A DNA stretch of 64,000 bases from an archaeon (GTDB lineage: Archaea; Nanobdellota; Nanobdellia; SCGC-AAA011-G17; PNOQ01). The notes below the pieces were generated by a model, which saw only the letters and a program-made list of their open reading frames with translations, had not been told where the DNA came from and did not search any database. Made by a program: the position numbers and the translations under genes. How positions within the stretch are numbered: the stretch's first letter is position 1; each line of letters begins with the position of its first letter. The stretch spans positions 244-64,243 of the forward strand of contig JABICB010000013.1 of assembly GCA_018652475.1 (NCBI GenBank). The letters run 5' to 3'. Shown one piece after another: positions 1-64,000 of this stretch.

Positions 1-34
1 AGGAAAACAAAATCATAATAATATTACCTACAAT

Positions 35-958
35 TTGAGCATAACTGAATTTCTTGCAGACCCATATGGTAATGATGATGCAGCAATGCCTGAAGGAGAA
101 TGGATCGAAATAAAAAATTATGGTGATGACCTAGATCTAGTTGGATTCAAATTAAAAGATTTATTTAATAGGACTTTAACCATATCATCACTAAACACGT
201 ATTCAACAATTATTCACTCAAACAATCACCTAGTAGTTTATACAAATGGATTATTTGGATTACTAAACAATGAAGATTTAGAAGAAATAAGTTTATACTC
301 TTTAGATAATATACTAATTGATACTTTAACTTACAGCCATACAAAAGAAGGAGAATCTTGGGCAAAAATAGATGGACTATGGAAACTATCTAATCCTACG
401 CCTAATGAACAAAATCCTACAGTAATAATAACTGAACCAAACCTAAATATAGAAAAAGTTTACACTGGAACAGACAATTCAATCAAATTTGGAGAAGCAG
501 TAAGAATAAAAATAAATGTAAATAAAGGAAATAGCACAAAAAACACACTCAGTACATATATTATATCTAATAAGGGAGAAAAAATAACTCCAACAACAAA
601 AACAAACATTCCATTCAAATACACAAACTATGAATTAACAATACCTATACAATTATTTTCGAACTACAATCAAATTTACACAGAAGGTGAATATATCATA
701 GTGTTAGAGGGGTTTGATATCACTAAGGAAGAAAAAGTCAACATATGGGGCAATTATAACCTTTGTAAAACAAATGAACTAGAATTAGAAGAATGTACAG
801 TAGAAAACATTATAAATCTTTCAAATTACAACAAAGAACATATAATATACCGATCATCAAGCAAAAAAATTCAAAATATAGCACCATTGATTTTTTGTTT
901 TATTTTGATCATAATAATATTACAAACGAGTTTAGAAAATGGAAAAAATAAAAATTAA
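35..958 (+). CDS. Lamin-tail-domain (LTD) protein with a C-terminal TM anchor. The ORF opens at the window edge, so the true start may lie upstream.
   Basis: The N-terminal motif EFLADPYGNDDAAMPEGEWIEIKNYGDDLDLVGFKLKD matches the LTD signature (E..NP.G.D...EW.E..N.....DL.G..L.D). A C-terminal hydrophobic stretch IAPLIFCFILIIIILQ is present. Confidence 0.5.
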   Translation: MSITEFLADPYGNDDAAMPEGEWIEIKNYGDDLDLVGFKLKDLFNRTLTISSLNTYSTIIHSNNHLVVYTNGLFGLLNNEDLEEISLYSLDNILIDTLTYSHTKEGESWAKIDGLWKLSNPTPNEQNPTVIITEPNLNIEKVYTGTDNSIKFGEAVRIKINVNKGNSTKNTLSTYIISNKGEKITPTTKTNIPFKYTNYELTIPIQLFSNYNQIYTEGEYIIVLEGFDITKEEKVNIWGNYNLCKTNELELEECTVENIINLSNYNKEHIIYRSSSKKIQNIAPLIFCFILIIIILQTSLENGKNKN

Positions 959-1364
959 TACAATAATTGAAATTGTTGGAATGCCAAAAGAACATGTAGA
1001 AGAAACTATGAATAAAGTTGTTAGTCTAATCAAAGAAGACAAAGAAATAGAATTAATAACTCATGATACTGCAGAAACAAAACTAGTAAAAGACTTATGG
1101 TCTACATTTACAGAATTTGAATTAGATTTTAACGATTTTAAAAAATTAACAGGATTCTGTTTTGATTTCATGCCTTCTTCTGTAGAAATACTAGAACCTA
1201 CTACTCCAAAAGTATCTTCCGAAGATATTTCAGAATTGTTGAATGATGTCTTAGCAAAAATTCATCAGTATGATATGGCATTAAAAAGAATGATATTAGA
1301 ACAAAGAGCAAAAAAGAAAGTAGAAGATAAAACTAATTCTTCGGAAGAGGCAAAGAAGGAGTAG
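939..1364 (+). CDS. Hypothetical small acidic protein.
   Basis: Clean ORF that overlaps the upstream gene's stop. No motif I can place. Confidence 0.3.
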   Translation: MEKIKINTIIEIVGMPKEHVEETMNKVVSLIKEDKEIELITHDTAETKLVKDLWSTFTEFELDFNDFKKLTGFCFDFMPSSVEILEPTTPKVSSEDISELLNDVLAKIHQYDMALKRMILEQRAKKKVEDKTNSSEEAKKE

Positions 1365-2667
1365 GCCTTTTTTTTACTTTTTTATATATTAAATAACTAA
1401 TTAGACCTATAGATAAAATTATTATTAAAAGGCTAATTAATCCCTTATTTATTTCTGATTCTATTACTTCAGAGTCACAATCACCTGAAGTTGAATTACA
1501 CATCCACCCAGTAGGACACCCAATATCAATACAACTACCTGTTTCTGAATTTATATCACATGAATTTGTAGTTTCATTACAAAAATATCCCTCACTACAG
1601 CCCTCAATAAAACAATCAGAACTAGTTTCCTTCACTTCAATGATTATAGGAAAAGAACTTTGCATATATTCAGTACTGATAGATATATTACCTTCATAAA
1701 TCCCTGATTCTGCATTCATTTCAGAATTGACATATAAATACATTTTTATTTTTTCTCCAGGCTGAACAGAATAGATAGTTTCAGTTTCAAGAATTATAAT
1801 CTCCTCAATATTACCATCCAGTTTAAAACTGACAGTAGAAACAGAGTGATCATAATTATTTTGAATTTCAACATATCCAGTAACATTTTCAGTAGGATAA
1901 ATCTCAAGATTGATTTGATTAGATGGCATAACAAATACTAAGCCTTCATCAGATAAATCAACATCTTCTAAAACTTCATCATCTTCAGAATTTACATTAA
2001 ACCAAACAGGCACTTCATAAATTAAACTATTAGATTCGAATGTTATATACTGTTCAAGAGATGTATCTAATAAAATATTATTTGAATATAAACTCAGAGG
2101 TTCAATCTCCCCTGGTCCAATCTGTATGGTCGAAAGAGATAAATCAAAAATATTATCATCACTAGAAGAAACAAATATATCTAATTCACCCAAACCTGAA
2201 TTTCTTAAACTAAATAAGAAAGTTTGACCAGGATTAGAAGTATCCAAGATTACAATCCCCGGAGAAACATAAAAAGGCACATCAGAAGAGGTTATATTGA
2301 ATAATTCTGTATGATTATTATGAGTGAGGATAGAATTTTCAAAATAAACTAGATTATCAATGAAGATAGTATAATTGCCTAATTCAAGATCAGAATCTAA
2401 ATTAAAATAAATATAATGTTGAGTATTATTTAATTTATAGAACGTAGGCGAAATTGGAATTTTTGAATTATTAAACCATAATGAAAAATCAGCCTGTGCT
2501 AAATTATTTTCCAAATAAATATTTGAATATATCATGGCTTGTAGAGTTTCTCCCGGATGATATTCTTCTTGGCCCAAAAGAACAGTTAATTCATTAGATG
2601 AAACTAAAGGCATAAATAAAATAAATAAAAAGATCAAAAGATAAATTCCTTTTAGTTTTAACATCAT
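1333..2667 (-). CDS. Secreted or surface protein with an N-terminal signal peptide, a C-terminal Cys-rich module and a TM anchor.
   Basis: The N-terminus reads MMLKLKGIYLLIFLFILFMPLVSS. The C-terminus has CxxC-rich segments (CFIEGCSEGYFCNETTNSCD...CPTGWMCNSTSGDCD), then the hydrophobic stretch LISLLIIILSIGLISYLIY and a basic tail. The start overlaps the upstream gene's stop (ATGA at 2664-2667). Confidence 0.5.
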   Translation of the reverse strand: MMLKLKGIYLLIFLFILFMPLVSSNELTVLLGQEEYHPGETLQAMIYSNIYLENNLAQADFSLWFNNSKIPISPTFYKLNNTQHYIYFNLDSDLELGNYTIFIDNLVYFENSILTHNNHTELFNITSSDVPFYVSPGIVILDTSNPGQTFLFSLRNSGLGELDIFVSSSDDNIFDLSLSTIQIGPGEIEPLSLYSNNILLDTSLEQYITFESNSLIYEVPVWFNVNSEDDEVLEDVDLSDEGLVFVMPSNQINLEIYPTENVTGYVEIQNNYDHSVSTVSFKLDGNIEEIIILETETIYSVQPGEKIKMYLYVNSEMNAESGIYEGNISISTEYMQSSFPIIIEVKETSSDCFIEGCSEGYFCNETTNSCDINSETGSCIDIGCPTGWMCNSTSGDCDSEVIESEINKGLISLLIIILSIGLISYLIYKKVKKRPTPSLPLPKN

Positions 2668-4331
2668 TTCTTCCCTTTCAATAAATCCTTTGCCTTACTA
2701 ATTGATTTATCTAATTCACTTTCTAGCAAAGTATCCCTTCTACTTGGTCTATATTGAGAAGGCCTAGGTTTAACTATAGCACGAGTGGAAGGAGGATATG
2801 TAGGATTGATTGGTTTAGAAACAGGGGCAGAACTTGTTGAGGGTAATTTTTTAGATGATCCAAAATTACCACCCTTATATTTATTATATGCATAATATCC
2901 TGCACCAATTCCAATTAAAATAACAATAATAGCTATTAACCATGCTATCCAATTACTTCCTTCTTCATCATCATCAGAAGTTGTATTCGTGGAATCTGGA
3001 GATTCATCTAAAACTTTACAAGTATGAGTTAATGAATCACAATACTCTGGAGATATACAATCTGCATCAGAAGTACAACCAAAAGAAATTGCAGCACAAC
3101 TACATGTATCTACATTACAAGAATAACCAGTAACACAATCATTATCACTCATACAAGCATCTAATTCAGTACATGATTGGGGAGTTACACACATACAATC
3201 AATACAAGTCAATCCGCCATTACAAGGGATACCTGTATCACATTGTTCACCTAATCCGAGAATACCATCTAAACATATAGGAGTCGTTGAAGGCACAGGG
3301 GGAACTTCATTACTAAACATTGCCCAGAGTACCATTGCAGTAGTTTTTACACTGCCTTCCCATGATCCATCTTGTAACTGTTGTAACTTCATCCATTCTA
3401 TTGAATCACTCACTGATGAAGCACCACCTTGATTAGAATTTTTTAAAATATAACTAATTAATGCAGTATTAAATTTATTATTGCCCCAATTCCCACCTAA
3501 CTGATTTTCATTCAACCAATTCGCATAATCATTTTCACCAGTCAGATCTAATAAGAAAGCATTACCCATAGCATCACCAGTACAAGTAGTCTCAAGAAAT
3601 GGATAAGTTGCAGGATTTTCCCCAAGAGAGTTTAAAACAAATCCTGCATATCCAGTATAACCACAATCACAATTATAACTACTACCTGCAAAACATGCAT
3701 TTTCTATAGACAAGGGTAAATTTTCATCGACGATATAATATTGATTAGAATAAGTTTTAAAAATTAAAGAAGGACTAACTGTGACACCTATACAACTAAC
3801 TCCGAATTCTTCTTCAACATCTGCATAACTCCCTAAAACATCATTTTCAAAATCTATCCAATTTGAACCAGTCTCTTCAATAAGAGTATTATTTATCCTA
3901 AACATATAAGAATCATTATCATAAATGATACTGCAAGTAGCATAACCTCCAGTAGTAAGTTGAATTAACCAATTACCATTCTCCATTGCACGAATTCTAT
4001 GATCTAGTAACCATTCAACTTCGGAACTTACATTATTCCCGGTTTTATATAGTGCCAAGGTTGCTAATGCAGTATTATATGCATCACCCCATGAATCATC
4101 ATTTAATTGTTGAGATTCAAGTTCTGCAATACCTTCACTAACATCATACCCAAAATTTCGCAAGGATAGTACTGCTAACGCAACATCATCCACTGGTTTA
4201 TTCCAATTAGATGAATTCATCTGATCATAAAGCCACTCATGAGATTCACTAACATTGAATTCTGCAGAGACTAAATTAATAGAACCTAATAATAAAAATA
4301 CCAAACCAAATAATAAAACTATTTTTTTCAC
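2664..4331 (-). CDS. Surface protein with prenyltransferase/terpene-cyclase-like (QW-type) repeats, a Cys-rich stalk, an S/T/P linker and a C-terminal TM anchor.
   Basis: Signal peptide MKKIVLLFGLVFLLLGSINLVSA. Repeated Q..DGSW / WGD.Y.TALA motifs (QQLNDDSWGDAYNTALATLAL; QQLQDGSWEGSVKTTAMVLWAM) are typical of alpha/alpha-toroid QW repeats. A Cys-dense block (CLDGILGLGEQCDTGIPCNGGLTCIDCMC...) is followed by TSDDDEEG, a TM segment IAWLIAIIVILIGIGAGYYAY and a basic tail. Confidence 0.5.
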   Translation of the reverse strand: MKKIVLLFGLVFLLLGSINLVSAEFNVSESHEWLYDQMNSSNWNKPVDDVALAVLSLRNFGYDVSEGIAELESQQLNDDSWGDAYNTALATLALYKTGNNVSSEVEWLLDHRIRAMENGNWLIQLTTGGYATCSIIYDNDSYMFRINNTLIEETGSNWIDFENDVLGSYADVEEEFGVSCIGVTVSPSLIFKTYSNQYYIVDENLPLSIENACFAGSSYNCDCGYTGYAGFVLNSLGENPATYPFLETTCTGDAMGNAFLLDLTGENDYANWLNENQLGGNWGNNKFNTALISYILKNSNQGGASSVSDSIEWMKLQQLQDGSWEGSVKTTAMVLWAMFSNEVPPVPSTTPICLDGILGLGEQCDTGIPCNGGLTCIDCMCVTPQSCTELDACMSDNDCVTGYSCNVDTCSCAAISFGCTSDADCISPEYCDSLTHTCKVLDESPDSTNTTSDDDEEGSNWIAWLIAIIVILIGIGAGYYAYNKYKGGNFGSSKKLPSTSSAPVSKPINPTYPPSTRAIVKPRPSQYRPSRRDTLLESELDKSISKAKDLLKGKK

Positions 4332-4433
4332 TTAATCACCGTCTTATATTTTAATCATATGTAGAAAAGATTATTTAAAAGGTTTTTGTTTTAAAATAAA
4401 AAAATAATTAAACTAAAAGAATAAATTAAAACT

Positions 4434-5015
4434 ATGATCCCATTATTATTAAAACTAAGATTGAAAAATATAGAATATCTATCTAAAGGAAAAAGAGGAA
4501 TAATATACAAGGCAGAATATAAGGGAAAGAGGGTATCAATTAAAACAAAACTTCCCTCCTCTAGCGCGAAGGGAAGAATAAAAAACGAAGGTAAATTTCT
4601 AAAAATCCTAAATAAATATAAAATAGGTCCAAAACTAATTAAAAATAAAAATAATTATTTAATGTATGAATACATAGAGGGAGAATTTTTGCCTACTTTC
4701 TTGGAAAGAGAACAAGATAAGAAGATAAGAAGAAAAATAATAATAAAAATATTAAAGCAAGTTAGAACCTTAGACAAATTAAAAATAAACAAACTTGAAT
4801 TTACAAGACCTCTCAAACATGTATTCATAAAGAATGGGAGTGTCACAATGATTGATTTTGAAAGATGTTATTATACAGAGTCACCAAAAAATGTTACGCA
4901 GTTTTGTCAATTTTTAATAAATAGAAAATTAATGGCTAAGAATATTAATTTATTACAGCAGTATAAAGAAAATCAAACAGAAAAAAATTTTAAAGAAATA
5001 CTAAGAACTATCTAA
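4434..5015 (+). CDS. Small Bud32/RIO-like protein-kinase-fold protein.
   Basis: A Gly-rich loop plus KRVSIK (VAIK-like beta3 lysine) and TMIDFERC (DFG-like) are present. The size, 193 aa, fits Kae1-associated kinases. The catalytic loop is not canonical. Confidence 0.4.
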   Translation: MIPLLLKLRLKNIEYLSKGKRGIIYKAEYKGKRVSIKTKLPSSSAKGRIKNEGKFLKILNKYKIGPKLIKNKNNYLMYEYIEGEFLPTFLEREQDKKIRRKIIIKILKQVRTLDKLKINKLEFTRPLKHVFIKNGSVTMIDFERCYYTESPKNVTQFCQFLINRKLMAKNINLLQQYKENQTEKNFKEILRTI

Positions 5016-5816
5016 ATTATGACATTTTGATCTAAATGAACAAGAAACACATTTATTTCTATTAGTGACAATCGAAGGTAGTTTACCTTTCAAAACATCA
5101 TTTACTTTCTGAATAGTTGTTAAAATATTATCTCTAACATAAGGATTCATAGTTATTTTTCTCCTTTCATTATAGTCAGTATAATCAATATATCCTTCTT
5201 TAATATTTTTATTAAATTCATCAACTAATAAAGTCATATATGCCTCAAGTTGAATCCTATCCCCTGGCCAAACTCCATCAGAAGGCATCTTGCCAGTCTT
5301 TATCTCAATAGGGATATAATTTTCACCATGAATCTCAATTCTATCCACAATTCCTTTTAATCCAAGTTCATTAGATTCAATAGAAACTTCAGTTAAAATC
5401 TTTGGCGTTAACCTCCTCCATAGACTATCCCCATATACCTTTTCATGAATCATAAAGTCATAAACATATTGTGCTCGGTCTTGAGCCTCTTTCAAAAAAA
5501 TAATCCATAATTTATGAAAAATAGTAGTAGATTCTACGCCAACTTCAAGAAGTTCTAATTTCATTTGATCAATAACTTCCCTAACTACTCTCGAGTATTC
5601 TCTCCTAAATATCATAACTAAATCCTCATAAGGAGTAAAACTTTTTATTCCCTTAATGATATCTTTATCCAACTCATTAATAACATCGAATACCTTATGC
5701 CTTACTCTTCCTTTGATTAAGACATCCTTGGGCGGCCTAGCAAGTTTTAGAACATATTGTAAATATAATTTTCTAGGACAATACAGATAATTAGACAACA
5801 TATTGACTGAAATCAT
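5001..5816 (-). CDS. Cas4/RecB-family PD-(D/E)xK nuclease with a C-terminal Cys cluster. It is standalone, with no CRISPR nearby.
   Basis: The N-terminal LSNYLYCPRKLYLQ matches the Cas4/DUF83 YxYCPR motif. The C-terminal CVSCSFRSKCHN supplies the remaining Cys for an Fe-S cluster. Confidence 0.6.
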   Translation of the reverse strand: MISVNMLSNYLYCPRKLYLQYVLKLARPPKDVLIKGRVRHKVFDVINELDKDIIKGIKSFTPYEDLVMIFRREYSRVVREVIDQMKLELLEVGVESTTIFHKLWIIFLKEAQDRAQYVYDFMIHEKVYGDSLWRRLTPKILTEVSIESNELGLKGIVDRIEIHGENYIPIEIKTGKMPSDGVWPGDRIQLEAYMTLLVDEFNKNIKEGYIDYTDYNERRKITMNPYVRDNILTTIQKVNDVLKGKLPSIVTNRNKCVSCSFRSKCHNLDSS

Positions 5817-5869
5817 AAAAATAATAAGTTAAAAAATATATATAAACCTGCCCTTAATAATAATAATCA

Positions 5870-7015
5870 CTATTTTTTACTAATGACATAAATTTGACGC
5901 TCAATTTTACTATCACTATCTGCATAAACTAATGGAAATTTAACTGATTTATCTAAATTAATTATTTCAAAATTAAGTTTATCTAATAATGCATTAAAAT
6001 TGAAAGTCACTCTTCCATCTTTTTTAGTTCTGAAATTTGGAACAATAATTACTACCTTTGCATTCCTTTTCAAAACTTTCGAAATTGCACTAAGAACTGA
6101 AAAATACATTTTTTCTAATTTTTTCGAAGTAATTAGTGCTGCATTATGAGTAATCATATTTTCAAGGTATGGGCCCATATAAGGTTCAGTAGCCACAGCA
6201 TCTATAGAATTAGATTCTATATATTTAGCTAAATTTGAAGAATCATCATGAATAAGTTTGAAATTGGTCTTTAAATTATATTCTTTTTTTATCCAACCAC
6301 AATTTTTTATTGCTGAATGAACTGTTTTATTATCAATATCTACCCCTATAACATTAATCTTTGATAACATTGCCTCCTGTAAAATAACTCCAGTTCCTGC
6401 AAATGGATCCAACAATAATTCTTTCTTTTTTACTTGTGATAAATTAATTAACATTTTTGAAAGCCTGATTGAAGTATTTTTTAAAAAATCATTTTCTGGA
6501 CGTTTCAAATCCCTTTGTTTATATTTTGCAGGTTTTGACACTGCAACGGATCTAGCAATATGCTTTCCAAACACCAAATATTCTATTAAATCAGAAGAAA
6601 TATCTTTTGGCATTAATCTATCTAAATTCCCTTTCTTCTTTTGTGCTTTTATTCTTTCAGATTTAAACCAGCTTTTCAGATAATCTTCAAATTCTAAAGT
6701 ATACTCAGGATTACCATATGAACTAACAGCATATTTTATTTTAGAAGAACTGCCCATATAAGGGATTAGATCAGAATAGTCCCCTTCAGAAAGAATTTCT
6801 CCAATTTTTACAGTTCCACCTAATTGAGATATTATTTTCTTTCCCTTAAAAAAAGTTTCATCTAATGAAATTATTGCAAGTTCTTCAACAACAAGCTCAA
6901 TTTTATAAATCAAATTTCTGGCAACAAAATAAGATATAGCTTCTGCTAAAGATACATCAGGATTTCTTCCAAAGACAAATAAATATTTTTTCATAATATT
7001 CATGAACTGGTCCAC
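5870..7015 (-). CDS. Class I SAM-dependent methyltransferase, Trm11/TrmG10-like (putative tRNA m2G methyltransferase).
   Basis: Motif I LLDPFAGTGVILQEA (DPFxGsG) and a downstream AVATEPYMGPY (DPPY-like motif IV) match the order seen in Trm11/RlmL-type N2-G methyltransferases. A roughly 190-aa N-terminal domain precedes them. Confidence 0.45.
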   Translation of the reverse strand: MDQFMNIMKKYLFVFGRNPDVSLAEAISYFVARNLIYKIELVVEELAIISLDETFFKGKKIISQLGGTVKIGEILSEGDYSDLIPYMGSSSKIKYAVSSYGNPEYTLEFEDYLKSWFKSERIKAQKKKGNLDRLMPKDISSDLIEYLVFGKHIARSVAVSKPAKYKQRDLKRPENDFLKNTSIRLSKMLINLSQVKKKELLLDPFAGTGVILQEAMLSKINVIGVDIDNKTVHSAIKNCGWIKKEYNLKTNFKLIHDDSSNLAKYIESNSIDAVATEPYMGPYLENMITHNAALITSKKLEKMYFSVLSAISKVLKRNAKVVIIVPNFRTKKDGRVTFNFNALLDKLNFEIINLDKSVKFPLVYADSDSKIERQIYVISKK

Positions 7016-7018
7016 TTA

Positions 7019-7921
7019 TTAAATATTTCTAAAAACAAGTTGACCAGAAACATTATCATTTAGATACTTTTGAGCTTTTTTTGTTAAGTCACCATTACTC
7101 AAGAATAAGACTGGAAGTTTCTTTGATCTTGCTTCATCTGAAGCAGAAATTAAATCAGCATCATTAATATTCTTTTTAGCCTTAAATTTTACAAAATATC
7201 TAAGCCTCCCTATATTCGAAGGAAGGTCTACTACAAAATTTAATTCTCTTTCTTTTCTAACAACATCCTTAGAAATAACATACATTTTATTTTCAGAAAA
7301 ATAAGAATCTATTTCCTTCACTCCAGTATTAGTTTTTACTTCTTCAATAGGTTGAATATCCCTTTCCTTTGCTATTTCTTCTTTCTGTTCAGGTGGTGCT
7401 AATGGTTTTTCTTCTTTCTGTTGAATTGGAGTTACCGGTTTTTCAGGTTCTTTTACTTCTTCAGAAGTTCCAGTAGGAGAAAGAGACTCTTTTATTTTCT
7501 CTTTTGCGAGTTCATTATCTGCAAGATACCATTTCCAAAATAATTCATATTCATTACCTAATTTAACATTTAAGGGAATTGCAAAATCTTTTAATTCCCT
7601 CCGTAGTGCGACTCGATTATCTGCATTTTCGAATTTATCACGAATAATTATATCAGATTTTAATTTTTCATAAACTTCCTTTTCAATAACACCCAAAAAA
7701 ACAGATAATTGTTGTAATTTTTCTTCTTGGCCCCTAATAAAATATAAAGGAGATCCTCCTTTTTTGACCTTAGTAATCAATACTTGTTTTTTTTCAACTA
7801 ACTCTGAAAGAATAGCACTAGCTAAGAGAATATTAGTATTCAACTCTTTAGCAAGTTGACCGGGTAAAACAGGCCCTTCTCTTTTTACAAAGCTCAAAGC
7901 TGAAAAAACATCATTACTCAT
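7019..7921 (-). CDS. Hypothetical protein with an N-terminal winged-helix-like domain and a C-terminal domain with a possible restriction-endonuclease-like fold.
   Basis: The N-terminal 70 aa resemble a wHTH (LPGQLAKELNTNILLASAILSELVEKKQV). The C-terminal NFVVDLPSNIGRLRYFVKFKAKK is D...(E/x)xK-like. The middle is an acidic, Pro-rich linker. Confidence 0.3.
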   Translation of the reverse strand: MSNDVFSALSFVKREGPVLPGQLAKELNTNILLASAILSELVEKKQVLITKVKKGGSPLYFIRGQEEKLQQLSVFLGVIEKEVYEKLKSDIIIRDKFENADNRVALRRELKDFAIPLNVKLGNEYELFWKWYLADNELAKEKIKESLSPTGTSEEVKEPEKPVTPIQQKEEKPLAPPEQKEEIAKERDIQPIEEVKTNTGVKEIDSYFSENKMYVISKDVVRKERELNFVVDLPSNIGRLRYFVKFKAKKNINDADLISASDEARSKKLPVLFLSNGDLTKKAQKYLNDNVSGQLVFRNI

Positions 7922-7952
7922 AAGAAAGGAATCCTTACTAATTATAAAAACT

Positions 7953-8483
7953 TTATGGTTTAATCCAACCTACTTCATAATATGTTACATCTTCTTCATT
8001 ATCAACTATTCCAAGAAGTAATTTTTTCTTAGTGCTATGCGCCACCCTATTTTTTGCAGCAAAATCATACCAAGTCATGACATCACTCTCATAAACTGGA
8101 TACACTATCCAAGTAGCATGACCTTGTCCAGGCTTAACTCCCCTATCATACACTCTGAAATCTGCACCAAACTTTAAAGCAGTTTTAACAATATATCCCC
8201 TAATTCTCAAATCCTTATAAACACAATACTTAGACCAAAAGTTGAGTTCAGATTTTTTTATTTTTTTCAAAAAACTATCAAAATTAAACTCTTTATTTGT
8301 AGAACTAACTATATTCAACTTTCCCGTATCCAGAAGAAATAATGCTTCAAGAAGACTATATTTTATCTTATCTTTTTTTATTTCTCCAAATCTTCCCTTA
8401 TCATATAATTTCTTAGCAAGATTACATAAATCTGCAACAACATGCTCTCCCACAAATATTCCTTCAATTTTAATGATTTTCAT
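7953..8483 (-). CDS. endA: tRNA-splicing endonuclease (EndA).
   Basis: The C-terminal LRIRGYIVKTALKFGADFRVYDRG matches the EndA catalytic region (Y..K.G.KFG.DF.VY). The size, 176 aa, fits homomeric EndA. Confidence 0.65.
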   Translation of the reverse strand: MKIIKIEGIFVGEHVVADLCNLAKKLYDKGRFGEIKKDKIKYSLLEALFLLDTGKLNIVSSTNKEFNFDSFLKKIKKSELNFWSKYCVYKDLRIRGYIVKTALKFGADFRVYDRGVKPGQGHATWIVYPVYESDVMTWYDFAAKNRVAHSTKKKLLLGIVDNEEDVTYYEVGWIKP

Positions 8484-8533
8484 ACACTAATAAAAACAAA
8501 AATTATTTAAAAAGGTTTTGTCAAGTTCAATAT

Positions 8534-9421
8534 ATGAAATTAACCTTCCTTGGAACCTCTGCAATGATTCCTACTAAAGATCGGAACACTAGTGCTGCAG
8601 TTCTAAAATATGAAAATGAATTGATTCTTATAGACTGTGGAGAAGGAACACAGAGACAAATGAGGTTAGCAAAAATAAGCCCAACAAAGATAACAAAAAT
8701 ATTAATTACCCATTGGCATGGGGATCATGTATTAGGGTTACCAGGATTATTACAAACGCTTTCAGCACAAGAATATAATAAAGAATTAGAGATATATGGA
8801 CCAAAAAGAACAAAGAAAAATATAAAACAAATTTTGAAGATATTTCCGACAAATATTAAAATTAAAATTAAAGAAATTAAAAAAACACAAGAATTTCTCA
8901 ATGAAGAAAAATACCTCATTAATTCAATAAAACTAGATCATAATTGTCCTGCAATCGGATACTCATTCATAGAAAAAGATAAAATAAATCTAGATAAGAA
9001 GAAATTAAAAAAGTTAGAACTGAAAAATATTTCACTATTAAAAAAACTAAAAGAAGGAAAAACAATAAAATTCAAGAATAAAAAAATCACCACAAAAAAT
9101 ATTGCTAAAATTACAAAGGGGAAAAAGATTTCAATATTGGGTGATACTCGATATTCAAAAGAATTTGCTAATTTAATAAAAAAATCAGATATATTAGTTT
9201 GTGAATCGACATTCAGAAAAGATTTGAAAAATAAAGCAAAACAGTATTATCATTTAACAAATGAAGATGCTGCAAGAATAGCAAAACAAGGGAAAGTTAA
9301 TCAATTAATACTAACTCATTTTGGACAGAGATATAAGCATACTTCTGAATTAATAAAAGAAACAAAAAAAATATTTCCAAAAACTCTGGCTGCCAAGGAT
9401 TTCTTAGAAATTGAGATTTAA
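8534..9421 (+). CDS. rnz: Ribonuclease Z (tRNA 3' endonuclease; metallo-beta-lactamase fold).
   Basis: KLTFLGTSAMIPTKDRNTSA...LIDCGEGTQRQM...THWHGDHVLGLPGLL is the HxHxDH signature. The C-terminal LILTHFGQRY is also RNase Z-like. Confidence 0.75.
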   Translation: MKLTFLGTSAMIPTKDRNTSAAVLKYENELILIDCGEGTQRQMRLAKISPTKITKILITHWHGDHVLGLPGLLQTLSAQEYNKELEIYGPKRTKKNIKQILKIFPTNIKIKIKEIKKTQEFLNEEKYLINSIKLDHNCPAIGYSFIEKDKINLDKKKLKKLELKNISLLKKLKEGKTIKFKNKKITTKNIAKITKGKKISILGDTRYSKEFANLIKKSDILVCESTFRKDLKNKAKQYYHLTNEDAARIAKQGKVNQLILTHFGQRYKHTSELIKETKKIFPKTLAAKDFLEIEI

Positions 9422-9503
9422 TAGCACATAAATTTGAAAGTTAGGCAAAAAAAACCAAAATAAATTATTTAGTAGCATAGGAAATTTAAATTCATACATT
9501 AAT

Positions 9504-10079
9504 TTAACAATCAACCACATACTCAAAATAATCATCCCAGGGATTTTCTAAAGCCATCATTTCTTTTATTGTTAATTTTTCAAAATATTTACGAAAAGGC
9601 CTCATTGAATTTCCATGTGCAGAGATAGCAACATTTACTTTTTCTTTTTTTACATATTTAATCAAATCTTTAATAAACGAATTAACTCTCTTCTCAACCA
9701 TCTTCACACTTTCACCATTAGGAGGGGCAACAGAATAAGACCTATGCCAAATATCAAATTGTTTTTGTCCAACTTTAGAAATCACACTTTTATGACTGAA
9801 TCCTTGTAAATCACCATAAGACCTTTCAATCATACGATTATCCATCACATTCGCTCCACATTCAGGATGAAATTTCAAAACTTCCTTTAAAGTATCCTTA
9901 GACCTACTCAGGCTAGTATGATATGCAATAGAAAAAGTAACACTTTTCAATCTTTTGGCAACATTTTTAGCATCTTTTATACCTTGTGGATTCAACTTAG
10001 AATCTTTCCACCCAGTAAACTTCTTACTTGCATTATAATGGGTTTCACCATGCCTAAATAAGTAAATATGACATTTCAT
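9504..10079 (-). CDS. Histidine-phosphatase / phosphoglycerate-mutase-family protein.
   Basis: The N-terminal IYLFRHGETHYN is the RHG catalytic motif. The C-terminal SAHGNSMR is the second His motif. Confidence 0.7.
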   Translation of the reverse strand: MKCHIYLFRHGETHYNASKKFTGWKDSKLNPQGIKDAKNVAKRLKSVTFSIAYHTSLSRSKDTLKEVLKFHPECGANVMDNRMIERSYGDLQGFSHKSVISKVGQKQFDIWHRSYSVAPPNGESVKMVEKRVNSFIKDLIKYVKKEKVNVAISAHGNSMRPFRKYFEKLTIKEMMALENPWDDYFEYVVDC

Positions 10080-10163
10080 AACTACATTTTATTTCGAGAA
10101 ATTAAAAACCTTTCCATTATGCCATACAAAATTTAATAAATACAAAATAATTCTAACTCTGAT

Positions 10164-10796
10164 ATGGATGGAGAAACCAACGTAATAACATACGAAACAT
10201 TGTATGATATGTTAAGAAAAGAAAAAAGTAAAACAGAATTACAAGAGATAGATCAGGATTTTTATGATAAAATTATAAATTATCTTAAAGAAAAAAAAGA
10301 CATATTAGAATCTCAACAAAAAAAACAAAGTATATTTACTACCATAGAAGTCCAGAAGACTAGAAAACAAATAGATAACATATACAAAATATTAAAAGAA
10401 TTATATGAAAAAAGAGAAAATAAAATTATTCACTTGGCATTAATAAATTCAAAATCAGAGCACGAATTAAATGATTCGACTATAATGATTGATGCAGAAA
10501 TAGAATTCTATGATAATATTAAAAAAATATTAGATAATTCAAGAAACGAACTATTGAACGGCATTATTAATGGAACAAAAAAACATAAAGAAAAAGAAGA
10601 AGATCAACCAAAACACTTAAAAACCGAAGTCATGCCTAAAAAAACAAAGAAAGTTAAGATTTTAAAAGCAATGCCTAGTTTTATTGGCACAGATCTTAAA
10701 ACGCATGGTCCATTCGAAGCAGGAGATGAAACAACTCTTCCAATAGAGATAGTAAACCTCCTATCAACAGCTAACCACGTTGAGGAATTAAAATGA
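10164..10796 (+). CDS. GINS subunit-like protein (Gins51/Sld5-type), tentative.
   Basis: The N-terminal ITYETLYDMLRKEKSKTELQEIDQDFYDKIINYL resembles the archaeal GINS A-domain start. It sits beside translation and replication genes. Confidence 0.4.
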   Translation: MDGETNVITYETLYDMLRKEKSKTELQEIDQDFYDKIINYLKEKKDILESQQKKQSIFTTIEVQKTRKQIDNIYKILKELYEKRENKIIHLALINSKSEHELNDSTIMIDAEIEFYDNIKKILDNSRNELLNGIINGTKKHKEKEEDQPKHLKTEVMPKKTKKVKILKAMPSFIGTDLKTHGPFEAGDETTLPIEIVNLLSTANHVEELK

Positions 10797-11101
10797 AAAT
10801 AAAGAAAGTAAGAAGAACTTTTTGTCCAAAGTGTAACAAGCACACCGAACATAAAGTAGGTATGAATAAAACAACAGGTAAAAGGGGAACTCTAAAAAAA
10901 GGATCAGTTGCTAGAGCTAAAAAGAGAGGAGAGGGAGTAGGATACGGAAACCTGGGTAAATATTCAAAAGGTGCAATTACATCATGGAAGAGATATGGTG
11001 TAAAAACTAGCAAAAAGGAAGCACTTAAGATTACATGTAAGGAATGTAATAAGTCACAAATAAGACAAAATCCACGTGCAAAAAAGGTGGTATTGGAGTA
11101 A
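10793..11101 (+). CDS. rpl44e: Ribosomal protein L44e (eL42).
   Basis: MKIKKVRRTFCPKCNKHTEHKV...CKECNK is a C4 zinc ribbon. The protein is basic, and the order L44e-S27e-aIF2a-Nop10 is conserved in archaea. Confidence 0.85.
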   Translation: MKIKKVRRTFCPKCNKHTEHKVGMNKTTGKRGTLKKGSVARAKKRGEGVGYGNLGKYSKGAITSWKRYGVKTSKKEALKITCKECNKSQIRQNPRAKKVVLE

Positions 11102-11103
11102 AA

Positions 11104-11280
11104 ATGTCAGAACCAAAAAGTAAATTCATAAAAATTAGATGTCCAGGATGTAAAAACGAACAAATAATATTTGATAAAGCAACGCATGAAATAAAATGTT
11201 TAGTTTGTGAAAAAATATTAGCAACCCCAACAGGGGGAAAAGCAAAAATAACTGCTACTATCCTGGAGGTTTTAGAATAG
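11104..11280 (+). CDS. rps27e: Ribosomal protein S27e (not in the ORF track because it is under 60 aa).
   Basis: Manual translation gives MSEPKSKFIKIRCPGCKNEQIIFDKATHEIKCLVCEKILATPTGGKAKITATILEVLE. This is a C4 zinc finger typical of S27e. The stop abuts the aIF2alpha start. Confidence 0.85.
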   Translation: MSEPKSKFIKIRCPGCKNEQIIFDKATHEIKCLVCEKILATPTGGKAKITATILEVLE

Positions 11281-12057
11281 ATGTTTTACCTAAAGAAAGG
11301 TATGCCAGAAGATAGTGAAATAGTTCTTTGTTCAGTTAAAAAAGTATCATATCATTCAGTATTTTTAACATTAGATGAATATGAAAATGTTGAAGGAATG
11401 ATGCATATTTCAGAAATAGCACCAGGAAGAATACGAACAATTGGTGACTATGTAAATGTTGGAAAAAAGGTAGTTTGTAAAGTTCTAAAAGTAAGGCCTA
11501 ATACCAATCATGTTGATTTATCTTTACGTAGAGTAAATAAAATGCAAAGATTGAATAAAACTTCTGAATTCAAACAAGAACAAAAAGCAGAAAAATTATT
11601 AGAATTAGTTGGAAAAGAATTAAAAGTAGATCTTGCTGAAATGTACAAAGAAGCAGGATATGAATTAAAAGAAAAATACGGAACAATAAACAATGCATTT
11701 CAAAATTTTGTATTAGATCCAGAACAAATAAAAGAATTAAAAATTAAGAAAAAAGTATCTGAAGTATTATTAAAAACAGTTCTTGAAAAAATAAAACCAA
11801 AAGAAGTAATAGTGTTAGGAGAGTTTACAATATCTAGTTTAGCAGAAAATGGTGCAGAACTAATTAAGAAAATCTTAAAGGACGCACAAAAAGGAACAAT
11901 AAAAATAACCTATATGGGTGCACCTAACTACAAAATAACAGTAACTGCATCAGATTATAAGACTGCAGAAAGCCTTCTAGAAAACGCACACGAAGAAATA
12001 GCAAAAAATATTAAAGAAATAAAGGGAACTTGTGAATTCAAACAAATAAAAAAATAA
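11281..12057 (+). CDS. eif2a: Translation initiation factor 2 alpha subunit (aIF2alpha).
   Basis: An N-terminal S1 domain (PEDSEIVLCSVKKVSYHSVFLTL...GMMHISEIA) is followed by the helical and alpha-beta domains. It sits in the L44e-S27e-aIF2a-Nop10 cluster. Confidence 0.85.
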   Translation: MFYLKKGMPEDSEIVLCSVKKVSYHSVFLTLDEYENVEGMMHISEIAPGRIRTIGDYVNVGKKVVCKVLKVRPNTNHVDLSLRRVNKMQRLNKTSEFKQEQKAEKLLELVGKELKVDLAEMYKEAGYELKEKYGTINNAFQNFVLDPEQIKELKIKKKVSEVLLKTVLEKIKPKEVIVLGEFTISSLAENGAELIKKILKDAQKGTIKITYMGAPNYKITVTASDYKTAESLLENAHEEIAKNIKEIKGTCEFKQIKK

Positions 12058-12058
12058 A

Positions 12059-12220
12059 ATGCGTCCAAAAATATTTAGATGTGAATCTTGCAAAAGATAT
12101 ACTTTATTGAATACTTGCAAAGTTTGCAGAAAAAAAACCGAAAATCCAAAACCTGCTAAATACTCTGCAGATGATAAGTTTGGAAAATATAGAAGAATAG
12201 CAAAAAAAACAAATAAATAG
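12059..12220 (+). CDS. nop10: H/ACA RNP protein Nop10 (53 aa, not in the ORF track).
   Basis: Manual translation gives MRPKIFRCESCKRYTLLNTCKVCRKKTENPKPAKYSADDKFGKYRR. It has a Zn ribbon and the conserved P..YSP.DK tail of Nop10. Confidence 0.8.
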   Translation: MRPKIFRCESCKRYTLLNTCKVCRKKTENPKPAKYSADDKFGKYRRIAKKTNK

Positions 12221-12250
12221 TATTTTAAATTTCTAACATCCCTTGATATT

Positions 12251-12808
12251 ATGAATGAATTAGATTTGATTAAACAAACAGAAATTTATAAAAATTGCAC
12301 AAATATAGTATTTGGAAAAGGAAATAATAAATCAGATATTCTTTTCGTTGGAGAAGCACCAGGAAAAAACGAAGATGAACAAGGATTACCTTTTGTAGGA
12401 GCAGCAGGAAAAAATCTAGATAAACTTCTAAATCAAACTAACCTATGCCCAACTGATATATACATAACTAATATTCTGAAATGTAGGCCTCCGAATAATA
12501 GGGATCCCACTAAAGAAGAAATAGAATTACACACACCATATTTAATTAAACAAATAAAAGAAATGCAACCCAAAATAGTTTGTTCATTAGGAAACTATTC
12601 AACTAAATTCTTTTTAGCAGAAGGAGATATAAAAAAAATGAAACACCAAAAAAATATAACAGAAATACATGGTATACCTATTCATATTTTTTTCAAAGGT
12701 ATAAAAATAAAATTAATTCCCTTATTTCATCCAGCTGCAATGATTTACAATAGAAAATTAATTCCCGGATGGGAAGGAGATATTAAAAAAATAAAAAAAG
12801 AAATGTAA
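12251..12808 (+). CDS. udg: Uracil-DNA glycosylase, family 4.
   Basis: GEAPGKNEDEQGLPFVGAAGKNLDKLL is the family-4 motif (GE.PG..ED..G.PFVG.AG). A C-terminal HPAA is also present. Confidence 0.8.
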   Translation: MNELDLIKQTEIYKNCTNIVFGKGNNKSDILFVGEAPGKNEDEQGLPFVGAAGKNLDKLLNQTNLCPTDIYITNILKCRPPNNRDPTKEEIELHTPYLIKQIKEMQPKIVCSLGNYSTKFFLAEGDIKKMKHQKNITEIHGIPIHIFFKGIKIKLIPLFHPAAMIYNRKLIPGWEGDIKKIKKEM

Positions 12809-13711
12809 TTATTCTCCAATCACATTCATAATTGTTGAAATTTCAGTTTCATACTTGTAACTAATCTTTAATTCAATAACATCACTATATGAATCTGTAG
12901 AAATTATAGATTTATCACAAATCAAAGTTTTAGAACCTTCTTTTAATGAAACTTCTCCAATATTAGATTGACCCGTAGTGAAATGACAAACAACATCAGA
13001 AGGAATAACTTCAACCTTAATCTTGCCTTCATCCATTAACCCAAATGATTCACAATCTCTATCTATTGAATAAACCTTGCCACCTTCTTTATTTTCTATA
13101 ACAAATGCAAATCTAATTCCAGTACTACTAAGGTAACTTTCTGTTAAAGATATAACTTGTATCGGTCCAGAAGATACTGCGCCAGATATTAATTTTTCGC
13201 CAGAAATATCGCAAATTTCAACTCCAGTTTGTTTAATCTTATTTGAACTCATACAAACATTAGAAAATAATTTAGTTTCGTAAGGATAACATAATCTAGC
13301 ATAAATGGGTTGTTCATATGACCCATAAATTTGTTTAACATAACTACCTTCTCCAAGAGAAATTATATTTTCTCCACCGGTTTCGAGAGTTTGATCAATT
13401 CCCATTAAATCCAAAGTATTAGAAACAAAATTTGTATTTAATGCAGGCCATGCATCTTCAGAAAAACCAAATAATTTAACTTTTGCTTGGCCAGCAGAAA
13501 TATCAAATTCTCCCTTATTTGATAATAAGGTCTTAAAGGAAACAATCTCTCCTTGTGAAAATGATGTATATGGTGCACCTTCAATAAAAGACAATACTAA
13601 TCCCTCACTTCCTCCCTTGAACGGACCCTGGGAAATCAATTCCTCTGTTCCACACCCTGACATAAATAACAATAATCCCACTGATATAATTAAAAATAAT
13701 TTAGATTTCAT
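12809..13711 (-). CDS. Putative lipoprotein / secreted protein.
   Basis: MKSKLFLIISVGLLLFMSGCG is a signal peptide with a lipobox-like Cys. The C-terminal ISYKYETEISTIM is paralogous to the end of 13730..14620. Confidence 0.4.
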   Translation of the reverse strand: MKSKLFLIISVGLLLFMSGCGTEELISQGPFKGGSEGLVLSFIEGAPYTSFSQGEIVSFKTLLSNKGEFDISAGQAKVKLFGFSEDAWPALNTNFVSNTLDLMGIDQTLETGGENIISLGEGSYVKQIYGSYEQPIYARLCYPYETKLFSNVCMSSNKIKQTGVEICDISGEKLISGAVSSGPIQVISLTESYLSSTGIRFAFVIENKEGGKVYSIDRDCESFGLMDEGKIKVEVIPSDVVCHFTTGQSNIGEVSLKEGSKTLICDKSIISTDSYSDVIELKISYKYETEISTIMNVIGE

Positions 13712-13729
13712 ACTCTTGCCTCCATTTTA

Positions 13730-14620
13730 TTATATTTTCTCATTTTTTCTTTTTAAAGGTATCGCCCCAGTACTGATTGTTGTTGAATATGTATAATCAA
13801 GAGAAATAGCAAGAGAATCATAATAAAAATCCTGCCTCCCTAATGATACCCTCCCATCACACCTCACCACCCTGCTATTATCAATTAATTCTATTCCCTC
13901 TGTAGAGGAAGGATAACAATCAAAAGTAGAAGGGGTACCAATTAAATTTATATCTAAATTTACTTTATGTCCGTTATCTTCTGAAATAACTTCTCCTTCT
14001 TGTGCTTTTTTTAAATGAATATCGAGATATAACCTATTATTATTTCCTTCCGGAACAATATTATATTCTATCATCTCTATACCGACTGGAGCAAAATCTG
14101 CAAGTATATCATTCCCGGCAAGAACAGAACTCGCACTACAACCATCTATGTTCACTGAAGGATCTCTCTTTAGACAAAGCTCTGCCCTAGAAATAGTTTT
14201 CAAATCATATGTCAATTTAGCATTAATATTAGTTGTACTTACACCCATTGCAAGATTCCCATAGGTATAAGAATTTCCAGAAACTGGAAATTGTATTAAT
14301 TGTGTGTCGGGATACTTTTGATCATTAACTATTTCTGCAGGAGAAAGATGAAGGAGAGTACACTCTGGTTCTTGAATTCCTCCAAAGCTATTTGCAGGAG
14401 TATCGTAAATACAAAGACTTCCATCGAGATATTTAGGAATATTATTAGTCAACTCAACACCTACAAGAAAATTTGCATCTTCCCTAATTAAATTTGTTGG
14501 TTGATTTTCTAAAAATTTCATATCTATTCCGCCAATATTAGTTTCTTGACCCGGACCACCCATACATGAAGACACGAAAATCGCCACCAATATGATAGAT
14601 AAAATTGATAAATACCTCAT
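13730..14620 (-). CDS. Putative lipoprotein / secreted protein, paralogous to 12809..13711.
   Basis: MRYLSILSIILVAIFVSSCMGG is a signal peptide with Cys. The C-terminal SLDYTYSTTISTG aligns with the neighbour. Confidence 0.4.
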   Translation of the reverse strand: MRYLSILSIILVAIFVSSCMGGPGQETNIGGIDMKFLENQPTNLIREDANFLVGVELTNNIPKYLDGSLCIYDTPANSFGGIQEPECTLLHLSPAEIVNDQKYPDTQLIQFPVSGNSYTYGNLAMGVSTTNINAKLTYDLKTISRAELCLKRDPSVNIDGCSASSVLAGNDILADFAPVGIEMIEYNIVPEGNNNRLYLDIHLKKAQEGEVISEDNGHKVNLDINLIGTPSTFDCYPSSTEGIELIDNSRVVRCDGRVSLGRQDFYYDSLAISLDYTYSTTISTGAIPLKRKNEKI

Positions 14621-14663
14621 TTTAATTAAATATTATATTAAAATATATAAAAATCTTTCTAAA

Positions 14664-16223
14664 TTAATAATCGAAACAAGAACCATCTACATAAACACAA
14701 GGACCAAAATTACAAAGGTCCGATACACATTCTTCTTCAGCACTATAATCTTCACAACTTGTTGAAGAAAAAGAACAAGACTTACATGAAACGAAATCCC
14801 CACTACTAGAATAAAGAGGCATACATCCTTCTGCAGATAAACACTCCTCATTAATTTCGAAATCATCACATACATCACCCATTTCATTTCTTATAACTGT
14901 AATAACTTCTTTCTTTTCAATTTCATAAACATAATCAACTTCTGCCCTAATTAAACTAAAAAAGAAATCATTACCTTCTGGAAGATCAAGAACTTTAAAA
15001 CTACATTGAAGTTCTATATCCCTAAATTCTTCAATACAATCTGCATCTAGAGCATAATAATTACTATTTGCACAATCCATATTTATTTTATTATTTAAAG
15101 AATGATTAGTAATCTTGTATACTTTGAATCCTTCATAATAATCACCAGTATCTTCAAAATCACATAGCCTTACATCATTACTAAATTCTATAGCCGAAGG
15201 AACATAAAGTTTTAAATCTTTAACACGCTTCAAATTGCCAAAATCCTTAGTAATAAGTTCAACATTAAATAAAACGAAATCACTCTCTTGTGAAAATGGT
15301 TGACTTGTTTCACTACTTAATTTCAGATCAATCGGACCCTCAGTCACTTGAGAAACCATAACATTTTGAGGTTTTATTAATAATTCATTAGTAACTTGAA
15401 TTCGATTATTCATAAAGGGATCTTCACCCATAATTAGAAAAGATTCTAGTAAGTTATGGTCCATAAAATAAACCCTGTAAAAAGATTCGGTTTTAAAATC
15501 ATATTCTGCCTTTAATTTGGCCGTTTCAGAATGTTCATTTTTAGTAGTACTTAATCCTTCTGGAAATATACAACTAATCTCTTGCCTTCTTGTTACTCCT
15601 TTCCCATAAATAGTATAACTTTCAGGATAAATTTCTATTGGCCCATTATAATCCCCCAACTCGCAAAGAAATCTTATTTCCATCCCTTCATCCAATAAAC
15701 CAGCACCGTCTACTATTCCCCTTGCCTGGATAGGTTCGTTAGATAGGAATTTGTCTTTAGTTTCAATAAAACTAATTATATTAACTCCTAAAAAATCATA
15801 CTCTTCATTTTCAATAACTTCAGAACCCCATGCAAAAGTATTTCCTATTTCAGAAGGATTTTTAAATATTTTCCAAAAATTGAATAATCCTGATTCAATC
15901 GGAGCCCCAACACCATCTAGTGCTACAAGTCCTTCTTCTGTCATTGTTGAACCTGCACCAGAACTCCAAACATTAAAAATGAACATTCCAACAAAAAATA
16001 TTAAACCGAGAATTACTATAATCATTATAAATTTCATTAATTTGCCAAATAATATTGCAAAAGAAAATTTAGAGAATTTAAATTTTTTCTTAGGTTTTGA
16101 GGGTTTATCTTCAGGAGTTTCCTCTTTCTCTTCTTCCGCAGAAGTTTCCTCTTTCTCTTCTTCCGCAGAAGTTTCCTCTTCCCCTTCTCCCTCTAATAAA
16201 ACCTCTCTTTTTTCTTCAGTCAT
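14664..16223 (-). CDS. Single-pass membrane protein with a cytoplasmic acidic-repeat N-terminus, a large extracellular domain and a C-terminal Cys-rich module.
   Basis: N-terminal EEEKEETSAEEEKEETSAEEEKEE is encoded by tandem 27-nt repeats. A TM segment FAILFGKLMKFIMIIVILGLIFFVGMFIF follows. The C-terminus is Cys-dense (CDDFEINEECLSAEGCMP...CKSCSFSSTSCEDY...CNFGPCVYVDGSC). Confidence 0.4.
   Translation of the reverse strand: MTEEKREVLLEGEGEEETSAEEEKEETSAEEEKEETPEDKPSKPKKKFKFSKFSFAILFGKLMKFIMIIVILGLIFFVGMFIFNVWSSGAGSTMTEEGLVALDGVGAPIESGLFNFWKIFKNPSEIGNTFAWGSEVIENEEYDFLGVNIISFIETKDKFLSNEPIQARGIVDGAGLLDEGMEIRFLCELGDYNGPIEIYPESYTIYGKGVTRRQEISCIFPEGLSTTKNEHSETAKLKAEYDFKTESFYRVYFMDHNLLESFLIMGEDPFMNNRIQVTNELLIKPQNVMVSQVTEGPIDLKLSSETSQPFSQESDFVLFNVELITKDFGNLKRVKDLKLYVPSAIEFSNDVRLCDFEDTGDYYEGFKVYKITNHSLNNKINMDCANSNYYALDADCIEEFRDIELQCSFKVLDLPEGNDFFFSLIRAEVDYVYEIEKKEVITVIRNEMGDVCDDFEINEECLSAEGCMPLYSSSGDFVSCKSCSFSSTSCEDYSAEEECVSDLCNFGPCVYVDGSCFDY
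16114..16194. repeat. Tandem in-frame 27-nt repeat (about 3 copies) inside the 5' coding region of 14664..16223.
   Basis: ggagtttcctctttctcttcttccgca / gaagtttcctctttctcttcttccgca / gaagtttcctcttcccc... is directly visible. It encodes (AEEEKEETS)n on the minus strand. Confidence 0.8.
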
Positions 16224-16233
16224 TGTATCTAAA

Positions 16234-17355
16234 TTAAATTAAAGTTATTTTAAGCGTTTCTATATCAAAAATAACCAAAGGAATAATCTTAATTGTATTA
16301 TCTCCATCAAACACATATTCGGTTATATCTAAATTAAATATATTAGTTTCACTTTCTAAATCAATTTTTACATTATTAATATATATTTCAGCAAGATGTC
16401 CAACTTCATTAGAAGCCACATCCATATAAACAATTGAACTATCGACTAAATTTATATTGAAATCTCGAGTAGGAAAAGTAGGTATATCCAATCTATTAAT
16501 TAATTTAATATTATTAAATGAGTAATCTCCCCCATCAATAGTAAACTTCAGAGAATTTATTCCAGCATTTAACAAAGAAGAATCGATTTCAATTACTCTA
16601 TTTTGTAAAGAACAAGGCAAATTTTCAAAAAGAATATTTTCATTATTCAAGTAAATTTTCAAAATATTTACATCTTCTGCAACATTACAATAAGAAGCGA
16701 AAGATAAACTAGAAGAAGATATTGACTCTTTTTCTAAAAAAGAAACCTCGAATTCTGAAACATCTCCAGAGTAGACTACTTCATATTCATTTTTTAATGA
16801 AATATCCATTAATTCGCAATTATTTTTCGACCAAAAAGAAATACCTGAAAAATCTACAGATAATTTCAATTCATTTTCTTCTTGTAAATAATCAACAGGA
16901 AGAACCACTACTTTAATGCCCTGAGTTAGTTCACTAGCATAGATCTCATGATCATTTAATTTAACTTTGAAAATTCCCTTTGAATCTATTACTGCAAAAG
17001 ACAATAAACTCCTTTCGATATTATCTAAATCAACTAAATTAAAATTTAAAGTCTGATCTTTCTTACCAAATAAACTATTCTTTAAAAGTATCTGATTAGA
17101 TAGTACTCTAATTTCCGGAGAAGATTTGAAAAAAAGATTTGTATTCATAAATTCATGAATTGAAGAATCTTCAGCCTCAGGTAATAAAATTCCGAATGAT
17201 TCTGATAAAATCACTTCGCCACCATAATTAGAACAACTATCACACCCTACTCCAATTAAGTCACATTTTTCGCAAGGTGCCAATAATATTACATATACTA
17301 ATAATAAAAATGCAAGAGTCAATACTAGTCCAGAAGTTGTAGCTCGTCGATTCAT
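16234..17355 (-). CDS. Secreted protein with an N-terminal signal peptide; function unknown.
   Basis: MNRRATTSGLVLTLAFLLLVYVILLAPCEKCDLIGVGCDSC is a hydrophobic leader followed by a Cys cluster. It is the first gene of a four-gene minus-strand surface-protein block. Confidence 0.4.
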   Translation of the reverse strand: MNRRATTSGLVLTLAFLLLVYVILLAPCEKCDLIGVGCDSCSNYGGEVILSESFGILLPEAEDSSIHEFMNTNLFFKSSPEIRVLSNQILLKNSLFGKKDQTLNFNLVDLDNIERSLLSFAVIDSKGIFKVKLNDHEIYASELTQGIKVVVLPVDYLQEENELKLSVDFSGISFWSKNNCELMDISLKNEYEVVYSGDVSEFEVSFLEKESISSSSLSFASYCNVAEDVNILKIYLNNENILFENLPCSLQNRVIEIDSSLLNAGINSLKFTIDGGDYSFNNIKLINRLDIPTFPTRDFNINLVDSSIVYMDVASNEVGHLAEIYINNVKIDLESETNIFNLDITEYVFDGDNTIKIIPLVIFDIETLKITLI

Positions 17356-17424
17356 ACAATTTAAAACAAAATAAGATATAAAAAGTTTTCTATTAAAAAT
17401 AAAGAAAGTATTTTAAATAATAAA

Positions 17425-18381
17425 ATGATAGTTAACTATATGTTAAACCTATTACTCTGGGCAATAATATTTTTAATTAGTATGGTTGTATTAATTAAAG
17501 CATCAGATAGTTTTACTTATGCTGCAGAGAAAATAGGATTACATTTAGGAATTTCATCATTTGTAGTTGGAGTAGTAATAGTTTCTATTGGAACTTCACT
17601 ACCAGAATTAATTTCATCACTCTTTGCGGTTTTTAAAAATTCTTCAGAAATAGTAATTGGAAACGTAATGGGATCAAATATAACAAATATTTTATTAGTA
17701 GTTGGAGTAGCAGCAATATTTTCTAAGAAACTAATTATTCATTATAAATTTACAAAAGCAGACATACCCACATTATTAGGTTCAGCACTCCTATTAACTG
17801 CATCAGCAATGGATGGAAAGTTTGAATTATTTGAAGCAATAATTTTAATTTTATTTTACCTTATTTATGTAACTTACACATTGAAGATAAAAAGAAAACA
17901 AAAAATAGAGATACCCAAAGAAAAGAAAAGAAAATTCAATTGGAAAATTGGTGCATCTCTTGTAATAAGCTCATTATTCATTTACATTGGGGCAAAATAT
18001 ACTATTGAATCAGTAATTATCATGTCAGAAATATTAAACATAGGAAAAGAAATCATCGCAATACTAGTAGTATCCTTAGGAACTTCCTTACCTGAGTTAT
18101 CAGTTAGTGTGGCTGCAGCAAGAAAGGGAAAGGCAGATATGGCAATGGGGAACATACTGGGTTCCAATATATTTAATTCATTAATTGTTATGGGGATTCC
18201 TTCATTATTTATGCCATTAACCATCCCTACAGGATTGATAATGTGGGCAGCACCAATTATGATAATTTCAACATTAGCTTTTATATATTTAATGAAGAAT
18301 AAAAAAATAACCAAAACGCATGGAGTAGTATTACTAGTACTGTATGCATTATTTGTTGCAAAATCAATGAATTTCATCTGA
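17425..18381 (+). CDS. Ca2+/cation antiporter (CaCA / YrbG-like Na+/Ca2+ exchanger family).
   Basis: Two internally repeated alpha-repeat motifs, GNVMGSNITNILLVVG and GNILGSNIFNSLIVMG, are present. There are about 10 TM segments. Confidence 0.75.
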   Translation: MIVNYMLNLLLWAIIFLISMVVLIKASDSFTYAAEKIGLHLGISSFVVGVVIVSIGTSLPELISSLFAVFKNSSEIVIGNVMGSNITNILLVVGVAAIFSKKLIIHYKFTKADIPTLLGSALLLTASAMDGKFELFEAIILILFYLIYVTYTLKIKRKQKIEIPKEKKRKFNWKIGASLVISSLFIYIGAKYTIESVIIMSEILNIGKEIIAILVVSLGTSLPELSVSVAAARKGKADMAMGNILGSNIFNSLIVMGIPSLFMPLTIPTGLIMWAAPIMIISTLAFIYLMKNKKITKTHGVVLLVLYALFVAKSMNFI

Positions 18382-18416
18382 AAAAATTTATAAAAACAAA
18401 AAATTAATATTGAACA

Positions 18417-19289
18417 ATGATAATAGAATTATTAATAATCTTAACACTGATCTGGTTAATAGTGGCGTCACTCACAGATATAAAGATAAGAGAAGTACCT
18501 AATTGGTTAAGTTTTAGTTTAATAATAATTGCGATTAGTTTTCAATTAATTAACTCCCTAATAAATAACGATCCAAACATAATCATAACCAGCATAAAGG
18601 GATTTAGTATATTCTTTATTATTGGCAATTTGATGTATTATACCAAACAATGGGGAGGAGGAGATGCAAAGATATTAATGGGGCTTGGGGCAATTTTTCC
18701 AAAATATCCCACGGAATTATCTTCCATTTTTAATCCGGAATTAAATCTCCCATTTTTAATAATCATATTATTAAACATATTAATAGTTGGTGCCATCTAT
18801 AGTTTAATTGCCAGCATAGTTTTAGCAATTAAAAATAAAAATAAATTCAAAAAGGAATTTAATAAAAAAATAAAAAATAAAAAAATAACCTTGGTAAATA
18901 AAAGTATCATCATTTTTTCAGTTATGACTTACATACTATTCCTTTTATTATTAAAAACCACATTAATTCCAGTGATATTTGCAACATTACCTTTGATTTT
19001 ATTTTATTTATGGATAATTATTAGTGTAATAGAAAAGATTAGTATGTATAAAATATTAAAGGTGAATCAACTACGAGAAGGAGATTGGGTAGTAAAGAGA
19101 ATAAAGAATAAAGATAAAATAATCTATACTCCTAATGTAAATGGAATAACAAATAAAGAAATTGAGAAATTAATTAAAAATAATATAAAAAAAGTAACTA
19201 TTAAAGATGGATTACCCTTTTTACCTGCAATACTCTTAGCAGTTATAATAAGTTTAATATTTGGAAATATATTAATGTATATTATCTAA
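18417..19289 (+). CDS. Prepilin / preflagellin peptidase (A24 family, GxGD aspartyl protease; PibD/FlaK-like) with a C-terminal extension.
   Basis: The first catalytic Asp context is ASLTDIKIREVPNWLS. The second is TKQWGGGDAKILMGLG, a GxGD motif. The protein is polytopic. Confidence 0.7.
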   Translation: MIIELLIILTLIWLIVASLTDIKIREVPNWLSFSLIIIAISFQLINSLINNDPNIIITSIKGFSIFFIIGNLMYYTKQWGGGDAKILMGLGAIFPKYPTELSSIFNPELNLPFLIIILLNILIVGAIYSLIASIVLAIKNKNKFKKEFNKKIKNKKITLVNKSIIIFSVMTYILFLLLLKTTLIPVIFATLPLILFYLWIIISVIEKISMYKILKVNQLREGDWVVKRIKNKDKIIYTPNVNGITNKEIEKLIKNNIKKVTIKDGLPFLPAILLAVIISLIFGNILMYII

Positions 19290-19570
19290 CCTAATGCCCT
19301 TCTTGCTTCAGTAACTTCTGCAGAAGCAACTTCTTCAAATTCAGAAACTAATTCAGCAAATGGATCTGCAGAACCTAAATTTTCATCCATTGCAAAAGTA
19401 AGATCTAATGAATTTAAACCGAATGCAACAGGTTTTATTTCACTTTTGGTTTCAATATTTTCTTTTTTTAAAAATTCAGATAAGGATAATTTAACTTTTG
19501 ATTCTAATTCTTCCAAATTAATTTCAGGAGTACTAGGCATTACTTTTAAAGTTATAATAACATATGCCAT
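19286..19570 (-). CDS. ef1b: Elongation factor 1-beta (aEF-1beta).
   Basis: MAYVIITLKVMPSTPEINLEELESKV...KPVAFGLNSLDLTFAMDE...EVTEARRAL matches the aEF1B fold pattern (K.MP.S.E.dLe.L...; AFGLK). Confidence 0.85.
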   Translation of the reverse strand: MAYVIITLKVMPSTPEINLEELESKVKLSLSEFLKKENIETKSEIKPVAFGLNSLDLTFAMDENLGSADPFAELVSEFEEVASAEVTEARRALG

Positions 19571-19572
19571 CT

Positions 19573-19791
19573 TTAATTAGGGCCCTCAAATTTACATGAA
19601 GGACAAATATATTTTATTACATTTGCTCTACAATCTTTACATCTAATTATCTCTTCTTTTCCACAATTAGGACAATTAAATTTTACTGAGCCATTGAAAT
19701 TCATAACTTTCCTTTTGCAGGAAGTACAGATTGATTCTTTCTTAACCATTTTAAAACAAATGATATAGAAATCCTTTATAAATCTTTTCAA
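19573..19791 (-). CDS. Zn-ribbon protein of the type usually encoded next to aEF-1beta (COG2888-type).
   Basis: Four CxxC pairs are present (CTSCKRK...CPNCGKEE...CKDCRAN...CPSCKFEG). It lies immediately downstream of ef1b. Confidence 0.6.
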   Translation of the reverse strand: MKRFIKDFYIICFKMVKKESICTSCKRKVMNFNGSVKFNCPNCGKEEIIRCKDCRANVIKYICPSCKFEGPN

Positions 19792-19809
19792 TAATGAATT
19801 TGAATAGAT

Positions 19810-20856
19810 TTAGGCATCATCCCTGATACCTGCATCCGTAACAAAAAACATACATTCGCCATCTGGAAGACATGGACTATCTACAAGCTTAGCAACCCTT
19901 GAACCCTTTTTACCTCTCCTAAGATACACTCTCGTTGTAGATGCATGTGCTACAATATGACCTCCTATTGCAACAGTAGGATCTCCAAAAAAAGTATCTG
20001 GTTTTGACATCACCTGGTTAGTAATATACACTGCAATATTATGATTTTGGGATAATTTCAACAATACGTGCATGTGCTTATTTAATTTTTGTTGTCTATC
20101 TGCAAGAGTTCCTCTTCCGATAAACTCACTCCTAAAATGACTCATTAATGAATCTACTATTACTAATTTAACATTCAAGCCATCCTTTTTTATTAAATCT
20201 TCAACTTTTTCAGCAAGTAACATCTGATGATCACTATTAAATGCCCTAACTGCCCTAATATTTTTCAATGACCTCATTGGATCAAGACCCATTGCTTTTG
20301 AAATTTGTTCAACCCTTTCCGGACGTAGAGTTCCTTCGGTATCGATCCATACTACTATTGGATCTAAAGTAGGATCATCCCCTAATTCAGTTTGTGTCGA
20401 ACAAACTAACTGGTGTGCTAAGGCAGTTTTACCTGAACCATAGGCACCATAACATTCAGTTATCGAACCAGTCTCAATTCCTCCACCGAGCAATTCATTA
20501 AAATTTTCACTATTTGTTGAGACTCTCGTTACAAGTGCCCTTTTCTTCAATAACTCTTCACCTGATTCAAAACCTATATCAAGATTTTTTCGTGCCACTT
20601 GAATAATTCGTTTAGCAACATTATCTCCCATCCCTGAACTTTCAGTTAATTCTGAGGGACTAGCAACTGCAATACTCATAAGATCATCATAACCAACTTC
20701 TTTCAACTTTTCTGCAGTGGCACTACCCACTCCAGGTAAATCTTCAATAGTCATCTTATCGCTCCCTTTCTTAACAACTGCCTTCTTTTCAACTTTTTTT
20801 AAAGGAGATTCAACTTCAGTTATAGTTTCATTATCTTTTTCTACAATTTCTTTCAT
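19810..20856 (-). CDS. radA: DNA repair and recombination protein RadA.
   Basis: An N-terminal HhH (IEDLPGVGSATAEKLKEVGYDDLMSIA) is followed by a RecA core with Walker A GAYGSGKT and Walker B LVIVDSLMSHFR. Confidence 0.9.
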   Translation of the reverse strand: MKEIVEKDNETITEVESPLKKVEKKAVVKKGSDKMTIEDLPGVGSATAEKLKEVGYDDLMSIAVASPSELTESSGMGDNVAKRIIQVARKNLDIGFESGEELLKKRALVTRVSTNSENFNELLGGGIETGSITECYGAYGSGKTALAHQLVCSTQTELGDDPTLDPIVVWIDTEGTLRPERVEQISKAMGLDPMRSLKNIRAVRAFNSDHQMLLAEKVEDLIKKDGLNVKLVIVDSLMSHFRSEFIGRGTLADRQQKLNKHMHVLLKLSQNHNIAVYITNQVMSKPDTFFGDPTVAIGGHIVAHASTTRVYLRRGKKGSRVAKLVDSPCLPDGECMFFVTDAGIRDDA

Positions 20857-20857
20857 G

Positions 20858-21097
20858 TTAATTATCTCCCATTTCTAAAAATAAAGATTCTTGTGCCTTT
20901 TCTAAAACTAATATTGCACGAAGTATGTCTGCACGCCTTAAATTTATTTGTTGGTCTCTCCAAACATCGCCATCTTTCCAACTTTTCTTCAGCGTGACAG
21001 TATTAAATTCAACTTTTTTTCCATCTATTTCTCTTTCATTAGCCCAAATTGAGCATTCTATAGAACCAGATTTATATTTATTTATTGGTTTATTCAT
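20858..21097 (-). CDS. Hypothetical small protein.
   Basis: 79-aa ORF directly downstream of radA, stop-start adjacent. No recognisable motif. Confidence 0.3.
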   Translation of the reverse strand: MNKPINKYKSGSIECSIWANEREIDGKKVEFNTVTLKKSWKDGDVWRDQQINLRRADILRAILVLEKAQESLFLEMGDN

Positions 21098-21201
21098 GTA
21101 TGTTCATCTCCTTTGCTTTTCGCTTCTTATTTCAAAAAGGAATAAATAAGTAAATAAAAATGAATTTATAAATAATTCCGTAGATCATGACAAAATGGCA
21201 A

Positions 21202-21657
21202 TCATACAATTAACAAGATATTGAGAAGAATTAATCCTAAAAAAAACAACCTCTCCATTAATCCTCCTGTTTTTACAATCCCTGCAAATCTCATTCGTAG
21301 AAGGGGATGAAACAATCTGACTCCCTTAATAGTCATAGCATCACTAAACAGATGAGAAAGATATCCTAATAAAAATGCGACAGCAAGAACTTTCTGATCA
21401 ACACTAGATAATAAGAAAAAAACTATGAATGCTGGATAAACACTATGTAAGATGCCCCTATGTCTGAAAAAAAGCCTAAATATCCAGGAAAACACTTTTG
21501 TTTTTTTACTTATCCAACTTTTTGGAATATCTAAGTCTGGAACAAGACTAGCAAAATATAACACTCCTGCAAATATAATCTTATTTTCAATAGAAAAAAA
21601 TTTAAAAATAATTAATGAAACAAGCACTGCAAATGCTAAGTGTGTTTTATACATCAT
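21202..21657 (-). CDS. Membrane-bound metal-dependent hydrolase (YdjM/DUF457-like).
   Basis: Several TM helices with conserved His/Asp (HRGILHS; GYLSHLFSDAMTIKGVRLFHP) are typical of this family. Confidence 0.45.
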   Translation of the reverse strand: MMYKTHLAFAVLVSLIIFKFFSIENKIIFAGVLYFASLVPDLDIPKSWISKKTKVFSWIFRLFFRHRGILHSVYPAFIVFFLLSSVDQKVLAVAFLLGYLSHLFSDAMTIKGVRLFHPLLRMRFAGIVKTGGLMERLFFLGLILLNILLIV

Positions 21658-22646
21658 TATTTCAAAGATTCTAAAACTTCTACAGGATCAGCCCCCTTAA
21701 CTGAATTTGCAACAAATTCTAATCTATCAAAATTAATATTTTTATTAACCCTTCCTTGTATAACCATCTGTTTACCTAATAATTTTTTAGTATATAATTC
21801 CACTTCTTCAGGTTTTAAAACGGATAATTCATTTCCAGACTTGCCAAGTACTTCTTCGGCAAGTTGTGCAAAACAAACAACCCTAATATTCGCAGAAGCA
21901 TCATCAAAGAAAAAATTGAAAACTGGTGATTTTTTAGCAACAACAGTTCCATGATCTTTACAAGACTGAACACCTTCTTGTTCAAGCACCTTTTTTCCAC
22001 ATTTTTCACAAGCATCATAGTATCTAGGTTCATATACTTGAACAATAGTCCCATATATCTCTGCACGATCATCAGCCTTTAGTTCTATTATATTTTTTTT
22101 AGAATAACCAACCTCTGCAGAAACTTGCTTTACTTCACCTATCACTAATCCCTCTGGATTTAATACTGCCTTTCCCCTTGAACCAAGATGTATTTCAAGG
22201 TAACCATTATTATCCCTAGAATATGCATCATTAATTTTTAATATAGAATCTTTTTTTGCATTAACTTTTAAATTATCAATAATTTTTTCATCCCATATAA
22301 CTAATCTAATCACGCCGCTCTCATCTCCAATCGAGCAAAATCCCAATTTTCCTTGTCTCTTAGGAGTATTAAATTCTCTAACTTCGAAATCTGTTAAAAT
22401 TTTTCCGGCAACATTAATTCCATTGACTCCTTTTGCTATTTCAGAAATTTTATAATCCCTAGGGGCAAAATTTTCAAACAATTTTATGCCATACTGATTA
22501 GCGATAATATGTGCTGCGCCTTCTTTACTAATAAGATCAGATAAATTTGCAATTTTTTCAACAATTTTCTTTTCAACTTCTTCTTTAGTGACGCCCTTTT
22601 CAGTTACTATTTTTTCAATAATTTCATCATAATTTAATTTTAACAT
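21657..22646 (-). CDS. rpa: Replication protein A-like ssDNA-binding protein (OB folds plus a Zn ribbon).
   Basis: The OB-fold signature GKLGFCSIGDESGVIRLVIWDEKI matches archaeal RPA (DETG.IR.T.W). A C-terminal zinc ribbon CEKCGKK...CKDHG is present. Confidence 0.65.
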   Translation of the reverse strand: MLKLNYDEIIEKIVTEKGVTKEEVEKKIVEKIANLSDLISKEGAAHIIANQYGIKLFENFAPRDYKISEIAKGVNGINVAGKILTDFEVREFNTPKRQGKLGFCSIGDESGVIRLVIWDEKIIDNLKVNAKKDSILKINDAYSRDNNGYLEIHLGSRGKAVLNPEGLVIGEVKQVSAEVGYSKKNIIELKADDRAEIYGTIVQVYEPRYYDACEKCGKKVLEQEGVQSCKDHGTVVAKKSPVFNFFFDDASANIRVVCFAQLAEEVLGKSGNELSVLKPEEVELYTKKLLGKQMVIQGRVNKNINFDRLEFVANSVKGADPVEVLESLK

Positions 22647-22672
22647 AATCTTGTCCCCTCTTTAATATGGAA

Positions 22673-23425
22673 TTAGTTATTACATATAAAGACTTCGCCT
22701 TGGAGAGGATTTAATTCATCAAAATCCACTGCGGCCCTTATCTTTATTTGTTCAGTACCCTGTATTGAATCAACAGCATACTCTTTTGAACTAAATATGA
22801 AGACATCTTCCTTAAACTCCCACTCAAACTCTGCAGAAGTTTCCCAACAAGAAATATCCCCATCACATGAATCAATAACAGTAACAACTTCACCAACAAA
22901 ATTAACAAAATCGTCAAAATTATAATCTACTTCAAAATAAACATCGGGAGAAATTGAATAAGTTCCTATTTTAGTACCATTATCTAAAATATCATAATTT
23001 AATTTGTCTGAAGAATGAGCCAAAACAAAAAAAGAATTTTCTTTATCTTCATAAGTAAATGAATAATTAATATTAGTTAAATTATTCAATAAAGCACTGA
23101 ATTCTTTTTTTAACATTTCTTTAGTCGGATAACATTCTAAATTGCCAACCTTCCAAAGATTGAAATCCTTATTATGACTTAATGAAGAACTTCCACCCCT
23201 TTCTAATAAATATCTCAAACTATTTGCACTTTTAAAAGAATAATCTACAAAAAAGAAATCTTTCTCTGCCAGAGTATATGCATCTATGAGTTCTAATTGA
23301 GAATTTCCAAGATATTCAATACGGATATTTTCATGATAATCTACAAATAAAAACATAGATACTCCTATGCCTAACACTGCATACATGAGCACATATAATG
23401 TGAATAAACCTTTTTTTCCTACCAT
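22673..23425 (-). CDS. Pilin-like protein with a class-III signal peptide; last gene of the pilus operon.
   Basis: MVGKKG|LFTLYVLMYAVLGIGVSMFLFV shows a KKG cleavage context followed by a hydrophobic helix. It overlaps the upstream gene. Confidence 0.45.
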   Translation of the reverse strand: MVGKKGLFTLYVLMYAVLGIGVSMFLFVDYHENIRIEYLGNSQLELIDAYTLAEKDFFFVDYSFKSANSLRYLLERGGSSSLSHNKDFNLWKVGNLECYPTKEMLKKEFSALLNNLTNINYSFTYEDKENSFFVLAHSSDKLNYDILDNGTKIGTYSISPDVYFEVDYNFDDFVNFVGEVVTVIDSCDGDISCWETSAEFEWEFKEDVFIFSSKEYAVDSIQGTEQIKIRAAVDFDELNPLQGEVFICNN

Positions 23426-24006
23426 TCAAAACAATCTCCAATGAATCTAATATCTGTATTTATAAGAGAAACATATAAATCAGTTTTGAGTTTTTGTTGT
23501 AAAATACTTCCCTCTAAGCACATATCATCAAAGGCAGGTCCAACTGGATAAGTACAAACAGAATTAATCTCTATAAGTTTCACATCACCTTCTTCATTTG
23601 GTTGAGAGCCTATACTAATTTTATAACCCCTAATATAATTAAGATCATTAATCTCATTACAATAATTGAGATTTTTAAAAATTTCAAAAGTTGATTTCCT
23701 TAAAAAATCACCAAGATCATCATTATCAGATAAATAATATTTTTCAGTTAAGACTGCAATAGTTGTCGATTCAATAATCCCATCCCCATCAAGATCATAT
23801 TCAATAGGTGTACGCAAATAATTTAATAAGTTTAAATTTTCAATAGAATAACCTATCTCTCTTTCCAATAAAAGTTTTTCTTCAACATCTGCCGATTTGA
23901 AATCTCCGAGACTCATAATTAAAACATATGCCAACAATAAGACACCAATTAAAAGGATATTAACTGTCCTTAACATGACAGTAGTTCCATTTTTATTCAA
24001 GAGCAC
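23419..24006 (-). CDS. Pilin-like / pilus accessory protein.
   Basis: MLLNKNGTTVMLRTVNILLIGVLLLAYVLIM is an N-terminal signal-anchor. It overlaps both neighbours. Confidence 0.4.
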   Translation of the reverse strand: MLLNKNGTTVMLRTVNILLIGVLLLAYVLIMSLGDFKSADVEEKLLLEREIGYSIENLNLLNYLRTPIEYDLDGDGIIESTTIAVLTEKYYLSDNDDLGDFLRKSTFEIFKNLNYCNEINDLNYIRGYKISIGSQPNEEGDVKLIEINSVCTYPVGPAFDDMCLEGSILQQKLKTDLYVSLINTDIRFIGDCFEW

Positions 24007-24490
24007 TCACCACCTTAATATTCAAATAACCAGGTGATAAAATTGAATTATTCATATATAAAATATAATTATTAGCAGTATAACAATCAAGATTCGAATT
24101 TTCAAGACCACATAATAACCCTTGACTAGATGCAACAGTATTCACTTCAAAACTTTTTATTATATTCCTATCTATATCCATCAATTCTAATTTGAATCCT
24201 TTTTTAATATGATGATAATCAACACACTCTGATATAATAACTTCATCGAATTTTCTTAAATCAATAATTCCTGGATAACTTCGAATACTATCAGTATAAC
24301 TAAAACAATTAGGAGAAAGAAAAAGATTACTAATTAGCATATGTTTCTCTAAGTCCACTGTGTCTACATCCAAATCCGTATTCATGTATGCTGTCAGAAC
24401 CAGAACACCAAAAACAAATAAAATCAAAATAGAATAAATAACCAAATTCATTTGTTCTTCAGTTAAAAAAATGAATCCTTTCTTATTCAT
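23993..24490 (-). CDS. Pilin-like protein with a class-III signal peptide.
   Basis: MNKKG|FIFLTEEQMNLVIYSILILFVFGVLVL shows KKG|F with an acidic residue shortly after the cleavage point. Confidence 0.5.
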   Translation of the reverse strand: MNKKGFIFLTEEQMNLVIYSILILFVFGVLVLTAYMNTDLDVDTVDLEKHMLISNLFLSPNCFSYTDSIRSYPGIIDLRKFDEVIISECVDYHHIKKGFKLELMDIDRNIIKSFEVNTVASSQGLLCGLENSNLDCYTANNYILYMNNSILSPGYLNIKVVSALE

Positions 24491-24893
24491 ATGTTCTACC
24501 TCCTCTAATAACTAAGGAATTATAAGATTTATTAAAAATTAAAAAATCATAATCTCCTTCAGATATATAATCTTTATCTATATAATTATTATTTGCACAA
24601 TAATTTTTTGAACCAGATAATTCTGGAGTATCCTTTAAATTGACTTCAACCAAACAATTTTGACCAAATTTGATTTCTAATCGGTCTTCATTTTGAAAAA
24701 TAGAATAATTCAAATTAATTGCCCCAGGAGAAATAAACATGACTTCTTCAAGCAGAGATATATCTTTTGCTAAATGTCTCTGATTAAATGCAGTTTCATC
24801 GGCAAGTTTGGCCATAGTAAAAAATAACGCCAATAAAACTAATGTAGTTATAATTAAATATCCTGGCCAAAGATATGTCCTCTCCTCTTCCAT
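24483..24893 (-). CDS. Pilus-operon membrane-anchored protein.
   Basis: Its single N-terminal TM segment is YLIITTLVLLALFFTMA. It overlaps neighbours by 8 and 0 nt. Confidence 0.35.
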   Translation of the reverse strand: MEEERTYLWPGYLIITTLVLLALFFTMAKLADETAFNQRHLAKDISLLEEVMFISPGAINLNYSIFQNEDRLEIKFGQNCLVEVNLKDTPELSGSKNYCANNNYIDKDYISEGDYDFLIFNKSYNSLVIRGGRTYE

Positions 24894-24924
24894 AAGAAAA
24901 AATTAGTTTACCTATATATAAATA

Positions 24925-25413
24925 TTATTGATTTGATTTGATTTCACGAATGATTACAACACTATCTTTTTTTTCAAGTTCCAAGGTCATATACTCTTTA
25001 GTTTTTGTTAAAATCACACCACTAATATGTTCGCTGTCGAATTCTAAAATATTTTCAAAAACAGAATAAAACGGTGGAGAAAGACAAGATTCTTGACCTC
25101 CTGACGTTGAACAAACTGCAAGACAAGCATTATTAGAGCACCCTGTTGGTTTTAATATAGCATCTGATTTTTTAGAAAACCCCGAATCAAAACTCACTAG
25201 TTTATAACCCTTATCTAAATAAAATAAAGTATTGGTTTTTTCAAGATTAGATAAATCTTTAATTAATAAATCTAACTGATCCATTGATCTTTCAGTTAGC
25301 TCTAATCCATCTTGGAAAAAGATACCCCACATCACACCCCCAACTTTAATGGATAAAAACAAACCTGCAAGACCTATAACCAATCCAAATATTAATTTAA
25401 TACTTACTTTCAC
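24925..25413 (-). CDS. Pilus-operon membrane-anchored protein (GTG start).
   Basis: The N-terminal TM segment is KLIFGLVIGLAGLFLSI. The start codon GTG overlaps the stop of the upstream small ORF (GTGA). Confidence 0.35.
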   Translation of the reverse strand: MKVSIKLIFGLVIGLAGLFLSIKVGGVMWGIFFQDGLELTERSMDQLDLLIKDLSNLEKTNTLFYLDKGYKLVSFDSGFSKKSDAILKPTGCSNNACLAVCSTSGGQESCLSPPFYSVFENILEFDSEHISGVILTKTKEYMTLELEKKDSVVIIREIKSNQ

Positions 25414-25580
25414 TGCATTGCCCCAGTAACATTTAACTCAGTGAAGGAAAATATACTTTTCATAAAATTTTCAAATACTCCAAAAAACTCACTAATCTGT
25501 TCATTAAAAATAAAAATAATAAGAACAAGAACTATCACCGCAATTATACTCACAACGATAGTTTCTAAAGTAATATTCAT
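25410..25580 (-). CDS. Small (56 aa) pilin-like protein missing from the ORF track.
   Basis: Manual translation of the minus strand gives MNITLETIVVSIIAVIVLVLIIFIFNEQISEFFGVFENFMKSIFSFTELNVTGAMQ*. It has a single N-terminal hydrophobic helix. It fills the gap between 25413 and 25602 and overlaps the next gene by 4 nt. Confidence 0.35.
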   Translation of the reverse strand: MNITLETIVVSIIAVIVLVLIIFIFNEQISEFFGVFENFMKSIFSFTELNVTGAMQ

Positions 25581-25601
25581 AGGACACCTTCAGACAGTTT
25601 A

Positions 25602-25955
25602 TTAGCAACCGCCTTCATTTGTGATGGCACTACATGTCACACCTAGTTGACTGCAGGTCTTAGTCACATCAATCTTTCCATCAAAATCAGTATCTAGTTC
25701 ATAAGTTTTTTCACCACAAAAATTATCCTTATAATCTTCTAATCCTATTAATTCATAATTTGAACAGAAACCATTACATTCAGCAATTGCTTGTTGAGTA
25801 TCTATTGGTTGTGCACCATACATTGATTTTATTTTACCCACTATATTGGTCATTCCGCCCGTAAAAAATGCAGCAATTATTACTAATGCTAGAATTGCCA
25901 GGATCGCAATGATAATAGTATTCATTGAAAGACTTTGACCTTTTTTATTATTCAT
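25602..25955 (-). CDS. Archaeal type IV pilin (class-III signal peptide); the best major-pilin candidate.
   Basis: MNNKKG|QSLSMNTIIIAILAILALVIIAAFF is a textbook archaeal KG|Q prepilin-peptidase site followed by a hydrophobic helix. The mature part is small with Cys pairs. Confidence 0.6.
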   Translation of the reverse strand: MNNKKGQSLSMNTIIIAILAILALVIIAAFFTGGMTNIVGKIKSMYGAQPIDTQQAIAECNGFCSNYELIGLEDYKDNFCGEKTYELDTDFDGKIDVTKTCSQLGVTCSAITNEGGC

Positions 25956-25987
25956 TATAACACCTCAATACAAACCTACAAAAATGA

Positions 25988-26194
25988 TTATTTAAACTTT
26001 TTGGTATTATTTTCCTCTAACTTATATTTATAATATTTTTTGAATAAAGGAAAATAATGTAAGACTCTTATCCAGAGAGGTAAGACTATCATACTATCTT
26101 CAATATGTTCCTTTAATTTATCCCTACTTTTATCAAGGCTATCTCTTAAATTAATCCCATTTACAGTGATAAAATTATCGTTTATAGGTATCAT
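25988..26194 (-). CDS. Hypothetical small protein within the pilus operon.
   Basis: 68-aa ORF with no TM, tightly packed between operon genes. Confidence 0.25.
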   Translation of the reverse strand: MIPINDNFITVNGINLRDSLDKSRDKLKEHIEDSMIVLPLWIRVLHYFPLFKKYYKYKLEENNTKKFK

Positions 26195-26198
26195 TATA

Positions 26199-27374
26199 TT
26201 ATATTATATGTGGAGAAGAGTTCTCTCCCAAAACAGATGAATCTGTGACTCCTAAGTTATTATTATGATTATTTAAAATATTCATTTTTTCTTGATATTG
26301 TGAATAAGTTATACTTTTTCCATTATAATATTTTAACCAAATATCAAATATATCTTGGGTTGTATAAATTTGTTCACCTGAATAATTATTTAATAAATGA
26401 GAATATGCTAAAGCTATTGCAAACTCATTATCATTGATTAAGACAGCAGAAATTTTTTCATTATTCCAATCTATCGAATCATAACCATACACATCGACAA
26501 TTTCTTCACCTTCAAAGCCATTTAATGCATCATAAACTGACCTAAATCCATTAAATTCTAACATAGACAGTCCTTTTTTATTTCCCCCCATATAAACAGA
26601 TTTAGAAGGATCATATACAATATTAGTATTAATGAATATGCCGGAATCATAAGATTCTATAAAAATTATGCCCTTGAGTAAATTTGCTAAATTGTTATTT
26701 ATATCAAGATTTAATGACACCAAAGAAATTAAATTATTTAATGAAGAAATTCTCACAGAAGAATCAAAACTACTCAATGCATCATCTTTATCTTCGAAAG
26801 ATTCATCTTTCTGTGAACATTCTAAAGTTAATAAATCATATTCTTTTGCAACTGATTCAGAGATAATACAAATATTGTCTGAAACTTTATAAAACAATAA
26901 AGAAGAATCGAAATTACCTTCGAATTCATCAATATGTAGATCATTAGTTCCATACAATAATATTAATTGACCAACATTTAAATCAATAGCCGATTTCCAG
27001 GGTTCGAGAATAAAACAAAAAGAACTATCTAGTGTTCTCTCAACTAGTTCGAGTTTAGGTGTATTTAATTTTAATAATGAATGCATACCTTTCTTTTCAA
27101 TCAATAAAGAATAACCAGTAGGATATCCAATTTCAGATTTTGTACAAAAACAATTATTACTTTCATCTTCTGCACAAAGAGAAAGTAGTAAAAATGTATC
27201 TTCAAAAATATCCCTGGCATCTTTTTGTGTAGATATTTCTTCTTGTGTGATAAAAAGATCCCATTCAAATTTATGGCCTAAGGTAGTGAGAGTATCAGAT
27301 CCCCACCACCCTACTACTACAACCAACACAACAATCAAAATAGCAGAAATTATTTGTTTTAAAGTTAAACTCAT
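26199..27374 (-). CDS. Pilus-operon membrane-anchored protein (391 aa).
   Basis: The N-terminal TM segment is IISAILIVVLVVVVGWWG, with a large extracytoplasmic domain. The start ATG overlaps the stop of the upstream small ORF. Confidence 0.35.
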   Translation of the reverse strand: MSLTLKQIISAILIVVLVVVVGWWGSDTLTTLGHKFEWDLFITQEEISTQKDARDIFEDTFLLLSLCAEDESNNCFCTKSEIGYPTGYSLLIEKKGMHSLLKLNTPKLELVERTLDSSFCFILEPWKSAIDLNVGQLILLYGTNDLHIDEFEGNFDSSLLFYKVSDNICIISESVAKEYDLLTLECSQKDESFEDKDDALSSFDSSVRISSLNNLISLVSLNLDINNNLANLLKGIIFIESYDSGIFINTNIVYDPSKSVYMGGNKKGLSMLEFNGFRSVYDALNGFEGEEIVDVYGYDSIDWNNEKISAVLINDNEFAIALAYSHLLNNYSGEQIYTTQDIFDIWLKYYNGKSITYSQYQEKMNILNNHNNNLGVTDSSVLGENSSPHII

Positions 27375-27532
27375 TAGCCCCCACCAAACCTAAACACTGT
27401 TTTGAAATCAATAAATAAATTTGCTAATGTTCCTTTATGTTGCCAAGTAATTACAATAAGAATAACTAATAAGATTATTGCAAGTAAAAAAATTCCTATT
27501 TGATCCCAAGTTAATTCTGCTCTTCTATTCAT
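27374..27532 (-). CDS. Small (52 aa) pilin-like protein missing from the ORF track.
   Basis: Manual translation gives MNRRAELTWDQIGIFLLAIILLVILIVITWQHKGTLANLFIDFKTVFRFGGG*. The start ATG overlaps the upstream stop (ATGA). The stop TAA overlaps the downstream ATG. Confidence 0.4.
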   Translation of the reverse strand: MNRRAELTWDQIGIFLLAIILLVILIVITWQHKGTLANLFIDFKTVFRFGGG

Positions 27533-28344
27533 TGATTACAAGCCCCCATCACTTCATTAGCAGGACCAATATACATTCCTGACACAAAGCCTGTTTTCCT
27601 ATGGAGATCATCATGTGCCAAGATAAGGGCTCCAGCAATACCGCAAGTATACGCTGCAACAGTTAAAGTCGTACCAAATGTGAAAAATGCGGCGGCGGCG
27701 GAAGCAATACATCCTATTCCCGCAGTAACTGTTTCAAAAGTATCTGATTCAAACTCATATCTCTTATCGGCAAAAAATACAACATAAAGCGGCTCAGTAG
27801 TAGAATAATTATCAGTTTCACTAATTTGTCCCACACTAGTATCAGCATAAATATAGTCAAATAAACTCTGTTCTTCCCTGAAGGGGAGTGGCTCTGTGGC
27901 CAGATATTTCATCAACCCGCTAATCTGAGGAGTTTCCTCTTGAATTTTATCACTAAATTCAATCCTGGAACAGATAAAACAATAATTATTACCAGTTCCC
28001 CAATCCCAATCATCTAGAAAATCCCTTTCACCTTTTGCAAATTGATACCAACAATCATACATTTCATTAGAAATTTCAGATTTTATACCTTCTTCATTTA
28101 AATTTTTTATTTTTAATTCATGAGTTTCGCATGCAAGATTTTCGAAAGTAGTTGTTCCTAACAGTTTACTTTGTGCTCTTAAAAAAACACTATCTCTGCA
28201 AGCTTCACGGCTAACACTATCTTCAGCAAAAGGTCCAAATTCAAACAAAAAAAAATAAATGAAAATACCCATTGCCAACATAAGTACTATTACTCCTGCA
28301 ATAGTCATAGCCATCTCGCCTTTTTTAGATACCAAACAATCCAA
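27529..28344 (-). CDS. Pilin-like protein with a class-III signal peptide.
   Basis: MDCLVSKKG|EMAMTIAGVIVLMLAMGIFIYFFL shows a KKG|E cleavage context. An AAAAA stretch and Cys residues occur in the mature part. Confidence 0.5.
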   Translation of the reverse strand: MDCLVSKKGEMAMTIAGVIVLMLAMGIFIYFFLFEFGPFAEDSVSREACRDSVFLRAQSKLLGTTTFENLACETHELKIKNLNEEGIKSEISNEMYDCWYQFAKGERDFLDDWDWGTGNNYCFICSRIEFSDKIQEETPQISGLMKYLATEPLPFREEQSLFDYIYADTSVGQISETDNYSTTEPLYVVFFADKRYEFESDTFETVTAGIGCIASAAAAFFTFGTTLTVAAYTCGIAGALILAHDDLHRKTGFVSGMYIGPANEVMGACNQ

Positions 28345-28477
28345 CTCCTTTTTTTATGATCATATATAAAATAAACAAAGTAAGTAAAATAAATAATAGT
28401 TTGAATGCATTATTTAAAAAACTATTAACTTCGCCCATTTTCTATGTTGAAATATTTTCTTAAATTTATAAAACTTG

Positions 28478-30607
28478 TTAAAATGTAGGTAAAATAGATG
28501 AGGCCAACATACTAAATAAAAGCATGACAATTAAGGAGATTAATAAATAAAGAGTGGTACTTTTTATTAAATTTGATCCAACCTCTGATTGTTCATTAAT
28601 TTTGTCTGGTCCATGTTCAATACCACTAGAAAGAATTGTTAATAGATAAACAATCTGAACAACATATATTCCTACAATTATCTGAAAAAAATAGCTAGGA
28701 ATAGTATCTACCTTATTGAATAATTCAGACATTGCACCCATACCTCCAGTAAAAGTCTGATCACCCTCCATAGTATGTTCAGTCATTATAGATAATTTAG
28801 AGATAACACCCACAATCATCGTGGAGATACCTACAACTATTCCAGCAATGATGGGAGTAAGAAATTTAATTTGACCTTTCATACTGGAAATAATGTCTGC
28901 CAATAAATCTTTTAATCTTTCATTAATTTTATGAATTTTACTTATATAATCTGAAATACTGATTAGTGCTCGAGAAACAACCTGTGGACCTTTATGTGAA
29001 CTTTCAACTAAAACTTCCATAGAACTTTCAATCAAAGGAGTATTATAATTTATTATTGCACCCCTTTCACTATCAAAAATAGCTTCCTTAAGATTCATTC
29101 CACCCTGAGTCAAATTTACATGAATCTTACTAAAAAAATCTCCTGTAGATGTACCTCCCATATTTTCTGCGACATCTTTGAATGCAGACTCAGTAGGAAT
29201 TCCATCCCCAATACGCGTACCTAACTGGAATAAACTAACAGAAAATTCAGATTCTAATTTTTTTATTTCCTTACGAATTTTTCTAGCATCCTTTGTTTTT
29301 GAAGTGAAATATATGCCTGCTCCTACTGCAATCCCTAATGGTAAAAAAAGGCTAAGTAATGCAGCGCCTAAACCAAAAGGACCATAACACTTACCTGTGT
29401 TGAAACATTCAAAATCCAAAAACTTTTCACCCATAAAATTCATATCAAAACCAGGATTAACAGTGTGCAAAATAAATGGTAAAGTACCTAATAATGTGAA
29501 AAGTATAAGTAAAAAAACAGCAAGAGCAGTTGTTCCTTTTTTTGATTTTACTTCTACTGAATTTGCACCATAACCAGTAGGTCGTTGACTAAGTATATTT
29601 GTTCCCATACTATAAACCATTACAGGGAGAATTAAATTGTATAAGAATGCCAAATGCCACCATTGCACTAAACCACCCATAAAACTACCAATTAATGGAA
29701 AAATTACAAGGCCTAAGATTGGTAAAATAACTCCAAGCATATATAACATAGTAATCGGATTTTTCAAATCATGTGCATATTTTAACATACGTTCATATGT
29801 CCCATCCAATATTAATTTTAAACTCTTATCAAGTAATTCAATCCTTCTTTCTTCATTTGGTTCATATAAACTACTCTCTATTAAATGAAATGAATTGACA
29901 AATTCTAAATTATAATCCCTCCATTTAGAAAGATAAAACTCTAAGGATTCTTTCATTGTTGAAAATTTTCCAGTTTCAACATCCCAAAATATTTTCCTAA
30001 GATCTAAAGATAAGGGTGCTCTAATATGGTCTGCAGCAAATTTAAGAGCATTTTCTAAGTTAGAAGTATGTCTCATATAAATAACAATATATAATATACA
30101 TAAAACCATCTGATTACTTGCTTGAAGCCTCCAACGATTAGCTAAACGTATGGGGATCTTTGTAAGTGATTTGAGCGATACTAGTGCGCCCACTACAAAA
30201 AGGAAAGATAACATCAATACAGAACTATTATTGAAAACAAAGTATCCTATGCCCCCTATAAGTACTGCAACAAACATAAATAACGATGCAACAAACATTG
30301 AAAAACTAGCTGCACTAGTAGGAGTTATTTTGAGATGTGTAAATTTTATTGATTCTTCAAGTTGAGTGGAATCTTGTTCAGAAGGTGTAATTTTTATAAT
30401 ACTTTCAGCAAAACTACAAAGTTTTTCATATGTTGAAACTCCTGTAGCCATATATTCTTTTTTAAAAGATTCATATTCTTTAGAAAATCCCGAACTAGGA
30501 GTATAATCTCTAATTTCTTCAGTAGATATATTAGCATCTAATTTAGATTTATACTTATTTAATATTTTTTGTAGTTCCTTTTCGGAAATAGCCATAATGC
30601 ACCTCAA
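28478..30607 (-). CDS. FlaJ/TadC/GspF-like polytopic membrane platform protein of a type IV filament system.
   Basis: At 709 aa it has two blocks of TM helices separated by cytoplasmic domains, as in FlaJ/TadC. Its start overlaps the stop of the upstream ATPase by 4 nt. Confidence 0.65.
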   Translation of the reverse strand: MRCIMAISEKELQKILNKYKSKLDANISTEEIRDYTPSSGFSKEYESFKKEYMATGVSTYEKLCSFAESIIKITPSEQDSTQLEESIKFTHLKITPTSAASFSMFVASLFMFVAVLIGGIGYFVFNNSSVLMLSFLFVVGALVSLKSLTKIPIRLANRWRLQASNQMVLCILYIVIYMRHTSNLENALKFAADHIRAPLSLDLRKIFWDVETGKFSTMKESLEFYLSKWRDYNLEFVNSFHLIESSLYEPNEERRIELLDKSLKLILDGTYERMLKYAHDLKNPITMLYMLGVILPILGLVIFPLIGSFMGGLVQWWHLAFLYNLILPVMVYSMGTNILSQRPTGYGANSVEVKSKKGTTALAVFLLILFTLLGTLPFILHTVNPGFDMNFMGEKFLDFECFNTGKCYGPFGLGAALLSLFLPLGIAVGAGIYFTSKTKDARKIRKEIKKLESEFSVSLFQLGTRIGDGIPTESAFKDVAENMGGTSTGDFFSKIHVNLTQGGMNLKEAIFDSERGAIINYNTPLIESSMEVLVESSHKGPQVVSRALISISDYISKIHKINERLKDLLADIISSMKGQIKFLTPIIAGIVVGISTMIVGVISKLSIMTEHTMEGDQTFTGGMGAMSELFNKVDTIPSYFFQIIVGIYVVQIVYLLTILSSGIEHGPDKINEQSEVGSNLIKSTTLYLLISLIVMLLFSMLASSILPTF

Positions 30608-32886
30608 TTGTTAATATATTTCTTAAACCAATCTTCCCATAGGAAAAAGATTTTTTTACTATTTAAAGCTCCCTCTTTTTTTAACACATCCTGGGAAATT
30701 TTATGAAATTTATCATTTGACAAAATAACAGATTTAGCCTCTAATATATCTGGCCTTTCTAATTTTTTAGAGTAATCCACTATTGTTTGTTTTATTTTAC
30801 CCCTTAATTGAATGTTATCCATCACTGCATCCCAATCCCCAACCCATTCTTTCACAGTACTTGCAATACTTTTTATAATTTCAGAATCTCCATTTATTAA
30901 ATTATCAGTGGGTTCCAATTGATCAGTTTCAACATTATATTTCATAAGATCTACAAATCCATCTTCTTTCAATGGATCATCTGACCAATTTTTTCTAACT
31001 TCAGTTATGCTTAAAACTCTCCTAATTTTATTTAATCCATCTGGAGTTTTTATTGGATTAACAATTATAATTAAATCTGTGGCCTTGAAACTTGTTCGCG
31101 GAACACCAAGGTCATTAACAACCCTATCATAAACAGCATAAGGACTACCTCCATGTATAGTTCCAGCAACAACATTTGCAAGAGCACCAACCCTCATAGC
31201 CTCATATAGTGCTAAAGCTTCCGTACTTCTTATCTCACCAACAATCAAACTACTATCTCCTAATCTTAAACTAGTTCTTATTCCTTCTTCAGCAGACATC
31301 TCTGATCCCCCTGTAGCTAGTGCTGCCCTAACTTTCATAGGTTGAATATTGAAACCTTCTTCCCTGAGAGATTTGACTGGCAACTCCAAAGTATCTTCTA
31401 CAGTAATAATTCTATATTTCCTCATAATCTCCACTAAACAAGAACCCAGTAATGAAGTTTTACCACTACTTCTCGTTCCAGCAACAATCATAGTTCTACC
31501 TCCATCTATCATGAAACTCAAAAGTCCTGCAGCATAAGAATTAATCATCCCATTATTAATGAAAAGAGGTAATGTCCAAGGGTGTTCCCTGTGTCTCCTT
31601 ATTGCATATGCATATCCTAATGGATTAAGAGGCCTACCAATTATTGCAACTCTTGCTTGACCTCCGGGGACTTCTAAATTTGTATCTAAAACTGGATTTG
31701 CTTCATCAAGAGGACGACCACTTATCATTCTAAATTTAGTTGCCCATCCTTCCCCATCTTCCCTACTAGGAATAATATTTGTAACGCATTCCCCAAAATC
31801 CTGATGAACAATATACATTGGAGTTTCGCCAATAGGCCCATTAATTACTATATCTTGTATTTTACTATCTTTCAATAAAACTTCTAATAGTCCAAAACCT
31901 ACAGTGTACCTTACTAAAATTTCTGCAAGAGTGGTAATTTCATCATAAGGTAAAAACATCCCTTTATGTTCTGCTAATTCGACAAGTAAATCCCTCCCTA
32001 TATTAAAAAACGTTCTTCTCATTTTTTGAGGATCGACAAATTCTTCAGAAGTTGGTTTATGTTCTGCTAAAACAGATCTTGCTAAATCTAATAATTCAGA
32101 TTTATCTTCTCGAAGATTGAACTCTGGAGGATTTAAATGATAAATGGGTTTAATATCTTTTTCAGTTTCAAAGATAGTTACAGCAGTCAAACTATCAAGA
32201 CTGTATGCATCTAATTCAACGCCATCTAAGGGGACATCAGACATCAATCTAGTAAACATGAAATTTGGAGAAATTAATGGTCTAAATAAATTTGAATAGA
32301 TTGCCCTATCTCCTATTTCATGACCTTCAACATAATCTTTAGTAATAGAAATTAATTTTGTTCTATCCAGCATCTCAATAGTTTGTATTAATAAATTTAA
32401 GTATGCCTTTTCATCTCTTGCAACTACTTCGGAATTAATTTTTGAAAGTCTTATTTTTTGTTCTCTGATTAATCTTTTTACTTCTACATATGCGCCAACG
32501 GGATCACTTTTTAAAAGATTATTAATAAGATATTGTAAATTAGAAAACTGAGAGGGGTTTGTTCGAAAATATTCAGGAGATGCACCTGCTACCAATCCAC
32601 TCAAAATTCTTTTTTGTTTTAATAAATAAGTATAAAGATTTGCTATTTCCCTCAGTAATGACACTTGTTCAGGCCCATATTGGTAATTTTTTTCGGCAGA
32701 AAGTATTAACCTATTGACAGTAGGAACTTCAATTAATTTATTGATAACATCTGCCATACAAACCTTACTAGTAGAGATAGAGGGAGAATATGAAACTCCG
32801 AGCATATTAATTTTCATTACACTAGTCTGGCCTTCTTCAATAAGGCTATACTCTCCCGGTTTAATCTTTTTTTTAAATTCTGCCAT
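30604..32886 (-). CDS. Type IV filament secretion ATPase (FlaI/GspE/VirB11/TadA superfamily) with a roughly 250-aa N-terminal extension.
   Basis: Walker A MIVAGTRSSGKTSLLG and Walker B ITVEDTLELP, plus the Asp/His boxes, are typical of VirB11/FlaI ATPases. It is the first gene of the operon. Confidence 0.85.
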   Translation of the reverse strand: MAEFKKKIKPGEYSLIEEGQTSVMKINMLGVSYSPSISTSKVCMADVINKLIEVPTVNRLILSAEKNYQYGPEQVSLLREIANLYTYLLKQKRILSGLVAGASPEYFRTNPSQFSNLQYLINNLLKSDPVGAYVEVKRLIREQKIRLSKINSEVVARDEKAYLNLLIQTIEMLDRTKLISITKDYVEGHEIGDRAIYSNLFRPLISPNFMFTRLMSDVPLDGVELDAYSLDSLTAVTIFETEKDIKPIYHLNPPEFNLREDKSELLDLARSVLAEHKPTSEEFVDPQKMRRTFFNIGRDLLVELAEHKGMFLPYDEITTLAEILVRYTVGFGLLEVLLKDSKIQDIVINGPIGETPMYIVHQDFGECVTNIIPSREDGEGWATKFRMISGRPLDEANPVLDTNLEVPGGQARVAIIGRPLNPLGYAYAIRRHREHPWTLPLFINNGMINSYAAGLLSFMIDGGRTMIVAGTRSSGKTSLLGSCLVEIMRKYRIITVEDTLELPVKSLREEGFNIQPMKVRAALATGGSEMSAEEGIRTSLRLGDSSLIVGEIRSTEALALYEAMRVGALANVVAGTIHGGSPYAVYDRVVNDLGVPRTSFKATDLIIIVNPIKTPDGLNKIRRVLSITEVRKNWSDDPLKEDGFVDLMKYNVETDQLEPTDNLINGDSEIIKSIASTVKEWVGDWDAVMDNIQLRGKIKQTIVDYSKKLERPDILEAKSVILSNDKFHKISQDVLKKEGALNSKKIFFLWEDWFKKYINN

Positions 32887-32967
32887 TATACTACTCAGTC
32901 AAGATAACATAACTTTTATTATTAGTTAAATTAATATATTCTTAAATTAAAATAGTTTTCGATTAAA

Positions 32968-33366
32968 ATGGATTCAAAATCAAACAATTTACAAAATCAG
33001 CAGCCAGAACAGGGCATGAATTTAATGATACTAAACAATAGATTGAGAATATTAGAAGAAAGATATAGTACTAATAGGGAAAGAATGTTTGTAATGAATC
33101 AAAATATGATTGAACATTATAAAAAAATAAATTTTGATATTTCTTCATTGAATAAAGAAATGAAAGAATTAAAAGATGAAATTTTCACAATAAAAGAAAC
33201 TGTAAAACATTTAGTTCAAGAATTAGATAATTTTGCAAGAAAAGAACAACTAAAAGTTTTAGAAAAATATATTAATATGTGGAATCCATTTAACTATGTT
33301 ACAGAAGAAGAAGTAGAAAAAATAATAGAAAGGAAGAGGTCAAAGAATGTTAAATCAAAAAAATAA
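32968..33366 (+). CDS. Hypothetical coiled-coil protein, divergent from the pilus operon.
   Basis: Helical heptad-rich sequence. The ORF overlaps the next gene by 20 nt. Confidence 0.3.
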   Translation: MDSKSNNLQNQQPEQGMNLMILNNRLRILEERYSTNRERMFVMNQNMIEHYKKINFDISSLNKEMKELKDEIFTIKETVKHLVQELDNFARKEQLKVLEKYINMWNPFNYVTEEEVEKIIERKRSKNVKSKK

Positions 33367-34030
33367 TCAAAAACAAAATCCAATAAATGAAGTCTCACAA
33401 ATGAAACAAAAAGGCCTAACTAATGAACAAATAATAGGCGAATTAAAAAACAAATCTTATTCTCATGATCAGATAGTTTCGGCTATGGATCAATCAATAA
33501 TAAAACAAGAGGCGGAAAAACCAATAGAATCTGGAAATCCTCTGCCCCCTTCAGGAGGACCAGGACAAGGAGTTCCACTACAATTACCTAGTGCGCCCTC
33601 TCCTTCAAAAAATATAAAAGAAGAACGAGTTCCAGTAACCACTGTACAACCGAATCTTCCAGTTATACAAGAATCACAAATGCCCATAGAAAGACCTAAC
33701 TATGAGATGGTTGAAGAAATTGCTGAATCAGTTGTTAGAGAAAAATGGGAAATACTATTAAATAATTTAGGAAGCATAAATGCTTGGAAAGAAAGGACGA
33801 ATCACGATATTCAATCAATAAAACAAGAAGTTTTGAGAACTCAGCAAAGATTTGATAATTTACAAGCCGCAGTACTGGGACAAGTTAAAGAATATGGAGA
33901 TGGAGTAAAAAATATTGGAGCAGAAATTCAAGCAATTGAAAAGGTATTAGAAAAAATAGTTACACCACTCTCAACAAATATAAAAGAATTGTCTAGAATC
34001 ACGGAAGAGTTAAAAAAGAAAAAGAAATGA
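33347..34030 (+). CDS. Hypothetical protein with a Pro/Gly-rich linker and a C-terminal coiled coil.
   Basis: The middle segment is PLPPSGGPGQGVPLQLPSAPSPS. A long C-terminal helix follows. Confidence 0.3.
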   Translation: MLNQKNNQKQNPINEVSQMKQKGLTNEQIIGELKNKSYSHDQIVSAMDQSIIKQEAEKPIESGNPLPPSGGPGQGVPLQLPSAPSPSKNIKEERVPVTTVQPNLPVIQESQMPIERPNYEMVEEIAESVVREKWEILLNNLGSINAWKERTNHDIQSIKQEVLRTQQRFDNLQAAVLGQVKEYGDGVKNIGAEIQAIEKVLEKIVTPLSTNIKELSRITEELKKKKK

Positions 34031-34567
34031 TTATACATTATCTGAAATATTTTTTATTAGAAAGAAAGATATTAAAAGAATAAAAAAAGCCCCTAATACT
34101 CTGGGGTGAAATATTGTTCTTAATACATCACTAGTTCCTTCTACAGAATAAGGATTAAATACAGGACCAAACACTTTAGTAATTCCTATAATTAAAAAAA
34201 GCATCATTACAACAAATATAGTCAGTCTTCCTCCAACCATTGGCCAAACTTCTTTTTCATCAAATCCGAAAAACATAAACATACTAAATAAAAGCAATAA
34301 AAAAAACATCATGAATACATACCATGGAACAACAAACACCATTAATTTAATTGCACTACCTGAAAAAAGAGATATAAATGCAATAACTAAACTAATAGAA
34401 AAATTCAATCCGCTATTTTCTCCAAGAAGTTTGGTTTTTTCTAAAGTAGCATATAATAAAGTAACAATTAAAATAAATACAAAGACTGGTAAAAAATTCA
34501 TCAAGGAAGTAGGGTCTATCATTTTATCTCTTTTTAATCCATACCACAAAAGCAACTGATAATCCAA
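34031..34567 (-). CDS. Integral membrane protein; member 3 of a tandem paralog triplet.
   Basis: FLPVFVFILIVTLLYATLEKTKLLGEN is conserved with the N-terminal cores of the two upstream paralogs. About 5 TM helices. Confidence 0.45.
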   Translation of the reverse strand: MDYQLLLWYGLKRDKMIDPTSLMNFLPVFVFILIVTLLYATLEKTKLLGENSGLNFSISLVIAFISLFSGSAIKLMVFVVPWYVFMMFFLLLLFSMFMFFGFDEKEVWPMVGGRLTIFVVMMLFLIIGITKVFGPVFNPYSVEGTSDVLRTIFHPRVLGAFFILLISFFLIKNISDNV

Positions 34568-35033
34568 TCAACAACATTACAGATACAACTTCATTACTTA
34601 CATCAAACAATCGATTATACCCATATTGATAAGGAATAAATGACCAAATTGCAGCTCCAACTGCAATAATTGCTGCTAAACCAAATGGGGCAGCAATATT
34701 ATCTCCAGATTTTCCTGTGACTGTTGCTATTAATAACATCATCATTATAGACATAACAATTATTAATGCCATTTTAGATAAATAATTATTCATAAGGATA
34801 ATAACATCAGTATTTATTATTAACATTAATCCTAGTACTGCTGAAAAAAGCAGATTAATATTTGTTTTAGGTACACTAGTAGCAGTAGCTCCAGTACCTG
34901 TTTTAAAAACTCCAAAAATTTGAGATTTTTCTAATACAGCAAAAATTACTGTAAATATTAATAAAAAAGGCAAAACAAACTCATAAAAACCCATGCTTTC
35001 TAATTGATAAAGTAATGAATATAAATTAACCAT
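34524..35033 (-). CDS. Integral membrane protein; member 2 of the tandem paralog triplet.
   Basis: FYEFVLPFLLIFTVIFAVLEKSQIFG aligns with FDVVLPFLLVFAIIFAILEKTFILG of the upstream gene. Confidence 0.45.
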   Translation of the reverse strand: MVNLYSLLYQLESMGFYEFVLPFLLIFTVIFAVLEKSQIFGVFKTGTGATATSVPKTNINLLFSAVLGLMLIINTDVIILMNNYLSKMALIIVMSIMMMLLIATVTGKSGDNIAAPFGLAAIIAVGAAIWSFIPYQYGYNRLFDVSNEVVSVMLLIGLSVAFVVWIKKR

Positions 35034-35571
35034 TCACTTTTCCTCCTTTTGTTATAAAATATAACACTCCACCCATAACAACCAAAAATATGAATATTCC
35101 AGCTATGGGCTCAGTGAATGAACCTAACTTACTTAATAATAAACTTAAGGCGCTTACTCCTTCGAATTTAATTGCACTAGCAAATATTGCTAACAATCCA
35201 ACAAACATCATAATAGTAAACAAAGTATACCATCCTTTATGTTTATCAAGAAGATCTAACTCGCCAGTTTTTAAAAAAACTCCAATCATCATCAGAAATG
35301 AAACAGAAACTATAATTAATAAAACTACATTCGGCAAAGCCTCATTTAAAGCACTAACAACTTTATTCGTTGCAACAGCTAACATTGCAATAACAAATGC
35401 TACAATAGAATTAAGATTCTTTTTTGGTGCGCCATCGGTTTCCTTTCCAAGAATGAACGTTTTTTCTAATATTGCAAAAATAATTGCAAAGACTAATAGA
35501 AAGGGCAATACTACATCAAACATGCCAAAGTCTTTCATAAATTCAATTGATTGTTGTAAAGTTGAAACCAT
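35026..35571 (-). CDS. Integral membrane protein; member 1 of the tandem paralog triplet.
   Basis: Shared N-terminal motif (F/M)(D/E)(F/V)VLPFLL.F..IFA.LEK(S/T). About 5 TM helices. It overlaps the next paralog. Confidence 0.45.
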   Translation of the reverse strand: MVSTLQQSIEFMKDFGMFDVVLPFLLVFAIIFAILEKTFILGKETDGAPKKNLNSIVAFVIAMLAVATNKVVSALNEALPNVVLLIIVSVSFLMMIGVFLKTGELDLLDKHKGWYTLFTIMMFVGLLAIFASAIKFEGVSALSLLLSKLGSFTEPIAGIFIFLVVMGGVLYFITKGGKVNG

Positions 35572-35613
35572 TTATCTAAATAATAAAAAAAAGAGTATTT
35601 AAAATTTATGTTT

Positions 35614-35895
35614 TTATTCGACCTCTTCAATCTGTTGATCTTCGTCATGCATTGGTACTGCTGCCTTACTAATTATGACAATATCACTCATTGCCTTAAC
35701 TAATTGATGTGGAATTATTACTCCCTTAGCACCACCAAGTATTTTTGAAAGATAAGATCGTTTTGTCGCCTTAACTCTCCATCCAAATATTTTATTTGCA
35801 GTTAATATTGATTCTTCTATATCTCCGAAATAATCTCCAGAATCAGTATAAACTTCCATATCATAAGTTTCATTTATTTGTTTAGTTTTTAACAT
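35614..35895 (-). CDS. PRC-barrel domain protein.
   Basis: About 90 aa. EVYTDSGDYFGDIEESIL...GVIIPHQLVKAMSDIVII has the PRC-barrel-like pattern common in archaea. It is paralogous to 47271..47558. Confidence 0.5.
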   Translation of the reverse strand: MLKTKQINETYDMEVYTDSGDYFGDIEESILTANKIFGWRVKATKRSYLSKILGGAKGVIIPHQLVKAMSDIVIISKAAVPMHDEDQQIEEVE

Positions 35896-35959
35896 CTTAT
35901 TCCTCCCTTACTAGATATCCAATCAGAAGTCTTTTAAACTTTATATATCTTTCTACGAC

Positions 35960-36652
35960 ATGATTAAACACAACAATTTGACGCTAATTGGTACATCTCA
36001 CATAGCTAAAGAAAGCATAGAATTAGTAAAATCAACATTTTTGAAAATAAATCCAGACATAGTAGCAGTAGAATTAGACAGGGAGCGAGCATTCTCATTG
36101 ATGCACCCTCAAAAAAAGAAAAATTCAATAAAGGGAATAAAACAAATAGGAATTACTGGTTTTATTTTCAACATTATGGGAGCATATATAGAAAAAAAAT
36201 TAGGAAAATTAGTCGGAACAAAACCAGGCGATGAAATAAGAACAGCCATGATTCTTGCAAGAGATAACGACAAACAAGTAGCATTAATAGATCAGAATAT
36301 TAAAATAACCTTAAAAAAATTAAATAATGAGATAACATGGAAAGAAAAATTCAAATTAATATTTGATATTTTATTTGCAGGATTTAACAAACAAAAAATT
36401 AAAAATATTAATTTATCTGAAGTACCTGATAAAAAAATAATAAATGAATTAATAAAAATCGTTAAGGGAAGATACCCTTCTATCTATAAAGTATTAATTA
36501 AAGAAAGGGATATATTTCTTGCACAAAATTTAAATAAACTAATGAATGATTATCCTAATAAGGAAATATTAGGGATTGTGGGTGCAGGACACGAAGAATC
36601 AATAATAACTTATTTAAAAAATGTTCAAAATGAAAATAATAAACAAGATTGA
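35960..36652 (+). CDS. TraB/GumN family protein.
   Basis: NLTLIGTSHIAKESIELVK matches the TraB family start (LiGTaHvS..S). GHEESI occurs near the C-terminus. Confidence 0.55.
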   Translation: MIKHNNLTLIGTSHIAKESIELVKSTFLKINPDIVAVELDRERAFSLMHPQKKKNSIKGIKQIGITGFIFNIMGAYIEKKLGKLVGTKPGDEIRTAMILARDNDKQVALIDQNIKITLKKLNNEITWKEKFKLIFDILFAGFNKQKIKNINLSEVPDKKIINELIKIVKGRYPSIYKVLIKERDIFLAQNLNKLMNDYPNKEILGIVGAGHEESIITYLKNVQNENNKQD

Positions 36653-37358
36653 AATTAAACATATTTTTATATCTTCTATAATAATTGGGTTCTTATTTTC
36701 TTTTGATTCATTTACAATAAATACATGGTTTAAAAATTCAATATTGGGTGCAATGGCAGTCATAATAAACATAATAGGGCACAAACTAATTGCAAACAAA
36801 AAAGGTTGTACCTCCGAATATAGAATTTGGAACATAAAGAGGTATGGATTTAGAAAACAAAATAAATTACCGAAAAAAATATTCAAGAAAAAAATAAATT
36901 CAATTCCTTCGGGAATAATATTTCCATTAATATTATCATTCTTGAGCCTAGGTGGAATAAAAGCACTATTTATAGGTACAAATAATATAAAAGAAGTAGT
37001 TTATAAAAGAGTAAAAAGAAAATACGAAAAAATAACAGAAGTGGAATTAGCAGTAATTGCAACAATAGGAACCTTAACAAGTTTATTTATTGCATTAATC
37101 TTTCAAATATTAAATTTTAAAGGATTTGAACATTTTATTACTATGAATTATTTAATTGCAATATATTCTTTAATTCCCTTAGAAAACTTAGATGGAATAA
37201 AGATATTATTTGGATCTTTACCTATATATTTATTTACATTAATATTGATAATTGCATCACTAGTCTTAATCAATATTACAAGTTTAATTTTGACAATATT
37301 ATTGGCAATAATAATAGCGACAATAATTACTGGGACATATTTCTATAAATCATATTAA
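36621..37358 (+). CDS. Hypothetical polytopic membrane protein.
   Basis: About 6 hydrophobic helices. It overlaps the TraB stop and may be co-transcribed with it. Confidence 0.35.
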   Translation: MFKMKIINKIEIKHIFISSIIIGFLFSFDSFTINTWFKNSILGAMAVIINIIGHKLIANKKGCTSEYRIWNIKRYGFRKQNKLPKKIFKKKINSIPSGIIFPLILSFLSLGGIKALFIGTNNIKEVVYKRVKRKYEKITEVELAVIATIGTLTSLFIALIFQILNFKGFEHFITMNYLIAIYSLIPLENLDGIKILFGSLPIYLFTLILIIASLVLINITSLILTILLAIIIATIITGTYFYKSY

Positions 37359-37414
37359 TATTATTGACAAACACCTACTGACACATTTATAAATATATTT
37401 AGAAATTCTAAAAT

Positions 37415-39601
37415 ATGCCAAATATTAAAAATTTCAAACCACGATTATATCAAGAAACGATATTATCTAGTTGTACGGAAAAAAATACATTAGTAGCACT
37501 TCCTACTGGATTAGGAAAAACCAAAACTGCCATACTCGTTGCAATAGATAGGTTAAACAAATATTCAAATTCTAAAATACTTTTTCTTACACCTACCAAA
37601 CCTCTTGCAACTCAAATATATAATGAATTCAGAGATTGCACAGATATAAAAGAAATTGAATTATTTACTGGTGCAATTTCACCAGAAAAAAGAAAAGAGT
37701 TAGCTAAATCTGCAAAAATAATTATAAGTACTCCTCAGAGCATAGAAAATGATGTAATAAATAATACATTTAAATTTGATGATGTCTCCTTGATTGTTTT
37801 TGATGAGGCACATAGAGCTATACAAAATTATTCATATACTTGGTTAGCAAAAAAATACAACTCTTCTTCAACAAATTCAAGAATAATAGGATTAACTGCA
37901 TCGCCAGGTGCAGATTTAGAAAAAATAAAAGAAGTTTGTAATAATTTGTACATAAAAAACATTGAAGTAAGGACAGAGAATGATCCAGATGTTAAGGAAT
38001 ATGTACAAAAAACTGAAGTAGAATGGATAAAGATTAATCTCCCTGAAGAATTTAAAGAAATAAGAAACTTTTTACAAAATGCATTTTCAAGTAAATTAAA
38101 AAAATTAAAAGAAGGGGGCTATAGCCTCAATGCTAATGTCTCAAAAAAAGAATTATTAGGGATTATGGCATCATTGAGAGGAGAAATATCAAAAGGAACA
38201 AATGATTATAATATTTTTTCTGCCATTTCTTCAACAGCGGAAGCAATAAAAATTAATCATGCATTGGATTTAATAGAAACACAAGGAATACATTCATTAT
38301 ATTCTTACCTAAAACCAATAATAGGAAATAAGGGACAAACAAAATCTGGAAAAAATCTAGCATTAGACATAAATATGAAATCTGCATTTATTCTTTCTGA
38401 AAAATTATACGAACAAAAAATAAATCATCCAAAATTATCAAGATTAAAAGAAATAATAAAAGAAGAAATTGAAAAAAATCCAAAAACAAAAATAATAGTA
38501 TTTAATCAATACAGAGATTCTGCCAAAAGAATAGAAAACGAACTAATTGAATTAGAAAATGTTAGACCAAAACTTTTTGTAGGACAACTAAAAAAGAAAG
38601 GAACTGGATTATCGCAAAAAGAACAAATAAATATTATAAATGAATTTAAAGAAGGCATTCATAATTGTATAATTTCTACATCCATAGGGGAGGAGGGACT
38701 AGATATTCCCAAAGTCAATACAGTAATTTTCTATGAACCTGTGCCTTCAGCTATAAGGAGCATACAGAGAAGGGGACGTACAGCAAGACATACAAAAGGA
38801 AAAGTGATAGTACTAATGACTAAAAACACTCGCGATGAAGCTTATCATTGGACTGCAGTAAACAAAGAGAAAAAAATGTATTCTATATTAAATGAATTAA
38901 AACATGGATTCAAATTAAATCCCCAAAAACAATTAAATGCCTTTGAAAAAAAAGAAGAATTAAATATTTATGCAGATTCAAGAGAGCAAGGTTCAACAAT
39001 ATTAAAAGAGTTGGTAGATTTAGGAATAAATATTACTACAAAAACACTACCTACTGCAGATTTCATAGTATCTTCAAGAGTTGGAATTGAAAGAAAAACC
39101 ATAAGGGATTTTGTAGATTCAATCATAGATAAAAGATTATTTGATCAATTGAAAAATTTAAAAGCTAATTTTGAAAAACCCTTAATAATTTTAGAAGGAG
39201 AAGAAGATATTTATTCAATAAGAAATATTCATGCAAATTCTATCAGAGGAATGTTAGCAACAATAACCATATCATATGGAATACCTCTGATCCAAACAAA
39301 AAACACAAAGGAAACTGCACAACTATTAAGATCAATAGCGAAAAGAGAACAAATTCAGAAAGAAAAAACCTTTAATCTAAATCTAGAAAAAAAACCTCTA
39401 ACTACAAGGGAATTACAAGAATATATCATCAGTTCCCTCCCCACAATAGGACCAACGCTTGCAAAAGCATTACTAAGGGAATTCAAAACAGTAAAGAATA
39501 TAATAAATGCAAAATCAAATCAATTAGAAAAAATTGAAAAGTTAGGAAAGAAAAAAACAAAAATCATAAAGGAAATAATAAATGAACAATATGATTCTTA
39601 A
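37415..39601 (+). CDS. hef: Hef (helicase-associated endonuclease for fork-structured DNA): DEAH helicase plus ERCC4 nuclease plus HhH2.
   Basis: Walker A LPTGLGKT, DEAH (VFDEAHRA) and helicase motif VI QRRGRTAR are present. The C-terminal ERCC4 motif is ADSREQGS...GIERKTIRDFVDSI. Terminal HhH repeats are (SLPTIGPTLAKALL...). Confidence 0.85.
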   Translation: MPNIKNFKPRLYQETILSSCTEKNTLVALPTGLGKTKTAILVAIDRLNKYSNSKILFLTPTKPLATQIYNEFRDCTDIKEIELFTGAISPEKRKELAKSAKIIISTPQSIENDVINNTFKFDDVSLIVFDEAHRAIQNYSYTWLAKKYNSSSTNSRIIGLTASPGADLEKIKEVCNNLYIKNIEVRTENDPDVKEYVQKTEVEWIKINLPEEFKEIRNFLQNAFSSKLKKLKEGGYSLNANVSKKELLGIMASLRGEISKGTNDYNIFSAISSTAEAIKINHALDLIETQGIHSLYSYLKPIIGNKGQTKSGKNLALDINMKSAFILSEKLYEQKINHPKLSRLKEIIKEEIEKNPKTKIIVFNQYRDSAKRIENELIELENVRPKLFVGQLKKKGTGLSQKEQINIINEFKEGIHNCIISTSIGEEGLDIPKVNTVIFYEPVPSAIRSIQRRGRTARHTKGKVIVLMTKNTRDEAYHWTAVNKEKKMYSILNELKHGFKLNPQKQLNAFEKKEELNIYADSREQGSTILKELVDLGINITTKTLPTADFIVSSRVGIERKTIRDFVDSIIDKRLFDQLKNLKANFEKPLIILEGEEDIYSIRNIHANSIRGMLATITISYGIPLIQTKNTKETAQLLRSIAKREQIQKEKTFNLNLEKKPLTTRELQEYIISSLPTIGPTLAKALLREFKTVKNIINAKSNQLEKIEKLGKKKTKIIKEIINEQYDS

Positions 39602-40818
39602 GAAACGGCCATTATATCGACAGTTTTAGATCCAGAAACACCTATCTGACTACTATCTTTCGCACCTATATCTTCTTTATTAGATATGAAAAAGTACTCT
39701 GAAATTAATTTACCGTTAGCGTCATGTATAGTCAACTTAAGTGTTTCTTCCCTAGGTATAATCACAGTTTTGATAGTATCTTTAATTTTAGTAACCTTTC
39801 CGGTCTTAAAACAAGTGAACATCTTTTCTATGGGTTCAAAAAAAACAACTGTTTTTTCATCACCTAAACCAGAAGATTCCATCCTCATGGAGGAACCTTC
39901 CTCAATATGAGCTTCCTTTCCATCAGGAAAACCAAAAGACTCCTCTACTGAGATAATAGTACAATTATTTGACTCACATTCAATATCAACCAATAATATA
40001 TCTTCTGGCACCTCAGGTTTGGCACTTGAAGAAGTAATATCATATATCAATTCAGATAAAATATATTCATCAAAAAGACCATAGGTTTTTCCATCCCTGT
40101 GCCAATAATCTCTCATTATGCCTTCTTTAACAGAACGAGAATATTCAAAATTTGTACAACCGGCAATACAACTAGTATTATCAACACTATCAAATTTAGA
40201 GCAAGAATCCATATCAGAATCACAATTAGGAGCATCCCACCAAATTGAAATACCTTCTTCAGTATATTCTTCTGCAAAATTTCCAAAAGCATGACCCATT
40301 TCATGAGCAAGAACTAACGGATCATCTGCAGTATTAATGGCCATCACTTTCTGATAAGTGCTAGATCTTAACCAGTTTATTAAATTATAAACTCCATCAA
40401 TATCTGTTAAAACAACAAAATAATCATGAGGACAAATAGAAGATGCCCTAACTATTTTTCCAGTATTACACAAGATATAACCTTTGTCCCACTCACACCC
40501 ATAATCTTCAAAATTTTCTATCCTATAAAAATTAAATTTATCCCTATTCGAATTAAATGGTTCTACTTTTAACAATTCCTCTTTCCAAAAATAAGTATCA
40601 TCAATAAATTCTCCTACAGAATCATAATTAGTACCTAAAAACACTATATCAATATTAGTTTCAGATGGACCTGTTGAATCTACAATCACACACCCCGGGA
40701 GGGGGTCAATAGGTGCCCTAACAAAAGTACCATTACTCCAAAAAATAAAAGAAAACAATATTATTACACCTATAATGAACAATATAAATGGCCAAATAGA
40801 TTGTTTTTTACCAAACAT
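39598..40818 (-). CDS. Membrane-anchored/secreted zinc metallopeptidase, M64 (IgA-peptidase)-like.
   Basis: Signal anchor IWPFILFIIGVIILFSFIFW. The zincin motif VLAHEMGHAFGNFAEEY fits the M64 pattern HE.GH.F..L.DEY. It has many Cys residues. Confidence 0.55.
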   Translation of the reverse strand: MFGKKQSIWPFILFIIGVIILFSFIFWSNGTFVRAPIDPLPGCVIVDSTGPSETNIDIVFLGTNYDSVGEFIDDTYFWKEELLKVEPFNSNRDKFNFYRIENFEDYGCEWDKGYILCNTGKIVRASSICPHDYFVVLTDIDGVYNLINWLRSSTYQKVMAINTADDPLVLAHEMGHAFGNFAEEYTEEGISIWWDAPNCDSDMDSCSKFDSVDNTSCIAGCTNFEYSRSVKEGIMRDYWHRDGKTYGLFDEYILSELIYDITSSSAKPEVPEDILLVDIECESNNCTIISVEESFGFPDGKEAHIEEGSSMRMESSGLGDEKTVVFFEPIEKMFTCFKTGKVTKIKDTIKTVIIPREETLKLTIHDANGKLISEYFFISNKEDIGAKDSSQIGVSGSKTVDIMAVS

Positions 40819-40850
40819 TAATAGAAAAATAGAATAAAATATATATAAAT

Positions 40851-41384
40851 CTATTTATTGAACTTTTTTAAGATATTATATTTTTGATTACCTTTAGCAG
40901 AAACACTTTCCATTAATGTAAATTTATCAATGAGAAATTCCTTAGATGAAAACTTCAATTCAGAAATATACTCTTTAAACTTTTCTTTTTTTATCAACTT
41001 TATTCTTCCTAAAGAAACATGAGAAGAAAAAATTTGAATATGGGGTGATATTTGAAGTAGTTCAGCATCAATCTTCTGCTGTAAGGAAATTATATCTTTC
41101 TTAGAAAAAATATCAACATATATCACAGAAGGATTATTATTTTTATAAAAAAGTTTAACATTGACTAATTTCAAAGTGAATGGTTCAAAAACAATATTTC
41201 CTAATGTCTTCTGAATTATATCTAATTCTGAATCAGAAACTTCTCCAAGCTGTTTCAAAGTTATGTGTAAATTTTTCTTTGCCACCCATTGAATCTTTGC
41301 ATACCGTTTATCAAATGAATTTTGTAGGTTAAATAAATTATCTTTGATTTCTGGTGGTAATTCAAGAGATATGAATGACTTCAT
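40851..41384 (-). CDS. 2H phosphoesterase (LigT-like RNA 2',3'-cyclic phosphodiesterase / 2'-5' RNA ligase).
   Basis: Two H-x-(T/S)-x motifs are present: NLHITLKQLG and SSHVSLGRIK. The size, 177 aa, fits. Confidence 0.6.
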   Translation of the reverse strand: MKSFISLELPPEIKDNLFNLQNSFDKRYAKIQWVAKKNLHITLKQLGEVSDSELDIIQKTLGNIVFEPFTLKLVNVKLFYKNNNPSVIYVDIFSKKDIISLQQKIDAELLQISPHIQIFSSHVSLGRIKLIKKEKFKEYISELKFSSKEFLIDKFTLMESVSAKGNQKYNILKKFNK

Positions 41385-41485
41385 TTTTTTTGAAAAAGTT
41401 CCCTATGTTTTTTTTCGCCAAACAGAACCCAATAAATTGCCAATATACCTATAATAGATAACATAAATAATAAAGCATCTTGCAT

Positions 41486-42601
41486 TTAACCAACCATCCC
41501 AATATTATGATTACTTTCTATTTCAGTATTAGTTAATTTATCAACTGCAAGAGAAAAATCTTCATGTTTAACATGTTTTCTTTTTTGTCTTATTGCGAAA
41601 TATCCCGCCTCAGTACATAGGGCTTTTATATCTGCTCCAGAAAATCCATCTAATAATTTATCTATTTCAGAATAATTAACTTTATTTAATTTCATATTTT
41701 TAGAATGAATCTTAAAAATTTCTGCCCTTGCCTCCTTGTTAGGTAGAGGAACTTCAATTAATCTATCTAATCTACCTGGTCTAACAATGGCAGGATCAAG
41801 TATATCAAACCGGTTTGTTGCACCAATAATCTTTACATCACCCAATGAACTAAACCCATCTATCTCTGCCAATAATTGCATCAATGTTCTTTGTACTTCT
41901 TTTTCACCAGAGGTACCATTATTGGTTCTTTCTGAAGCAATAGCATCTAATTCATCTATAAATATTATAGAAGGACTTCTCTCCTTTGCTAACTTGAATA
42001 TATCCTTAACAAGTTTAGCACCATCTCCTATAAATTTCTGTACTAATTCAGAACCAACAACTTCGATAAAAGTAGAGTTTGTACTTGCAGCTATAGCCTT
42101 AGCAAGAATAGTTTTTCCAGTACCACTATATCCATATAATAAAACTCCTTTTGGAGGGATGATACCTACATCCTTGAAAAGTTGAGGATTTTTCAAAGGT
42201 AACTCAATAACTTCTTTAATCTCCCTAATTTGATCAGACAATCCCCCAATAGTTTCCCAATTAACTTCCGGTTTTTCAATTCTCACAAATTTTTCAACAT
42301 CAAATTTTCTTTTCTGACCTGCCTTTGCAACAATATTTAATGATTTTTGTTCAGACAAAACAGAATCGCCTGGTTTAAGTTTTCCAATAAGCGGTGCTGA
42401 AATAGTTACTAAAAATTTATTTCCATTTGGTAATTTTACTACTGCGCCCTTATCAGTAATACTTGTTACTTCACAAAGAATCAGAGGGGGCAGCCTAAAT
42501 TTATCTATTTCAGATTTTAATTTTATTATGGTTTTATTTAATCTAACATTTTCTTCTATTGCCGAATAGTTGATCACCTTCTTTCTCCCACAAAATACCA
42601 T
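41486..42601 (-). CDS. pan: Proteasome-activating nucleotidase (PAN; AAA+ ATPase).
   Basis: An N-terminal coiled coil and OB domain are followed by the AAA core. Walker A is GVLLYGYSGTGKT and Walker B is IIFIDELDAI. A second region of homology and the C-terminal HbYX-type tail region are also present. Confidence 0.9.
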   Translation of the reverse strand: MVFCGRKKVINYSAIEENVRLNKTIIKLKSEIDKFRLPPLILCEVTSITDKGAVVKLPNGNKFLVTISAPLIGKLKPGDSVLSEQKSLNIVAKAGQKRKFDVEKFVRIEKPEVNWETIGGLSDQIREIKEVIELPLKNPQLFKDVGIIPPKGVLLYGYSGTGKTILAKAIAASTNSTFIEVVGSELVQKFIGDGAKLVKDIFKLAKERSPSIIFIDELDAIASERTNNGTSGEKEVQRTLMQLLAEIDGFSSLGDVKIIGATNRFDILDPAIVRPGRLDRLIEVPLPNKEARAEIFKIHSKNMKLNKVNYSEIDKLLDGFSGADIKALCTEAGYFAIRQKRKHVKHEDFSLAVDKLTNTEIESNHNIGMVG

Positions 42602-42654
42602 AACACAAACGTAAACTCTACCAGATTTATAAACTTTTATCTTGTAATTATTAT

Positions 42655-43008
42655 ATGAATGAAAAACAAGAAATAAGATTGTTATTATTTATTATCACGT
42701 TAGGAATATTCTTATTATTTTTTATGAATAATCTATTAGATTTTGCCCCACAAACTATAGGCGAAACATTTCATCAAGAGATAGGATCAGAAGTGACAAC
42801 AATAGGAGAAATAGAAAAAATAATTAATAATAAAAATTTGACTATAATTACAATTAAAGATGAGAATGAAAGAATAAAAATAATTCTCTTTGAAGAATTA
42901 AATACTATATCAAAACAGGATATTATAGTAGTTAGGGGAACACTCATATCATATAAGGGAGAATTAGAAATAGAGGCAACAGAAATAAAAAAAATAACAA
43001 AAGTGTAA
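42655..43008 (+). CDS. Membrane-anchored OB-fold-like small protein (hypothetical).
   Basis: N-terminal TM LLLFIITLGIFLLFFM. The C-terminal ~70 aa resemble a nucleic-acid-binding OB fold (IVVRGTLISYKGELEIEATEI). Confidence 0.3.
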   Translation: MNEKQEIRLLLFIITLGIFLLFFMNNLLDFAPQTIGETFHQEIGSEVTTIGEIEKIINNKNLTIITIKDENERIKIILFEELNTISKQDIIVVRGTLISYKGELEIEATEIKKITKV

Positions 43009-43248
43009 CTTCAAAATACAATCAATAATATTTACTAAGTTGTGGTATCGGGATGTAAAATATATTTGAAAAAAAGCATATAATAAAAGATATGATTAAA
43101 CAAAATTAACTATATAAATAAATAAATTAAATTATAGATATGAATAAAGAACTTAAGATTTTAAACATCATGACAAAAGAAAGATGCACTTGGGATGAAG
43201 CAAGTGAAAAAGAAAAAGAAAGAAAAAATCTTAAAGAATTTTTCTAAC

Positions 43249-43662
43249 TTATTTTTTAGTTTCTGGTTTTATAGAAGGCATCCTTATGTGGGGAGGTAAA
43301 CTAACTTCTTGAGACATTAATAATGCCTTAACATTACACTTACCTAAAACAGTATTTAATATTAAAGGAGTTATATCTTTAGGTAATTGTTTTGTTTTAT
43401 TCCATTCAACAATCAGTTCTTCTATTTTCTTTTTTTCTTCCATGAACATTAAATGTCCTTGTAAAGAAATATTTCCTATACTTGGTTCATATGAAACAGA
43501 AAAATCAAAATCTAATTTTACAACATCATTTGAATCTCCAACGGATATTTCTTCCTTTGTCAATCCTTTGATAGTTAAATTATTTTTAACTTTCATTCCT
43601 TTCTGAATTTTACCAAGTTTTTCTACTATTATTCTATCGAAATTAAATCCAATTATTGGCAT
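43249..43662 (-). CDS. Hypothetical protein.
   Basis: 137-aa ORF with no assignable motif. Confidence 0.3.
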   Translation of the reverse strand: MPIIGFNFDRIIVEKLGKIQKGMKVKNNLTIKGLTKEEISVGDSNDVVKLDFDFSVSYEPSIGNISLQGHLMFMEEKKKIEELIVEWNKTKQLPKDITPLILNTVLGKCNVKALLMSQEVSLPPHIRMPSIKPETKK

Positions 43663-43708
43663 ATTTATTCACCTATATAATTAATCAATAAACAATATAT
43701 AAAAGTTT

Positions 43709-45433
43709 CTACATCTCTTCAGAGACATCAATACCTAACAAATTTAAACCATTCTTAATAATTTGAGCAACAGAATAAACAATAGATGCCCTTGCTAGCA
43801 TTATCTCTTTATTATCTAAATCTATTACTTTATGTTTATGATAAAATTCATTAAATGATTGAGATAACACCAAAAGATATTTGGCCAAATGATGAGGTTT
43901 TAAATCTGTAGCAATTTTCATCAAAACCTCCTCAAAAATAGATATTTGTTTTATTAGATTATATTCTTCTTTAGTAGTTATTAAAGAAAAATCAATTTTA
44001 TTTTTTGATAGTATTTTGATTTTTGATTTTTTTAAAATACTCCTTGCACGAGCATAAGTATATTGAATATATGGTGCAGTCTCACCTTCAAAATCTAAAA
44101 TTTTATCCCAATCAAAAGAAATATTCCTAATTCTATCATTAGACAAATCTGCAAAGATAATAGATCCTATTCCTACTTTTTTTGCAATAATTTCTTTATT
44201 TTTCAAAGAGGGATTTTTTTTATTTATAGTGGTTAATGCTAAATTGATAGACTTATCTAAAACTTCTTCTAGTAAAATAATATTACCTTTACGAGTAGAC
44301 ATCTTACCTTCGGGAAAGTTGATTAATCCAAAATCAACATGATTAAATTTTTCACGAGATAAATTCATCATTGATAAAACTTCAAATAATTGATTAAAAT
44401 GTAACCTTTGTTCAGAACCCACAACATATAATAATTTTTTTGGTTTAAATTTATTCAATCGATATAATGCAGCAGCCATATCTCTTGTATGATATGTAGT
44501 TGAACCATTAGTTTTTCTTAATAACAAAGGAGGCATATTCTTTTTTTTGAGATTGACAATTAATGCTCCTTCTGAAATTTCAGTAGGGATTGTCTTTTTT
44601 ATAATATCTATTGTTGAATCTAACTTTGATTGATAAAAAGATTCTCCTTGAATATAATCGAAATCTATATTCAATAAATTATAAACTCTCTGAAACTCTG
44701 AAAGACTTAAAGAACTAAACAAGGACCATAATTTAGTTAATTTTACATTACCTTCTTCTAATTTCTTAAAATAAATTCGTGCATCCTCAATTAATAAATT
44801 ATCTTTTTCCAATTCATTATGAAATTTAACATATAAATTAAATAAATAATTTATAGGATCCTTTCTCAAATCTCTTTTATTACCCCATTTTTCAAAAGAA
44901 TATAATAATTTTCCAAATTGTGTTCCCCAATCTCCTATATGATTTACTTTTATAACATTATAACCCAAGAATGAATGAATTTTTGCCAAAGAATTACCAA
45001 TAACTGTACTTCTTAAATGTCCGATTCCAAAAGGTTTAGCAATATTAGGAGAAGAAAATTCAACCAATACTTTTTCTTTCTTACCAAAACATGAAGAACC
45101 ATACTTTTCTTTTTTTCTCAGAATATTAGTTATAACTTCTTTAGAAAAAATAGTTTTATCTATAAAGAAATTAAGATATGGGCCAATTGAAATAATTTTA
45201 ATAACCCCTTTAGGTAATTTTATTTTTTGTTCGAGTTCTTTTGATATTTGAACAGGAGATTTTTTTAAAAATTTACTTAATGTAAAACAAGGAAAGGCAT
45301 AATCACCTAATTCAATATTAGAAGGTATTTCTAAAACAACTTCCTTCAAATTAAGTTGTTTTTTTAAAACATCTTTTATATTTTTTTCAAAATTCATTTT
45401 AATTTTTTTAATATATCTGTTTTTCCCTTCCAT
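43709..45433 (-). CDS. argS: Arginyl-tRNA synthetase. The true start is probably the internal Met at 45397, directly after the lonB stop.
   Basis: The class-I HIGH-type motif is [14 protein letters not shown]. The KMSK-like motif is GKMSTRKG. The C-terminal anticodon-binding DALR-type domain is present. Confidence 0.9.
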
Positions 45434-47244
45434 TCCAATGACTCTTTTAATACTTCTTCAATAGTTTTTACAGGAATTATATTTATATCTTTAACTTTAT
45501 CTTTTTCTATTAATATATCTTTCTCATTTGCTGCAGGGATAATTATATTTTTTATACCTGCTTCAATTGCAGCATTTATCTTTTGATTGACTCCACCTAT
45601 AGCCAATACTTCCCCTCTTACAGATAATGAACCAGTCATTGCAATATTTTGTTTAATAGGTATATTCTTTAATGCTGAAAAAATAGCTGTAGCTACTGCA
45701 ATAGATGCCGAATCTCCTTCTACTCCTTCATATGTTTGTAAAAATTGAACATAAATATCATATTTTTCCTTAATATCTTCTCCAAAATAATTCATAATAA
45801 TCGCCGAAACATTTTTTATTGCTTCTTTTGCTATATCTCCTAATTTACCTGTTGCTATAATTTCTGCATTTTTTCCACCCGGAGTAACTTCAGATTCTAT
45901 AGGTAATACTATACCAGAAGAAGTATTAGTTGATCCAATAACTGCTAACCCATTAACTCTTCCAACTTTAGTCCCAGTAGTAGAAATAACTGCATATTTT
46001 TTCTTATCTTTAATATATTCATCTGCAATTTGTTGTTCAAAGGGTCTAGCATATTCCTTTGCTAATTCCACATGTTTTAATTCGACCAACTCAGACTGTG
46101 AATTTTTAGCTAAATCTCCTGCTGCCCTTACTAATCCACCTAATTCTCTCAAATGTAATGATAATTTGCCTGCTTTCCCTGATCTAATTTTTGCCTCATT
46201 TATAATTTTTTCTGCAGCACTTTTTGTAAAATGAGGTATTTTTCCATCTTTTCTAACTTCCTGAGAAATGAATTTGACTAATTTATCCCTATTAATCTCA
46301 GTATCATCCATATCATGAGCCATATAAATTTCATAACCATATCCTCTAACCCTGGACCTGAGTGCAGGGTGCATATTTTTCAATGTTTCAACATTTCCTG
46401 CTGCAACAAGTATAAAATCACAAGGAACAGATTCGGTTCTGACCATTGCGCCAGCAGATCTTTCAGATTGACCAGTAATAGGATATTTTTTTTCTTGTAA
46501 TGCAGTAAGAAGCTCTTGTTGCATTTCTACCTTGAGTGTAGAAATCTCATCAATAAATAATACCCCCTTATTTGCCTTATGTATCATCCCCGAAACAACC
46601 CTTTCATGAGCAGGAGTTCCCAAACCTCCACTTTGAAAAGGATCATGTAATACATCACCTAATAATGATCCACCGTGGGCACCAGTAGCATCAACAAAAG
46701 GAGACTCATTTACATCCTTATGACCTACTATTAATTTAGGAAAGGGATTTTCTTTTAATTTAATTTTTTTACCTAATGATAAAAGAATCAACATTGCAAC
46801 TATAAAAAACATACTACTTATCAGCGAAGCTGCAGCCATTATATCGCCATATTGTTTCCTAATCCACCATGGCATTAATGATGCAAGAATAATCATTATA
46901 AAAATAAAAATAGATTTAGTACCAATTCCTTTATTAGATTGTAATTTTAATTTATGAATATTTAATTTACCCTCTCCCTTTGGAAAAGATTTTATTAAAG
47001 GATTATTTTCTTCCTCTATATTCTGAAAAGAAACTATATCTTGTAAATCTTCATAAGGTAATAATTCTGCCAAAGATTGACCAATCATGCTTTTACCAGT
47101 ACCTGGTTCACCAATAAGTAAAATATGTCTTCTTTGTTTAGCAACTTTCTTAATAGTATCAATCGCCTTATCTTGACCTATAACTTGATCTACTAATTTT
47201 TTTGATACTTCAATCTCACTAGTATCTTTATAATTAAGAGTCAT
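45394..47244 (-). CDS. lonB: Archaeal membrane-bound Lon protease (LonB).
   Basis: Walker A is GEPGTGKS. Two TM helices are inserted in the AAA domain. The C-terminal Lon protease domain has catalytic Ser in [23 protein letters not shown]. Confidence 0.9.
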
Positions 47245-47270
47245 TTAATATAAAATAAAGAAAAAGAAGA

Positions 47271-47558
47271 TTATATTATATCTTCTTCTGCAACAACTAC
47301 AAAATCCCCTATTGCAATAACTGCACTATATGGAATTAATAAATTGCCACTTTTGTCATGATCTAAATCTAATCCTTCAGTAAATCCAGTAGGATTCCTC
47401 AATACAATCTGTATTAATTCACCAGTTCTAGTCTCAAATACAATACTACCAACTTCACCAAATCTCTTTCCAGCTTTACTAACAACAATTTTACCTATTA
47501 TTTGTTTTGAATATTTTTTATCGTCACCTGACATATTATAATCCTCCAATAAAATCAT
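47271..47558 (-). CDS. PRC-barrel domain protein (paralog of 35614..35895).
   Basis: IGKIVVSKAGKRFGEVGSIVFETRTGELIQIVL...LIPYSAVIAIGDFVVV is PRC-barrel-like. Confidence 0.5.
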   Translation of the reverse strand: MILLEDYNMSGDDKKYSKQIIGKIVVSKAGKRFGEVGSIVFETRTGELIQIVLRNPTGFTEGLDLDHDKSGNLLIPYSAVIAIGDFVVVAEEDII

Positions 47559-47589
47559 TAGTTTAACTCTTTATATAAAAGTTTCTACA

Positions 47590-47901
47590 TTACCATCCAG
47601 AATCATCATTTGAAAATATATTTTTTAAAGCAGGTATTGGATTTAAACTTTCAAAAGAAAAATCGCCAAACAAATCACTTTCCTTAAATACATCAATTAC
47701 TGCTGCACCAGTCATAACAAATGAATTATTTTCCATAACATTATTTTCAGTACCTAATCCTTCAAATACTAAAAATAACACAACCAAAAATAATACGCCT
47801 ATCATAATAAAATGAAATAGCGATTTTGTAAATAAATGTTTTACTGACTCTAATACAACCACCAATAAAACAAAGGATATGATAATATAAATTAAATTCA
47901 T
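47590..47901 (-). CDS. Hypothetical small membrane protein.
   Basis: Two TM helices within 103 aa. Confidence 0.3.
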   Translation of the reverse strand: MNLIYIIISFVLLVVVLESVKHLFTKSLFHFIMIGVLFLVVLFLVFEGLGTENNVMENNSFVMTGAAVIDVFKESDLFGDFSFESLNPIPALKNIFSNDDSGW

Positions 47902-48330
47902 ATTATCATTTATAAAATTAACACTATATAAATTTATTCATATTTACCGAAGACCCTCTGACCTCAATTGCTATTGGAAAAGAAATTATTAAAAAATAAA
48001 GGTTTATGTTCTCTCAAATATTCTTTAAATAAAGAATAGCTCATTTTTGTTTTTTTTACTGATTTTTTTTGTAAGTTAAATTATTATACTACAGCTTTTG
48101 TAAGTATAATATATTAAAGAATTTATTATATATATATATATTTTATTTTTAAGTTTTTTTATTGTATATTATATATTATAGAAACTAAAAATAAAATAAA
48201 AAAAATAAAAAAACAACACCTACTTTTGAAATAAAAGGTTCCACCAGAAATAAGGGTCTCAGAGTAAATATTTAATAAGAATAGTCAATAATAATAATCC
48301 TTAAATAACAAATTCAGTTCATATTATAAA
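47902..48330. promoter_or_regulatory. Putative replication origin (oriC) and cdc6 promoter region.
   Basis: This is the longest non-coding gap in the window. It has an AT-rich core with (TA)n at about 48127-48141. An ORB-like element, gTTCCAcCaGAAAtaaGGGtct, lies at 48238-48262. It resembles the archaeal Orc-binding box (TCCAGTGGAAAC...GGGG) as I recall it. An inverted partial copy (agaCCCTct) lies at 47951-47960. The gap is immediately upstream of cdc6-polD, the conserved oriC neighbourhood. Confidence 0.45.
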
Positions 48331-49533
48331 ATGGGTGGATCAATTACAGATTTTTTCAAAGGATATCTAGAAAAAGAAAGATTGTTTACTAATAAAAAAG
48401 TATTACAAATGAATTATACTCCAGAAACAATACCTCATAGAGAAGAACAAATAGAAGAAATTTCAAAGATATTAGCACCCTCTTTAAAATTAGAAAGACC
48501 TTCAAATATGTTTATTTATGGAAAAACAGGGACAGGAAAAACATTATCAGTAATTAAAGTACTAAATAGTTTGAAAGAAGTTGCAAAAATAAAGAACATA
48601 CCTTTAGATATATTGTATGTAAATTGTAAATTAAAAAATGTTGCAGATACAGAATATAGATTAATAGCACATATAGCTAGGGAATTTGGAGAAGATATAC
48701 CTATTACGGGATTGCCTCGTAATGCCATATATAGTAAATTATTTAAAAAATTAGAAACCAAAAAAAGATTAGTAATTCTGGCATTAGATGAAATAGATCA
48801 AATAGTCAAAAAACAAGGTGATGAAATATTATACACTCTAACAAGGATAAATACTGAATTAGAAAATGCACAAGTATGTTTTATTGGCATTTCTAATGAT
48901 TTGAGATTTGCAAGTGAATTAGATCCTCGTATAAAATCTTCATTAACAGAAGAAGAAATGAATTTTCCACCATACAATGCAATACAATTAAGAGATATTT
49001 TATCAAATAGGGCAAATTTAGCATTTAAAGAAAACTCTGTAAAGGAAGGAGTAATAGAAAAATGTGCAGCATTGGCAGCAAGAGAACATGGGGATGCTAG
49101 GCGAGCTTTAGATTTATTAAGGATAGCAGGAGAATTAGCAGAAAGAGAAGACAATATTGAGATAAATATAAGTCATATAGATACTGCTGAAGAAAAAATG
49201 GATAAAGAAATTGTAATAGATGCAATAAAAACACTACCAAAACAATCCCAATTGGCGTTATTATCAACTTTTTTATTGAATTCAAGAAAAAAGAAGTATT
49301 ATACTGGTGATGTTTCTGAAGAATATAAAAAATTATGTTTTACAGTGGGATTAAAACCTTTATCGCATAGAAGATTATCAGATTTAGTTGAAGAATTAGT
49401 AATGTTAGGAATAATAAGATCAAAAATAGTTAGTAAAGGAAGATATGGTAGGAAAAAGGAAATTTCTGTAAATCTACCTCCTTCAAATATACCTAATCTA
49501 ACTGATCAACTCAAAACATGGTTAAATTTATGA
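48331..49533 (+). CDS. cdc6: Cdc6/Orc1 replication initiator.
   Basis: AAA+ Walker A is GKTGTGKT, Walker B is ILALDEID, and sensor motifs are present. A C-terminal winged-helix follows. The N-terminus has the typical LF.NK.VL...Y.PE.IPHRE.Q start. Confidence 0.9.
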   Translation: MGGSITDFFKGYLEKERLFTNKKVLQMNYTPETIPHREEQIEEISKILAPSLKLERPSNMFIYGKTGTGKTLSVIKVLNSLKEVAKIKNIPLDILYVNCKLKNVADTEYRLIAHIAREFGEDIPITGLPRNAIYSKLFKKLETKKRLVILALDEIDQIVKKQGDEILYTLTRINTELENAQVCFIGISNDLRFASELDPRIKSSLTEEEMNFPPYNAIQLRDILSNRANLAFKENSVKEGVIEKCAALAAREHGDARRALDLLRIAGELAEREDNIEINISHIDTAEEKMDKEIVIDAIKTLPKQSQLALLSTFLLNSRKKKYYTGDVSEEYKKLCFTVGLKPLSHRRLSDLVEELVMLGIIRSKIVSKGRYGRKKEISVNLPPSNIPNLTDQLKTWLNL

Positions 49534-51017
49534 ATGAAAAATTAATTCATCTTTTTTTAAAGAGGGGGGTCTTAATAAGTCCCAATATTGTAAAAGATTT
49601 AGATATTGAGAAAAGTGATAATTTTTTCAAAATATTAGATTCTGAAATATTATCAAAAGAGAAATCACCATACTTATTATCTAGTGAAAAATTTAATGAG
49701 ATTTTAAAAAAATCAATAATTTCTGATAATGAAATGCATTCTGAACCTCTAAAAAATAAAGGAAATATAATTATATTAAAAGAATATCAAGAAAATACAG
49801 ATAAAAAAACTGTAAAAGATTTTACTGCCCATTATAAAAATAGATATGAAAAATTAAAAGGACTGTTGCAGGGAAAGAGAAATTTACAAAATGTAATATC
49901 TATAAATAGGGCGTTAAATAAAAAACAAAGAGAGGAAGTATCTGTAATTGGGTTAATATCTGATAAACATATAACTAAAAATAAAAACATTTTATTAAAA
50001 TTAGAAGATCCTACTGGGTCTATTTCTGTACTAATAAACCAAAACAAAGAAGATTTATTTGAAGAAGCATATAATTTAACACTAGATGAAGTAATAGGGA
50101 TAACTGGTTCAATGGGAAATAAAATTGTATTCTCTAATGAATTAATTTTACCTGGTTATCCAATCCATAATGAAATAAAAAAATCAAATGAAGAAGTATA
50201 TATGGCTGTGTTGTCTGATATTCATGTGGGTTCAACCATGTTTTTAGAAGAAGAATTCAAAAAATTCATAAATTGGACCAAGGGTAATGAAGGAAATGAA
50301 GAACAAAAAAAAATTGTCAAAAAATTAAAATATATATTTATAGTGGGTGATTTGGTGGATGGAATAGGAATTTATCCTGGTCAAGAAGATGAATTAAACA
50401 TATTAGATATAAAAGATCAATATTCCAAATTTACAGAATTAATAAAAGAGATAAGGCCGGATATAAATATAATAATTTGTCCTGGGAACCATGATGCAGT
50501 AAGAATAGCAGAACCTCAGCCAAAAATAAGTAAGGAATTAACAAAATCATTATGGGATCTACCTAACGTGACTATGTTAACAAATCCTGCCACAGTGAAT
50601 ATTCATTCAAATGAAAAAGAAGAGGGTTTTGATATATTATTATATCATGGATATAGCTTAGATTATTATATAAATAATATTGATAAAGTTAGAAATGGTG
50701 GCGGTTATGACAAACCAGAGGTCGCAATGAAATATTTATTGTCAAAAAGGCATTTAGCTCCAAGCCATGGATCTAGTTTATTTATACCTGGCAAAGAAGA
50801 TCATCTTGTTATAGAAAAAATTCCAGATTTTTTTTTAATGGGTCATGTTCATAAATCCGGAATAGATCAAGCAGGAAAAACAACTTTAATATGTGGTAGT
50901 TGTTGGCAATCTATAACACCTTTTCAAGAAAAAGTAGGTCATAAACCAGAAACATCTAAAGTACAGTTAGTAAATTTACAAACCAGAAAAATAAAGGTGA
51001 TGAATTTTGGAAAATAA
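49518..51017 (+). CDS. polD1: DNA polymerase II (PolD) small subunit DP1 (calcineurin-like phosphoesterase).
   Basis: Phosphoesterase motifs are GDLVDGIG, CPGNHDAVR and GHVHKSG. The OB fold precedes them. It overlaps the cdc6 stop by 16 nt. Confidence 0.9.
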   Translation: MVKFMNEKLIHLFLKRGVLISPNIVKDLDIEKSDNFFKILDSEILSKEKSPYLLSSEKFNEILKKSIISDNEMHSEPLKNKGNIIILKEYQENTDKKTVKDFTAHYKNRYEKLKGLLQGKRNLQNVISINRALNKKQREEVSVIGLISDKHITKNKNILLKLEDPTGSISVLINQNKEDLFEEAYNLTLDEVIGITGSMGNKIVFSNELILPGYPIHNEIKKSNEEVYMAVLSDIHVGSTMFLEEEFKKFINWTKGNEGNEEQKKIVKKLKYIFIVGDLVDGIGIYPGQEDELNILDIKDQYSKFTELIKEIRPDINIIICPGNHDAVRIAEPQPKISKELTKSLWDLPNVTMLTNPATVNIHSNEKEEGFDILLYHGYSLDYYINNIDKVRNGGGYDKPEVAMKYLLSKRHLAPSHGSSLFIPGKEDHLVIEKIPDFFLMGHVHKSGIDQAGKTTLICGSCWQSITPFQEKVGHKPETSKVQLVNLQTRKIKVMNFGK

Positions 51018-54000
51018 TATTGCAACAAGCAAGGAAATGAAAGAATATTTCAAATATATTGAAAAATATCTAGAATCCTCTTATTTATTGGCAAATAAAG
51101 CAAGAAAAAGAGGATTTGATCCTTCTCTGGAAGTAGAAATTCCGGTTGCATCAAATATGGCAGAAAGAGTAGAAAAATTAATTGGAATCTTAGCTCCAGA
51201 GATTGTAGGTAATGGAATACCTGAAAGGATAATTGAATTAGAAAAAGTATATAATAAACTAGATTGGAGAGTAGCATTCACCATCTCTCTAGAGGTGGCC
51301 GAAGAAAAATTTTGTAAATTTGAAAATAAACAAAAAGCAATAGAAACTGGATTAAGAATTGGATTTGCATATGTTACTACTGGCGTAGTAGCTAGTCCAG
51401 TAGAAGGATTTACTAAATTAACTTTACCCAAACGAAAAAGCGACGGTAAGGAGTATTTCTGTTTATATTTTTCGGGACCAGTAAGGAGTGCAGGTGGAAC
51501 AGCCGCATCAGTATTTGTATTACTTTCCGATTATGTAAGAAAAAAATTAGGTTATGCTAAATATGACCCTACTGAAAAAGAATCAAAAAGGGCAGTAACT
51601 GAACTAAGAGATTATCATGAAAGAGTAACTAACCTACAATATTTTCCTTCAGATATGGAAACAGAATTTATGGCAGCACATATGCCCATACAGATATCGG
51701 GTGATCCAACTGAAAAAATGGATGTTTCAAACTATAAGGATTTAGATAGGATAGAAACAAACAGAATAAGGGGAGGTTTTTGTCTAGTTATGGGTGAATG
51801 TCTTGCTCAGAAAGCAAAAAAATATGCAGCAAAACTCACAGAATGGGGTTCTGATTTTGAGATGGAAGATTGGGATTTTATTCAGGACTTTGTCAAATTA
51901 CAGAAAAAGATAAAGGCAGGAAAACAGTCCAAAAAAGAATCAGATGAAAAAATAACTGCTGATTATACTTTCATAAAAGATATGGTTGCAGGGAGACCAG
52001 TATTAACTTACCCTAATGAAAAGGGGGGTCTAAGATTAAGATATGGTAGATCGAGAAATACAGGTTTAAGTTGTGCAGCAATACATCCAGCGACAATGAA
52101 ATTATTAAATGGATATATAGGTGTAGGTACACAACTAAAAATGGAGAGGCCAGGAAAAGGTACTGCATTAAGTGTAACTGATTATATTGAAGGCCCAATA
52201 GCAAAATTAAAAAATGGCGAAGTGGTTTTTGTAGAAACAGAAGAGATAGCAGATAACATAAAAGATGATGTACAAGAAATATTATTTTTAGGAGACATAT
52301 TAGTCAATTATGGAGATTTTTTTGACAGAGCACATTCATTAGTACCTGTAGGTTATTGTGAAGAATGGTGGATAAAGGAACTAAAAAATAAAGAAAAAGA
52401 TAATACTAAGATATCTGAACTAACAAAGATAGAATTACCATTAATAAATAAATTATTTATGGATCCTATCAAAACAAAAATAACACCACTCCAGGCACAA
52501 AACATATCAATAAAATTAAATATACCCTTTCATCCAAAATTCACATATCATTGGGAAGATATTTCTCCAAAAGAATTTTTATTTTTAATTGAATGGTTAA
52601 CTAGATCTGTAATAAAAAGAAATGAAGATAAAATAATATTACCTATTTCAAATAATGATCAGGAAGTTACAGAAAAAAGAATTCTTGAAAAATTAGGAGT
52701 ACCTCATAAATATGTAACCAAGGAACACATTATTTTAGAAGGAAACTGGGCAAAAGCCTTTTTAATAAATTTAGGATTAGAAACAAATGAAGATAATCTA
52801 AAAAAATTAGTAGGGAAAGTATCTGAATCAAAATCAATATTAACAATATTAAATAAAGTTTCTTCAGTAAAATTAAGAAATAAATCCGGAACAATAATTG
52901 GAGCAAGGATGGGGAGGCCAGAGAAGGCAAAAATACGAAAACTAACAGGAAGCCCCCATTCTTTGTTTCCCGTGGGTGAAGAAGGAGGAAGATTAAAGAG
53001 TTTTGAATCAGCATTAGAAAAAAATCAAATAACTGAAAATTTTCCAATAAGAAAATGCACACATTGTAATAATGACACAGTATATAATTTATGTGAGAAC
53101 TGTGGAAAAGAAACAGAAAAATTATTTTATTGTAGGGAATGTAATTCTGAATATACTGCAGATTACTGTAAAATCCATAAAATAGAGTTAAAAAGTTTCA
53201 AAAGAAAGAGTATAGATATAAGTAAATATTATTTCTCAACAAAGAAAAAATTAAAATTAACTCAAATGCCCAAATTAATCAAAGGAATAAAAGAAACAAC
53301 AAACGAAGAACATATTCCTGAAAATTTAACAAAAGGAGTATTACGTTCAATTCACAATTTATTCGTAAATAAAGATGGCACTATAAGGTATGATATGACT
53401 GAACTACCTTTAACTCATTTTAATGCTGAAGAGATTGGTACCTCAATAGAGAAACTAAAGGAGTTAGGGTATTCTTTAGATATATATGGTAATGAAATAG
53501 TGAATGATTCCCAAATTATAGAATTAAAACCTCAGGATGTAGTTTTGGCATCATGTGATAAGGCTATGGAAGGGGGCGCAGACCATATACTATACAGGGT
53601 AGCAAATTTTGTTGATGATCTCTTAAATAAATTTTATGGCATAGATAAGTTTTACAATTTAAAATCAAAAAAAGATCTCGTGGGTCATTTGATTCTAAGT
53701 TTAGCACCTCATACTTCCGCAGGAATAATAGGGAGGATAATTGGATTTTCAAAAACACAAGGATGTTATGCTCACCCTCTCTGGCATAGCGCACAGAGAA
53801 GAGATTGTGATGGTGACGAAAACGGGATAATGTTATTAATGGATGGATTATTAAATTTTTCAAAACATTTCTTACCTAATCGAAGAGGTTCAACTCAAGA
53901 TGCCCCTTTGGTATTAACTTCAAAATTAATTCCTACAGAGGTAGATGATATGGTATTTAATATGGATGTAGTTTCAGAGTATCCCTTAGAATTTTATGAT

Positions 54001-54567
54001 GCTTGTATGGAATATAAAATGCCTTGGGAGGTTCCGATTGAACGATTGAACGATCGGTTAGAAACGGAAAAACAATTCGAGAAATATTGGTATACTCATG
54101 AAACAAGTTCAATAAATCAAGGCATAGTTCATAGTGCATATAAGTCTCTTCCTTCAATGCAAGAAAAAGTTTTAGGGCAGATGGACATAGCAGAGAAAGT
54201 AAGGGCAGTATATGAAGCAGATGTTGCAAGATTAATAATAGAGAAGCATTTTATTAGAGATATAAAAGGTAATCTTAGGAAGTTTTCAATGCAACAATTT
54301 AGGTGCGTAGGTTGCAATACAAAATACCGTAGACCTCCACTAAAAGGAAACTGTTTGAAATGTGGAGGAAAAATAATATTAACCATTTCAGAAGGTTCTG
54401 TGGTAAAATACCTAAAACCTTCCCTGGACTTAGCAAATAAATACGATATTCCCGAATATTTGAAACAAACGTTACAAATAACAAAAGATAGGATAGAAAG
54501 TGTATTTGGGAAAGAATTAGAACGTCAAGAGGGGCTAACTAATTGGTTTACTCAAAATAAAAAATAA
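51007..54567 (+). CDS. polD2: DNA polymerase II (PolD) large subunit DP2; no intein.
   Basis: At 1186 aa it has conserved DP2 blocks, including the Zn-binding CxxC clusters (CTHCNND...CENCGKE; CVGCNTKYRRPPLKGNCLKCGG) and the catalytic region AQRRDCDGDENG. It overlaps the DP1 stop by 11 nt. Confidence 0.9.
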   Translation: MENNIATSKEMKEYFKYIEKYLESSYLLANKARKRGFDPSLEVEIPVASNMAERVEKLIGILAPEIVGNGIPERIIELEKVYNKLDWRVAFTISLEVAEEKFCKFENKQKAIETGLRIGFAYVTTGVVASPVEGFTKLTLPKRKSDGKEYFCLYFSGPVRSAGGTAASVFVLLSDYVRKKLGYAKYDPTEKESKRAVTELRDYHERVTNLQYFPSDMETEFMAAHMPIQISGDPTEKMDVSNYKDLDRIETNRIRGGFCLVMGECLAQKAKKYAAKLTEWGSDFEMEDWDFIQDFVKLQKKIKAGKQSKKESDEKITADYTFIKDMVAGRPVLTYPNEKGGLRLRYGRSRNTGLSCAAIHPATMKLLNGYIGVGTQLKMERPGKGTALSVTDYIEGPIAKLKNGEVVFVETEEIADNIKDDVQEILFLGDILVNYGDFFDRAHSLVPVGYCEEWWIKELKNKEKDNTKISELTKIELPLINKLFMDPIKTKITPLQAQNISIKLNIPFHPKFTYHWEDISPKEFLFLIEWLTRSVIKRNEDKIILPISNNDQEVTEKRILEKLGVPHKYVTKEHIILEGNWAKAFLINLGLETNEDNLKKLVGKVSESKSILTILNKVSSVKLRNKSGTIIGARMGRPEKAKIRKLTGSPHSLFPVGEEGGRLKSFESALEKNQITENFPIRKCTHCNNDTVYNLCENCGKETEKLFYCRECNSEYTADYCKIHKIELKSFKRKSIDISKYYFSTKKKLKLTQMPKLIKGIKETTNEEHIPENLTKGVLRSIHNLFVNKDGTIRYDMTELPLTHFNAEEIGTSIEKLKELGYSLDIYGNEIVNDSQIIELKPQDVVLASCDKAMEGGADHILYRVANFVDDLLNKFYGIDKFYNLKSKKDLVGHLILSLAPHTSAGIIGRIIGFSKTQGCYAHPLWHSAQRRDCDGDENGIMLLMDGLLNFSKHFLPNRRGSTQDAPLVLTSKLIPTEVDDMVFNMDVVSEYPLEFYDACMEYKMPWEVPIERLNDRLETEKQFEKYWYTHETSSINQGIVHSAYKSLPSMQEKVLGQMDIAEKVRAVYEADVARLIIEKHFIRDIKGNLRKFSMQQFRCVGCNTKYRRPPLKGNCLKCGGKIILTISEGSVVKYLKPSLDLANKYDIPEYLKQTLQITKDRIESVFGKELERQEGLTNWFTQNKK

Positions 54568-55754
54568 AAAATAGTAGTTAACAATAAACAACCCATGAGA
54601 TGATTCCTACCTATCCCTAATTTTATAGGCAATATTCCCATAAATGTCGAAACTAATAATACAAATAATCCGATAAATTGTCCAGACAAAATAAACACCA
54701 TAATACCAATCAATGAAATTACAGAAATAACTAATTTTTTATAATTTATTTTAGAAAAAAGTTTTGAAAATAATTTTGTAATGAACAAAGTAAGAAATAC
54801 TGCAATAATTCCAACAATTAAGGAAATAAAAAAGAATAATAAAACATGAGACAGGGTTACTTCTCCTAATATTTTGAAAATTGTAATAACTGCACCATTT
54901 CTCGCCTTACCTATTGCATACACTGCAAGAAAACTAATAACCATATTCATAGTGTTTAAACTACCTATCAAGATTAAAAAATAATTTTGTTTTATTTTTT
55001 TATAGAATGAAGAACCTATTATTGCTGCTTGTGCGGGGCCTAATCCTGGAAGAAATGAACACATACTCCCTGCAAGAAAACCTGACGATATAGTCTTAAT
55101 AAGGTCCTTCTTATTCAAAACTGGGAACGTAATAAGTTGTTTAGGTATTTTCACTTTATTTTCTAAACTAACTATTAATGCACTAGTACCAAATAATCCA
55201 GATAATAAAGGAAATAATGGATTCTCCAAATTAGGAAGATTTAATACAACAATCCCTAATATTCCTGACAAACAGAATATTATTGCAGCCCATATTTTCG
55301 ATCTTTTTTCTTTTAATATTAAAAAAATAGATGCAGTGATAAGAATAATGGCCATATATTTATTCAAAAAAGGATAAATATTTTTTATTACAATAAAGAT
55401 TATTGGAGAGAAAATTATTGCAAGGAATAACGCAAGGATACTACCTATCAAAGTAAGAACTATGGCTTCAAATCCTTTCCCCTCTAATAAATACTTATGG
55501 CCAGGTAAAACAGATAAGATCGTGCTCTCATCAGGAGCACCAAGAAATACGGAAGGAATAGTATCTAGGAAAGTATGGGTTATTGACATTGCAACAATAA
55601 ATACTGCAAGAGTTACAGGCGAAACAATTTGTAATAGTTGTATAGATAGACTTAACACAAAAATAGAAATAAGATTTATGTGTATTCCAGGTATTAATCC
55701 AGTAATTATTCCGAATAAAATACCTATAATAGTAGCTATAATGATCTCGAACAT
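54552..55754 (-). CDS. Polytopic membrane protein, TctA/DUF112-like.
   Basis: About 10-12 TM helices. A repeated G..(I/L)PG(I/L)G motif occurs (GLIPGIHINL; FLPGLGPAQAA). Confidence 0.4.
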   Translation of the reverse strand: MFEIIIATIIGILFGIITGLIPGIHINLISIFVLSLSIQLLQIVSPVTLAVFIVAMSITHTFLDTIPSVFLGAPDESTILSVLPGHKYLLEGKGFEAIVLTLIGSILALFLAIIFSPIIFIVIKNIYPFLNKYMAIILITASIFLILKEKRSKIWAAIIFCLSGILGIVVLNLPNLENPLFPLLSGLFGTSALIVSLENKVKIPKQLITFPVLNKKDLIKTISSGFLAGSMCSFLPGLGPAQAAIIGSSFYKKIKQNYFLILIGSLNTMNMVISFLAVYAIGKARNGAVITIFKILGEVTLSHVLLFFFISLIVGIIAVFLTLFITKLFSKLFSKINYKKLVISVISLIGIMVFILSGQFIGLFVLLVSTFMGILPIKLGIGRNHLMGCLLLTTIFYFLF

Positions 55755-55826
55755 AAATAAACTAATGGGGTTCTAAATAAATATATTCTCAATAAAATTT
55801 ATAAAGTGTAAAAAATAAATAAGACT

Positions 55827-56030
55827 ATGTTAGAACTATTAACTTCAAAATTATTTTTATTATTTTTATTCTATTCTTGGTCCTTGACTTGGAAGGGAAT
55901 GGCACTATGGCATGCAGCTATAAACAAACAGAGTAAATGGTTTATCTCATTCTTATTACTAAACACATTAGGCATATTAGAAATATTATATTTAATATTT
56001 TTTCAAAATAAAAAACTAAAAAGGAGGTGA
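55827..56030 (+). CDS. Hypothetical small membrane protein.
   Basis: Two TM helices within 67 aa. First gene of a small-ORF island. Confidence 0.25.
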   Translation: MLELLTSKLFLLFLFYSWSLTWKGMALWHAAINKQSKWFISFLLLNTLGILEILYLIFFQNKKLKRR

Positions 56031-56212
56031 TAATAATTCCAAAGAAAAAAAATAAAGGATATACTAAATTTTTATTATTTATAGGCGGATTAATATCTAT
56101 TTTATTTGCATATGTATTATGGTATCAAGTATTAACTCTTGAGGGCGTATTTGCAATATTGTTTTTCATTGCAGGTATAGGAAAGATTCTGTTTAGTATA
56201 ATGGGTAAATAA
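56027..56212 (+). CDS. Hypothetical small membrane protein (start uncertain; the ORF finder's GTG start is flush with a GGAGG).
   Basis: Two TM helices. It overlaps the upstream stop. Confidence 0.25.
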   Translation: MIIIPKKKNKGYTKFLLFIGGLISILFAYVLWYQVLTLEGVFAILFFIAGIGKILFSIMGK

Positions 56213-56247
56213 ACGATATTCTTTTAACCGAATAACTATATATACTA

Positions 56248-56544
56248 ATGGAAAATACTACTATGCCAACTATAAGTGATAAAAATAAGAAGAAGATCAA
56301 GGAGCAAATTTTACAAATTCTCTTCGAGAATAATCTAAATTCACTATATACTTCAAATATAGCTGAAGAGATAATAAGGGACGAGGAATTTACTCTAATC
56401 TTATTAGGAGAATTGGAAAAAGAAGGGTTTATTAAGAAAATAACTAAGAATTCCGACGGTAAAACTTATTTGGCAAGAAAAAAATGGCGATTGTTGCCCA
56501 AAATTTATTCAAAGTACAAGGCATTATGTTCAGATTTTGCTTAG
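56248..56544 (+). CDS. Small winged-helix DNA-binding protein.
   Basis: The helix-turn-helix reads LYTSNIAEEIIRDEEFTLILLGELEKEGFIKK. A basic tail follows. Confidence 0.35.
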   Translation: MENTTMPTISDKNKKKIKEQILQILFENNLNSLYTSNIAEEIIRDEEFTLILLGELEKEGFIKKITKNSDGKTYLARKKWRLLPKIYSKYKALCSDFA

Positions 56545-56770
56545 TACTCACTTTTTCTTTAATTATCCTTATATTCATTAGATAATTATACTTCTTTCTA
56601 TCAATTATACTATAATTTAACTATCCTTACCATTTTAATCCTCACTTTTGCACAAAATAAGGGAAATCCTGTCAATTTTTCATAAATATACCTTATTCAA
56701 TCACTCACTAATCACTCACTGATCAGTTATTCATGTAAAACTATAAAAATATATACTAATTCACTCTTTT

Positions 56771-57400
56771 ATGTCAGAATTAAAAATAAAAAGATCTTTT
56801 GGTAAAGTAAAGGAAGACATAAACACTCTAACTACTAAAATTATAGCAATAGAGGCTAAATTAGATAAGATTCTTGATAAATTAACTGAAAAAACAGGGA
56901 AAATAACCAATTCTGTAGAATTTGAAGAGAAGAGGGCTCCTCCTGTAACATTACAAAAAAGTTCCACTGGAAATATAGGGGCTCAATCATTCAATCATTC
57001 ACTAGACAATCAATCATTCACTAATCAAACAACAACTAATCCTAAATCAACCATTCATTCACTAAACATTCAATCATTAAAAAAAGATATAGATTCTGCC
57101 TTTTCTAGCCTTACTAGTCAAGAATTCCTAGTATTTCTGACTATTTATCAATTAGAGGAAGATTATAGTAGGGGGATAACTTATGGTGATCTATCCTCAA
57201 AAATAGGCCTTTCGGAAGGGTGTATAAGGGGATATGTCAGCAGTATAATTAGAAAAAATATACCCCTGGACAAGGTAAAAATCAATAATAGAACTATCAC
57301 CTTACGAATAAAACTCGATTTTAGGGAATTAAATTTAAAAGAAAGACTCACAAATATGTATTATCATCTAGATCCTCATCAAAAAAGACTCTATTTGTAA
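56771..57400 (+). CDS. Coiled-coil plus C-terminal HTH regulator (paralog of 57466..58020).
   Basis: An N-terminal helical region, then a Q/S/N-rich low-complexity linker (QSFNHSLDNQSFTNQTTTNP), then a C-terminal HTH (LTSQEFLVFLTIYQLEEDYSRGITYGDLSSKIGLSEGCIRGYVSSIIRKNIPL). Confidence 0.4.
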   Translation: MSELKIKRSFGKVKEDINTLTTKIIAIEAKLDKILDKLTEKTGKITNSVEFEEKRAPPVTLQKSSTGNIGAQSFNHSLDNQSFTNQTTTNPKSTIHSLNIQSLKKDIDSAFSSLTSQEFLVFLTIYQLEEDYSRGITYGDLSSKIGLSEGCIRGYVSSIIRKNIPLDKVKINNRTITLRIKLDFRELNLKERLTNMYYHLDPHQKRLYL

Positions 57401-57465
57401 GATTTAACTCTCACTTTAGCACATATTTCTAAAAATAATGATAAAAACAAGAATTTCAGTATATT

Positions 57466-58020
57466 TTAACCTAACTTATTCGCTAATATTAGTTCTTTTA
57501 GTGATTCATCAACCAAAAACATCTTTTTCCTACTCTTAACGCTAACCTTTTCGTTGATTTTGATTCCTGCCCTCTTGACATCATTAATATGTCTTCTAAC
57601 TGTGACAATATTAATGCCTAATTTTTTTGAAATATCTTCATAAGTCATTGCTTCTTCTGCATAAATAAGTAATCCAACTACTTGTTTTTGTGCAGGAGTA
57701 AGATCTTCGATATTCTGAACGTTCATGATTGTTTGATTTGAACGTTTGAACGTTTGAACGTGTTCAATTTCGTTCAAATTATATTGTGAGTTATGTGCCT
57801 TAGTGTGAAATATACTCGTCTCTATGAGCCTTAGTCTTTCTTCAATATTTTTAATAGATTCGTTATGTTCAGTACGATGGCATTCTAAATGTTTTATCCA
57901 TTCACTCACATCAGACATATCAGTTTTTACCTTACCAAACGAACTTTCCAATACTGTCCTTATCTCAGAAAACTTTTCTTCTAAGATATGTTCTTTTTTT
58001 GAAAAATTCCACCATACCAT
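57466..58020 (-). CDS. Coiled-coil plus C-terminal HTH regulator (paralog of 56771..57400, convergent).
   Basis: The C-terminal LTPAQKQVVGLLIYAEEAMTYEDISKKLGINIVTVRRHINDVKRAGIKI aligns with the neighbour's HTH. Confidence 0.4.
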   Translation of the reverse strand: MVWWNFSKKEHILEEKFSEIRTVLESSFGKVKTDMSDVSEWIKHLECHRTEHNESIKNIEERLRLIETSIFHTKAHNSQYNLNEIEHVQTFKRSNQTIMNVQNIEDLTPAQKQVVGLLIYAEEAMTYEDISKKLGINIVTVRRHINDVKRAGIKINEKVSVKSRKKMFLVDESLKELILANKLG

Positions 58021-58801
58021 ACCCTATCTTATAAATACTTATTATTAAACTTTTTGTTTTTTTGAATGCATTCAAGCGTTCAATTGGAGAATAGGGTAGT
58101 TATAATTAAGAAATATTTGAAGTTCATGTGTTCAAGAGGATATTTATTTATCAAGTTATGATTACTTCTAACAATAAATTTAAATATTAGAAAATTAAAA
58201 TATACTCTGTGAATCAATATGGTCAAGAGAAAAAAAATAAAAAAAAGTGTTCAAAAAAATAATATTTTTCACCATATATTATTGAATAGAATACTATTGA
58301 TAATAGGAATCATTATCATAATGAATGGGTTATGGTTTAATGATATTAGATGGGCATTATTAGGGTTAATACCTATATTCATTGGATATGTACACATAAA
58401 AAGATGGCAAAAAAAATACTAAATTGGAAGTGGATCAAGGAAAATTTTTGGAATGTTTTCATGATATTAATTATATTAAACATAATATCTACAATTATTC
58501 TTTTAATATTTCAATTGATTTTTCCTTCTATGTCAATAATCTAGTAAGGGCACTATACTAGAAGAAAATAACCTTATTTCATTTCATTTTTTTATAATTT
58601 TTTACGATTACTTCTTTTTAGAGTAGATTAATACTTTTAATCCCAAATATTTGCCATAAAATTGACGAATTTAGGACATTTTTTATTCTTTTAGGGATTA
58701 TATTTGAAAAAAATAAAAATCTATCTAAAACGGGCTTATTTTGGCTCAACACATTTATCAGATTCAGAAAAACAACAATCACAACAATCAAATAAAAATT
58801 A

Positions 58802-59518
58802 TTGTATTTTTTCTCAAAACACCATAATTCTACTAATTCTATGGTGAAAATAGCCCCAAAACGCAACATATATAAAGAACTATTGCGAAAAATAAGTATG
58901 TTTAAAGAAAGTAAATCTCAGAGTTCTAGGAATAAATCAAAGTATAATATTTACTATTTACAAATGCCAGAAATAAACAAAATAATTGATGCTGCAAAAA
59001 ATTTAAGGGATGCAACTGTAATAAAAATTTTGGCAAGAACTGGGATGAGGAGATTTGAATTATGTCATATTAAAGTACAAGATATAGATTTTGAAAAAAG
59101 AAGAATTTTTATTTCAAAAGCTAAGGGAAATAAACAAAGAACTGTACCAATAGATCAAGATACGTTACAAACAATTCGGTTTTATATGAGGTCTCGACAA
59201 TACGGTAAACTAATACAAAGTAATAAGAAAAATGTAGATGGGATTGATGAAAGTAGGATAAACGCAATAGTGAAGAATACTGCTCTTAGGGCAGGAATAA
59301 AGCACCCTGATCCATCGAAAAAAAACATGAACCCTCATATATTCAGGCACAGTTTTATACGTCATTTGATCAAACAAAATGTACCTCCCAATTACGTTCA
59401 ACAAATAGCTGGACATGCAGATATAAGGACCACATTACAGATGTATGGTATTCCTGGAATTTCAGATGTTCAAGAAAAATATGAGGAAATTTCTAGTACT
59501 TTTTATAATAATCCTTGA
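58802..59518 (+). CDS. Short tyrosine recombinase/integrase: catalytic domain only, with no core-binding N-domain. The likely real start is the ATG at about 58841.
   Basis: Box I Arg is in VIKILARTGMRRFELCHIKVQDID. K is in SKAKGNKQRTVPI. Box II is HIFRHSFIRHLIKQNVPPNYVQQIAGHADIRTTLQMY (H-x-x-R ... catalytic Y). Confidence 0.8.
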   Translation: MYFFSKHHNSTNSMVKIAPKRNIYKELLRKISMFKESKSQSSRNKSKYNIYYLQMPEINKIIDAAKNLRDATVIKILARTGMRRFELCHIKVQDIDFEKRRIFISKAKGNKQRTVPIDQDTLQTIRFYMRSRQYGKLIQSNKKNVDGIDESRINAIVKNTALRAGIKHPDPSKKNMNPHIFRHSFIRHLIKQNVPPNYVQQIAGHADIRTTLQMYGIPGISDVQEKYEEISSTFYNNP

Positions 59519-59622
59519 GGCTGTATGAATTTATTAATAAATTTCACCGTCGGTAAAAGTTACAAAAGATTTATATACTATAAAACCAAAAAAAGAGTGT
59601 TTTTAAAAAAGGAGGCACAAAA

Positions 59623-59856
59623 ATGGGTAAAATTATACTTAAAGGTGTTGTAGAAAGAAAGCCAGGTCACTTGTACTATATCGACGGTAAAGGTAATGTA
59701 TGTGAGGCTAAAATGGCAAGAGGCGGAAAGAAGAAAAAAAAGAAGCCAGCAGCTAAAAAAACTGTCAAAAAAGTTGTAAAAAAGACAGTAAAGAAAAAAA
59801 TAACTGCAAAAAAAACTACAGCAAAAAAAAAGCCAGCTAAAAAGAAAAAGAAATAA
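59623..59856 (+). CDS. Small Lys-rich basic protein with a histone-H1-like (AKKx)n tail.
   Basis: A strong SD (AAGGAGG) lies 8 nt upstream. The protein is MGKIILKGVVERKPGHLYYIDGKGNVCEAKMARGG followed by KKKKKKPAAKKTVKKVVKKTVKKKITAKKTTAKKKPAKKKKK. Confidence 0.5.
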   Translation: MGKIILKGVVERKPGHLYYIDGKGNVCEAKMARGGKKKKKKPAAKKTVKKVVKKTVKKKITAKKTTAKKKPAKKKKK

Positions 59857-59905
59857 ATAATTTATTTTTTTATTTTTTTATTTTAAAGAAATTTTCTAGA
59901 TTTTT
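59857..59905. terminator. T-rich bidirectional terminator between convergent genes.
   Basis: Runs of T7-T8 (tttatttttttatttttttatttt) lie immediately after the stop of 59623..59856 and after the convergent 59870..60277. Confidence 0.4.
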
Positions 59906-60277
59906 ATTAGATTTTTTAGGTACATTTTGTAATCTTCTCCATCCGATCACTTCTAATCTACTCAAATTGGCACAATTGGGGCATTTAGTAGGTTTATGTT
60001 CTGAAAGCTTATTTGACATCCATTCCCAGTTGCATGAATGACATAACATAATGTACCTAACTGCTCCTTGTGCTTGTAATCCTCCAAATTTGACCTCTCT
60101 GGCATATATTATGATAAATAAGGAAATTAATCCAACAATAAATATAGAAATGAAAAGTGAGAGTAAAAATTTATCAAGAATTATTTTACTAAAAAGAAAA
60201 GAAAAATATAATGTAATAGTTGAAAAGATATAGAAAATAATAAGAAAAAATAGTTTTTTTGAAAAGAGTGAGTTCAT
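59870..60277 (-). CDS. Membrane protein with a C-terminal zinc ribbon.
   Basis: Two N-terminal TM helices. Then CHSCNWEWMSNKLSEHKPTKCPNCANL, two CxxC pairs. Confidence 0.35.
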   Translation of the reverse strand: MNSLFSKKLFFLIIFYIFSTITLYFSFLFSKIILDKFLLSLFISIFIVGLISLFIIIYAREVKFGGLQAQGAVRYIMLCHSCNWEWMSNKLSEHKPTKCPNCANLSRLEVIGWRRLQNVPKKSNKNLENFFKIKK

Positions 60278-60308
60278 AAAAAAGAATAAGTGGGGAAAAT
60301 ATATAAAA

Positions 60309-61013
60309 TTACCCCAAATAACTCATATCTTTTTTTTCTTTTTGAACTTTGACATTTTTTGTATTTTGTAGAATATTTTTTATTTTGCTTTCAACCACCA
60401 TTGCCTGCTTTAAGAGAGGGTTATAATCCACATTTAATCCCAAATATGCATCAAGTGTTTTAACTATGCTTGCTGCAGCTCGACTATCGGGTAATTTAGA
60501 TTTAGTTTCAGCAAATATGCATGATAGTGGAGTTTTTTTAGTCTTCAATAATAATGCAGCAGTCAAACCGACGATAATTCCTTCATTTAGTGGTTTTATT
60601 CCTGCCTTTTCAAATCGTTTTTTATTAACTTTACTATGATAATAAACAGATTCCTTTCCTTTCTTCCCTAACAATCCTACTCCTTCTATACTAATAATCT
60701 CTTTAGCAGAAAGTTGTATTGCTAGTGTAGAGATGGCGTCTGCAAGCTTCCATTCTATTCCCTTAACTTCAGAGATTGCATGAACTATCAATAAATTATA
60801 TTTTTTAGAATAGAACAAACCGATTGGATCAACAACTTCTTCTTCATGGATAGCAACCATAGGGTGCATTTCATTAATCCATATAGAACCTATTTGCTCT
60901 GCATTTAAATGGTCAATCAGGAATTCAGTAGTTATAGTACCAACCAATCCAAATCCAGGAAAACCTTCGACAATAGTAACATTCTTTGGCCTCTTCTTTA
61001 ATTCTATTTCCAT
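60309..61013 (-). CDS. PAC2-family proteasome assembly chaperone (PbaA/PbaB-like).
   Basis: The N-terminal NVTIVEGFPGFGLVGTITTEFLIDHL matches the PAC2 start (GFPG.GLVG). The size is about 234 aa. Confidence 0.6.
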   Translation of the reverse strand: MEIELKKRPKNVTIVEGFPGFGLVGTITTEFLIDHLNAEQIGSIWINEMHPMVAIHEEEVVDPIGLFYSKKYNLLIVHAISEVKGIEWKLADAISTLAIQLSAKEIISIEGVGLLGKKGKESVYYHSKVNKKRFEKAGIKPLNEGIIVGLTAALLLKTKKTPLSCIFAETKSKLPDSRAAASIVKTLDAYLGLNVDYNPLLKQAMVVESKIKNILQNTKNVKVQKEKKDMSYLG

Positions 61014-61098
61014 AAACTGATTTTACTCGAAGAGATTTATATATTTTTCTATAGAATAAATAATAAAATATATAAATTCCAAATTCCAAAATTAATCC

Positions 61099-61872
61099 AT
61101 GGTTGACATAAAACTTTTACATTTTATTAAGGATGGAATAAAAAAAGGATATTCTCATACTGAATTAAAATCAATCTTAAAAGAGAATGGGTGGGATGAT
61201 ACAGAAATAGAATCCACCTTGACATCTTTAAAAAAACCAAGGCTCCAAGAATCTCAACCCCTCCCTATACAGAAGTCAAATTTAAATCTTCTAAATAAAT
61301 TTATCAAAACATCATTACAAAAAGGTGCACGTGAACATGAAATAAGGCTGGCACTATTATCCAAGGGATGGCCAGTTGAAAAGATAAATAAAGCATTTAT
61401 TCGGTTAAAAGAAAATCGCCCAATTCAACCACAGGCAGAACAATCATTAGAAATGGTGGGCTATGCGGCTAAGAAACCACTACAAAAAAAAGAAACAATA
61501 AAAACTGAAGAAAAACCTAAAACACATTTCAAAATAGATGGAAGAAAAATTTTAATTTATATTTTGAGTTTTATCCTGATCACCGCAATAATCTCTGGAA
61601 CCTTTTCAGTATTCTATTTCATGCTAGGAATTAATTCTCATGAAGGTAATTGTAATTCAGGACTTTGTGCAGATACAAAAGATTATGCAATGAACTATGC
61701 AATTGACAATATGTTTATGGCATTGATAATAAGTTCTATTCTTGCATTTGCAGTAGTATTAACTTACGCATTTATTCCAAATAAAGATATATTACTATGG
61801 ATAGTAAATTTATTTTACTTATTATTTACTTTATTCATAGCATTTCTCTGGTTAAAATTTGTTACTAAATAA
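61099..61872 (+). CDS. Membrane protein with a duplicated N-terminal cytoplasmic module.
   Basis: An internal repeat is visible: IKDGIKKGYSHTELKSILKENGWDDTEIESTL and IKTSLQKGAREHEIRLALLSKGWPVEKINKAF. Three C-terminal TM helices follow. Confidence 0.35.
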   Translation: MVDIKLLHFIKDGIKKGYSHTELKSILKENGWDDTEIESTLTSLKKPRLQESQPLPIQKSNLNLLNKFIKTSLQKGAREHEIRLALLSKGWPVEKINKAFIRLKENRPIQPQAEQSLEMVGYAAKKPLQKKETIKTEEKPKTHFKIDGRKILIYILSFILITAIISGTFSVFYFMLGINSHEGNCNSGLCADTKDYAMNYAIDNMFMALIISSILAFAVVLTYAFIPNKDILLWIVNLFYLLFTLFIAFLWLKFVTK

Positions 61873-61920
61873 ACAAAAGTTTTTTAAGGCAAAATTTAAC
61901 CTATTATTTAATTATTTTTT

Positions 61921-61995
61921 GGGCTCATAACTCAGCCTGGTCAGAGTGCATGGCTCTTAACCATGAAGCCGCGGGTTCGAATCCCGTTGGGCCCA
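61921..61995 (+). tRNA. tRNA-Lys (anticodon CUU).
   Basis: Hand-folded cloverleaf. The acceptor GGGCTCA pairs with TGGGCCC. D-arm ACTC/GAGT. Anticodon stem CATGG/CCATG with loop CTCTTAA, anticodon CTT. T-arm GCGGG-TTCGAAT-CCCGT. Discriminator A. Followed by T9. The G+C content is far above the local background. Confidence 0.85.
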
Positions 61996-62077
61996 TTTTT
62001 TTTTAACACAAATCATAGAAAGGTTTAAATAAATAAATAAATAATGCATTCTTATTATATTTAAGTGGTGATAATTT

Positions 62078-64000
62078 ATGAACATTAAAAAGAAAAGTAT
62101 GTGGATATTGTTGGTATTATTATTTGGTTCTATTTTTTTCATTTCTGAATCAGTTAAAGCAGATAACGATTGGCTAAATGTCGAAAAGCCTGCTGGCAAA
62201 ATAAATGTAGATGCACAAGATTTAGAAGTATCACCAATTAATTCTTGGCGAAATATTTATTGTGGTAAAACTCTTTGTGGTTATGCAGGGGAATGTGCCA
62301 ATAATGAAATGTGCCAGGTTAGAAAAAGATGGGTATGGCCAAGGCCTCATATTCAAGAATCATCTAGAAGTCCGATCAATATTCAAAAGATAAATACAAA
62401 AAGGATTACCGCTATTGAAGATAGTATAAATATTAATGAACAAGTAGATAAATTAGAAGATGAAAAAAATATATTAAAAAATTTAAGATATTATTTTTTT
62501 AATCAATTCAGATGTCACGAATCAACACTTTGTGTAAATTCGTGTGAAGATGGAGTTGACAATGATGGTGATGCCAATTTAGATGCAGTAATAATTGAAT
62601 CTGCGGAAACATATTTTGAAGAAAATAATATTCAAGGAGTCAGTCTTTCTGAAGAAAATTGTAATAATAGTGGAGAGGATCCAAGAACTGAAGAAAGTAA
62701 TTGTATGTTATTATTCAATGATGCATATGATGATCCGGAATTTCTGATTAGTGGAATGGGGGCATGCACAAATGAAGAGATACAAGGGCAGACAAGAGAA
62801 ATAGTAGTACCTTATTCAGAAAATTGTGATCCTAATTATAATAGGGTGTCAGTTTCGAATCCAATTTATGAAGCATTCGGAGACATACTAGATAATTCAA
62901 ATTTATGTGAATCTGCCTTTACTTGGTGTTGCATAGATATGTCTTCAGAGGCATATAATAATACTGGAGTGATAGGTGGAGTAAATAATTTCAGATATTG
63001 CGGGGATGGCTACTGTCAAGGGTGGCAAGGCGGCATTTCCACAGGAAATGAATCAGATTTAGAAGAAGGTTGGACTTTGGAAACAGCAGAATCACATTTT
63101 AGTTGTTCATGGGCAGATTCCACTGGAACGATTAATCATGATTGTACTTCTACTGGGATAGATTGTGATTGGATTCAGTGGGTAGGTCAAGAAGATTATG
63201 AGTCTTGTCAAAGTGGAGATTTAACTGAAATAGATGGAAGTGAAGTTCAAATAAATTGGATAAATTCTACGGGCTGTAGTTTTGGAGAGCATAGGAGATC
63301 TTGTACAGTTGGAGGTTTTCATTGGACTGAGTGGGATTTTTGTGATGGTATAAATCCAACAGAATATAATTATGAAGAAACTTGTAATGATAATTTAGAT
63401 GGAGATTGTGACGGAGATACAGATAGTTATGATGCTGACTGTGGTAGTTGTATAGATGGAACAATTGAAAATCAGCAATGTGGGGTATCTAATATAGGGC
63501 AATGTGCAATGGGTGTAGAATATTCAGACTGTACCTTTACTGGTAGATTTTGGGAACAAGGCTCATGGCATGATTGTACTGCGACTCTTCCAGATGTCGA
63601 ACAATGTAATGATGGAATAGACAATGACTGTGATGGTGATATAGATAGTTTAGATGAAGAATGTGGCAGTTGTATAGATGGAACACTTGATACACAATCT
63701 TGTGGGGAAACAGAGATAGGTATTTGTACCTTGGGTACAGAATATTCAGACTGTGAATATAATTCAGATACCGACAGATGGAATTATGGGGGATGGTATG
63801 GTTGTACTGCAACTTTCCCACAAACAGAGCAATGTAATGATATAGATAGTTTTGATGAAGATTGTGATGGGACTTCAAATGACGAAGATGAAGAATGTGG
63901 CAGTTGTGTCATGGGTGATAGCCTAGATAGATCTTGTGGAAATTCAGAGATAGGTATTTGTACCTTGGGTACAGAATATTCAGACTGTGAATGGACTGGA
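62078..64000 (+). CDS. Secreted Cys-rich repeat protein with MopE-like (CxDxDxDCDG) putative metal/Ca-binding modules. The 3' end is partial and runs off the window.
   Basis: Not in the ORF track because there is no stop within the window. I translated it manually. Signal peptide MNIKKKSMWILLVLLFGSIFFISESVKA. Repeated modules are CNDGIDNDCDGDIDSLDEECGSCIDGT...SCGETEIGICTLGTEYSDCE. A GGTGA SD lies 8 nt upstream. Confidence 0.6.
   Translation, partial: MNIKKKSMWILLVLLFGSIFFISESVKADNDWLNVEKPAGKINVDAQDLEVSPINSWRNIYCGKTLCGYAGECANNEMCQVRKRWVWPRPHIQESSRSPINIQKINTKRITAIEDSININEQVDKLEDEKNILKNLRYYFFNQFRCHESTLCVNSCEDGVDNDGDANLDAVIIESAETYFEENNIQGVSLSEENCNNSGEDPRTEESNCMLLFNDAYDDPEFLISGMGACTNEEIQGQTREIVVPYSENCDPNYNRVSVSNPIYEAFGDILDNSNLCESAFTWCCIDMSSEAYNNTGVIGGVNNFRYCGDGYCQGWQGGISTGNESDLEEGWTLETAESHFSCSWADSTGTINHDCTSTGIDCDWIQWVGQEDYESCQSGDLTEIDGSEVQINWINSTGCSFGEHRRSCTVGGFHWTEWDFCDGINPTEYNYEETCNDNLDGDCDGDTDSYDADCGSCIDGTIENQQCGVSNIGQCAMGVEYSDCTFTGRFWEQGSWHDCTATLPDVEQCNDGIDNDCDGDIDSLDEECGSCIDGTLDTQSCGETEIGICTLGTEYSDCEYNSDTDRWNYGGWYGCTATFPQTEQCNDIDSFDEDCDGTSNDEDEECGSCVMGDSLDRSCGNSEIGICTLGTEYSDCEWTG
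63400..64000. repeat. Intragenic tandem repeats of about 240 nt (at least 3 copies) in the Cys-rich protein gene.
   Basis: Exact 45-nt matches gagataggtatttgtaccttgggtacagaatattcagactgtgaa occur at about 63706 and 63946. gaatgtggcagttgt occurs at about 63661 and 63895, and a similar copy at about 63430-63540. Confidence 0.7.

Follow-up and report, generated by a model that had tools for sequence, protein, structure and literature searches.

An undescribed, lineage-wide gene cassette predicted to encode membrane-tethered surface proteins in Woesearchaeota-type DPANN archaea

Four consecutive genes, denoted A to D, occupy the minus strand of an archaeal, Woesearchaeota-like genome with 29 % GC (Table 1). 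They were analyzed as part of a window, meaning the whole stretch of 64,000 nucleotides under study. The genes are tightly packed, with gaps of 10 nt between A and B, 43 nt between B and C, and 18 nt between C and D. The region 5′ of A is divergent, and direct reading places the element TTTTTATATC ~25 nt before the ATG of A; in an AT-rich genome, this is weak evidence for a possible archaeal TATA box. At the other end of the block, the stop codons of D and of a convergent UDG gene (12251–12808) abut. An earlier reading made from the letters alone (hereafter the sequence-only reading) had described four consecutive minus-strand genes, and all of these open reading frames are present. The block is kept in related genomes, which means that the genes are real and that their grouping is far beyond chance.

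Table 1. Coordinates of the cassette, its protein features, and the neighboring pilin-processing and filament genes within the window.
Feature	Coordinates	Strand	Basis or description
Gene D, 300 aa	12809..13711	minus	Putative lipoprotein with MSGC as lipobox (Cys20); paralogous to C
Gene C, 296 aa	13730..14620	minus	Putative lipoprotein with VSSC as lipobox (Cys19); paralogous to D
Gene B, 519 aa	14664..16223	minus	ORF; predicted single-pass N-in/C-out, beta-sandwich ectodomain
B C-terminal 10-Cys domain (aa ~446–519)	14667..14888	minus	Alignment, spacing table
Tandem Ig-like beta-sandwiches forming the B ectodomain (aa ~146–444)	14892..15788	minus	AlphaFold2 and fold search
B transmembrane helix (aa ~55–87), preceded by the Lys-rich stretch KPSKPKKKFKFSKFS	15963..16061	minus	AlphaFold
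27-nt tandem repeat in B cytoplasmic tail, (EETSAEEEK)n	16112..16188	minus	TRF and sequence read
Gene A, 373 aa	16234..17355	minus	ORF; predicted class III signal, hydrophobic helix, three repeats
Three repeats within A (aa ~84–188, 189–288, 289–373)	16237..17106	minus	Possibly CBM35/GH2-N-like (galactose-binding-domain-like) type
Divergent intergenic region 5′ of A, 69 nt	17356..17424	n/a	Sequence read directly
A24 (PibD/EppA-type) prepilin peptidase	18417..19289	plus	Pfam Peptidase_A24, E 3.5e-16
Type IV filament (pilus) operon	22673..32886	minus	T2SSE-type ATPase, putative platform protein, several class III pilins
Example pilin of the operon, MNNKKGQSLS…	25602–25955	minus (operon)	N-terminus read

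The sequence-only reading could name no family for these proteins, and Pfam, NCBIfam, and PDB sequence searches of A–D likewise yield nothing over curated thresholds. It had also stated that clear homology to substrate-binding proteins or housekeeping periplasmic enzymes would count against a set of surface proteins; no such homology appears for A–D or their orthologs in the same three databases. Word-indexed searches gave 2–3 matches each for A, B, and D and made them look like orphans, an appearance that exhaustive HMM searching exposed as a sensitivity artefact. The B family comprises 282 cluster representatives at E<=1e-3 in the exhaustive search, one of them in Woesearchaeota GW2011_AR20. 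A viral or mobile origin was considered and rejected, as no relatives were found in viral contigs and the BFVD matches are generic. No description of the cassette was found in the literature.

The gene order A–B–(C/D), with the last position filled by one to three genes, is found in about 20 loci and was recovered from searches with B homologs and, independently, with D homologs. Orthologs of A (27–83 % identity) are always directly upstream of B, and the lipoprotein paralogs, 1 to 3 per locus, remain attached to B. Contigs with the cassette come from groundwater and sediment samples, among them the Hainich ERZ1292623 and JGI 3300025323 data sets. A divergent locus (L019) has B and C/D with A not adjacent, and another (L027) has C/D-like genes only. 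The usual neighborhood runs from an A24 peptidase through the cassette to MJ0043_C, PAC2, eIF2alpha, L44e, and GINS; five loci (L010, L011, L018, L023, and L026) carry the cassette outside the eIF2alpha/L44e/GINS surroundings. Essentially every related genome sampled contains the cassette, embedded among informational genes. Comparison of these loci shows the block to be a conserved operon across Woesearchaeota-type DPANN archaea. Identities to a Woesearchaeota locus (L001) amount to 40–55 % for the cassette proteins, to mostly 65–84 % for the housekeeping genes on either side, and to 32–53 % for the pilins. These values suggest that the cassette proteins evolve at a surface-protein-like rate.

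Protein A begins with MNRRA/TTSG, where the slash denotes the end of the leader, and continues with ~20 hydrophobic residues. Class III signals are characterized by a short, positively charged leader whose last residues, [KR][G/A/S], directly precede a hydrophobic segment, and the pilins of the window's own pilus operon have leaders of the same style (KKG/QSLS, KKG/FIF, and KNG/TTV). Leaders of A orthologs end in KKG/Q, KRA/Q, KKS/Q, KRG/N, RKA/Q, and KKG/Q. The helix of A, GLVLTLAFLLLVYVILLA, is followed by a P/PP-x-E-R motif that is conserved in the alignment, and the full arrangement of [KR][GAS], a hydrophobic helix of ~20 residues, and LLPPxER is kept in 10/10 A orthologs. An AxA-type signal peptidase I site is absent after the helix, consistent with the retained helix of class III proteins. 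A is predicted to be type IV pilin-like and to carry a signal peptide of class III, and the A24 peptidase located 1.06 kb away is a candidate for its processing enzyme. The claim that all four proteins start with signal peptides holds for C and D, which have lipoboxes; A has a class III signal and not a classical one, and B, as described below, has a signal anchor.

The proposed connection to the nearby peptidase is borne out by the pilin-like N-terminus of A and by the position of the enzyme in other genomes. Among loci of the usual neighborhood whose upstream side is visible, A24 lies 0–2 genes upstream of A in nearly all; such closeness is found on the P0002 contig and in L001, L003/L004, L005, and L008, and the peptidase is also upstream of A in L016. 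The adjacency could partly reflect the strong overall synteny of the lineage. The ATPase of the pilus operon matches Pfam T2SSE (E 6.4e-15), and its polytopic platform protein is putative, being assigned solely from where it lies and from its hydrophobicity (T2SSF E 0.56). Genes for a filament ATPase or platform protein occur within ~6 kb of the cassette in the window, L010, and L011, and in the latter two no A24 peptidase is found within ±8 kb of the cassette.

Each of the three tandem repeats farther along A is ~95 aa long. Self-comparison of A gives a probability of 93 % and an E of 2.4e-7 (hhalign), and the repeat HMM matches the protein three times (i-E 2e-21, 2e-21, and 2e-12). Against the PDB, the best match of the repeat profile is the CBM35 of a GH26 mannanase (E 0.0086), accompanied by the Xyn30D CBM35 (E 0.017) and GH2 sugar-binding domains, all of them sub-threshold. 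Sub-threshold matches of A or its orthologs in Pfam are Glyco_hydro_2_N (E 0.027), BcsB (E 0.002), and a CBM-like family (E 0.012); further sub-threshold matches are to Glyco_hydro_2_N2 and, in NCBIfam, rhamnoside_JR (E 0.016). CBM35, CBM6, and GH2 N-terminal jelly rolls have a galactose-binding-domain-like fold. The repeats of A resemble these jelly rolls in a signature of '…LNG…' and '…G-N-x-L…' with two invariant Asn, and their profile aligns to the CBM35 of PDB 3zm8 over 84/96 positions, again below threshold. Unlike CBM35 and GH2 proteins, A has no attached catalytic domain. The matches weakly suggest that the repeats are of the CBM35/GH2-N jelly-roll type. Profile comparison found no relationship of A to B, C, or D. 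A weak match of the A HMM at 57466–58020 belongs to a cytoplasmic HTH-type protein and is spurious.

Protein B was described by the sequence-only reading as having an acidic cytoplasmic repeat, a transmembrane helix, and a large external domain in an inverted topology. The order of parts is right: AlphaFold models a helix at aa 55–88 (pLDDT 74–96) and an Ig-like ectodomain that extends to aa ~444. The topology is not inverted. Of the B-family members, 94 have an excess of Lys and Arg on the N side of the helix and 6 have it on the C side, the pattern of an ordinary type II signal anchor. B is predicted to be such an anchor, N-in/C-out, and therefore does not start with a signal peptide. The repeat in the tail is likewise acidic and cytoplasmic as proposed; however, it is not a perfect 27-nt tandem throughout, as TRF reports 2.9 copies with 94 % matches and only two units are perfect, the third being degenerate. 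Copy number was suggested as a check, and it differs between relatives: a 98 %-identical homolog (P0001) is exactly one 9-aa unit shorter, and orthologs at 73 % and 55 % identity are without the acidic repeat. By these alignments, the repeat differs from strain to strain and cannot be counted as a functional feature under conservation.

The structure of B depends on the depth of the alignment. AlphaFold2 reached a pLDDT of only 48 with 4 sequences, and the deeper alignment of 117 sequences was needed to obtain a pLDDT of 86.2 and a pTM of 0.76. The resulting model shows an Ig-like fold for the ectodomain, and fold searches with it, including the Foldseek search that had been recommended, return generic tandem Ig-like sandwiches only. 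Beyond the sandwiches is a C-terminal domain with ten cysteines, modelled at pLDDT ~83–95 and found in 24/121 full-length B-family representatives. It was initially likened to a Cys knot. The domain has a different, fixed spacing (C-x7/8-C-x5-C-x11/12-C-x2-C-x4-6-C-x7-9-C-x4-C-x4-C-x6-C), and nothing points to a six-Cys knot in the tail, which matches no knot family; its matches to Paramecium_SA and Agouti are sub-threshold only.

C and D were proposed to be paralogs with lipobox-like cysteines, and both parts of the proposal stand. A single-sequence BLASTP comparison is marginal (E 0.001 over 59 aa), profile–profile comparison raises the probability to 98.6 % (E 8.7e-16), and profiles with more orthologs give 99.5 % and E 2.8e-22 over 277 columns (hhalign); by these alignments C and D are full-length paralogs. 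Both conform to the lipobox rule of [L/V/I] at −3, [A/S/T/V/I] at −2, [G/A/S] at −1, and Cys at +1, with the Met at −3 of D being a tolerated variant. In the family, a lipobox-type motif at residues 9–25 is present in 23/24 members checked, using the pattern [LVIMFTAG][ASTGVIN][GAS]C, which is wider than the canonical lipobox. C and D are predicted to be lipoproteins. They resemble archaeal lipobox lipoproteins, whose lipidation depends on AliA/AliB (PMC12462473), in their n- and h-regions, motif, and invariant Cys at ~18–21, and differ from the known ones in that their mature domains match no known lipoprotein family. In DPANN archaea, AliA, the lipidation enzyme, is reported to be common, as are predicted lipoproteins (PMC12462473). 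The outer half of B (aa ~230–447) is remotely homologous to C/D (E 9e-6). This relationship is invisible in shallow profiles and emerged at 117 versus 17 sequences; profile comparison at that depth shows C and D to be remote paralogs of the B outer domain. All four proteins are predicted to be exported and membrane-tethered, in keeping with the original description of a block of surface or lipid-anchored proteins.

The best reading of the cassette is that it encodes a surface complex that is tethered to the membrane, occurs throughout the lineage, is so far undescribed, and has a link to pilin processing. That A–D form such a cell-surface assembly, for attachment or for the envelope, is a proposal of evenly balanced confidence, and we infer a role in adhesion. 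The host-interaction role raised by the sequence-only reading is purely conjectural. A would be made as a type IV pilin-like precursor whose short basic leader is probably removed by the neighboring A24 peptidase. The processed protein would consist of the hydrophobic helix and three CBM35/GH2-N-like modules, likely a glycan-binding head. B would cross the membrane once, with its disordered, charged, and lineage-variable tail inside the cytoplasm. Its outer part would comprise a possible helical stalk, for which model confidence is low, together with two Ig-like sandwiches and a 10-Cys knob, rich in disulfides, that is present in this subclade. C and D would be lipid-anchored beside B, and the three may form a hetero-oligomeric scaffold on the membrane surface. 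The scaffold may hold the pilin-like lectin A or work together with it, in the form of a membrane-anchored adhesin or with A as a minor or tip subunit, which the type IV filament machinery close by would then deliver. The purpose assumed for the assembly is glycan binding on a partner cell or surface.

A scaffold of this type would have an analog in bacteria. In the alignment subcomplexes of the type IV pilus (PilN/PilO/PilP) and of type II secretion (GspL/GspM/GspC), paralogous single-pass N-in proteins and a lipoprotein form a membrane-proximal, extracellular scaffold at the filament machinery. B, C, and D resemble PilN/PilO/PilP by analogy in combining paralogous single-pass N-in and lipoprotein components. 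However, they share no sequence or fold similarity with PilN/PilO, having Ig-like sandwiches where the latter are ferredoxin-like. The cassette also lies outside the filament operon, and archaea are without an outer membrane to align with.

Conserved almost universally beside informational genes, the cassette suits a role in the core envelope no less well than one in host adhesion. A doubtful yet serious alternative is that B, C, and D are core envelope proteins of the S-layer type that tile the surface with A as an accessory, the function being architectural and not adhesive. In its favor, the cassette occurs in practically all related genomes sampled, where it is embedded in the manner of a core gene set among informational genes, and its Ig-like ectodomains are fast-evolving and tethered by a transmembrane helix or lipid. 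Ig-like domains are the building blocks of S-layer proteins in archaea, for example the csg protein of Haloferax and the SLP of Nitrosopumilus, and such proteins can carry a lipid anchor. A single ortholog of A has a sub-threshold match to the S-layer SbsC C-terminal domain, and the A repeat profile matches a PDB 'surface layer protein' at E 0.79. Against this, no S-layer family shows significant similarity to the proteins, their size is small at 300–520 aa, and the lipoprotein paralog count varies from 1 to 3. The class III signal of A, the long variable tail of B, and the recurrent closeness to filament genes and a peptidase would also be unexpected in a passive lattice. The four could instead be independent surface proteins that stay together merely through conserved gene order, and most loci do share one syntenic neighborhood. 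This absence of joint function is improbable: the cassette is intact in the five changed neighborhoods, its genes are spaced 5–45 nt, and B, C, and D are homologous, with duplications and losses occurring inside the cassette.

The class III signal of A, coupled with carbohydrate-binding-type repeats, also brings to mind nutrient capture, in which A would scavenge sugars for uptake in a 'bindosome'-like manner, as in Sulfolobales. A wide distribution of class III binding proteins among archaea has been reported (bioRxiv 10.64898/2026.04.22.720090). A shares with them the basic leader and ~20-residue hydrophobic helix, a non-pilin globular part of carbohydrate-binding type, and, close by, an A24 peptidase as well as a type IV filament operon. 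It differs from known class III proteins in its three tandem repeats and in the LLPPxER conserved after the helix, and has no significant sequence similarity to any described family of pilins or binding proteins. No ABC transporter or permease is adjacent to the cassette in any locus examined, similarity to substrate-binding protein families was not found, and bindosomes lack anything that corresponds to B, C, and D. The genes coupled to A are always B and C/D, and not filament core genes or ABC transporters. Sugar uptake is a still less probable role. Least credible of all is a fusexin/HAP2-like function of B, perhaps together with C and D, in membrane fusion or bridging for cytoplasmic contact with a host. 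The match of B to Fusexin1/HAP2 is partial, no better than to generic Ig-like folds, and unsupported by Foldseek, and the idea was downgraded upon examination. Fusexins carry a C-terminal transmembrane anchor after a stem, whereas the sole transmembrane helix of B is N-terminal and its C-terminus is soluble and Cys-rich.

Woesearchaeota and their DPANN relatives are abundant, have not been cultivated, and are believed to depend on host cells. The present analysis turns four 'hypothetical proteins' into a defined, lineage-wide module with a predicted anchoring chemistry of a prepilin-type signal, a transmembrane helix, and lipid anchors, in addition to a predicted lectin head and a fold model of B that is confident. 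Annotators gain three new protein families to define. The module bears on how DPANN archaea build their envelope or attach to partners, and if it were instead the S-layer of these organisms, a gap would still be filled.

The four minus-strand open reading frames described in the sequence-only reading of this DNA are all present, and are denoted A, B, C, and D. They are separated by spacers of 10, 43, and 18 nt within an archaeal genome fragment (GC ~29%) that also encodes RadA, EF-1beta, eIF2alpha, ribosomal protein L44e, GINS51, uracil-DNA glycosylase, a Na/Ca exchanger, and an A24 prepilin peptidase. Database annotation calls the products “hypothetical protein” (locus tags seen: HOD61_01895, _01905, and _01910). 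That no family could be named for them holds as well, as A through D have no match above the curated thresholds of Pfam or NCBIfam and no significant match in PDB sequence searches. The closest taxonomically named genome is a Candidatus Woesearchaeota MAG (locus L001), and a family member was found in archaeon GW2011_AR20, the reference Woesearchaeota genome.

Coordinates of the four genes and associated features in the window
Feature	Position	Strand	Description
Gene A	16234–17355	minus	373 aa ORF
Gene B	14664–16223	minus	519 aa ORF
27-nt repeat in B	16112–16188		encodes (EETSAEEEK)n
Gene C	13730–14620	minus	296 aa ORF
Gene D	12809–13711	minus	300 aa ORF
Uracil-DNA glycosylase	12251–12808		family-4-type
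A24 prepilin peptidase	18417–19289	plus	
Type IV filament operon	22673–32886	minus	
Likely major pilin	25602–25955		117 aa, Cys-rich head

The genes constitute a conserved operon; of its four products, one is of prepilin type, one spans the membrane once, and two are predicted lipoproteins, and three of the four are paralogous. The order A–B–(C/D), where C/D denotes the lipoprotein paralogs or their homologs, is found in every locus with enough flank in a search from B homologs (the related P0002 contig and L001–L013), and again in an independent search from D homologs (L014, L016–L018, L023, L026, L028, and L029). Most loci have two lipoprotein genes; L011 has a single one, and L012 and L026 have three each. 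The exceptions are L019, with B and C/D and no adjacent A, and L027, with three C/D-like genes only. The uracil-DNA glycosylase gene follows D in the window, the P0002 contig, and L001, and in the window the two stop codons directly abut (12808/12809). In most relatives (L002, L003, L006, L008, L009, L010, and L016 compared), D is directly followed by a PHP-domain MJ0043_C family gene that looks endonuclease-Q-like.

Protein A begins with MNRRA-TTSG and ~20 hydrophobic residues, and its orthologs with KKG-Q, KRA-Q, KKS-Q, KRG-N, or RKA-Q. Judged from sequence, these N-termini conform to the archaeal class III (prepilin) signal, and they mirror those of pilins in the pilus operon of the window (MNNKKG-QSLS in the likely major pilin, KKG-FIF, KKG-LFT, and KNG-TTV). 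In that operon, a T2SSE-family ATPase of 760 aa carries a long N-terminal extension, and a polytopic protein of 709 aa scarcely matches T2SSF (E 0.56). At least five of its proteins, the likely major pilin among them, have KKG/KNG class III signals, and most of the encoded proteins have no Pfam match.

A contains three internal ~95-aa repeats (self hhalign: 93% probability, E 2.4e-7), and the repeat HMM matches the protein three times. A repeat profile built from 26 sequences and compared with the PDB best matched the CBM35 module of 3zm8 (E 0.0086; 84/96 positions), followed by Xyn30D CBM35 (E 0.017) and then GH2 sugar-binding domains. Single orthologs gave sub-threshold matches to Glyco_hydro_2_N, Glyco_hydro_2_N2, BcsB, CBM-like, and rhamnoside_JR domains. 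Each match is weak, and all are to jelly-roll or carbohydrate-binding-type domains; a jelly-roll/CBM type is probable for the repeats, not proven. In the 557-aa ortholog of L011 (6301–7974), the third repeat holds a ~160-aa insertion of two Cys-rich units (…CPDGCDADSDKDCCF…YWC…). In A of the window (aa 28–41) and of L001 (6836–7963), a four-Cys cluster (PCEKCDLIGVGCDSC) follows the membrane helix directly; it is a feature of the window and its closest relatives, and more distant orthologs have PPEEREELL at that place. The cluster does not strictly track the 10-Cys tail of B, as L003 has the tail and lacks the cluster.

An exhaustive profile search places protein B in a family with 282 cluster representatives at E<=1e-3, of which 142 reach E<=1e-10. 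Members share a variable charged N-tail, a single transmembrane helix, and an ectodomain of ~380 aa in which about six Cys are conserved, and about 20% add a C-terminal 10-Cys domain of fixed spacing; the Cys-knot proposed for this tail is not borne out. Likewise, the supposed inverted topology is unsupported: Lys/Arg enrichment falls on the N-terminal flank of the helix in 94 members, against 6 with it on the C-terminal flank, which indicates an ordinary type II orientation (N-in/C-out). Besides the transmembrane helix and a helical stretch modelled with lower confidence (aa ~88–129), the AlphaFold2 model (pLDDT 86.2, pTM 0.76; 117-sequence alignment) shows a beta-sandwich domain at aa ~146–254, another at ~288–444, and a compact end domain rich in Cys. 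Foldseek returned integrin legs, complement, intimin, and chaperone-usher chaperones at TM 0.1–0.17. From the model, the predicted ectodomain can safely be described as Ig-like sandwiches in tandem that have no specific relative in fold.

The acidic repeat of B had been read as a perfect tandem; two copies are perfect and the third is degenerate. A homolog at 98% identity has exactly one unit fewer and orthologs at 73% and 55% identity have none, so the repeat is not conserved and is a slippage-prone, dispensable low-complexity insert. The pre-helix stretch has a median of 41 residues (range 0–136; 115 aligned members with a clear helix). The 740-aa ortholog of L010 (8001–10223) has a cytoplasmic tail of ~340 residues that is extremely Lys/Arg-rich (103 K/R), and the stretch immediately upstream of A (6091–6762) encodes a 223-aa protein that is just as basic. 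Orthologs of 940–1060 aa occur in L017, L026, L028, and L029.

Paralogs with lipobox-like Cys had been proposed, and C and D are such a pair, homologous over their full length (hhalign 98.6%, E 8.7e-16; with more orthologs 99.5%, E 2.8e-22), with a lipobox-type motif in 23/24 family members. Deep profiles further relate B residues ~230–447 to C/D ~131–300 (83% probability, E 9e-6, 167 columns), the B and C/D HMMs are reciprocal next-best matches in the window after their own genes, and divergent members in L012 and L027 match both. B, C, and D are thus paralogous versions of a single ectodomain module that differ in their anchors. The three L027 genes (4613–7381) are tandem, very divergent, and without A or B nearby; two score with both HMMs (B E 2e-6 and 6e-5), and they could be evolutionary intermediates or form a branch of the family on their own.

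A, B, C, and D would assemble into a membrane-tethered surface complex, the A24 peptidase would cleave A, and the repeats of A may bind glycans. We give about even chances to such an adhesin or surface complex linked to pilin processing. Placement beside prepilin peptidase or filament genes is recurrent: the peptidase lies 1.06 kb from A in the window, 0–2 genes away in the P0002 contig, L001, L003/L004, L005, and L008, and upstream of A in L016, and filament ATPase or platform genes lie 5–6 kb from the cassette in L010 and L011. Most loci occupy one common neighbourhood, and L010, L011, L018, L023, and L026 lie outside it with the cassette still kept; mere synteny is an improbable account.

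A core envelope or S-layer role is rather unlikely, though the most serious competitor to the adhesin model. Compared with L001, the window shows identities of 40–55% for the cassette proteins, mostly 65–84% for the housekeeping neighbours, and 32–53% for the pilins; the rate for the cassette is typical of surface proteins. Nutrient capture, which the carbohydrate-binding-type matches of A might bring to mind, seems quite improbable. A fusogen-like function is hardly credible: Foldseek gave Fusexin1 a probability of only 0.11–0.12 for the B model. A search of viral contigs found no relatives. Insertions beside the cassette in some genomes (L008 1949–5755; L002 460–1116; L010 13865–16361) encode further secreted proteins that are large or Cys-rich, among them an fn3 and DUF4215 protein of 1268 aa, a Cys-rich one of 218 aa, and two class III pilin-like proteins, of which one has a Laminin_G_3 domain.

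According to one report (PMC12462473), predicted lipoproteins and the lipidation enzyme AliA are common among DPANN. Another (bioRxiv 10.64898/2026.04.22.720090) describes class III signal-peptide proteins that carry binding domains, among them one with a galactose-binding domain at the M. maripaludis Epd locus. These reports speak for plausibility only, and the literature searched held no description of the A–B–C/D cassette. The proposal of a surface repertoire is broadly right, and its eye-catching details (acidic repeat, inverted topology, and Cys-knot) are functionally irrelevant or unsupported. The interest lies in the conserved A–B–C/D module, in which familiar parts (class III signal, Ig-like and CBM-like folds, and lipobox) are joined in a combination not described before.

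Follow-up and report, generated by a model that had tools for sequence, protein, structure and literature searches.

Two mini-genes of a type IV pilus-like operon in Woesearchaeota probably encode headless pilin-family peptides

DPANN archaea are believed to rely on contact with host cells, and their pili are candidates for devices of attachment or exchange. Canonical pilins are hydrophobic from mature position +1. A role in priming or capping filament assembly is assumed for minor pilins, of which the known ones usually have globular domains of 100-300 aa. The bacterial Flp pilins are characterized by a G/XXXXEY-type site with tyrosine at +6 (here and below, a slash precedes position +1). In the archaellum proteins FlaF and FlaG, the N-terminal anchor is archaellin/pilin-like and left uncleaved. 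Small pilins have been described in Methanococcus maripaludis, where precursors of 67-76 aa yield proteins of 54-63 aa with glutamate at +5 after leader removal, and where piliation requires one of them, MMP1283 (PMC3875500). The major pilin Epd has no globular domain, and resembles the bacterial Tad pilins in this respect (bioRxiv 10.64898/2026.04.22.720090). Archaeal minor pilins have been placed near the pilus base by Makarova et al. 2016 (PMC4858521). FlaF and FlaG are essential, non-filament parts of the archaellum, a type IV filament-like (TFF) machine, and FlaF is a monotopic membrane protein (PMC4425475).

The window analysed here, a stretch of 64,000 nucleotides from contig JABICB010000013.1, carries a type IV pilus-like (TFF) operon of Woesearchaeota, with all operon genes on the minus strand (Table 1). 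Two mini-genes, m52 and m56, share strand and operon with a T2SSE ATPase and a 705-aa polytopic protein, and the association of mini-genes with ATPase and platform gene is kept in dozens of loci. Judging from operon context, the 705-aa protein is probably the pilus platform protein. The A24 peptidase gene lies about 6 kb from the mini-genes and is syntenic in an 85-kb relative. It scores 60 bits against Peptidase_A24 (cut-off 26.5) and matches FlaK_Arch with an E-value of 8e-22, and its product is the presumed processing enzyme of the operon prepilins. We consider it probable that the mini-genes encode headless pilin-family peptides of this operon, each of which would consist of an N-terminal hydrophobic alpha-1 helix and a short amphipathic tail, without a globular domain.

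Table 1. Genes of the pilus-like operon and the presumed prepilin peptidase gene, with positions in the window
Feature	Position	Strand	Basis or remark
760-aa secretion/pilus-assembly ATPase, T2SSE, FlaI/TadA-like	30604..32886	-	
705-aa polytopic membrane protein, position of pilus platform	28478..30595	-	
m37, third mini-gene, 37 aa, MGEVNSFLNNAFKLLFILLTLFILYMIIKKGVGLFGI	28325..28438	-	JGI call, homologues
268-aa prepilin-like gene, TTG start, leader SKKG/EMAMT	27529..28335	-	
m52, 52-aa mini prepilin-like gene	27374..27532	-	ORF and junctions, gene calls, family
391-aa membrane-anchored protein	26199..27374	-	start overlaps m52 stop
68-aa ORF, without hydrophobic helix	25988..26194	-	called by JGI/ENA
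117-aa candidate major pilin, leader KKG/QSLSMNT	25602..25955	-	
m56, 56-aa headless paralogue of adjoining 117-aa pilin	25410..25580	-	ORF, profile alignment
162-aa gene, GTG start within GTGA, overlapping m56 stop	24925..25413	-	
Four more operon genes, 136, 165, 195, 250 aa	22673..24893	-	
290-aa A24 prepilin peptidase, FlaK/PibD-like	18417..19289	+	Peptidase_A24, FlaK_Arch

The two open reading frames exist as given in the preliminary description, and both peptide sequences (MNRRAELTWDQIGIFLLAIILLVILIVITWQHKGTLANLFIDFKTVFRFGGG for m52, MNITLETIVVSIIAVIVLVLIIFIFNEQISEFFGVFENFMKSIFSFTELNVTGAMQ for m56, each with an ATG start) are identical to those reported there. They are real protein-coding genes, with frames conserved under purifying selection. 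When each of the two gaps was subjected to 20000 mononucleotide shuffles, ORFs as long on that strand arose in 27 (0.14%) and 143 (0.7%) cases, respectively. The idea that such genes are missed, and lost by length cut-offs, holds for GenBank: the 52-aa protein is annotated (MBT4334565, HOD61_01990), but the annotation of this metagenome-assembled genome lacks three of the four small operon genes (56, 68 and 37 aa). It does not apply to the JGI and ENA pipelines, which call both ORFs; proteins identical to the two are encoded on 12 and 6 contigs of these assemblies. Conservation was assessed in 80 species-level Woesearchaeota loci, with families assigned by the best of three families plus position. 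An unconstrained HMM iteration was abandoned, because it drifted into all leader-plus-helix proteins (103-147 matches, several per locus). In orthologous operons, the mini-ORFs retain both their lengths and their overlaps, so that the refuting condition set in the preliminary description does not hold. In the closest related species (about 80% identity) 52-aa and 56-aa genes are again found, with gene order and overlaps unchanged. At least one leader-plus-helix ORF of up to 90 aa is present in 37 of 44 loci.

The m52 product has the leader MNRRA/E, tryptophan at +4, aspartate at +5, a single hydrophobic helix and a C-terminal FRFGGG. The predicted mature peptide comprises 47 aa, and mature lengths in the family range from 43 to 47 aa. 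A class III leader of the type [KR][KR][GAS], mostly 4-5 aa long, is found in 58 of 59 family sequences; +5 is Asp or Glu in 52/58 and +1 is Asp or Glu in 46/58, with Gln at +1 in only 2/58, and the C-terminal RFG is present in 36/58. The stretch from +1 to +9 (E-L-T-W-D-Q-I-G-K) is polar, and the uncharged core, with a family median of 18 residues, starts only at about +10. In the AF2 model (pLDDT 83), a continuous helix (3-31) is followed by a kink and a second helix (33-49). Lys and Arg residues flanking the helix are about equally frequent on both sides in the family (3.2 versus 2.9), and the prepilin topology with the N-terminus inside is therefore not assured. An exhaustive HMMER search for m52 gave 26 matches among 1.84e9 representatives. 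Since all are full length and 49-64 aa long, m52 is never a fragment of a larger protein. We also rejected m52 as the split-off N-terminus of the 391-aa gene, as an N-terminal helix, and in some species a leader, is already present in the downstream protein itself, and as the frameshifted tail of the 268-aa gene, as the upstream protein ends in a conserved ...CNQ-stop. Of the 63 loci that extend far enough, 37 were found to contain the family, which is recognised more often than any other small component and follows the platform gene at a median distance of 993 nt; the 26 loci in which it was undetected are mostly the most distant ones. Its dN/dS is 0.07-0.24.

The m56 product is related to the adjoining pilin: its profile aligns with the N-terminal 49 residues of the 117-aa protein (hhalign 99.2%, E 1e-19). 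Together with the m52 leader, this bears out the earlier proposal that the mini-ORFs are pilin-like and belong to the pilus operon. Profile comparisons of m52 with the 117-aa pilin (94.6%) and with m56 (97.6%) also score highly. In all these comparisons, the similarity among short hydrophobic helices is in part a matter of composition. In the window and its clade, m56 has no prepilin leader and starts at mature position +1 (MNITLET...); because the leader is absent, the window protein cannot be a conventional processed pilin. More distant orthologues have the leader KKG/QGLSxET, often with Gln at +1, and with Glu at +6. The helix is hydrophobic from about +3 to +25 except for the Glu6-Thr7 pair. 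The m56 family is present in 25 of 51 species-level loci, with a dN/dS of 0.12-0.53, and the values in the window clade (0.34-0.53) indicate more relaxed constraint. A third mini-gene, m37, likewise conserved, had escaped the preliminary description. It comes immediately after the platform gene and shares 11 nt with the start of the 268-aa gene. Other loci have homologues of it, and the more distant of these homologues carry a KRG/Q leader; a single-helix ORF of 31-53 aa occupies this position in 34 of 76 loci, and dN/dS is 0.07-0.40.

Among the larger neighbours, the 268-aa gene encodes 271 aa if counted from an upstream TTG at 28344. The 391-aa protein has no leader in the window clade, and its gene has a nonsense variant in some strains. 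The 68-aa ORF is confined to the window clade. The 117-aa pilin is highly conserved, and consists of a hydrophobic helix followed by a small domain with six invariant cysteines and a DxDxDG motif. The 162-aa protein is leaderless in the window, and its orthologues have KKA/D. The last four genes are joined by overlaps of -8, -14 and -7 nt, and three of the four have prepilin leaders (KKG/F, KNG/T, KKG/L).

The start-stop overlaps and the GTG start that had been described around the mini-genes are correct. The 268/271-aa gene and m52 share an ATGA (4-nt overlap), made by the conserved ...CNQ-TGA end, m52 and the 391-aa gene share a TAATG (1 nt), and m56 and the 162-aa gene share a GTGA (4 nt). 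Across loci, the upstream overlap of m52 is -4 in 21 of 41 cases and the downstream overlap -1 or -4 in 20 of 41; the overlap of m56 with the next gene is -4 in 12 of 27. The mini-ORFs are thus locked to their neighbours at three junctions, but not upstream of m56, where a 21-nt spacer contains an AGGTG Shine-Dalgarno (SD)-like site. The m52 start has only a weak SD match, and the 162-aa gene has no SD site. Because the overlaps at the 268-aa/m52, m52/391-aa and m56/162-aa junctions are combined with weak or absent SD sites at the downstream starts, the sequence makes termination-reinitiation coupling likely, from the 268-aa gene via m52 to the 391-aa gene and from m56 to the 162-aa gene. Such coupling would tie the synthesis of each mini-protein to that of its neighbour, and does not imply equimolar output of the whole operon.

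The more general statement, that nearly every gene from the ATPase onwards is linked by overlaps and that translation is strictly coupled and stoichiometric, could not be upheld. Of the 13 junctions from the ATPase to the 250-aa gene, only 7 are overlaps (-1 to -14 nt), and the other 6 have spacers of +4 to +39 nt. This is no significant excess over the 11 of 36 overlaps at same-strand junctions elsewhere in the window (Fisher p = 0.18). The 117-aa pilin gene is preceded by a 32-nt spacer and has its own SD site, GAGGTG, which is the best in the operon and the opposite of what obligatory coupling would require. Overlaps permit coupling, but equal stoichiometry does not follow from them. A search of the operon strand (11 kb, 29% GC) for archaeal TATA boxes found TTTAAATA 41 nt upstream of the 117-aa gene; an internal promoter at this place was not accepted, since there are 7 such matches in the 11 kb.

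In the favoured scenario, m52 would be made as a prepilin with a basic leader of 4-5 residues (here MNRRA). The A24 peptidase may remove this leader at the cytoplasmic face, to release a peptide of 43-47 aa with an acidic residue at +5. The peptide could then serve as a low-abundance minor pilin or assembly-priming subunit, with its helix packed, at the platform or in the filament base or core, against the remaining pilin-like products of the operon, and with the RFG tail in specific contact with a conserved partner. The m56 gene would have arisen by duplication of the N-terminal part of the adjoining 117-aa pilin gene. Most species have kept the KKG/Q leader. In the window clade it is gone and translation starts at +1, and the window protein therefore presumably works unprocessed, as a membrane-resident helix.

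Several other explanations have to be considered. Spurious frames in spacers, or unrelated small hydrophobic peptides of toxin or holin type that happen to lie in the operon, might be suspected because the peptides are short, hydrophobic and of low complexity, match no curated family, and in the case of m56 were omitted by GenBank. However, dozens of species, with platform proteins as little as about 50% identical, share these lengths, positions and overlaps. The motifs at both termini are specific, and in the 80 loci all homologues are encoded on the operon strand, after the platform gene. With dN/dS well below 1, this explanation is effectively refuted. It is also very unlikely that m52 serves as the major subunit of the filament, in the manner of an Flp-like pilin with about 46 aa, and that the 117-aa Cys-rich protein is a minor or tip pilin. 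The mature size would match the Flp (Tad) class (PMC3875500) and is below that of the 62-aa Epd major pilin, and the wide recognition of m52 across loci would fit a main component. Yet its weak SD and overlapped start are suited to low, coupled expression rather than to high, independent expression, whereas the 117-aa gene has its own spacer, the best SD, high conservation and the invariant cysteines.

A more serious, though still rather doubtful, alternative is that m52 and m56 derive from pilins but are not filament parts. They would then be small bitopic components of the assembly machinery that stay in the membrane, in contact with the platform, with the ATPase or with their 268-aa and 162-aa neighbours, and would be functional analogues of FlaF/FlaG or of the bacterial bitopic platform proteins PilN/PilO and GspL/GspM. 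Pilin tails exposed on a filament do not usually carry a conserved C-terminal motif, and the RFG and fixed length of m52 fit better with a docking contact on the machinery. The flanking charges do not favour prepilin topology, and across species, each mini-gene keeps its tight overlap with one particular larger gene next to it. Moreover, four operon proteins (m37, the 391-aa protein, m56 and the 162-aa protein) have lost their leaders in the window clade and yet remain under purifying selection, so that processing is dispensable for them. On the other hand, all but one of the m52 family members retain the class III leader, with an acidic +5, for which there would be no reason if they were never processed, and in Methanococcus and bacterial Tad systems, small headless pilins have been proven to be part of the filament or to act as minor pilins (PMC3875500; bioRxiv 10.64898/2026.04.22.720090). 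An extended version, which we regard as improbable when all its parts are taken together, makes m52 (about 46 aa) an adaptor rather than a filament subunit. It could be lineage-wide in Woesearchaeota pili and could connect the 268-aa pilin-like protein with the platform protein through its processed acidic N-terminus and its RFG. The four leader losses would then record the conversion of pilins into fixed stator or anchor parts in the membrane. Among the 42 loci for which the sequence suffices, 28 have an RPA gene after the pilin cluster on the same strand, and in eight of these the two overlap by 7 nt. A RadA gene is found further downstream in the window. The apparatus as a whole could therefore serve genome-reduced DPANN archaea as a DNA-uptake (competence-like) pilus.

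The mini-genes represent a new small-protein family and a sound correction to the annotation, not a new kind of system. Headless pilins are already known from Methanococcus (Epd) and bacteria (Flp), and as minor pilins and overlapping pilus genes are established as well, the general picture is unchanged. When all operon proteins and the family alignments were scanned against Pfam and NCBIfam, the pilin-like proteins and the platform protein stayed below threshold, and the window m52 and m56 matched no pilin family. The orthologues reached at most 24.4 bits against Flp1_like (PF16982, cut-off 33.5; best family E-value 3e-7) and 19.8 bits against DUF7554 (cut-off 25; best family E-value 4.7e-5). 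Sequence and profile searches of the PDB with m52, m56, the 117-aa pilin and the platform protein returned only chance matches, designed helices, GPCRs and similar entries; the AF2 model of the 117-aa pilin, built without an alignment, was too poor for a fold search (pLDDT 59.5). As GenBank lacks most of the small genes, and Pfam and NCBIfam cover none of the pilin-like proteins of the operon, censuses of DPANN archaeal pili will undercount components. The m52 family can serve as a marker of the operon type, with its [KR][KR][GA] leader, Trp at +4, Asp/Glu at +5, C-terminal RFG and length of 49-64 aa. The presence of two or three bare-helix pilins in a conserved machine, one of them able to lack a leader, constrains models of assembly.

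With respect to known systems, the Methanococcus small pilins are similar to m52 in their short class III leader, acidic +5 and lack of a globular domain, and the pilus system has many pilin-like genes, as in the window operon (PMC3875500; bioRxiv 10.64898/2026.04.22.720090). Their leader ends in Gly. The window proteins are shorter (47 aa for mature m52, 56 aa for leaderless m56), and m52 differs by the polar stretch from +1 to +9, Trp at +4 and the conserved RFG. Substrates of EppA have Gln at +1 and Glu at +5 (PMC3875500). This EppA-type (DUF361) signature is absent from m52, which has Asp/Glu at +1 and keeps the acidic +5, and the m56 orthologues have Glu at +6. The platform is a single 705-aa protein in the window, as opposed to two genes in Methanococcus, where the small pilins, unlike the window mini-genes, are mostly encoded away from the main operon. 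The bacterial Flp/Tad pilins, which an A24-family peptidase processes, likewise comprise hardly more than one helix, with no globular domain. In contrast to them, m52 is archaeal and has neither the Flp motif nor Tyr at +6, and it resembles a coupled, low-expression minor component, whereas Flp is a major subunit. The minor pilins of type IV pili and type II secretion pseudopili provide a parallel in that several low-abundance proteins with leader and helix are co-encoded. They usually have globular domains, whereas the window mini-pilins are bare helices, for which a minor-pilin role is inferred. Finally, the N-terminal membrane anchor of FlaF/FlaG offers a good analogy for what the leaderless m56, 162-aa and 391-aa proteins may look like in the membrane. 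FlaF and FlaG have beta-sandwich domains and no sequence relation to these proteins, and m52 differs from them in retaining a leader of the cleavable type.

Two short genes of the pilus-like operon, m52 (52 aa) and m56 (56 aa), encode real, conserved pilin-family homologues in a TFF operon that is accompanied by a cognate peptidase gene. On the minus strand, genes for a T2SSE-family ATPase and a polytopic protein are followed by about a dozen genes for proteins with a single N-terminal hydrophobic helix (table). The A24 peptidase gene lies 6 kb away, and is syntenic in a relative represented by an 85.5-kb contig. For the 705-aa polytopic protein, more than 3,200 homologues were found (50-82% identity), and no match in Pfam, NCBIfam or PDB sequences, not even to T2SSF. 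The family is large and uncurated, and the platform role is assigned solely from context. The window has a G+C content of 29% and is 90% coding. Among public records it is closest to MAGs named Candidatus Woesearchaeota, Nanoarchaeota or "archaeon", and the source MAG carries the GenBank locus tags HOD61_.

Coordinates of the operon genes and of neighbouring features discussed in the text
Feature	Position	Strand	Remarks
A24 prepilin peptidase	18417-19289	+	Peptidase_A24 60 bits; FlaK-like
RadA	19810-20856		archaeal marker
RPA	21657-22646	-	archaeal marker, ssDNA-binding
m56	25410-25580	-	56 aa
117-aa candidate major pilin	25602-25955	-	six invariant Cys and a DxDxDG motif
68-aa ORF	25988-26194	-	between 391-aa and 117-aa genes; no hydrophobic helix
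391-aa gene	26199-27374		
m52	27374-27532	-	52 aa
37-aa mini-gene	28325-28438	-	single helix; directly 3' of platform gene
705-aa polytopic membrane protein	28478-30595	-	platform position
760-aa T2SSE-family ATPase	30604-32886	-	Pfam 55 bits; FlaI/TadA-like NCBIfam matches
Two coiled-coil-type proteins (132 and 227 aa; the first with a weak FlaC_arch match) and three polytopic membrane proteins (178, 169 and 181 aa)	32968-34030 and 34031-35571	+ and -	
tRNA	61921-61995	+	sole Rfam match in the window

The m52 and m56 products, MNRRAELTWDQIGIF...FRFGGG and MNITLETIVVSII...GAMQ, are those proposed in a preliminary description of the locus. ORFs of at least these lengths were found in 27 (m52) and 143 (m56) of 20000 mononucleotide shuffles of the respective gaps, on the same strand. 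Among the contigs examined, the exact m52 protein is present on 12 and the exact m56 protein on 6 (JGI and several ENA assemblies), and the JGI and ENA gene calls include both, together with the 68-aa and 37-aa genes. Taken with the occurrence in a related species, the shuffles and the independent gene calls place both ORFs beyond chance. Both had been described as missed genes. With regard to GenBank, this is correct for m56, which is absent from the annotation of the MAG, as are the 68-aa and 37-aa genes. It is not correct for m52, which is annotated as MBT4334565 in a run of consecutive accessions with MBT4334562 (162 aa), MBT4334563 (117 aa) and MBT4334564 (391 aa).

In the related species with the 85.5-kb JGI contig, m52 and m56 are 83% and 80% identical, have the same lengths of 52 and 56 aa, and are found in the same gene order, with junctions of -4, -1 and -4 nt. 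Searching GTDB genomes with a profile of the 705-aa protein yielded 80 species-level loci, each in a DPANN/Woesearchaeota-type MAG. Plus-strand gene chains were built downstream of this anchor, and each small ORF was placed in whichever of three HMM families gave the best score. The order after the platform gene is nearly constant: a 35-47-aa mini-gene, a 260-330-aa pilin-like gene, a 50-aa mini-gene (m52), a 200-400-aa protein, a cysteine-rich pilin of about 120 aa, a 48-72-aa mini-gene (m56), five more membrane-anchored proteins, and then RPA. The m52 family was recognised in 37 of the 63 loci that reach far enough, at a median distance of 993 nt from the platform gene, and the m56 family in 25 of 51. 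Where no family member could be recognised, the locus is mostly among the most distant. Of the 44 loci whose downstream sequence spans 5 kb or more, 37 nevertheless carry one or more leader-plus-helix ORFs of up to 90 aa. The outcome that the preliminary description named as refuting, a lack of conservation or disrupted frames in other strains, was not observed. Pairwise Nei-Gojobori dN/dS values range from 0.07 to 0.24 in m52, from 0.12 to 0.53 in m56 and from 0.07 to 0.40 in the 37-aa gene. When 1.84 billion cluster representatives were searched exhaustively by HMMER with a shallow m52 profile, 26 proteins reached E <= 1e-3, each 49-64 aa long. All match end to end, and m52 is therefore a stand-alone small-protein family and not a fragment of a larger protein.

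Motif statistics for m52 are based on 59 distinct sequences, 58 of which have a [KR][KR][G/A/S] leader, mostly of 4-5 residues. Downstream of the predicted cleavage site, Asp or Glu is found at +1 in 46/58 and at +5 in 52/58 sequences, and Trp at +4 in 38/58. Gly-Lys at +8/+9 is followed by about 18 uncharged core residues, then by a basic patch and an amphipathic tail, with R-F-G at or near the C-terminus in 36/58. Judged by these motifs, the architecture is that of an archaeal class III (type IV prepilin) signal peptide, with a predicted mature protein of 43-47 aa. The single-sequence AF2 model (pLDDT 83) consists of helix 3-31, a kink, and helix 33-49.

With hhalign, the m56 family matches the 49 N-terminal positions of the neighbouring 117-aa pilin family, which has the motif KKG/QGLS[MV]NTIII... 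(the slash marks the predicted cleavage site), at a probability of 99.2% and an E of 1e-19. The comparisons of m52 with the 117-aa pilin and with m56 gave 94.6% and 97.6%, respectively. In our reading, m56 stems from the duplication of a pilin gene and has lost the globular domain. In the 117-aa pilin, this head domain is very small, and the DxDxDG motif is calcium-loop-like; the single-sequence AF2 model (pLDDT 59.5) is too poor for fold classification. Most m56 orthologues keep the leader, as in MQDKKG/QGLSVETLII. In the window, the 80% identical relative and the three next-closest species, the protein starts with MNITLET, MNISIET, MRLALES, MGLTIES and MRLALDT, so that the initiator Met of the leaderless forms coincides with mature position +1. 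An in-frame TGA 12 nt upstream of m56 excludes a longer form. The loss extends beyond m56. In the window clade (the window and loci L012, L013 and L017, as opposed to L018 and L019), the 37-aa, 391-aa, m56 and 162-aa proteins have all lost the basic prepilin leader, which is still present in their orthologues from other Woesearchaeota, whereas six proteins (268-aa, m52, 117-aa, 165-aa, 195-aa and 250-aa) have kept it.

The junctions of m52, ATGA with the upstream 268/271-aa gene and TAATG with the downstream 391-aa gene, and the GTGA junction of m56 with the GTG-initiated 162-aa gene are as originally described. Upstream of m56, there is no overlap but a 21-nt spacer, with an AGGTG Shine-Dalgarno-like (SD) site 4 nt before the ATG. 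The SD matches are weak for m52 (GTGAT, 15 nt away) and the 391-aa gene (AGGT, 13 nt away), and absent for the 162-aa gene. Across species, m52 has a -4 nt upstream junction in 21/41 cases and a -1 or -4 nt downstream junction in 20/41, and m56 overlaps the next gene by 4 nt in 12/27. In view of the poor SD sites and the retained overlaps, termination-reinitiation coupling can reasonably be inferred for these three mini-gene pairs. The broader proposal of overlaps at nearly every gene, with strictly coupled, stoichiometric translation, was overstated. Of the 13 junctions that lie between the ATPase and the 250-aa gene, only 7 overlap (-1, -4, -4, -7, -8, -11 and -14 nt), the other six being spacers of +4 to +39 nt. 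The enrichment over the rest of the window (11/36 same-strand junctions) is not significant (p = 0.18), and overlap alone does not give stoichiometric output.

A role of m52 as the major subunit is unlikely, given its weak SD match and overlapped start, and because the 117-aa gene, preceded by a 32-nt spacer of its own, carries the best SD site (GAGGTG). More probably, m52 would be inserted as a prepilin, trimmed to about 46 aa, and serve at the platform or the base of the filament, either as a minor pilin or as a helix that primes assembly, where its conserved RFG tail might touch a conserved partner. In the window clade, m56 would work without processing. FlaF and FlaG are non-filament membrane parts of the archaellum, and one or both mini-proteins could play a comparable part. 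The conserved C-terminal motif, the leader losses and the balanced charges flanking the m52 helix (Lys+Arg 3.2 vs 2.9) speak for such a role. This is the main alternative, with a low probability. The perfect leader retained by nearly all m52 members argues for processing.

Other genes of the region also deserve mention. The conserved 37-aa gene, overlooked in the preliminary description, overlaps the 268-aa start by 11 nt. Its distant orthologues bear KRG/Q leaders, and a single-helix ORF of 31-53 aa is found at its position in 34/76 loci. The 68-aa ORF is conserved in the closest clade only (6 loci). In L002 (291-1466) and L003 (246-1421), near-identical strain contigs from different ENA assemblies with only 2 differences in 1176 nt, a TTA>TAA change at codon 139 splits the 391-aa gene into 138 + 252 aa. 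Either the change is a nonsense polymorphism or the two contigs share an error. The preceding codon 138 (Ile>Lys) varies also in L001 and L005.

RPA comes directly after the final pilin-like gene, and on its strand, in 28 of the 42 loci with enough sequence (among L012-L091), with a 7-nt overlap in 8 of the 28. In the window, genes for a YdjM-like membrane protein, a 79-aa protein and RadA lie downstream of RPA. The linkage may hint at DNA uptake, or may merely reflect the kept gene order of a compact genome. On the other side, the two coiled-coil-type genes are divergent from the ATPase, and beyond them are three polytopic membrane proteins (178, 169 and 181 aa) with alike N-termini and no Pfam match. 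The arrangement recurs in the 85-kb relative, and these proteins may thus belong to the pilus locus as accessory parts.

None of the operon's pilin-like proteins matches Pfam or NCBIfam at threshold. In a full-text literature search, Woesearchaeota, type IV pili and pilin were found together in no title or abstract, although the papers returned may mention the m52 and m56 families in passing, and DPANN and Woesearchaeota are absent from the main text of Makarova et al. 2016 (PMC4858521). A recent census of archaeal TFF machines has found its "system 1" in DPANN, and describes the Epd major pilin as lacking a globular domain, like bacterial Tad pilins (bioRxiv 10.64898/2026.04.22.720090). Pilins of 67-76 aa, or 54-63 aa once mature, are known from M. 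maripaludis, among them the major pilin MMP1685 and the essential MMP1283 (PMC3875500). As small headless pilins are thus established, m52 and m56 are new small families within a known kind, in which the RFG tail and a leader loss specific to one clade stand out as minor variant features. This is a solid result on annotation and small proteins in an understudied lineage, and should not surprise specialists. An acidic +5 residue, as seen in m52, also characterises bacterial type IV pilins and the Methanococcus EppA substrates (PMC3875500).

Follow-up and report, generated by a model that had tools for sequence, protein, structure and literature searches.

An AT-rich gap beside orc1 and polD

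Where does replication of the chromosome begin in a Woesearchaeota-type DPANN archaeon, one of a group whose members and relatives are uncultured? In the 64-kb stretch of DNA analysed here (the ‘window’), the question comes to rest on a single intergenic gap, bounded on the left by a small divergent gene and on the right by the overlapping orc1/cdc6–DP1–DP2 operon. The original prediction read this gap as a chromosomal origin; judged from sequence, we consider it highly probable that it is indeed oriC, an Orc1-dependent chromosomal origin. The gap and its neighbours are as follows:

47590–47901, minus strand: hypothetical gene from the ORF list, 103 aa, divergent; left boundary of the putative origin
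47902–48330: intergenic gap, 429 bp, 82% AT compared with 71% AT for the 64-kb window
48331–49533, plus strand: orc1/cdc6 initiator gene, 400 aa (Pfam Cdc6_C, Cdc6_lid, AAA)
49518 or 49530 to 51017, plus strand: PolD small subunit DP1 (Pfam Metallophos, DNA_pol_E_B, OB fold)
51007–54567, plus strand: PolD large subunit DP2 (Pfam PolC_DP2_N, PolC_DP2_central, PolC_DP2_cat)

The description of the gap as non-coding, AT-rich and about 430 bp long holds: no stop-free run within 47902–48330 exceeds 41 codons, and Rfam and tRNA scans reveal no RNA gene in or near it. Its billing as the longest intergenic region of the window is not firm, as 58021–58801 (781 bp) holds only candidate ORFs of at most 83 aa; 61997–64000, also considered as a longer intergenic stretch, was rejected, being itself a long ORF that continues beyond the window edge. 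The sole match of the Rfam and tRNA scans is a tRNA-Lys at 61920.

To the right of the gap, the Pfam identities and both junction overlaps bear out the predicted operon. The orc1 stop codon (TGA, 49531–49533) overlaps an in-frame ATG at 49530, one of two candidate starts for DP1 (the other being the ATG at 49518), and DP2 begins with a TTG at 51007, overlapping DP1 by 11 nt; a TctA gene (Pfam) comes after DP2. To the left, the 103-aa product has no Pfam match, but a weak homolog occupies the same position in L003, a related locus with 71% Orc1 identity; a TATA-like TTTATATA box, read directly, lies ~24–31 nt upstream of its ATG. The gene map of a 96%-identical relative (P0002) displays the same synteny around a 418-bp gap, and in each of 80 related loci DP1 is found downstream of orc1, the co-directional order oriC–orc1–dp1–dp2 being kept in 80/80.

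The best solved-structure matches of the initiator are Sso Orc1-1 (2qby_A, E = 9e-96) and Ape ORC1 (2v1u_A, E = 6.5e-93). Residues T126-G127-L128 of the ISM, together with R347 and R371, do not vary among 26 homologs. In solved Orc1–ORB complexes, DNA is contacted by the ISM Gly-Leu and by arginines of the HTH and wing, and the protein retains these (PMC3089459). By sequence, then, it is an Orc1-1-class initiator, nearest to the ORB-binding Sso Orc1-1 and Ape ORC1; within the Nanobdellota, 206/208 complete genomes have ORC1 as a single-copy core gene (10.64898/2026.05.13.725050).

Two inverted origin recognition boxes

For the origin recognition boxes (ORBs) we used a 26-nt PWM trained only on 80 related Woesearchaeota/Nanoarchaeota loci, with the window excluded, and scanned ~128,000 window positions; the matches expected by chance per 64 kb were obtained by Markov simulation. 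The clade consensus is tTTCCA-N-A-g-GAAAT-N-AA-GGgGTg, ~22–26 nt in length, and is concentrated in the DNA upstream of orc1: k-mers such as TCCATAAGAA are found there in 21 loci (0.1 expected), the regular expression TTCCANNNGRAA reaches a density of 3.06 per kb over the 600 bp before orc1, as opposed to 0.066 per kb elsewhere, and PWM matches of at least 14 bits number 175 in the bin −500..0 and 17 in −1000..−501, with 0–2 in any other bin. A search with an ORB motif model had been proposed as a check on the original prediction; run here, it returns two supported sites in the gap, in the following arrangement:

47956–47981, minus strand: distal (left) ORB, TTTTCCAATAGCAATTGAGGTCAGAG on the minus strand; PWM 16.4 bits, rank 4 of ~128,000
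47982–48236, unstranded: putative duplex unwinding element (DUE) between the ORBs, 255 bp, 86.7% AT
48139–48180, unstranded: AT-only core block within the DUE, TATTTTATTTTTAAGTTTTTTTATTGTATATTATATATTATA, 42 nt, nearly identical in L003
48237–48262, plus strand: proximal (right) ORB, GGTTCCACCAGAAATAAGGGTCTCAG; PWM 22.5 bits, rank 1 of ~128,000

The ORB-like element originally placed at 48238–48262 is thus the top PWM match of the window; only 0.003 matches of this quality are expected per 64 kb. It carries GTTCCACCAGAAATAAGGGTCT at 48238–48259, with the TTCCACCAGAAA core at 48239–48250, and covers −94 to −69 relative to the orc1 ATG, its dyad toward the DUE and its G-string toward orc1. The distal ORB (0.12 such matches expected per 64 kb) is its inverted partner, with a dyad that adjoins the DUE, a G-rich end facing outward and a conserved tail reaching to ~47953 (ACCCTCTGACC on the plus strand). 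A partial inverted copy, CCCTCT, had been predicted at about 47951; the partner is real, but the hexamer lies at 47954–47959 and forms the outward end of a complete ORB, the TTCCAATAGCAA dyad of which had been missed. This ORB is in register with the distal ORB of L003, the ACCCTCTGACC block being 11/11 identical. Two of its informative positions do not follow the consensus: it has GCAA in place of GAAA and GAGG in place of GGGG. ‘TTCC’ and ‘GAA’ have been described as the perfectly conserved cores of ORBs (PMC1904270); both are present in the right ORB, while the left has TTCC and GCAA.

The two ORBs are therefore inverted and 255 bp apart, with dyads inward and G-strings outward, and both fall inside a gap that makes up 0.7% of the window sequence. 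They are the only two sites in the gap to score at least 3 bits, with no other TCCA/TGGA dyads in 47902–48330; two is fewer than in most characterised origins. PWM matches that score as high as those of the gap also occur away from it, at 56960–56985 (20.6 bits, in ORF 56771–57400) and 27583–27608 (19.9 bits, in ORF 27529–28344), so that one isolated ORB match has no diagnostic value by itself. Generic word searches of the whole window run at chance level (the 12-mer TTCCACCAGAAA with up to 2 mismatches, 15 found and 9.1 expected; TTCCAGTGGAAA with up to 3 mismatches, 78 found and 82 expected) and cannot alone support an ORB claim. The ORB pair did not surface in a repeat search of the window, since exact identity between the two arms is limited to short seeds; the many AT-rich ‘repeats’ that the search listed are low-complexity noise.

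A highly unstable segment between the boxes

Moving inward from the ORBs, we see that the segment between them forms the least stable nearest-neighbour duplex of the window at every scale examined (60, 100, 200 and 255 bp). At 255 bp the minimum falls at 47980–48234, and just 0.005% of segments of this length match its instability. The predicted (TA)n tract is present as (TA)7.5 at 48127–48141 (TRF). The left part of the DUE has T-tracts and the right part A-tracts, with the switch at ~48180, a T-to-A change of polarity also seen in 35/51 relatives (p = 4e-4). The AT core overlaps the least stable 60 bp (48120–48179), and TTTTTAAGTTTT(T/A)TTATT is found at −205 to −217 from orc1 in L003, L005 and L008. 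This core may be a site of melting and initiation, or a site for an accessory factor.

Conservation and strand asymmetry

Among the 60 related loci with enough upstream sequence, the plus-strand proximal ORB is present in all 60 and the inverted pair in 51, at a median spacing of 275 bp (255 bp in the window) and with 82% AT between the arms (87% in the window). Comparison of the gap with that of L003 leaves just three conserved islands: the two ORBs and the AT core. At 10–149 bp upstream of orc1, the relatives show 29 cases of an ORB dyad running straight into a TTTATAAA box; this TATA-fused box is absent from the window.

The raw cumulative GC skew has its minimum within the 64 kb at ~48 kb, but since gene strand itself shapes the skew, we did not accept this as enough and turned instead to a regression with gene strand as covariate. 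The strand-corrected side effect is 0.058 ± 0.015, with t peaking at the 48-kb split (3.9, or 2.5–3.2 after dropping odd genes). This signal comes from 64 kb in which only ~12 genes lie right of the gap, and gene orientation is a partial confounder. Co-orientation of genes is likewise highest, at 74.6%, when the origin is placed at 48 kb, and coding-strand GC3 skew is 0.37 in co-directional genes compared with 0.13 in head-on genes (p = 2e-4).

Comparison with characterised origins

A close parallel in layout is oriC1 of Sulfolobus (ORB3–DUE–ORB2), where the ORB–DUE–ORB design and the requirement for both inverted ORBs have been established (PMC12141716). As in the window, two inverted ORBs flank an AT-rich DUE beside orc1-1, the initiator is of the Orc1-1 class (the 2qby_A match above) and a conserved sequence block lies within the DUE; the DUE region is, however, ~130 bp in Sulfolobus and 255 bp here. 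Sulfolobus additionally possesses a third ORB and an 11-bp ucm (ATTATACAAAC) bound by UBP, and it has two more origins. We looked for the ucm in the DUE and rejected it: this 87% AT sequence contains only 8/11 look-alikes, and the conserved AT core is therefore not a ucm. Unlike the window, Sulfolobus has no polD operon downstream, since Crenarchaeota lack PolD (PMC3914693).

It is in gene order that the locus resembles Pyrococcus and the Thermococcales, with oriC directly before cdc6 and then DP1 and DP2; this oriC–cdc6–dp1 linkage is established in Euryarchaeota (PMC1904270, PMC2643942). Pyrococcus also has two long ORBs as an inverted repeat around AT-rich DNA, and a TTCCA-NNN-GGAAAT-GAA dyad core is common to the window and P. 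furiosus ORB1 (reverse complement TTCCAGTGGAAATGAAACTCTGGGGGG), although the DPANN ORB has its G-string ~5 nt nearer the dyad. The label ‘Pyrococcus-type’ given in the original prediction thus suits the order of the genes but not the architecture of the origin, which has only two ORBs and neither the many 13-bp mini-ORBs nor the second ORB cluster inside dp1 that Pyrococcus possesses. Neither feature appears in the window or its relatives: the best PWM match in dp1 reaches 3.6 bits (at 50106), and the relatives yield 1 match of at least 14 bits over the bins +1000..+2999 (118 kb). Nor do RFC genes come after DP2, as they do in Pyrococcus, TctA taking that place in the window.

Aeropyrum pernix oriC1, known from an ORC1–ORB complex (PDB 2V1U), shares with the window a closely similar initiator. 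It differs in having four ORBs, and Aeropyrum has a second origin. The 22-bp Aeropyrum ORB has a TCCA-NNN-GGAAA dyad with a GGGG(T) run close behind, probably the same compact spacing as in the DPANN consensus.

Discussion

At the sequence level, the Orc1-1 gene, the inverted ORBs, the DUE and the relatives all favour the origin reading of the original prediction, and the local switch in skew and gene orientation seen within the 64 kb would fit it; the origin is very likely built in the standard archaeal way and is, in this sense, unsurprising.

Three other explanations deserve to be weighed against this one. The gap could be a divergent promoter only, its ORB-like boxes serving as operators through which Orc1 or another factor controls orc1–polD and the leftward gene, with replication starting elsewhere. 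Both boxes do lie just upstream of TATA-like sequences belonging to the two divergent genes, the 29 TATA-fused dyads of the relatives look like autoregulation, and Orc1 paralogs can regulate transcription (PMC9738581). Regulation and origin function are mutually compatible, however, and a promoter does not explain why an inverted pair 250–300 bp apart should be conserved around the least stable DNA, why the AT core is conserved, or why strand-corrected skew and gene orientation both appear, within the 64 kb, to switch at the gap; the window, moreover, is missing the TATA-fused box. We regard a promoter-only role as very unlikely. That the gap should be simply AT-rich intergenic DNA with one ORB-like word is hardly tenable: the 12-mer core is not enriched in the window and the repeat search was silent on the pair, yet a PWM blind to the window ranks the site 1st and its inverted partner 4th of ~128,000, both within 0.7% of the sequence, and the same arrangement recurs in 51–60 of 60 relatives. 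Chance resemblance is effectively refuted already by these ranks, the expectations and the relatives.

Of a different kind is the proposal that the origin is genuine but dormant or dispensable, the main replication being recombination-dependent or otherwise origin-independent as in Thermococcus kodakarensis, an organism that retains oriC and cdc6 even though both can be deleted (PMC5663688). Against this stand the purifying selection on the ORB pair, its spacing and the DUE core in a clade whose Orc1 proteins are only 54–71% identical, the replication-side skew signal within the 64 kb, and the single-copy core status of ORC1 in 206/208 complete Nanobdellota genomes (10.64898/2026.05.13.725050); dormancy appears highly improbable.

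Taking the gap, then, as an active oriC, its probable workings may be sketched on the model of oriC1 in Sulfolobus and of oriC in Aeropyrum and Pyrococcus; the ORB polarity given above describes this locus, with no claim of agreement with the model origins. One Orc1 monomer would bind each ORB in fixed polarity, its winged helix on the dyad and the ISM of its AAA+ domain on the G-rich side, such that two oppositely oriented Orc1–ATP molecules could load MCM onto the intervening DUE. Melting would begin in the conserved AT core at ~48139–48180 and forks would depart both ways, transcription of orc1–DP1–DP2 running co-directionally with the rightward fork. Because the proximal ORB is 69–94 bp upstream of the orc1 ATG, it may also couple Orc1 occupancy to orc1–polD transcription. 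A rather unlikely addition is that the AT core, beyond being easily melted, binds a DPANN accessory origin factor with a role like that of ucm/UBP in Sulfolobus; if true, this, combined with the minimal two-ORB layout, would indicate a stripped-down origin for ultra-small archaeal genomes.

In the literature that we searched, no paper links origin recognition boxes with DPANN archaea, and in one large study of complete genomes orc1 serves only as a rotation landmark. The clade-wide ORB consensus and fixed ORB–DUE–ORB layout would offer a concrete coordinate for genome orientation, a reference point for peak-to-trough estimates of growth rate from metagenomic coverage and, in the ORB sites, defined oligonucleotides for Orc1 binding assays. 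For the biology of these organisms, the locus indicates that reduced DPANN genomes have retained, with hardly any change, the ancestral Orc1-1/ORB system and the oriC–orc1–polD linkage; the picture of archaeal replication would not be altered by this, but extended to a new lineage.

Gene context of the gap

The intergenic region at 47902–48330 (hereafter, the gap) lies between a small divergent gene and the orc1–DP1–DP2 genes. It measures 429 bp and has 82% AT, in a window of ~29% GC, with a longest stop-free run of at most 41 codons and a (TA)7.5 tract at 48127–48141.

Genes bordering the gap (Orc1/Cdc6, DP1 and DP2 assigned by Pfam)
47590–47901, minus strand, divergent hypothetical gene of 103 aa, left border of the gap
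48331–49533, plus strand, Orc1/Cdc6
49518 or 49530 to 51017, plus strand, PolD DP1
51007–54567, plus strand, PolD DP2

The original prediction of a non-coding, AT-rich gap of ~430 bp with a (TA)n tract is borne out, as are the two gene overlaps that it described: the orc1 stop codon (TGA, 49531–49533) is overlapped by an in-frame DP1 ATG at 49530, and DP2 starts with a TTG at 51007, sharing 11 nt with DP1. The start of DP1 is ambiguous, an ATG at 49518 giving 499 aa and a 16-nt overlap, and that at 49530 giving the 495-aa form used in public gene calls, with an ATGA overlap at the orc1 stop. Further left, likewise on the minus strand, are genes for a PRC-barrel protein, LonB and ArgRS; as its neighbours are core housekeeping genes, the locus is chromosomal.

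Whilst the length of the gap stands, its description as the longest intergenic region is not firm, as there is a 781-bp stretch at 58021–58801 in which no ORF exceeds 83 aa. This stretch is directly upstream of a tyrosine recombinase (58802–59518; PF00589), with tRNA-Lys(CTT) at 61920–61996, 2.4 kb beyond; the region could represent a XerA gene and an origin-proximal dif site, or else mark the border of an integrated element. From 62078 a plus-strand ORF runs off the window end (64000), encoding a large secreted Cys-rich repeat protein with a signal peptide, repeated CGxC...DxDCDG-like modules and no Pfam match; GC skew here is unusually strongly positive (0.30–0.42) and GC content is raised locally (0.39 over the last kb). 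On the other side, 37415–43008 (at most 11 kb left of the origin) encodes a Hef-type helicase-nuclease (DEAD + ERCC4 + HhH), a PAN-like AAA ATPase and a small OB-fold protein; MCM, RFC, PCNA and primase were not seen among the window ORFs scanned, PolD being the sole canonical exception. Two large overlapping minus-strand ORFs at 28478–32886, one of 709 aa without a Pfam match and one of 760 aa with a T2SSE/FlaI-type secretion ATPase domain, may belong to a pilus or an archaellum-like system.

Orc1 homologs number in the thousands, the closest being annotated as Woesearchaeota, Pacearchaeota, Nanoarchaeota or plain ‘archaeon’, which identifies the window as DPANN DNA. Scanning a single genome for each GTDB species gave 80 orthologous loci from MAGs (54–71% Orc1 identity to the window), in all of which DP1 is directly 3′ of orc1; DP2 follows in 73, i.e. 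wherever the contig reaches far enough and DP2 was detected, and upstream PRC-barrel or LonB genes are common to ~18 of the 80.

An inverted pair of origin recognition boxes

The original prediction rested on an element, GTTCCACCAGAAATAAGGGTCT (48238–48259), resembling an origin recognition box (ORB) with its G-string. Taken alone, this is not beyond chance: its 12-mer core occurs 15 times in the window at up to two mismatches (9.1 expected), and the generic archaeal dyad TTCCAGTGGAAA 78 times at up to three (82 expected). The decisive test was supplied by the relatives. Amongst k-mers enriched in the 600 bp upstream of their orc1 genes (window not used; expectation from coding DNA) are TCCATAAGAA, TCCATAGGAA, GAAATCAAGG and AATCAAGGGG, each found at 10–21 loci against 0.1–0.5 expected. 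Together the enriched k-mers assemble into tTTCCA-N-A-g-GAAAT-N-AA-GGgGTg, a classic ORB shape of ‘TTCC’ and ‘GAA’ cores, documented as perfectly conserved (PMC1904270), followed by a G-string. Matches to the regular expression TTCCANNNGRAA reach a density of 3.06 per kb within those 600 bp, versus 0.066 per kb elsewhere in the related loci. Likewise, matches of at least 14 bits to a 26-nt ORB matrix (PWM), trained on the relatives and leaving out the window and its same-species contigs (L001, L002), number 175 in the –500 to 0 bin, 17 in the –1000 to –501 bin, and 0–2 in each remaining 500-bp bin from –4000 to +5000.

Scanning both strands of all 64 kb with this matrix, with chance rates from first-order Markov simulations, we see that 48237–48262 (+) is the top match of the window (22.5 bits; 0.003 expected per 64 kb), which upholds the ORB-like element originally noted. 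The fourth-ranking match, 47956–47981 (–), lies in the same gap on the opposite strand (16.4 bits; 0.12 expected); this left ORB is degenerate, and its dyad TTCCAATAGCAA (minus strand, 47979–47968) had been missed. The ‘partial inverted copy’ CCCTCT, placed at about 47951, is at 47954–47959 and forms the outer tail of this second ORB. Two off-origin sites, 56960–56985 (+; 20.6 bits) and 27583–27608 (–; 19.9 bits), score as high as the origin boxes; they lie in hypothetical ORFs (56771–57400 and 27529–28344) without Pfam matches, and could be chance or auxiliary Orc1 sites. Markov simulation predicts 0.02 such sites per 64 kb, but in related genomes those scoring at least 19 bits occur away from the origin at ~0.46 per 64 kb.

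The two ORBs form an inverted pair: the dyad of each adjoins the intervening DNA, and the G-rich end faces outward. The segment between them (47982–48236; 255 bp) is 86.7% AT and, by SantaLucia nearest-neighbour energies, contains the least stable stretch of the window at 60, 100 and 200 bp scales; at 255 bp the minimum (47980–48234) is the inter-arm DNA itself, only 0.005% of such windows being as unstable. Its plus strand is T-rich on the left and A-rich on the right, switching at ~48180, a polarity trend also found in 35/51 relatives (Wilcoxon p = 4e-4). Among the related loci, each of the 60 whose upstream sequence reaches 700 bp or more has an ORB on the plus strand, 20–300 bp upstream of orc1, and 51 of these have the inverted distal ORB in addition (median spacing 275 bp; median inter-arm AT 82%).

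Aligned with L003, the nearest sequenced relative (71% Orc1 identity), the gap is largely diverged except for three islands: the left ORB with its ACCCTCTGACC tail, the right ORB (TTCCA...GAAATAAGGGTC), and an almost identical 42-nt AT-only block at 48139–48180. The core of this AT-only block, TTTTTAAGTTTT(T/A)TTATT, recurs at –205 to –217 from orc1 in L003 and two further relatives (L005, L008). As a candidate for ucm, the 11-bp conserved origin block bound by UBP in Sulfolobus, the AT-only block was rejected (8/11 matches at best).

Strand composition and initiator type

Cumulative GC skew within the 64-kb window reaches its minimum at ~48 kb. Because skew in this genome follows gene strand, per-gene plus-strand skew was regressed on gene strand and side of the gap, giving a strand effect of 0.168 and an independent side effect of 0.058 ± 0.015; as the split point is moved along the window, 48 kb gives both the best fit and the highest t value (3.9). 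The side effect persists without the compositionally odd terminal ORF (t = 3.2) and without DP2 (t = 2.5). Co-orientation of coding bases with the outgoing fork is maximal (74.6%) for an assumed origin at 48 kb, and coding-strand GC3 skew is 0.37 for co-directional versus 0.13 for head-on genes (p = 2e-4). Skew and orientation support an origin at the gap; the signals are local, drawn from 64 kb of sequence in which ~12 genes lie right of the gap.

The window Orc1 is most similar to two initiators solved on ORB DNA, Sulfolobus solfataricus Orc1-1 (2qby_A, 9e-96) and Aeropyrum pernix ORC1 (2v1u_A, 6.5e-93). Alignment to these structures, on an inferred shift of 11 residues from chain index to protein numbering, maps the ISM Gly-Leu (Sso G120/L121) to G127/L128 and arginines R341 and R365, mutated in PMC3089459, to R347 and R371; none of the four residues varies across 26 DPANN homologs. 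This is consistent with an initiator that recognises an ORB whose dyad is the one found in Crenarchaeota and Thermococcales.

A predicted origin and its relation to known systems

With the ORB pair, the duplex unwinding element (DUE), conservation, local skew and initiator type all in support, the originally proposed chromosomal origin upstream of cdc6–polD is, as a computational prediction, very probably located in the gap (47902–48330). At Sulfolobus oriC1, one Orc1-1 monomer binds each ORB with defined polarity, each of the two inverted ORBs is individually essential, and the pair guides MCM to the DUE between them (PMC12141716). By analogy, one Orc1 would bind each ORB of the window, MCM would then be loaded onto the 255-bp DUE, and melting would start in the AT core; forks would depart both ways, with orc1–polD transcription co-directional with the rightward fork.

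The proximal ORB is upstream of the orc1 promoter region. In relatives there is also a third class of ORB (29 instances), on the minus strand, its dyad fused to a TATA-like TTTATAAA box at the orc1 promoter (TTCCA.A.GAAA.a.AGGTTTATAAA; 10–149 bp upstream of orc1, e.g. –30, –29, –31 and –29 in L022, L033, L054 and L077); its resemblance to an Orc1 operator suggests autoregulation in the clade. This box is absent from the window.

The design is that of the standard archaeal replicator-initiator pair (PMC4010727, PMC5333045), and cdc6–DP1–oriC linkage is already documented in Thermococcales, Halobacteriales and Methanosarcinales (PMC2643942). The ‘Pyrococcus-type’ label holds for gene order (PMC1904270) but not for architecture: the window has only two ORBs, with neither a mini-ORB array nor an ORB cluster inside dp1, and the DPANN G-string sits ~5 nt nearer the dyad than that of P. 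furiosus ORB1. A difference from Sulfolobus is that the DUE carries a conserved block other than ucm. Our literature search found no paper joining the origin recognition box with DPANN; a 2026 Nanobdellota preprint (10.64898/2026.05.13.725050) rotates genomes to a single-copy ORC1 and analyses neither ORBs nor skew.

Of the 80 reference MAG contigs, 21 stop no more than 800 bp upstream of orc1, far above expectation for contigs tens of kb long (including L006, L014, L021, L024, L030, L033, L037, L041, L043, L046, L056, L058, L060 and L079); the AT-rich DUE seems to be a point where assemblies break, and DPANN origins may be systematically hidden as a result. The predicted origin would not surprise a specialist; what it offers for uncultured DPANN archaea is an ORB consensus at clade level and a coordinate for the origin.
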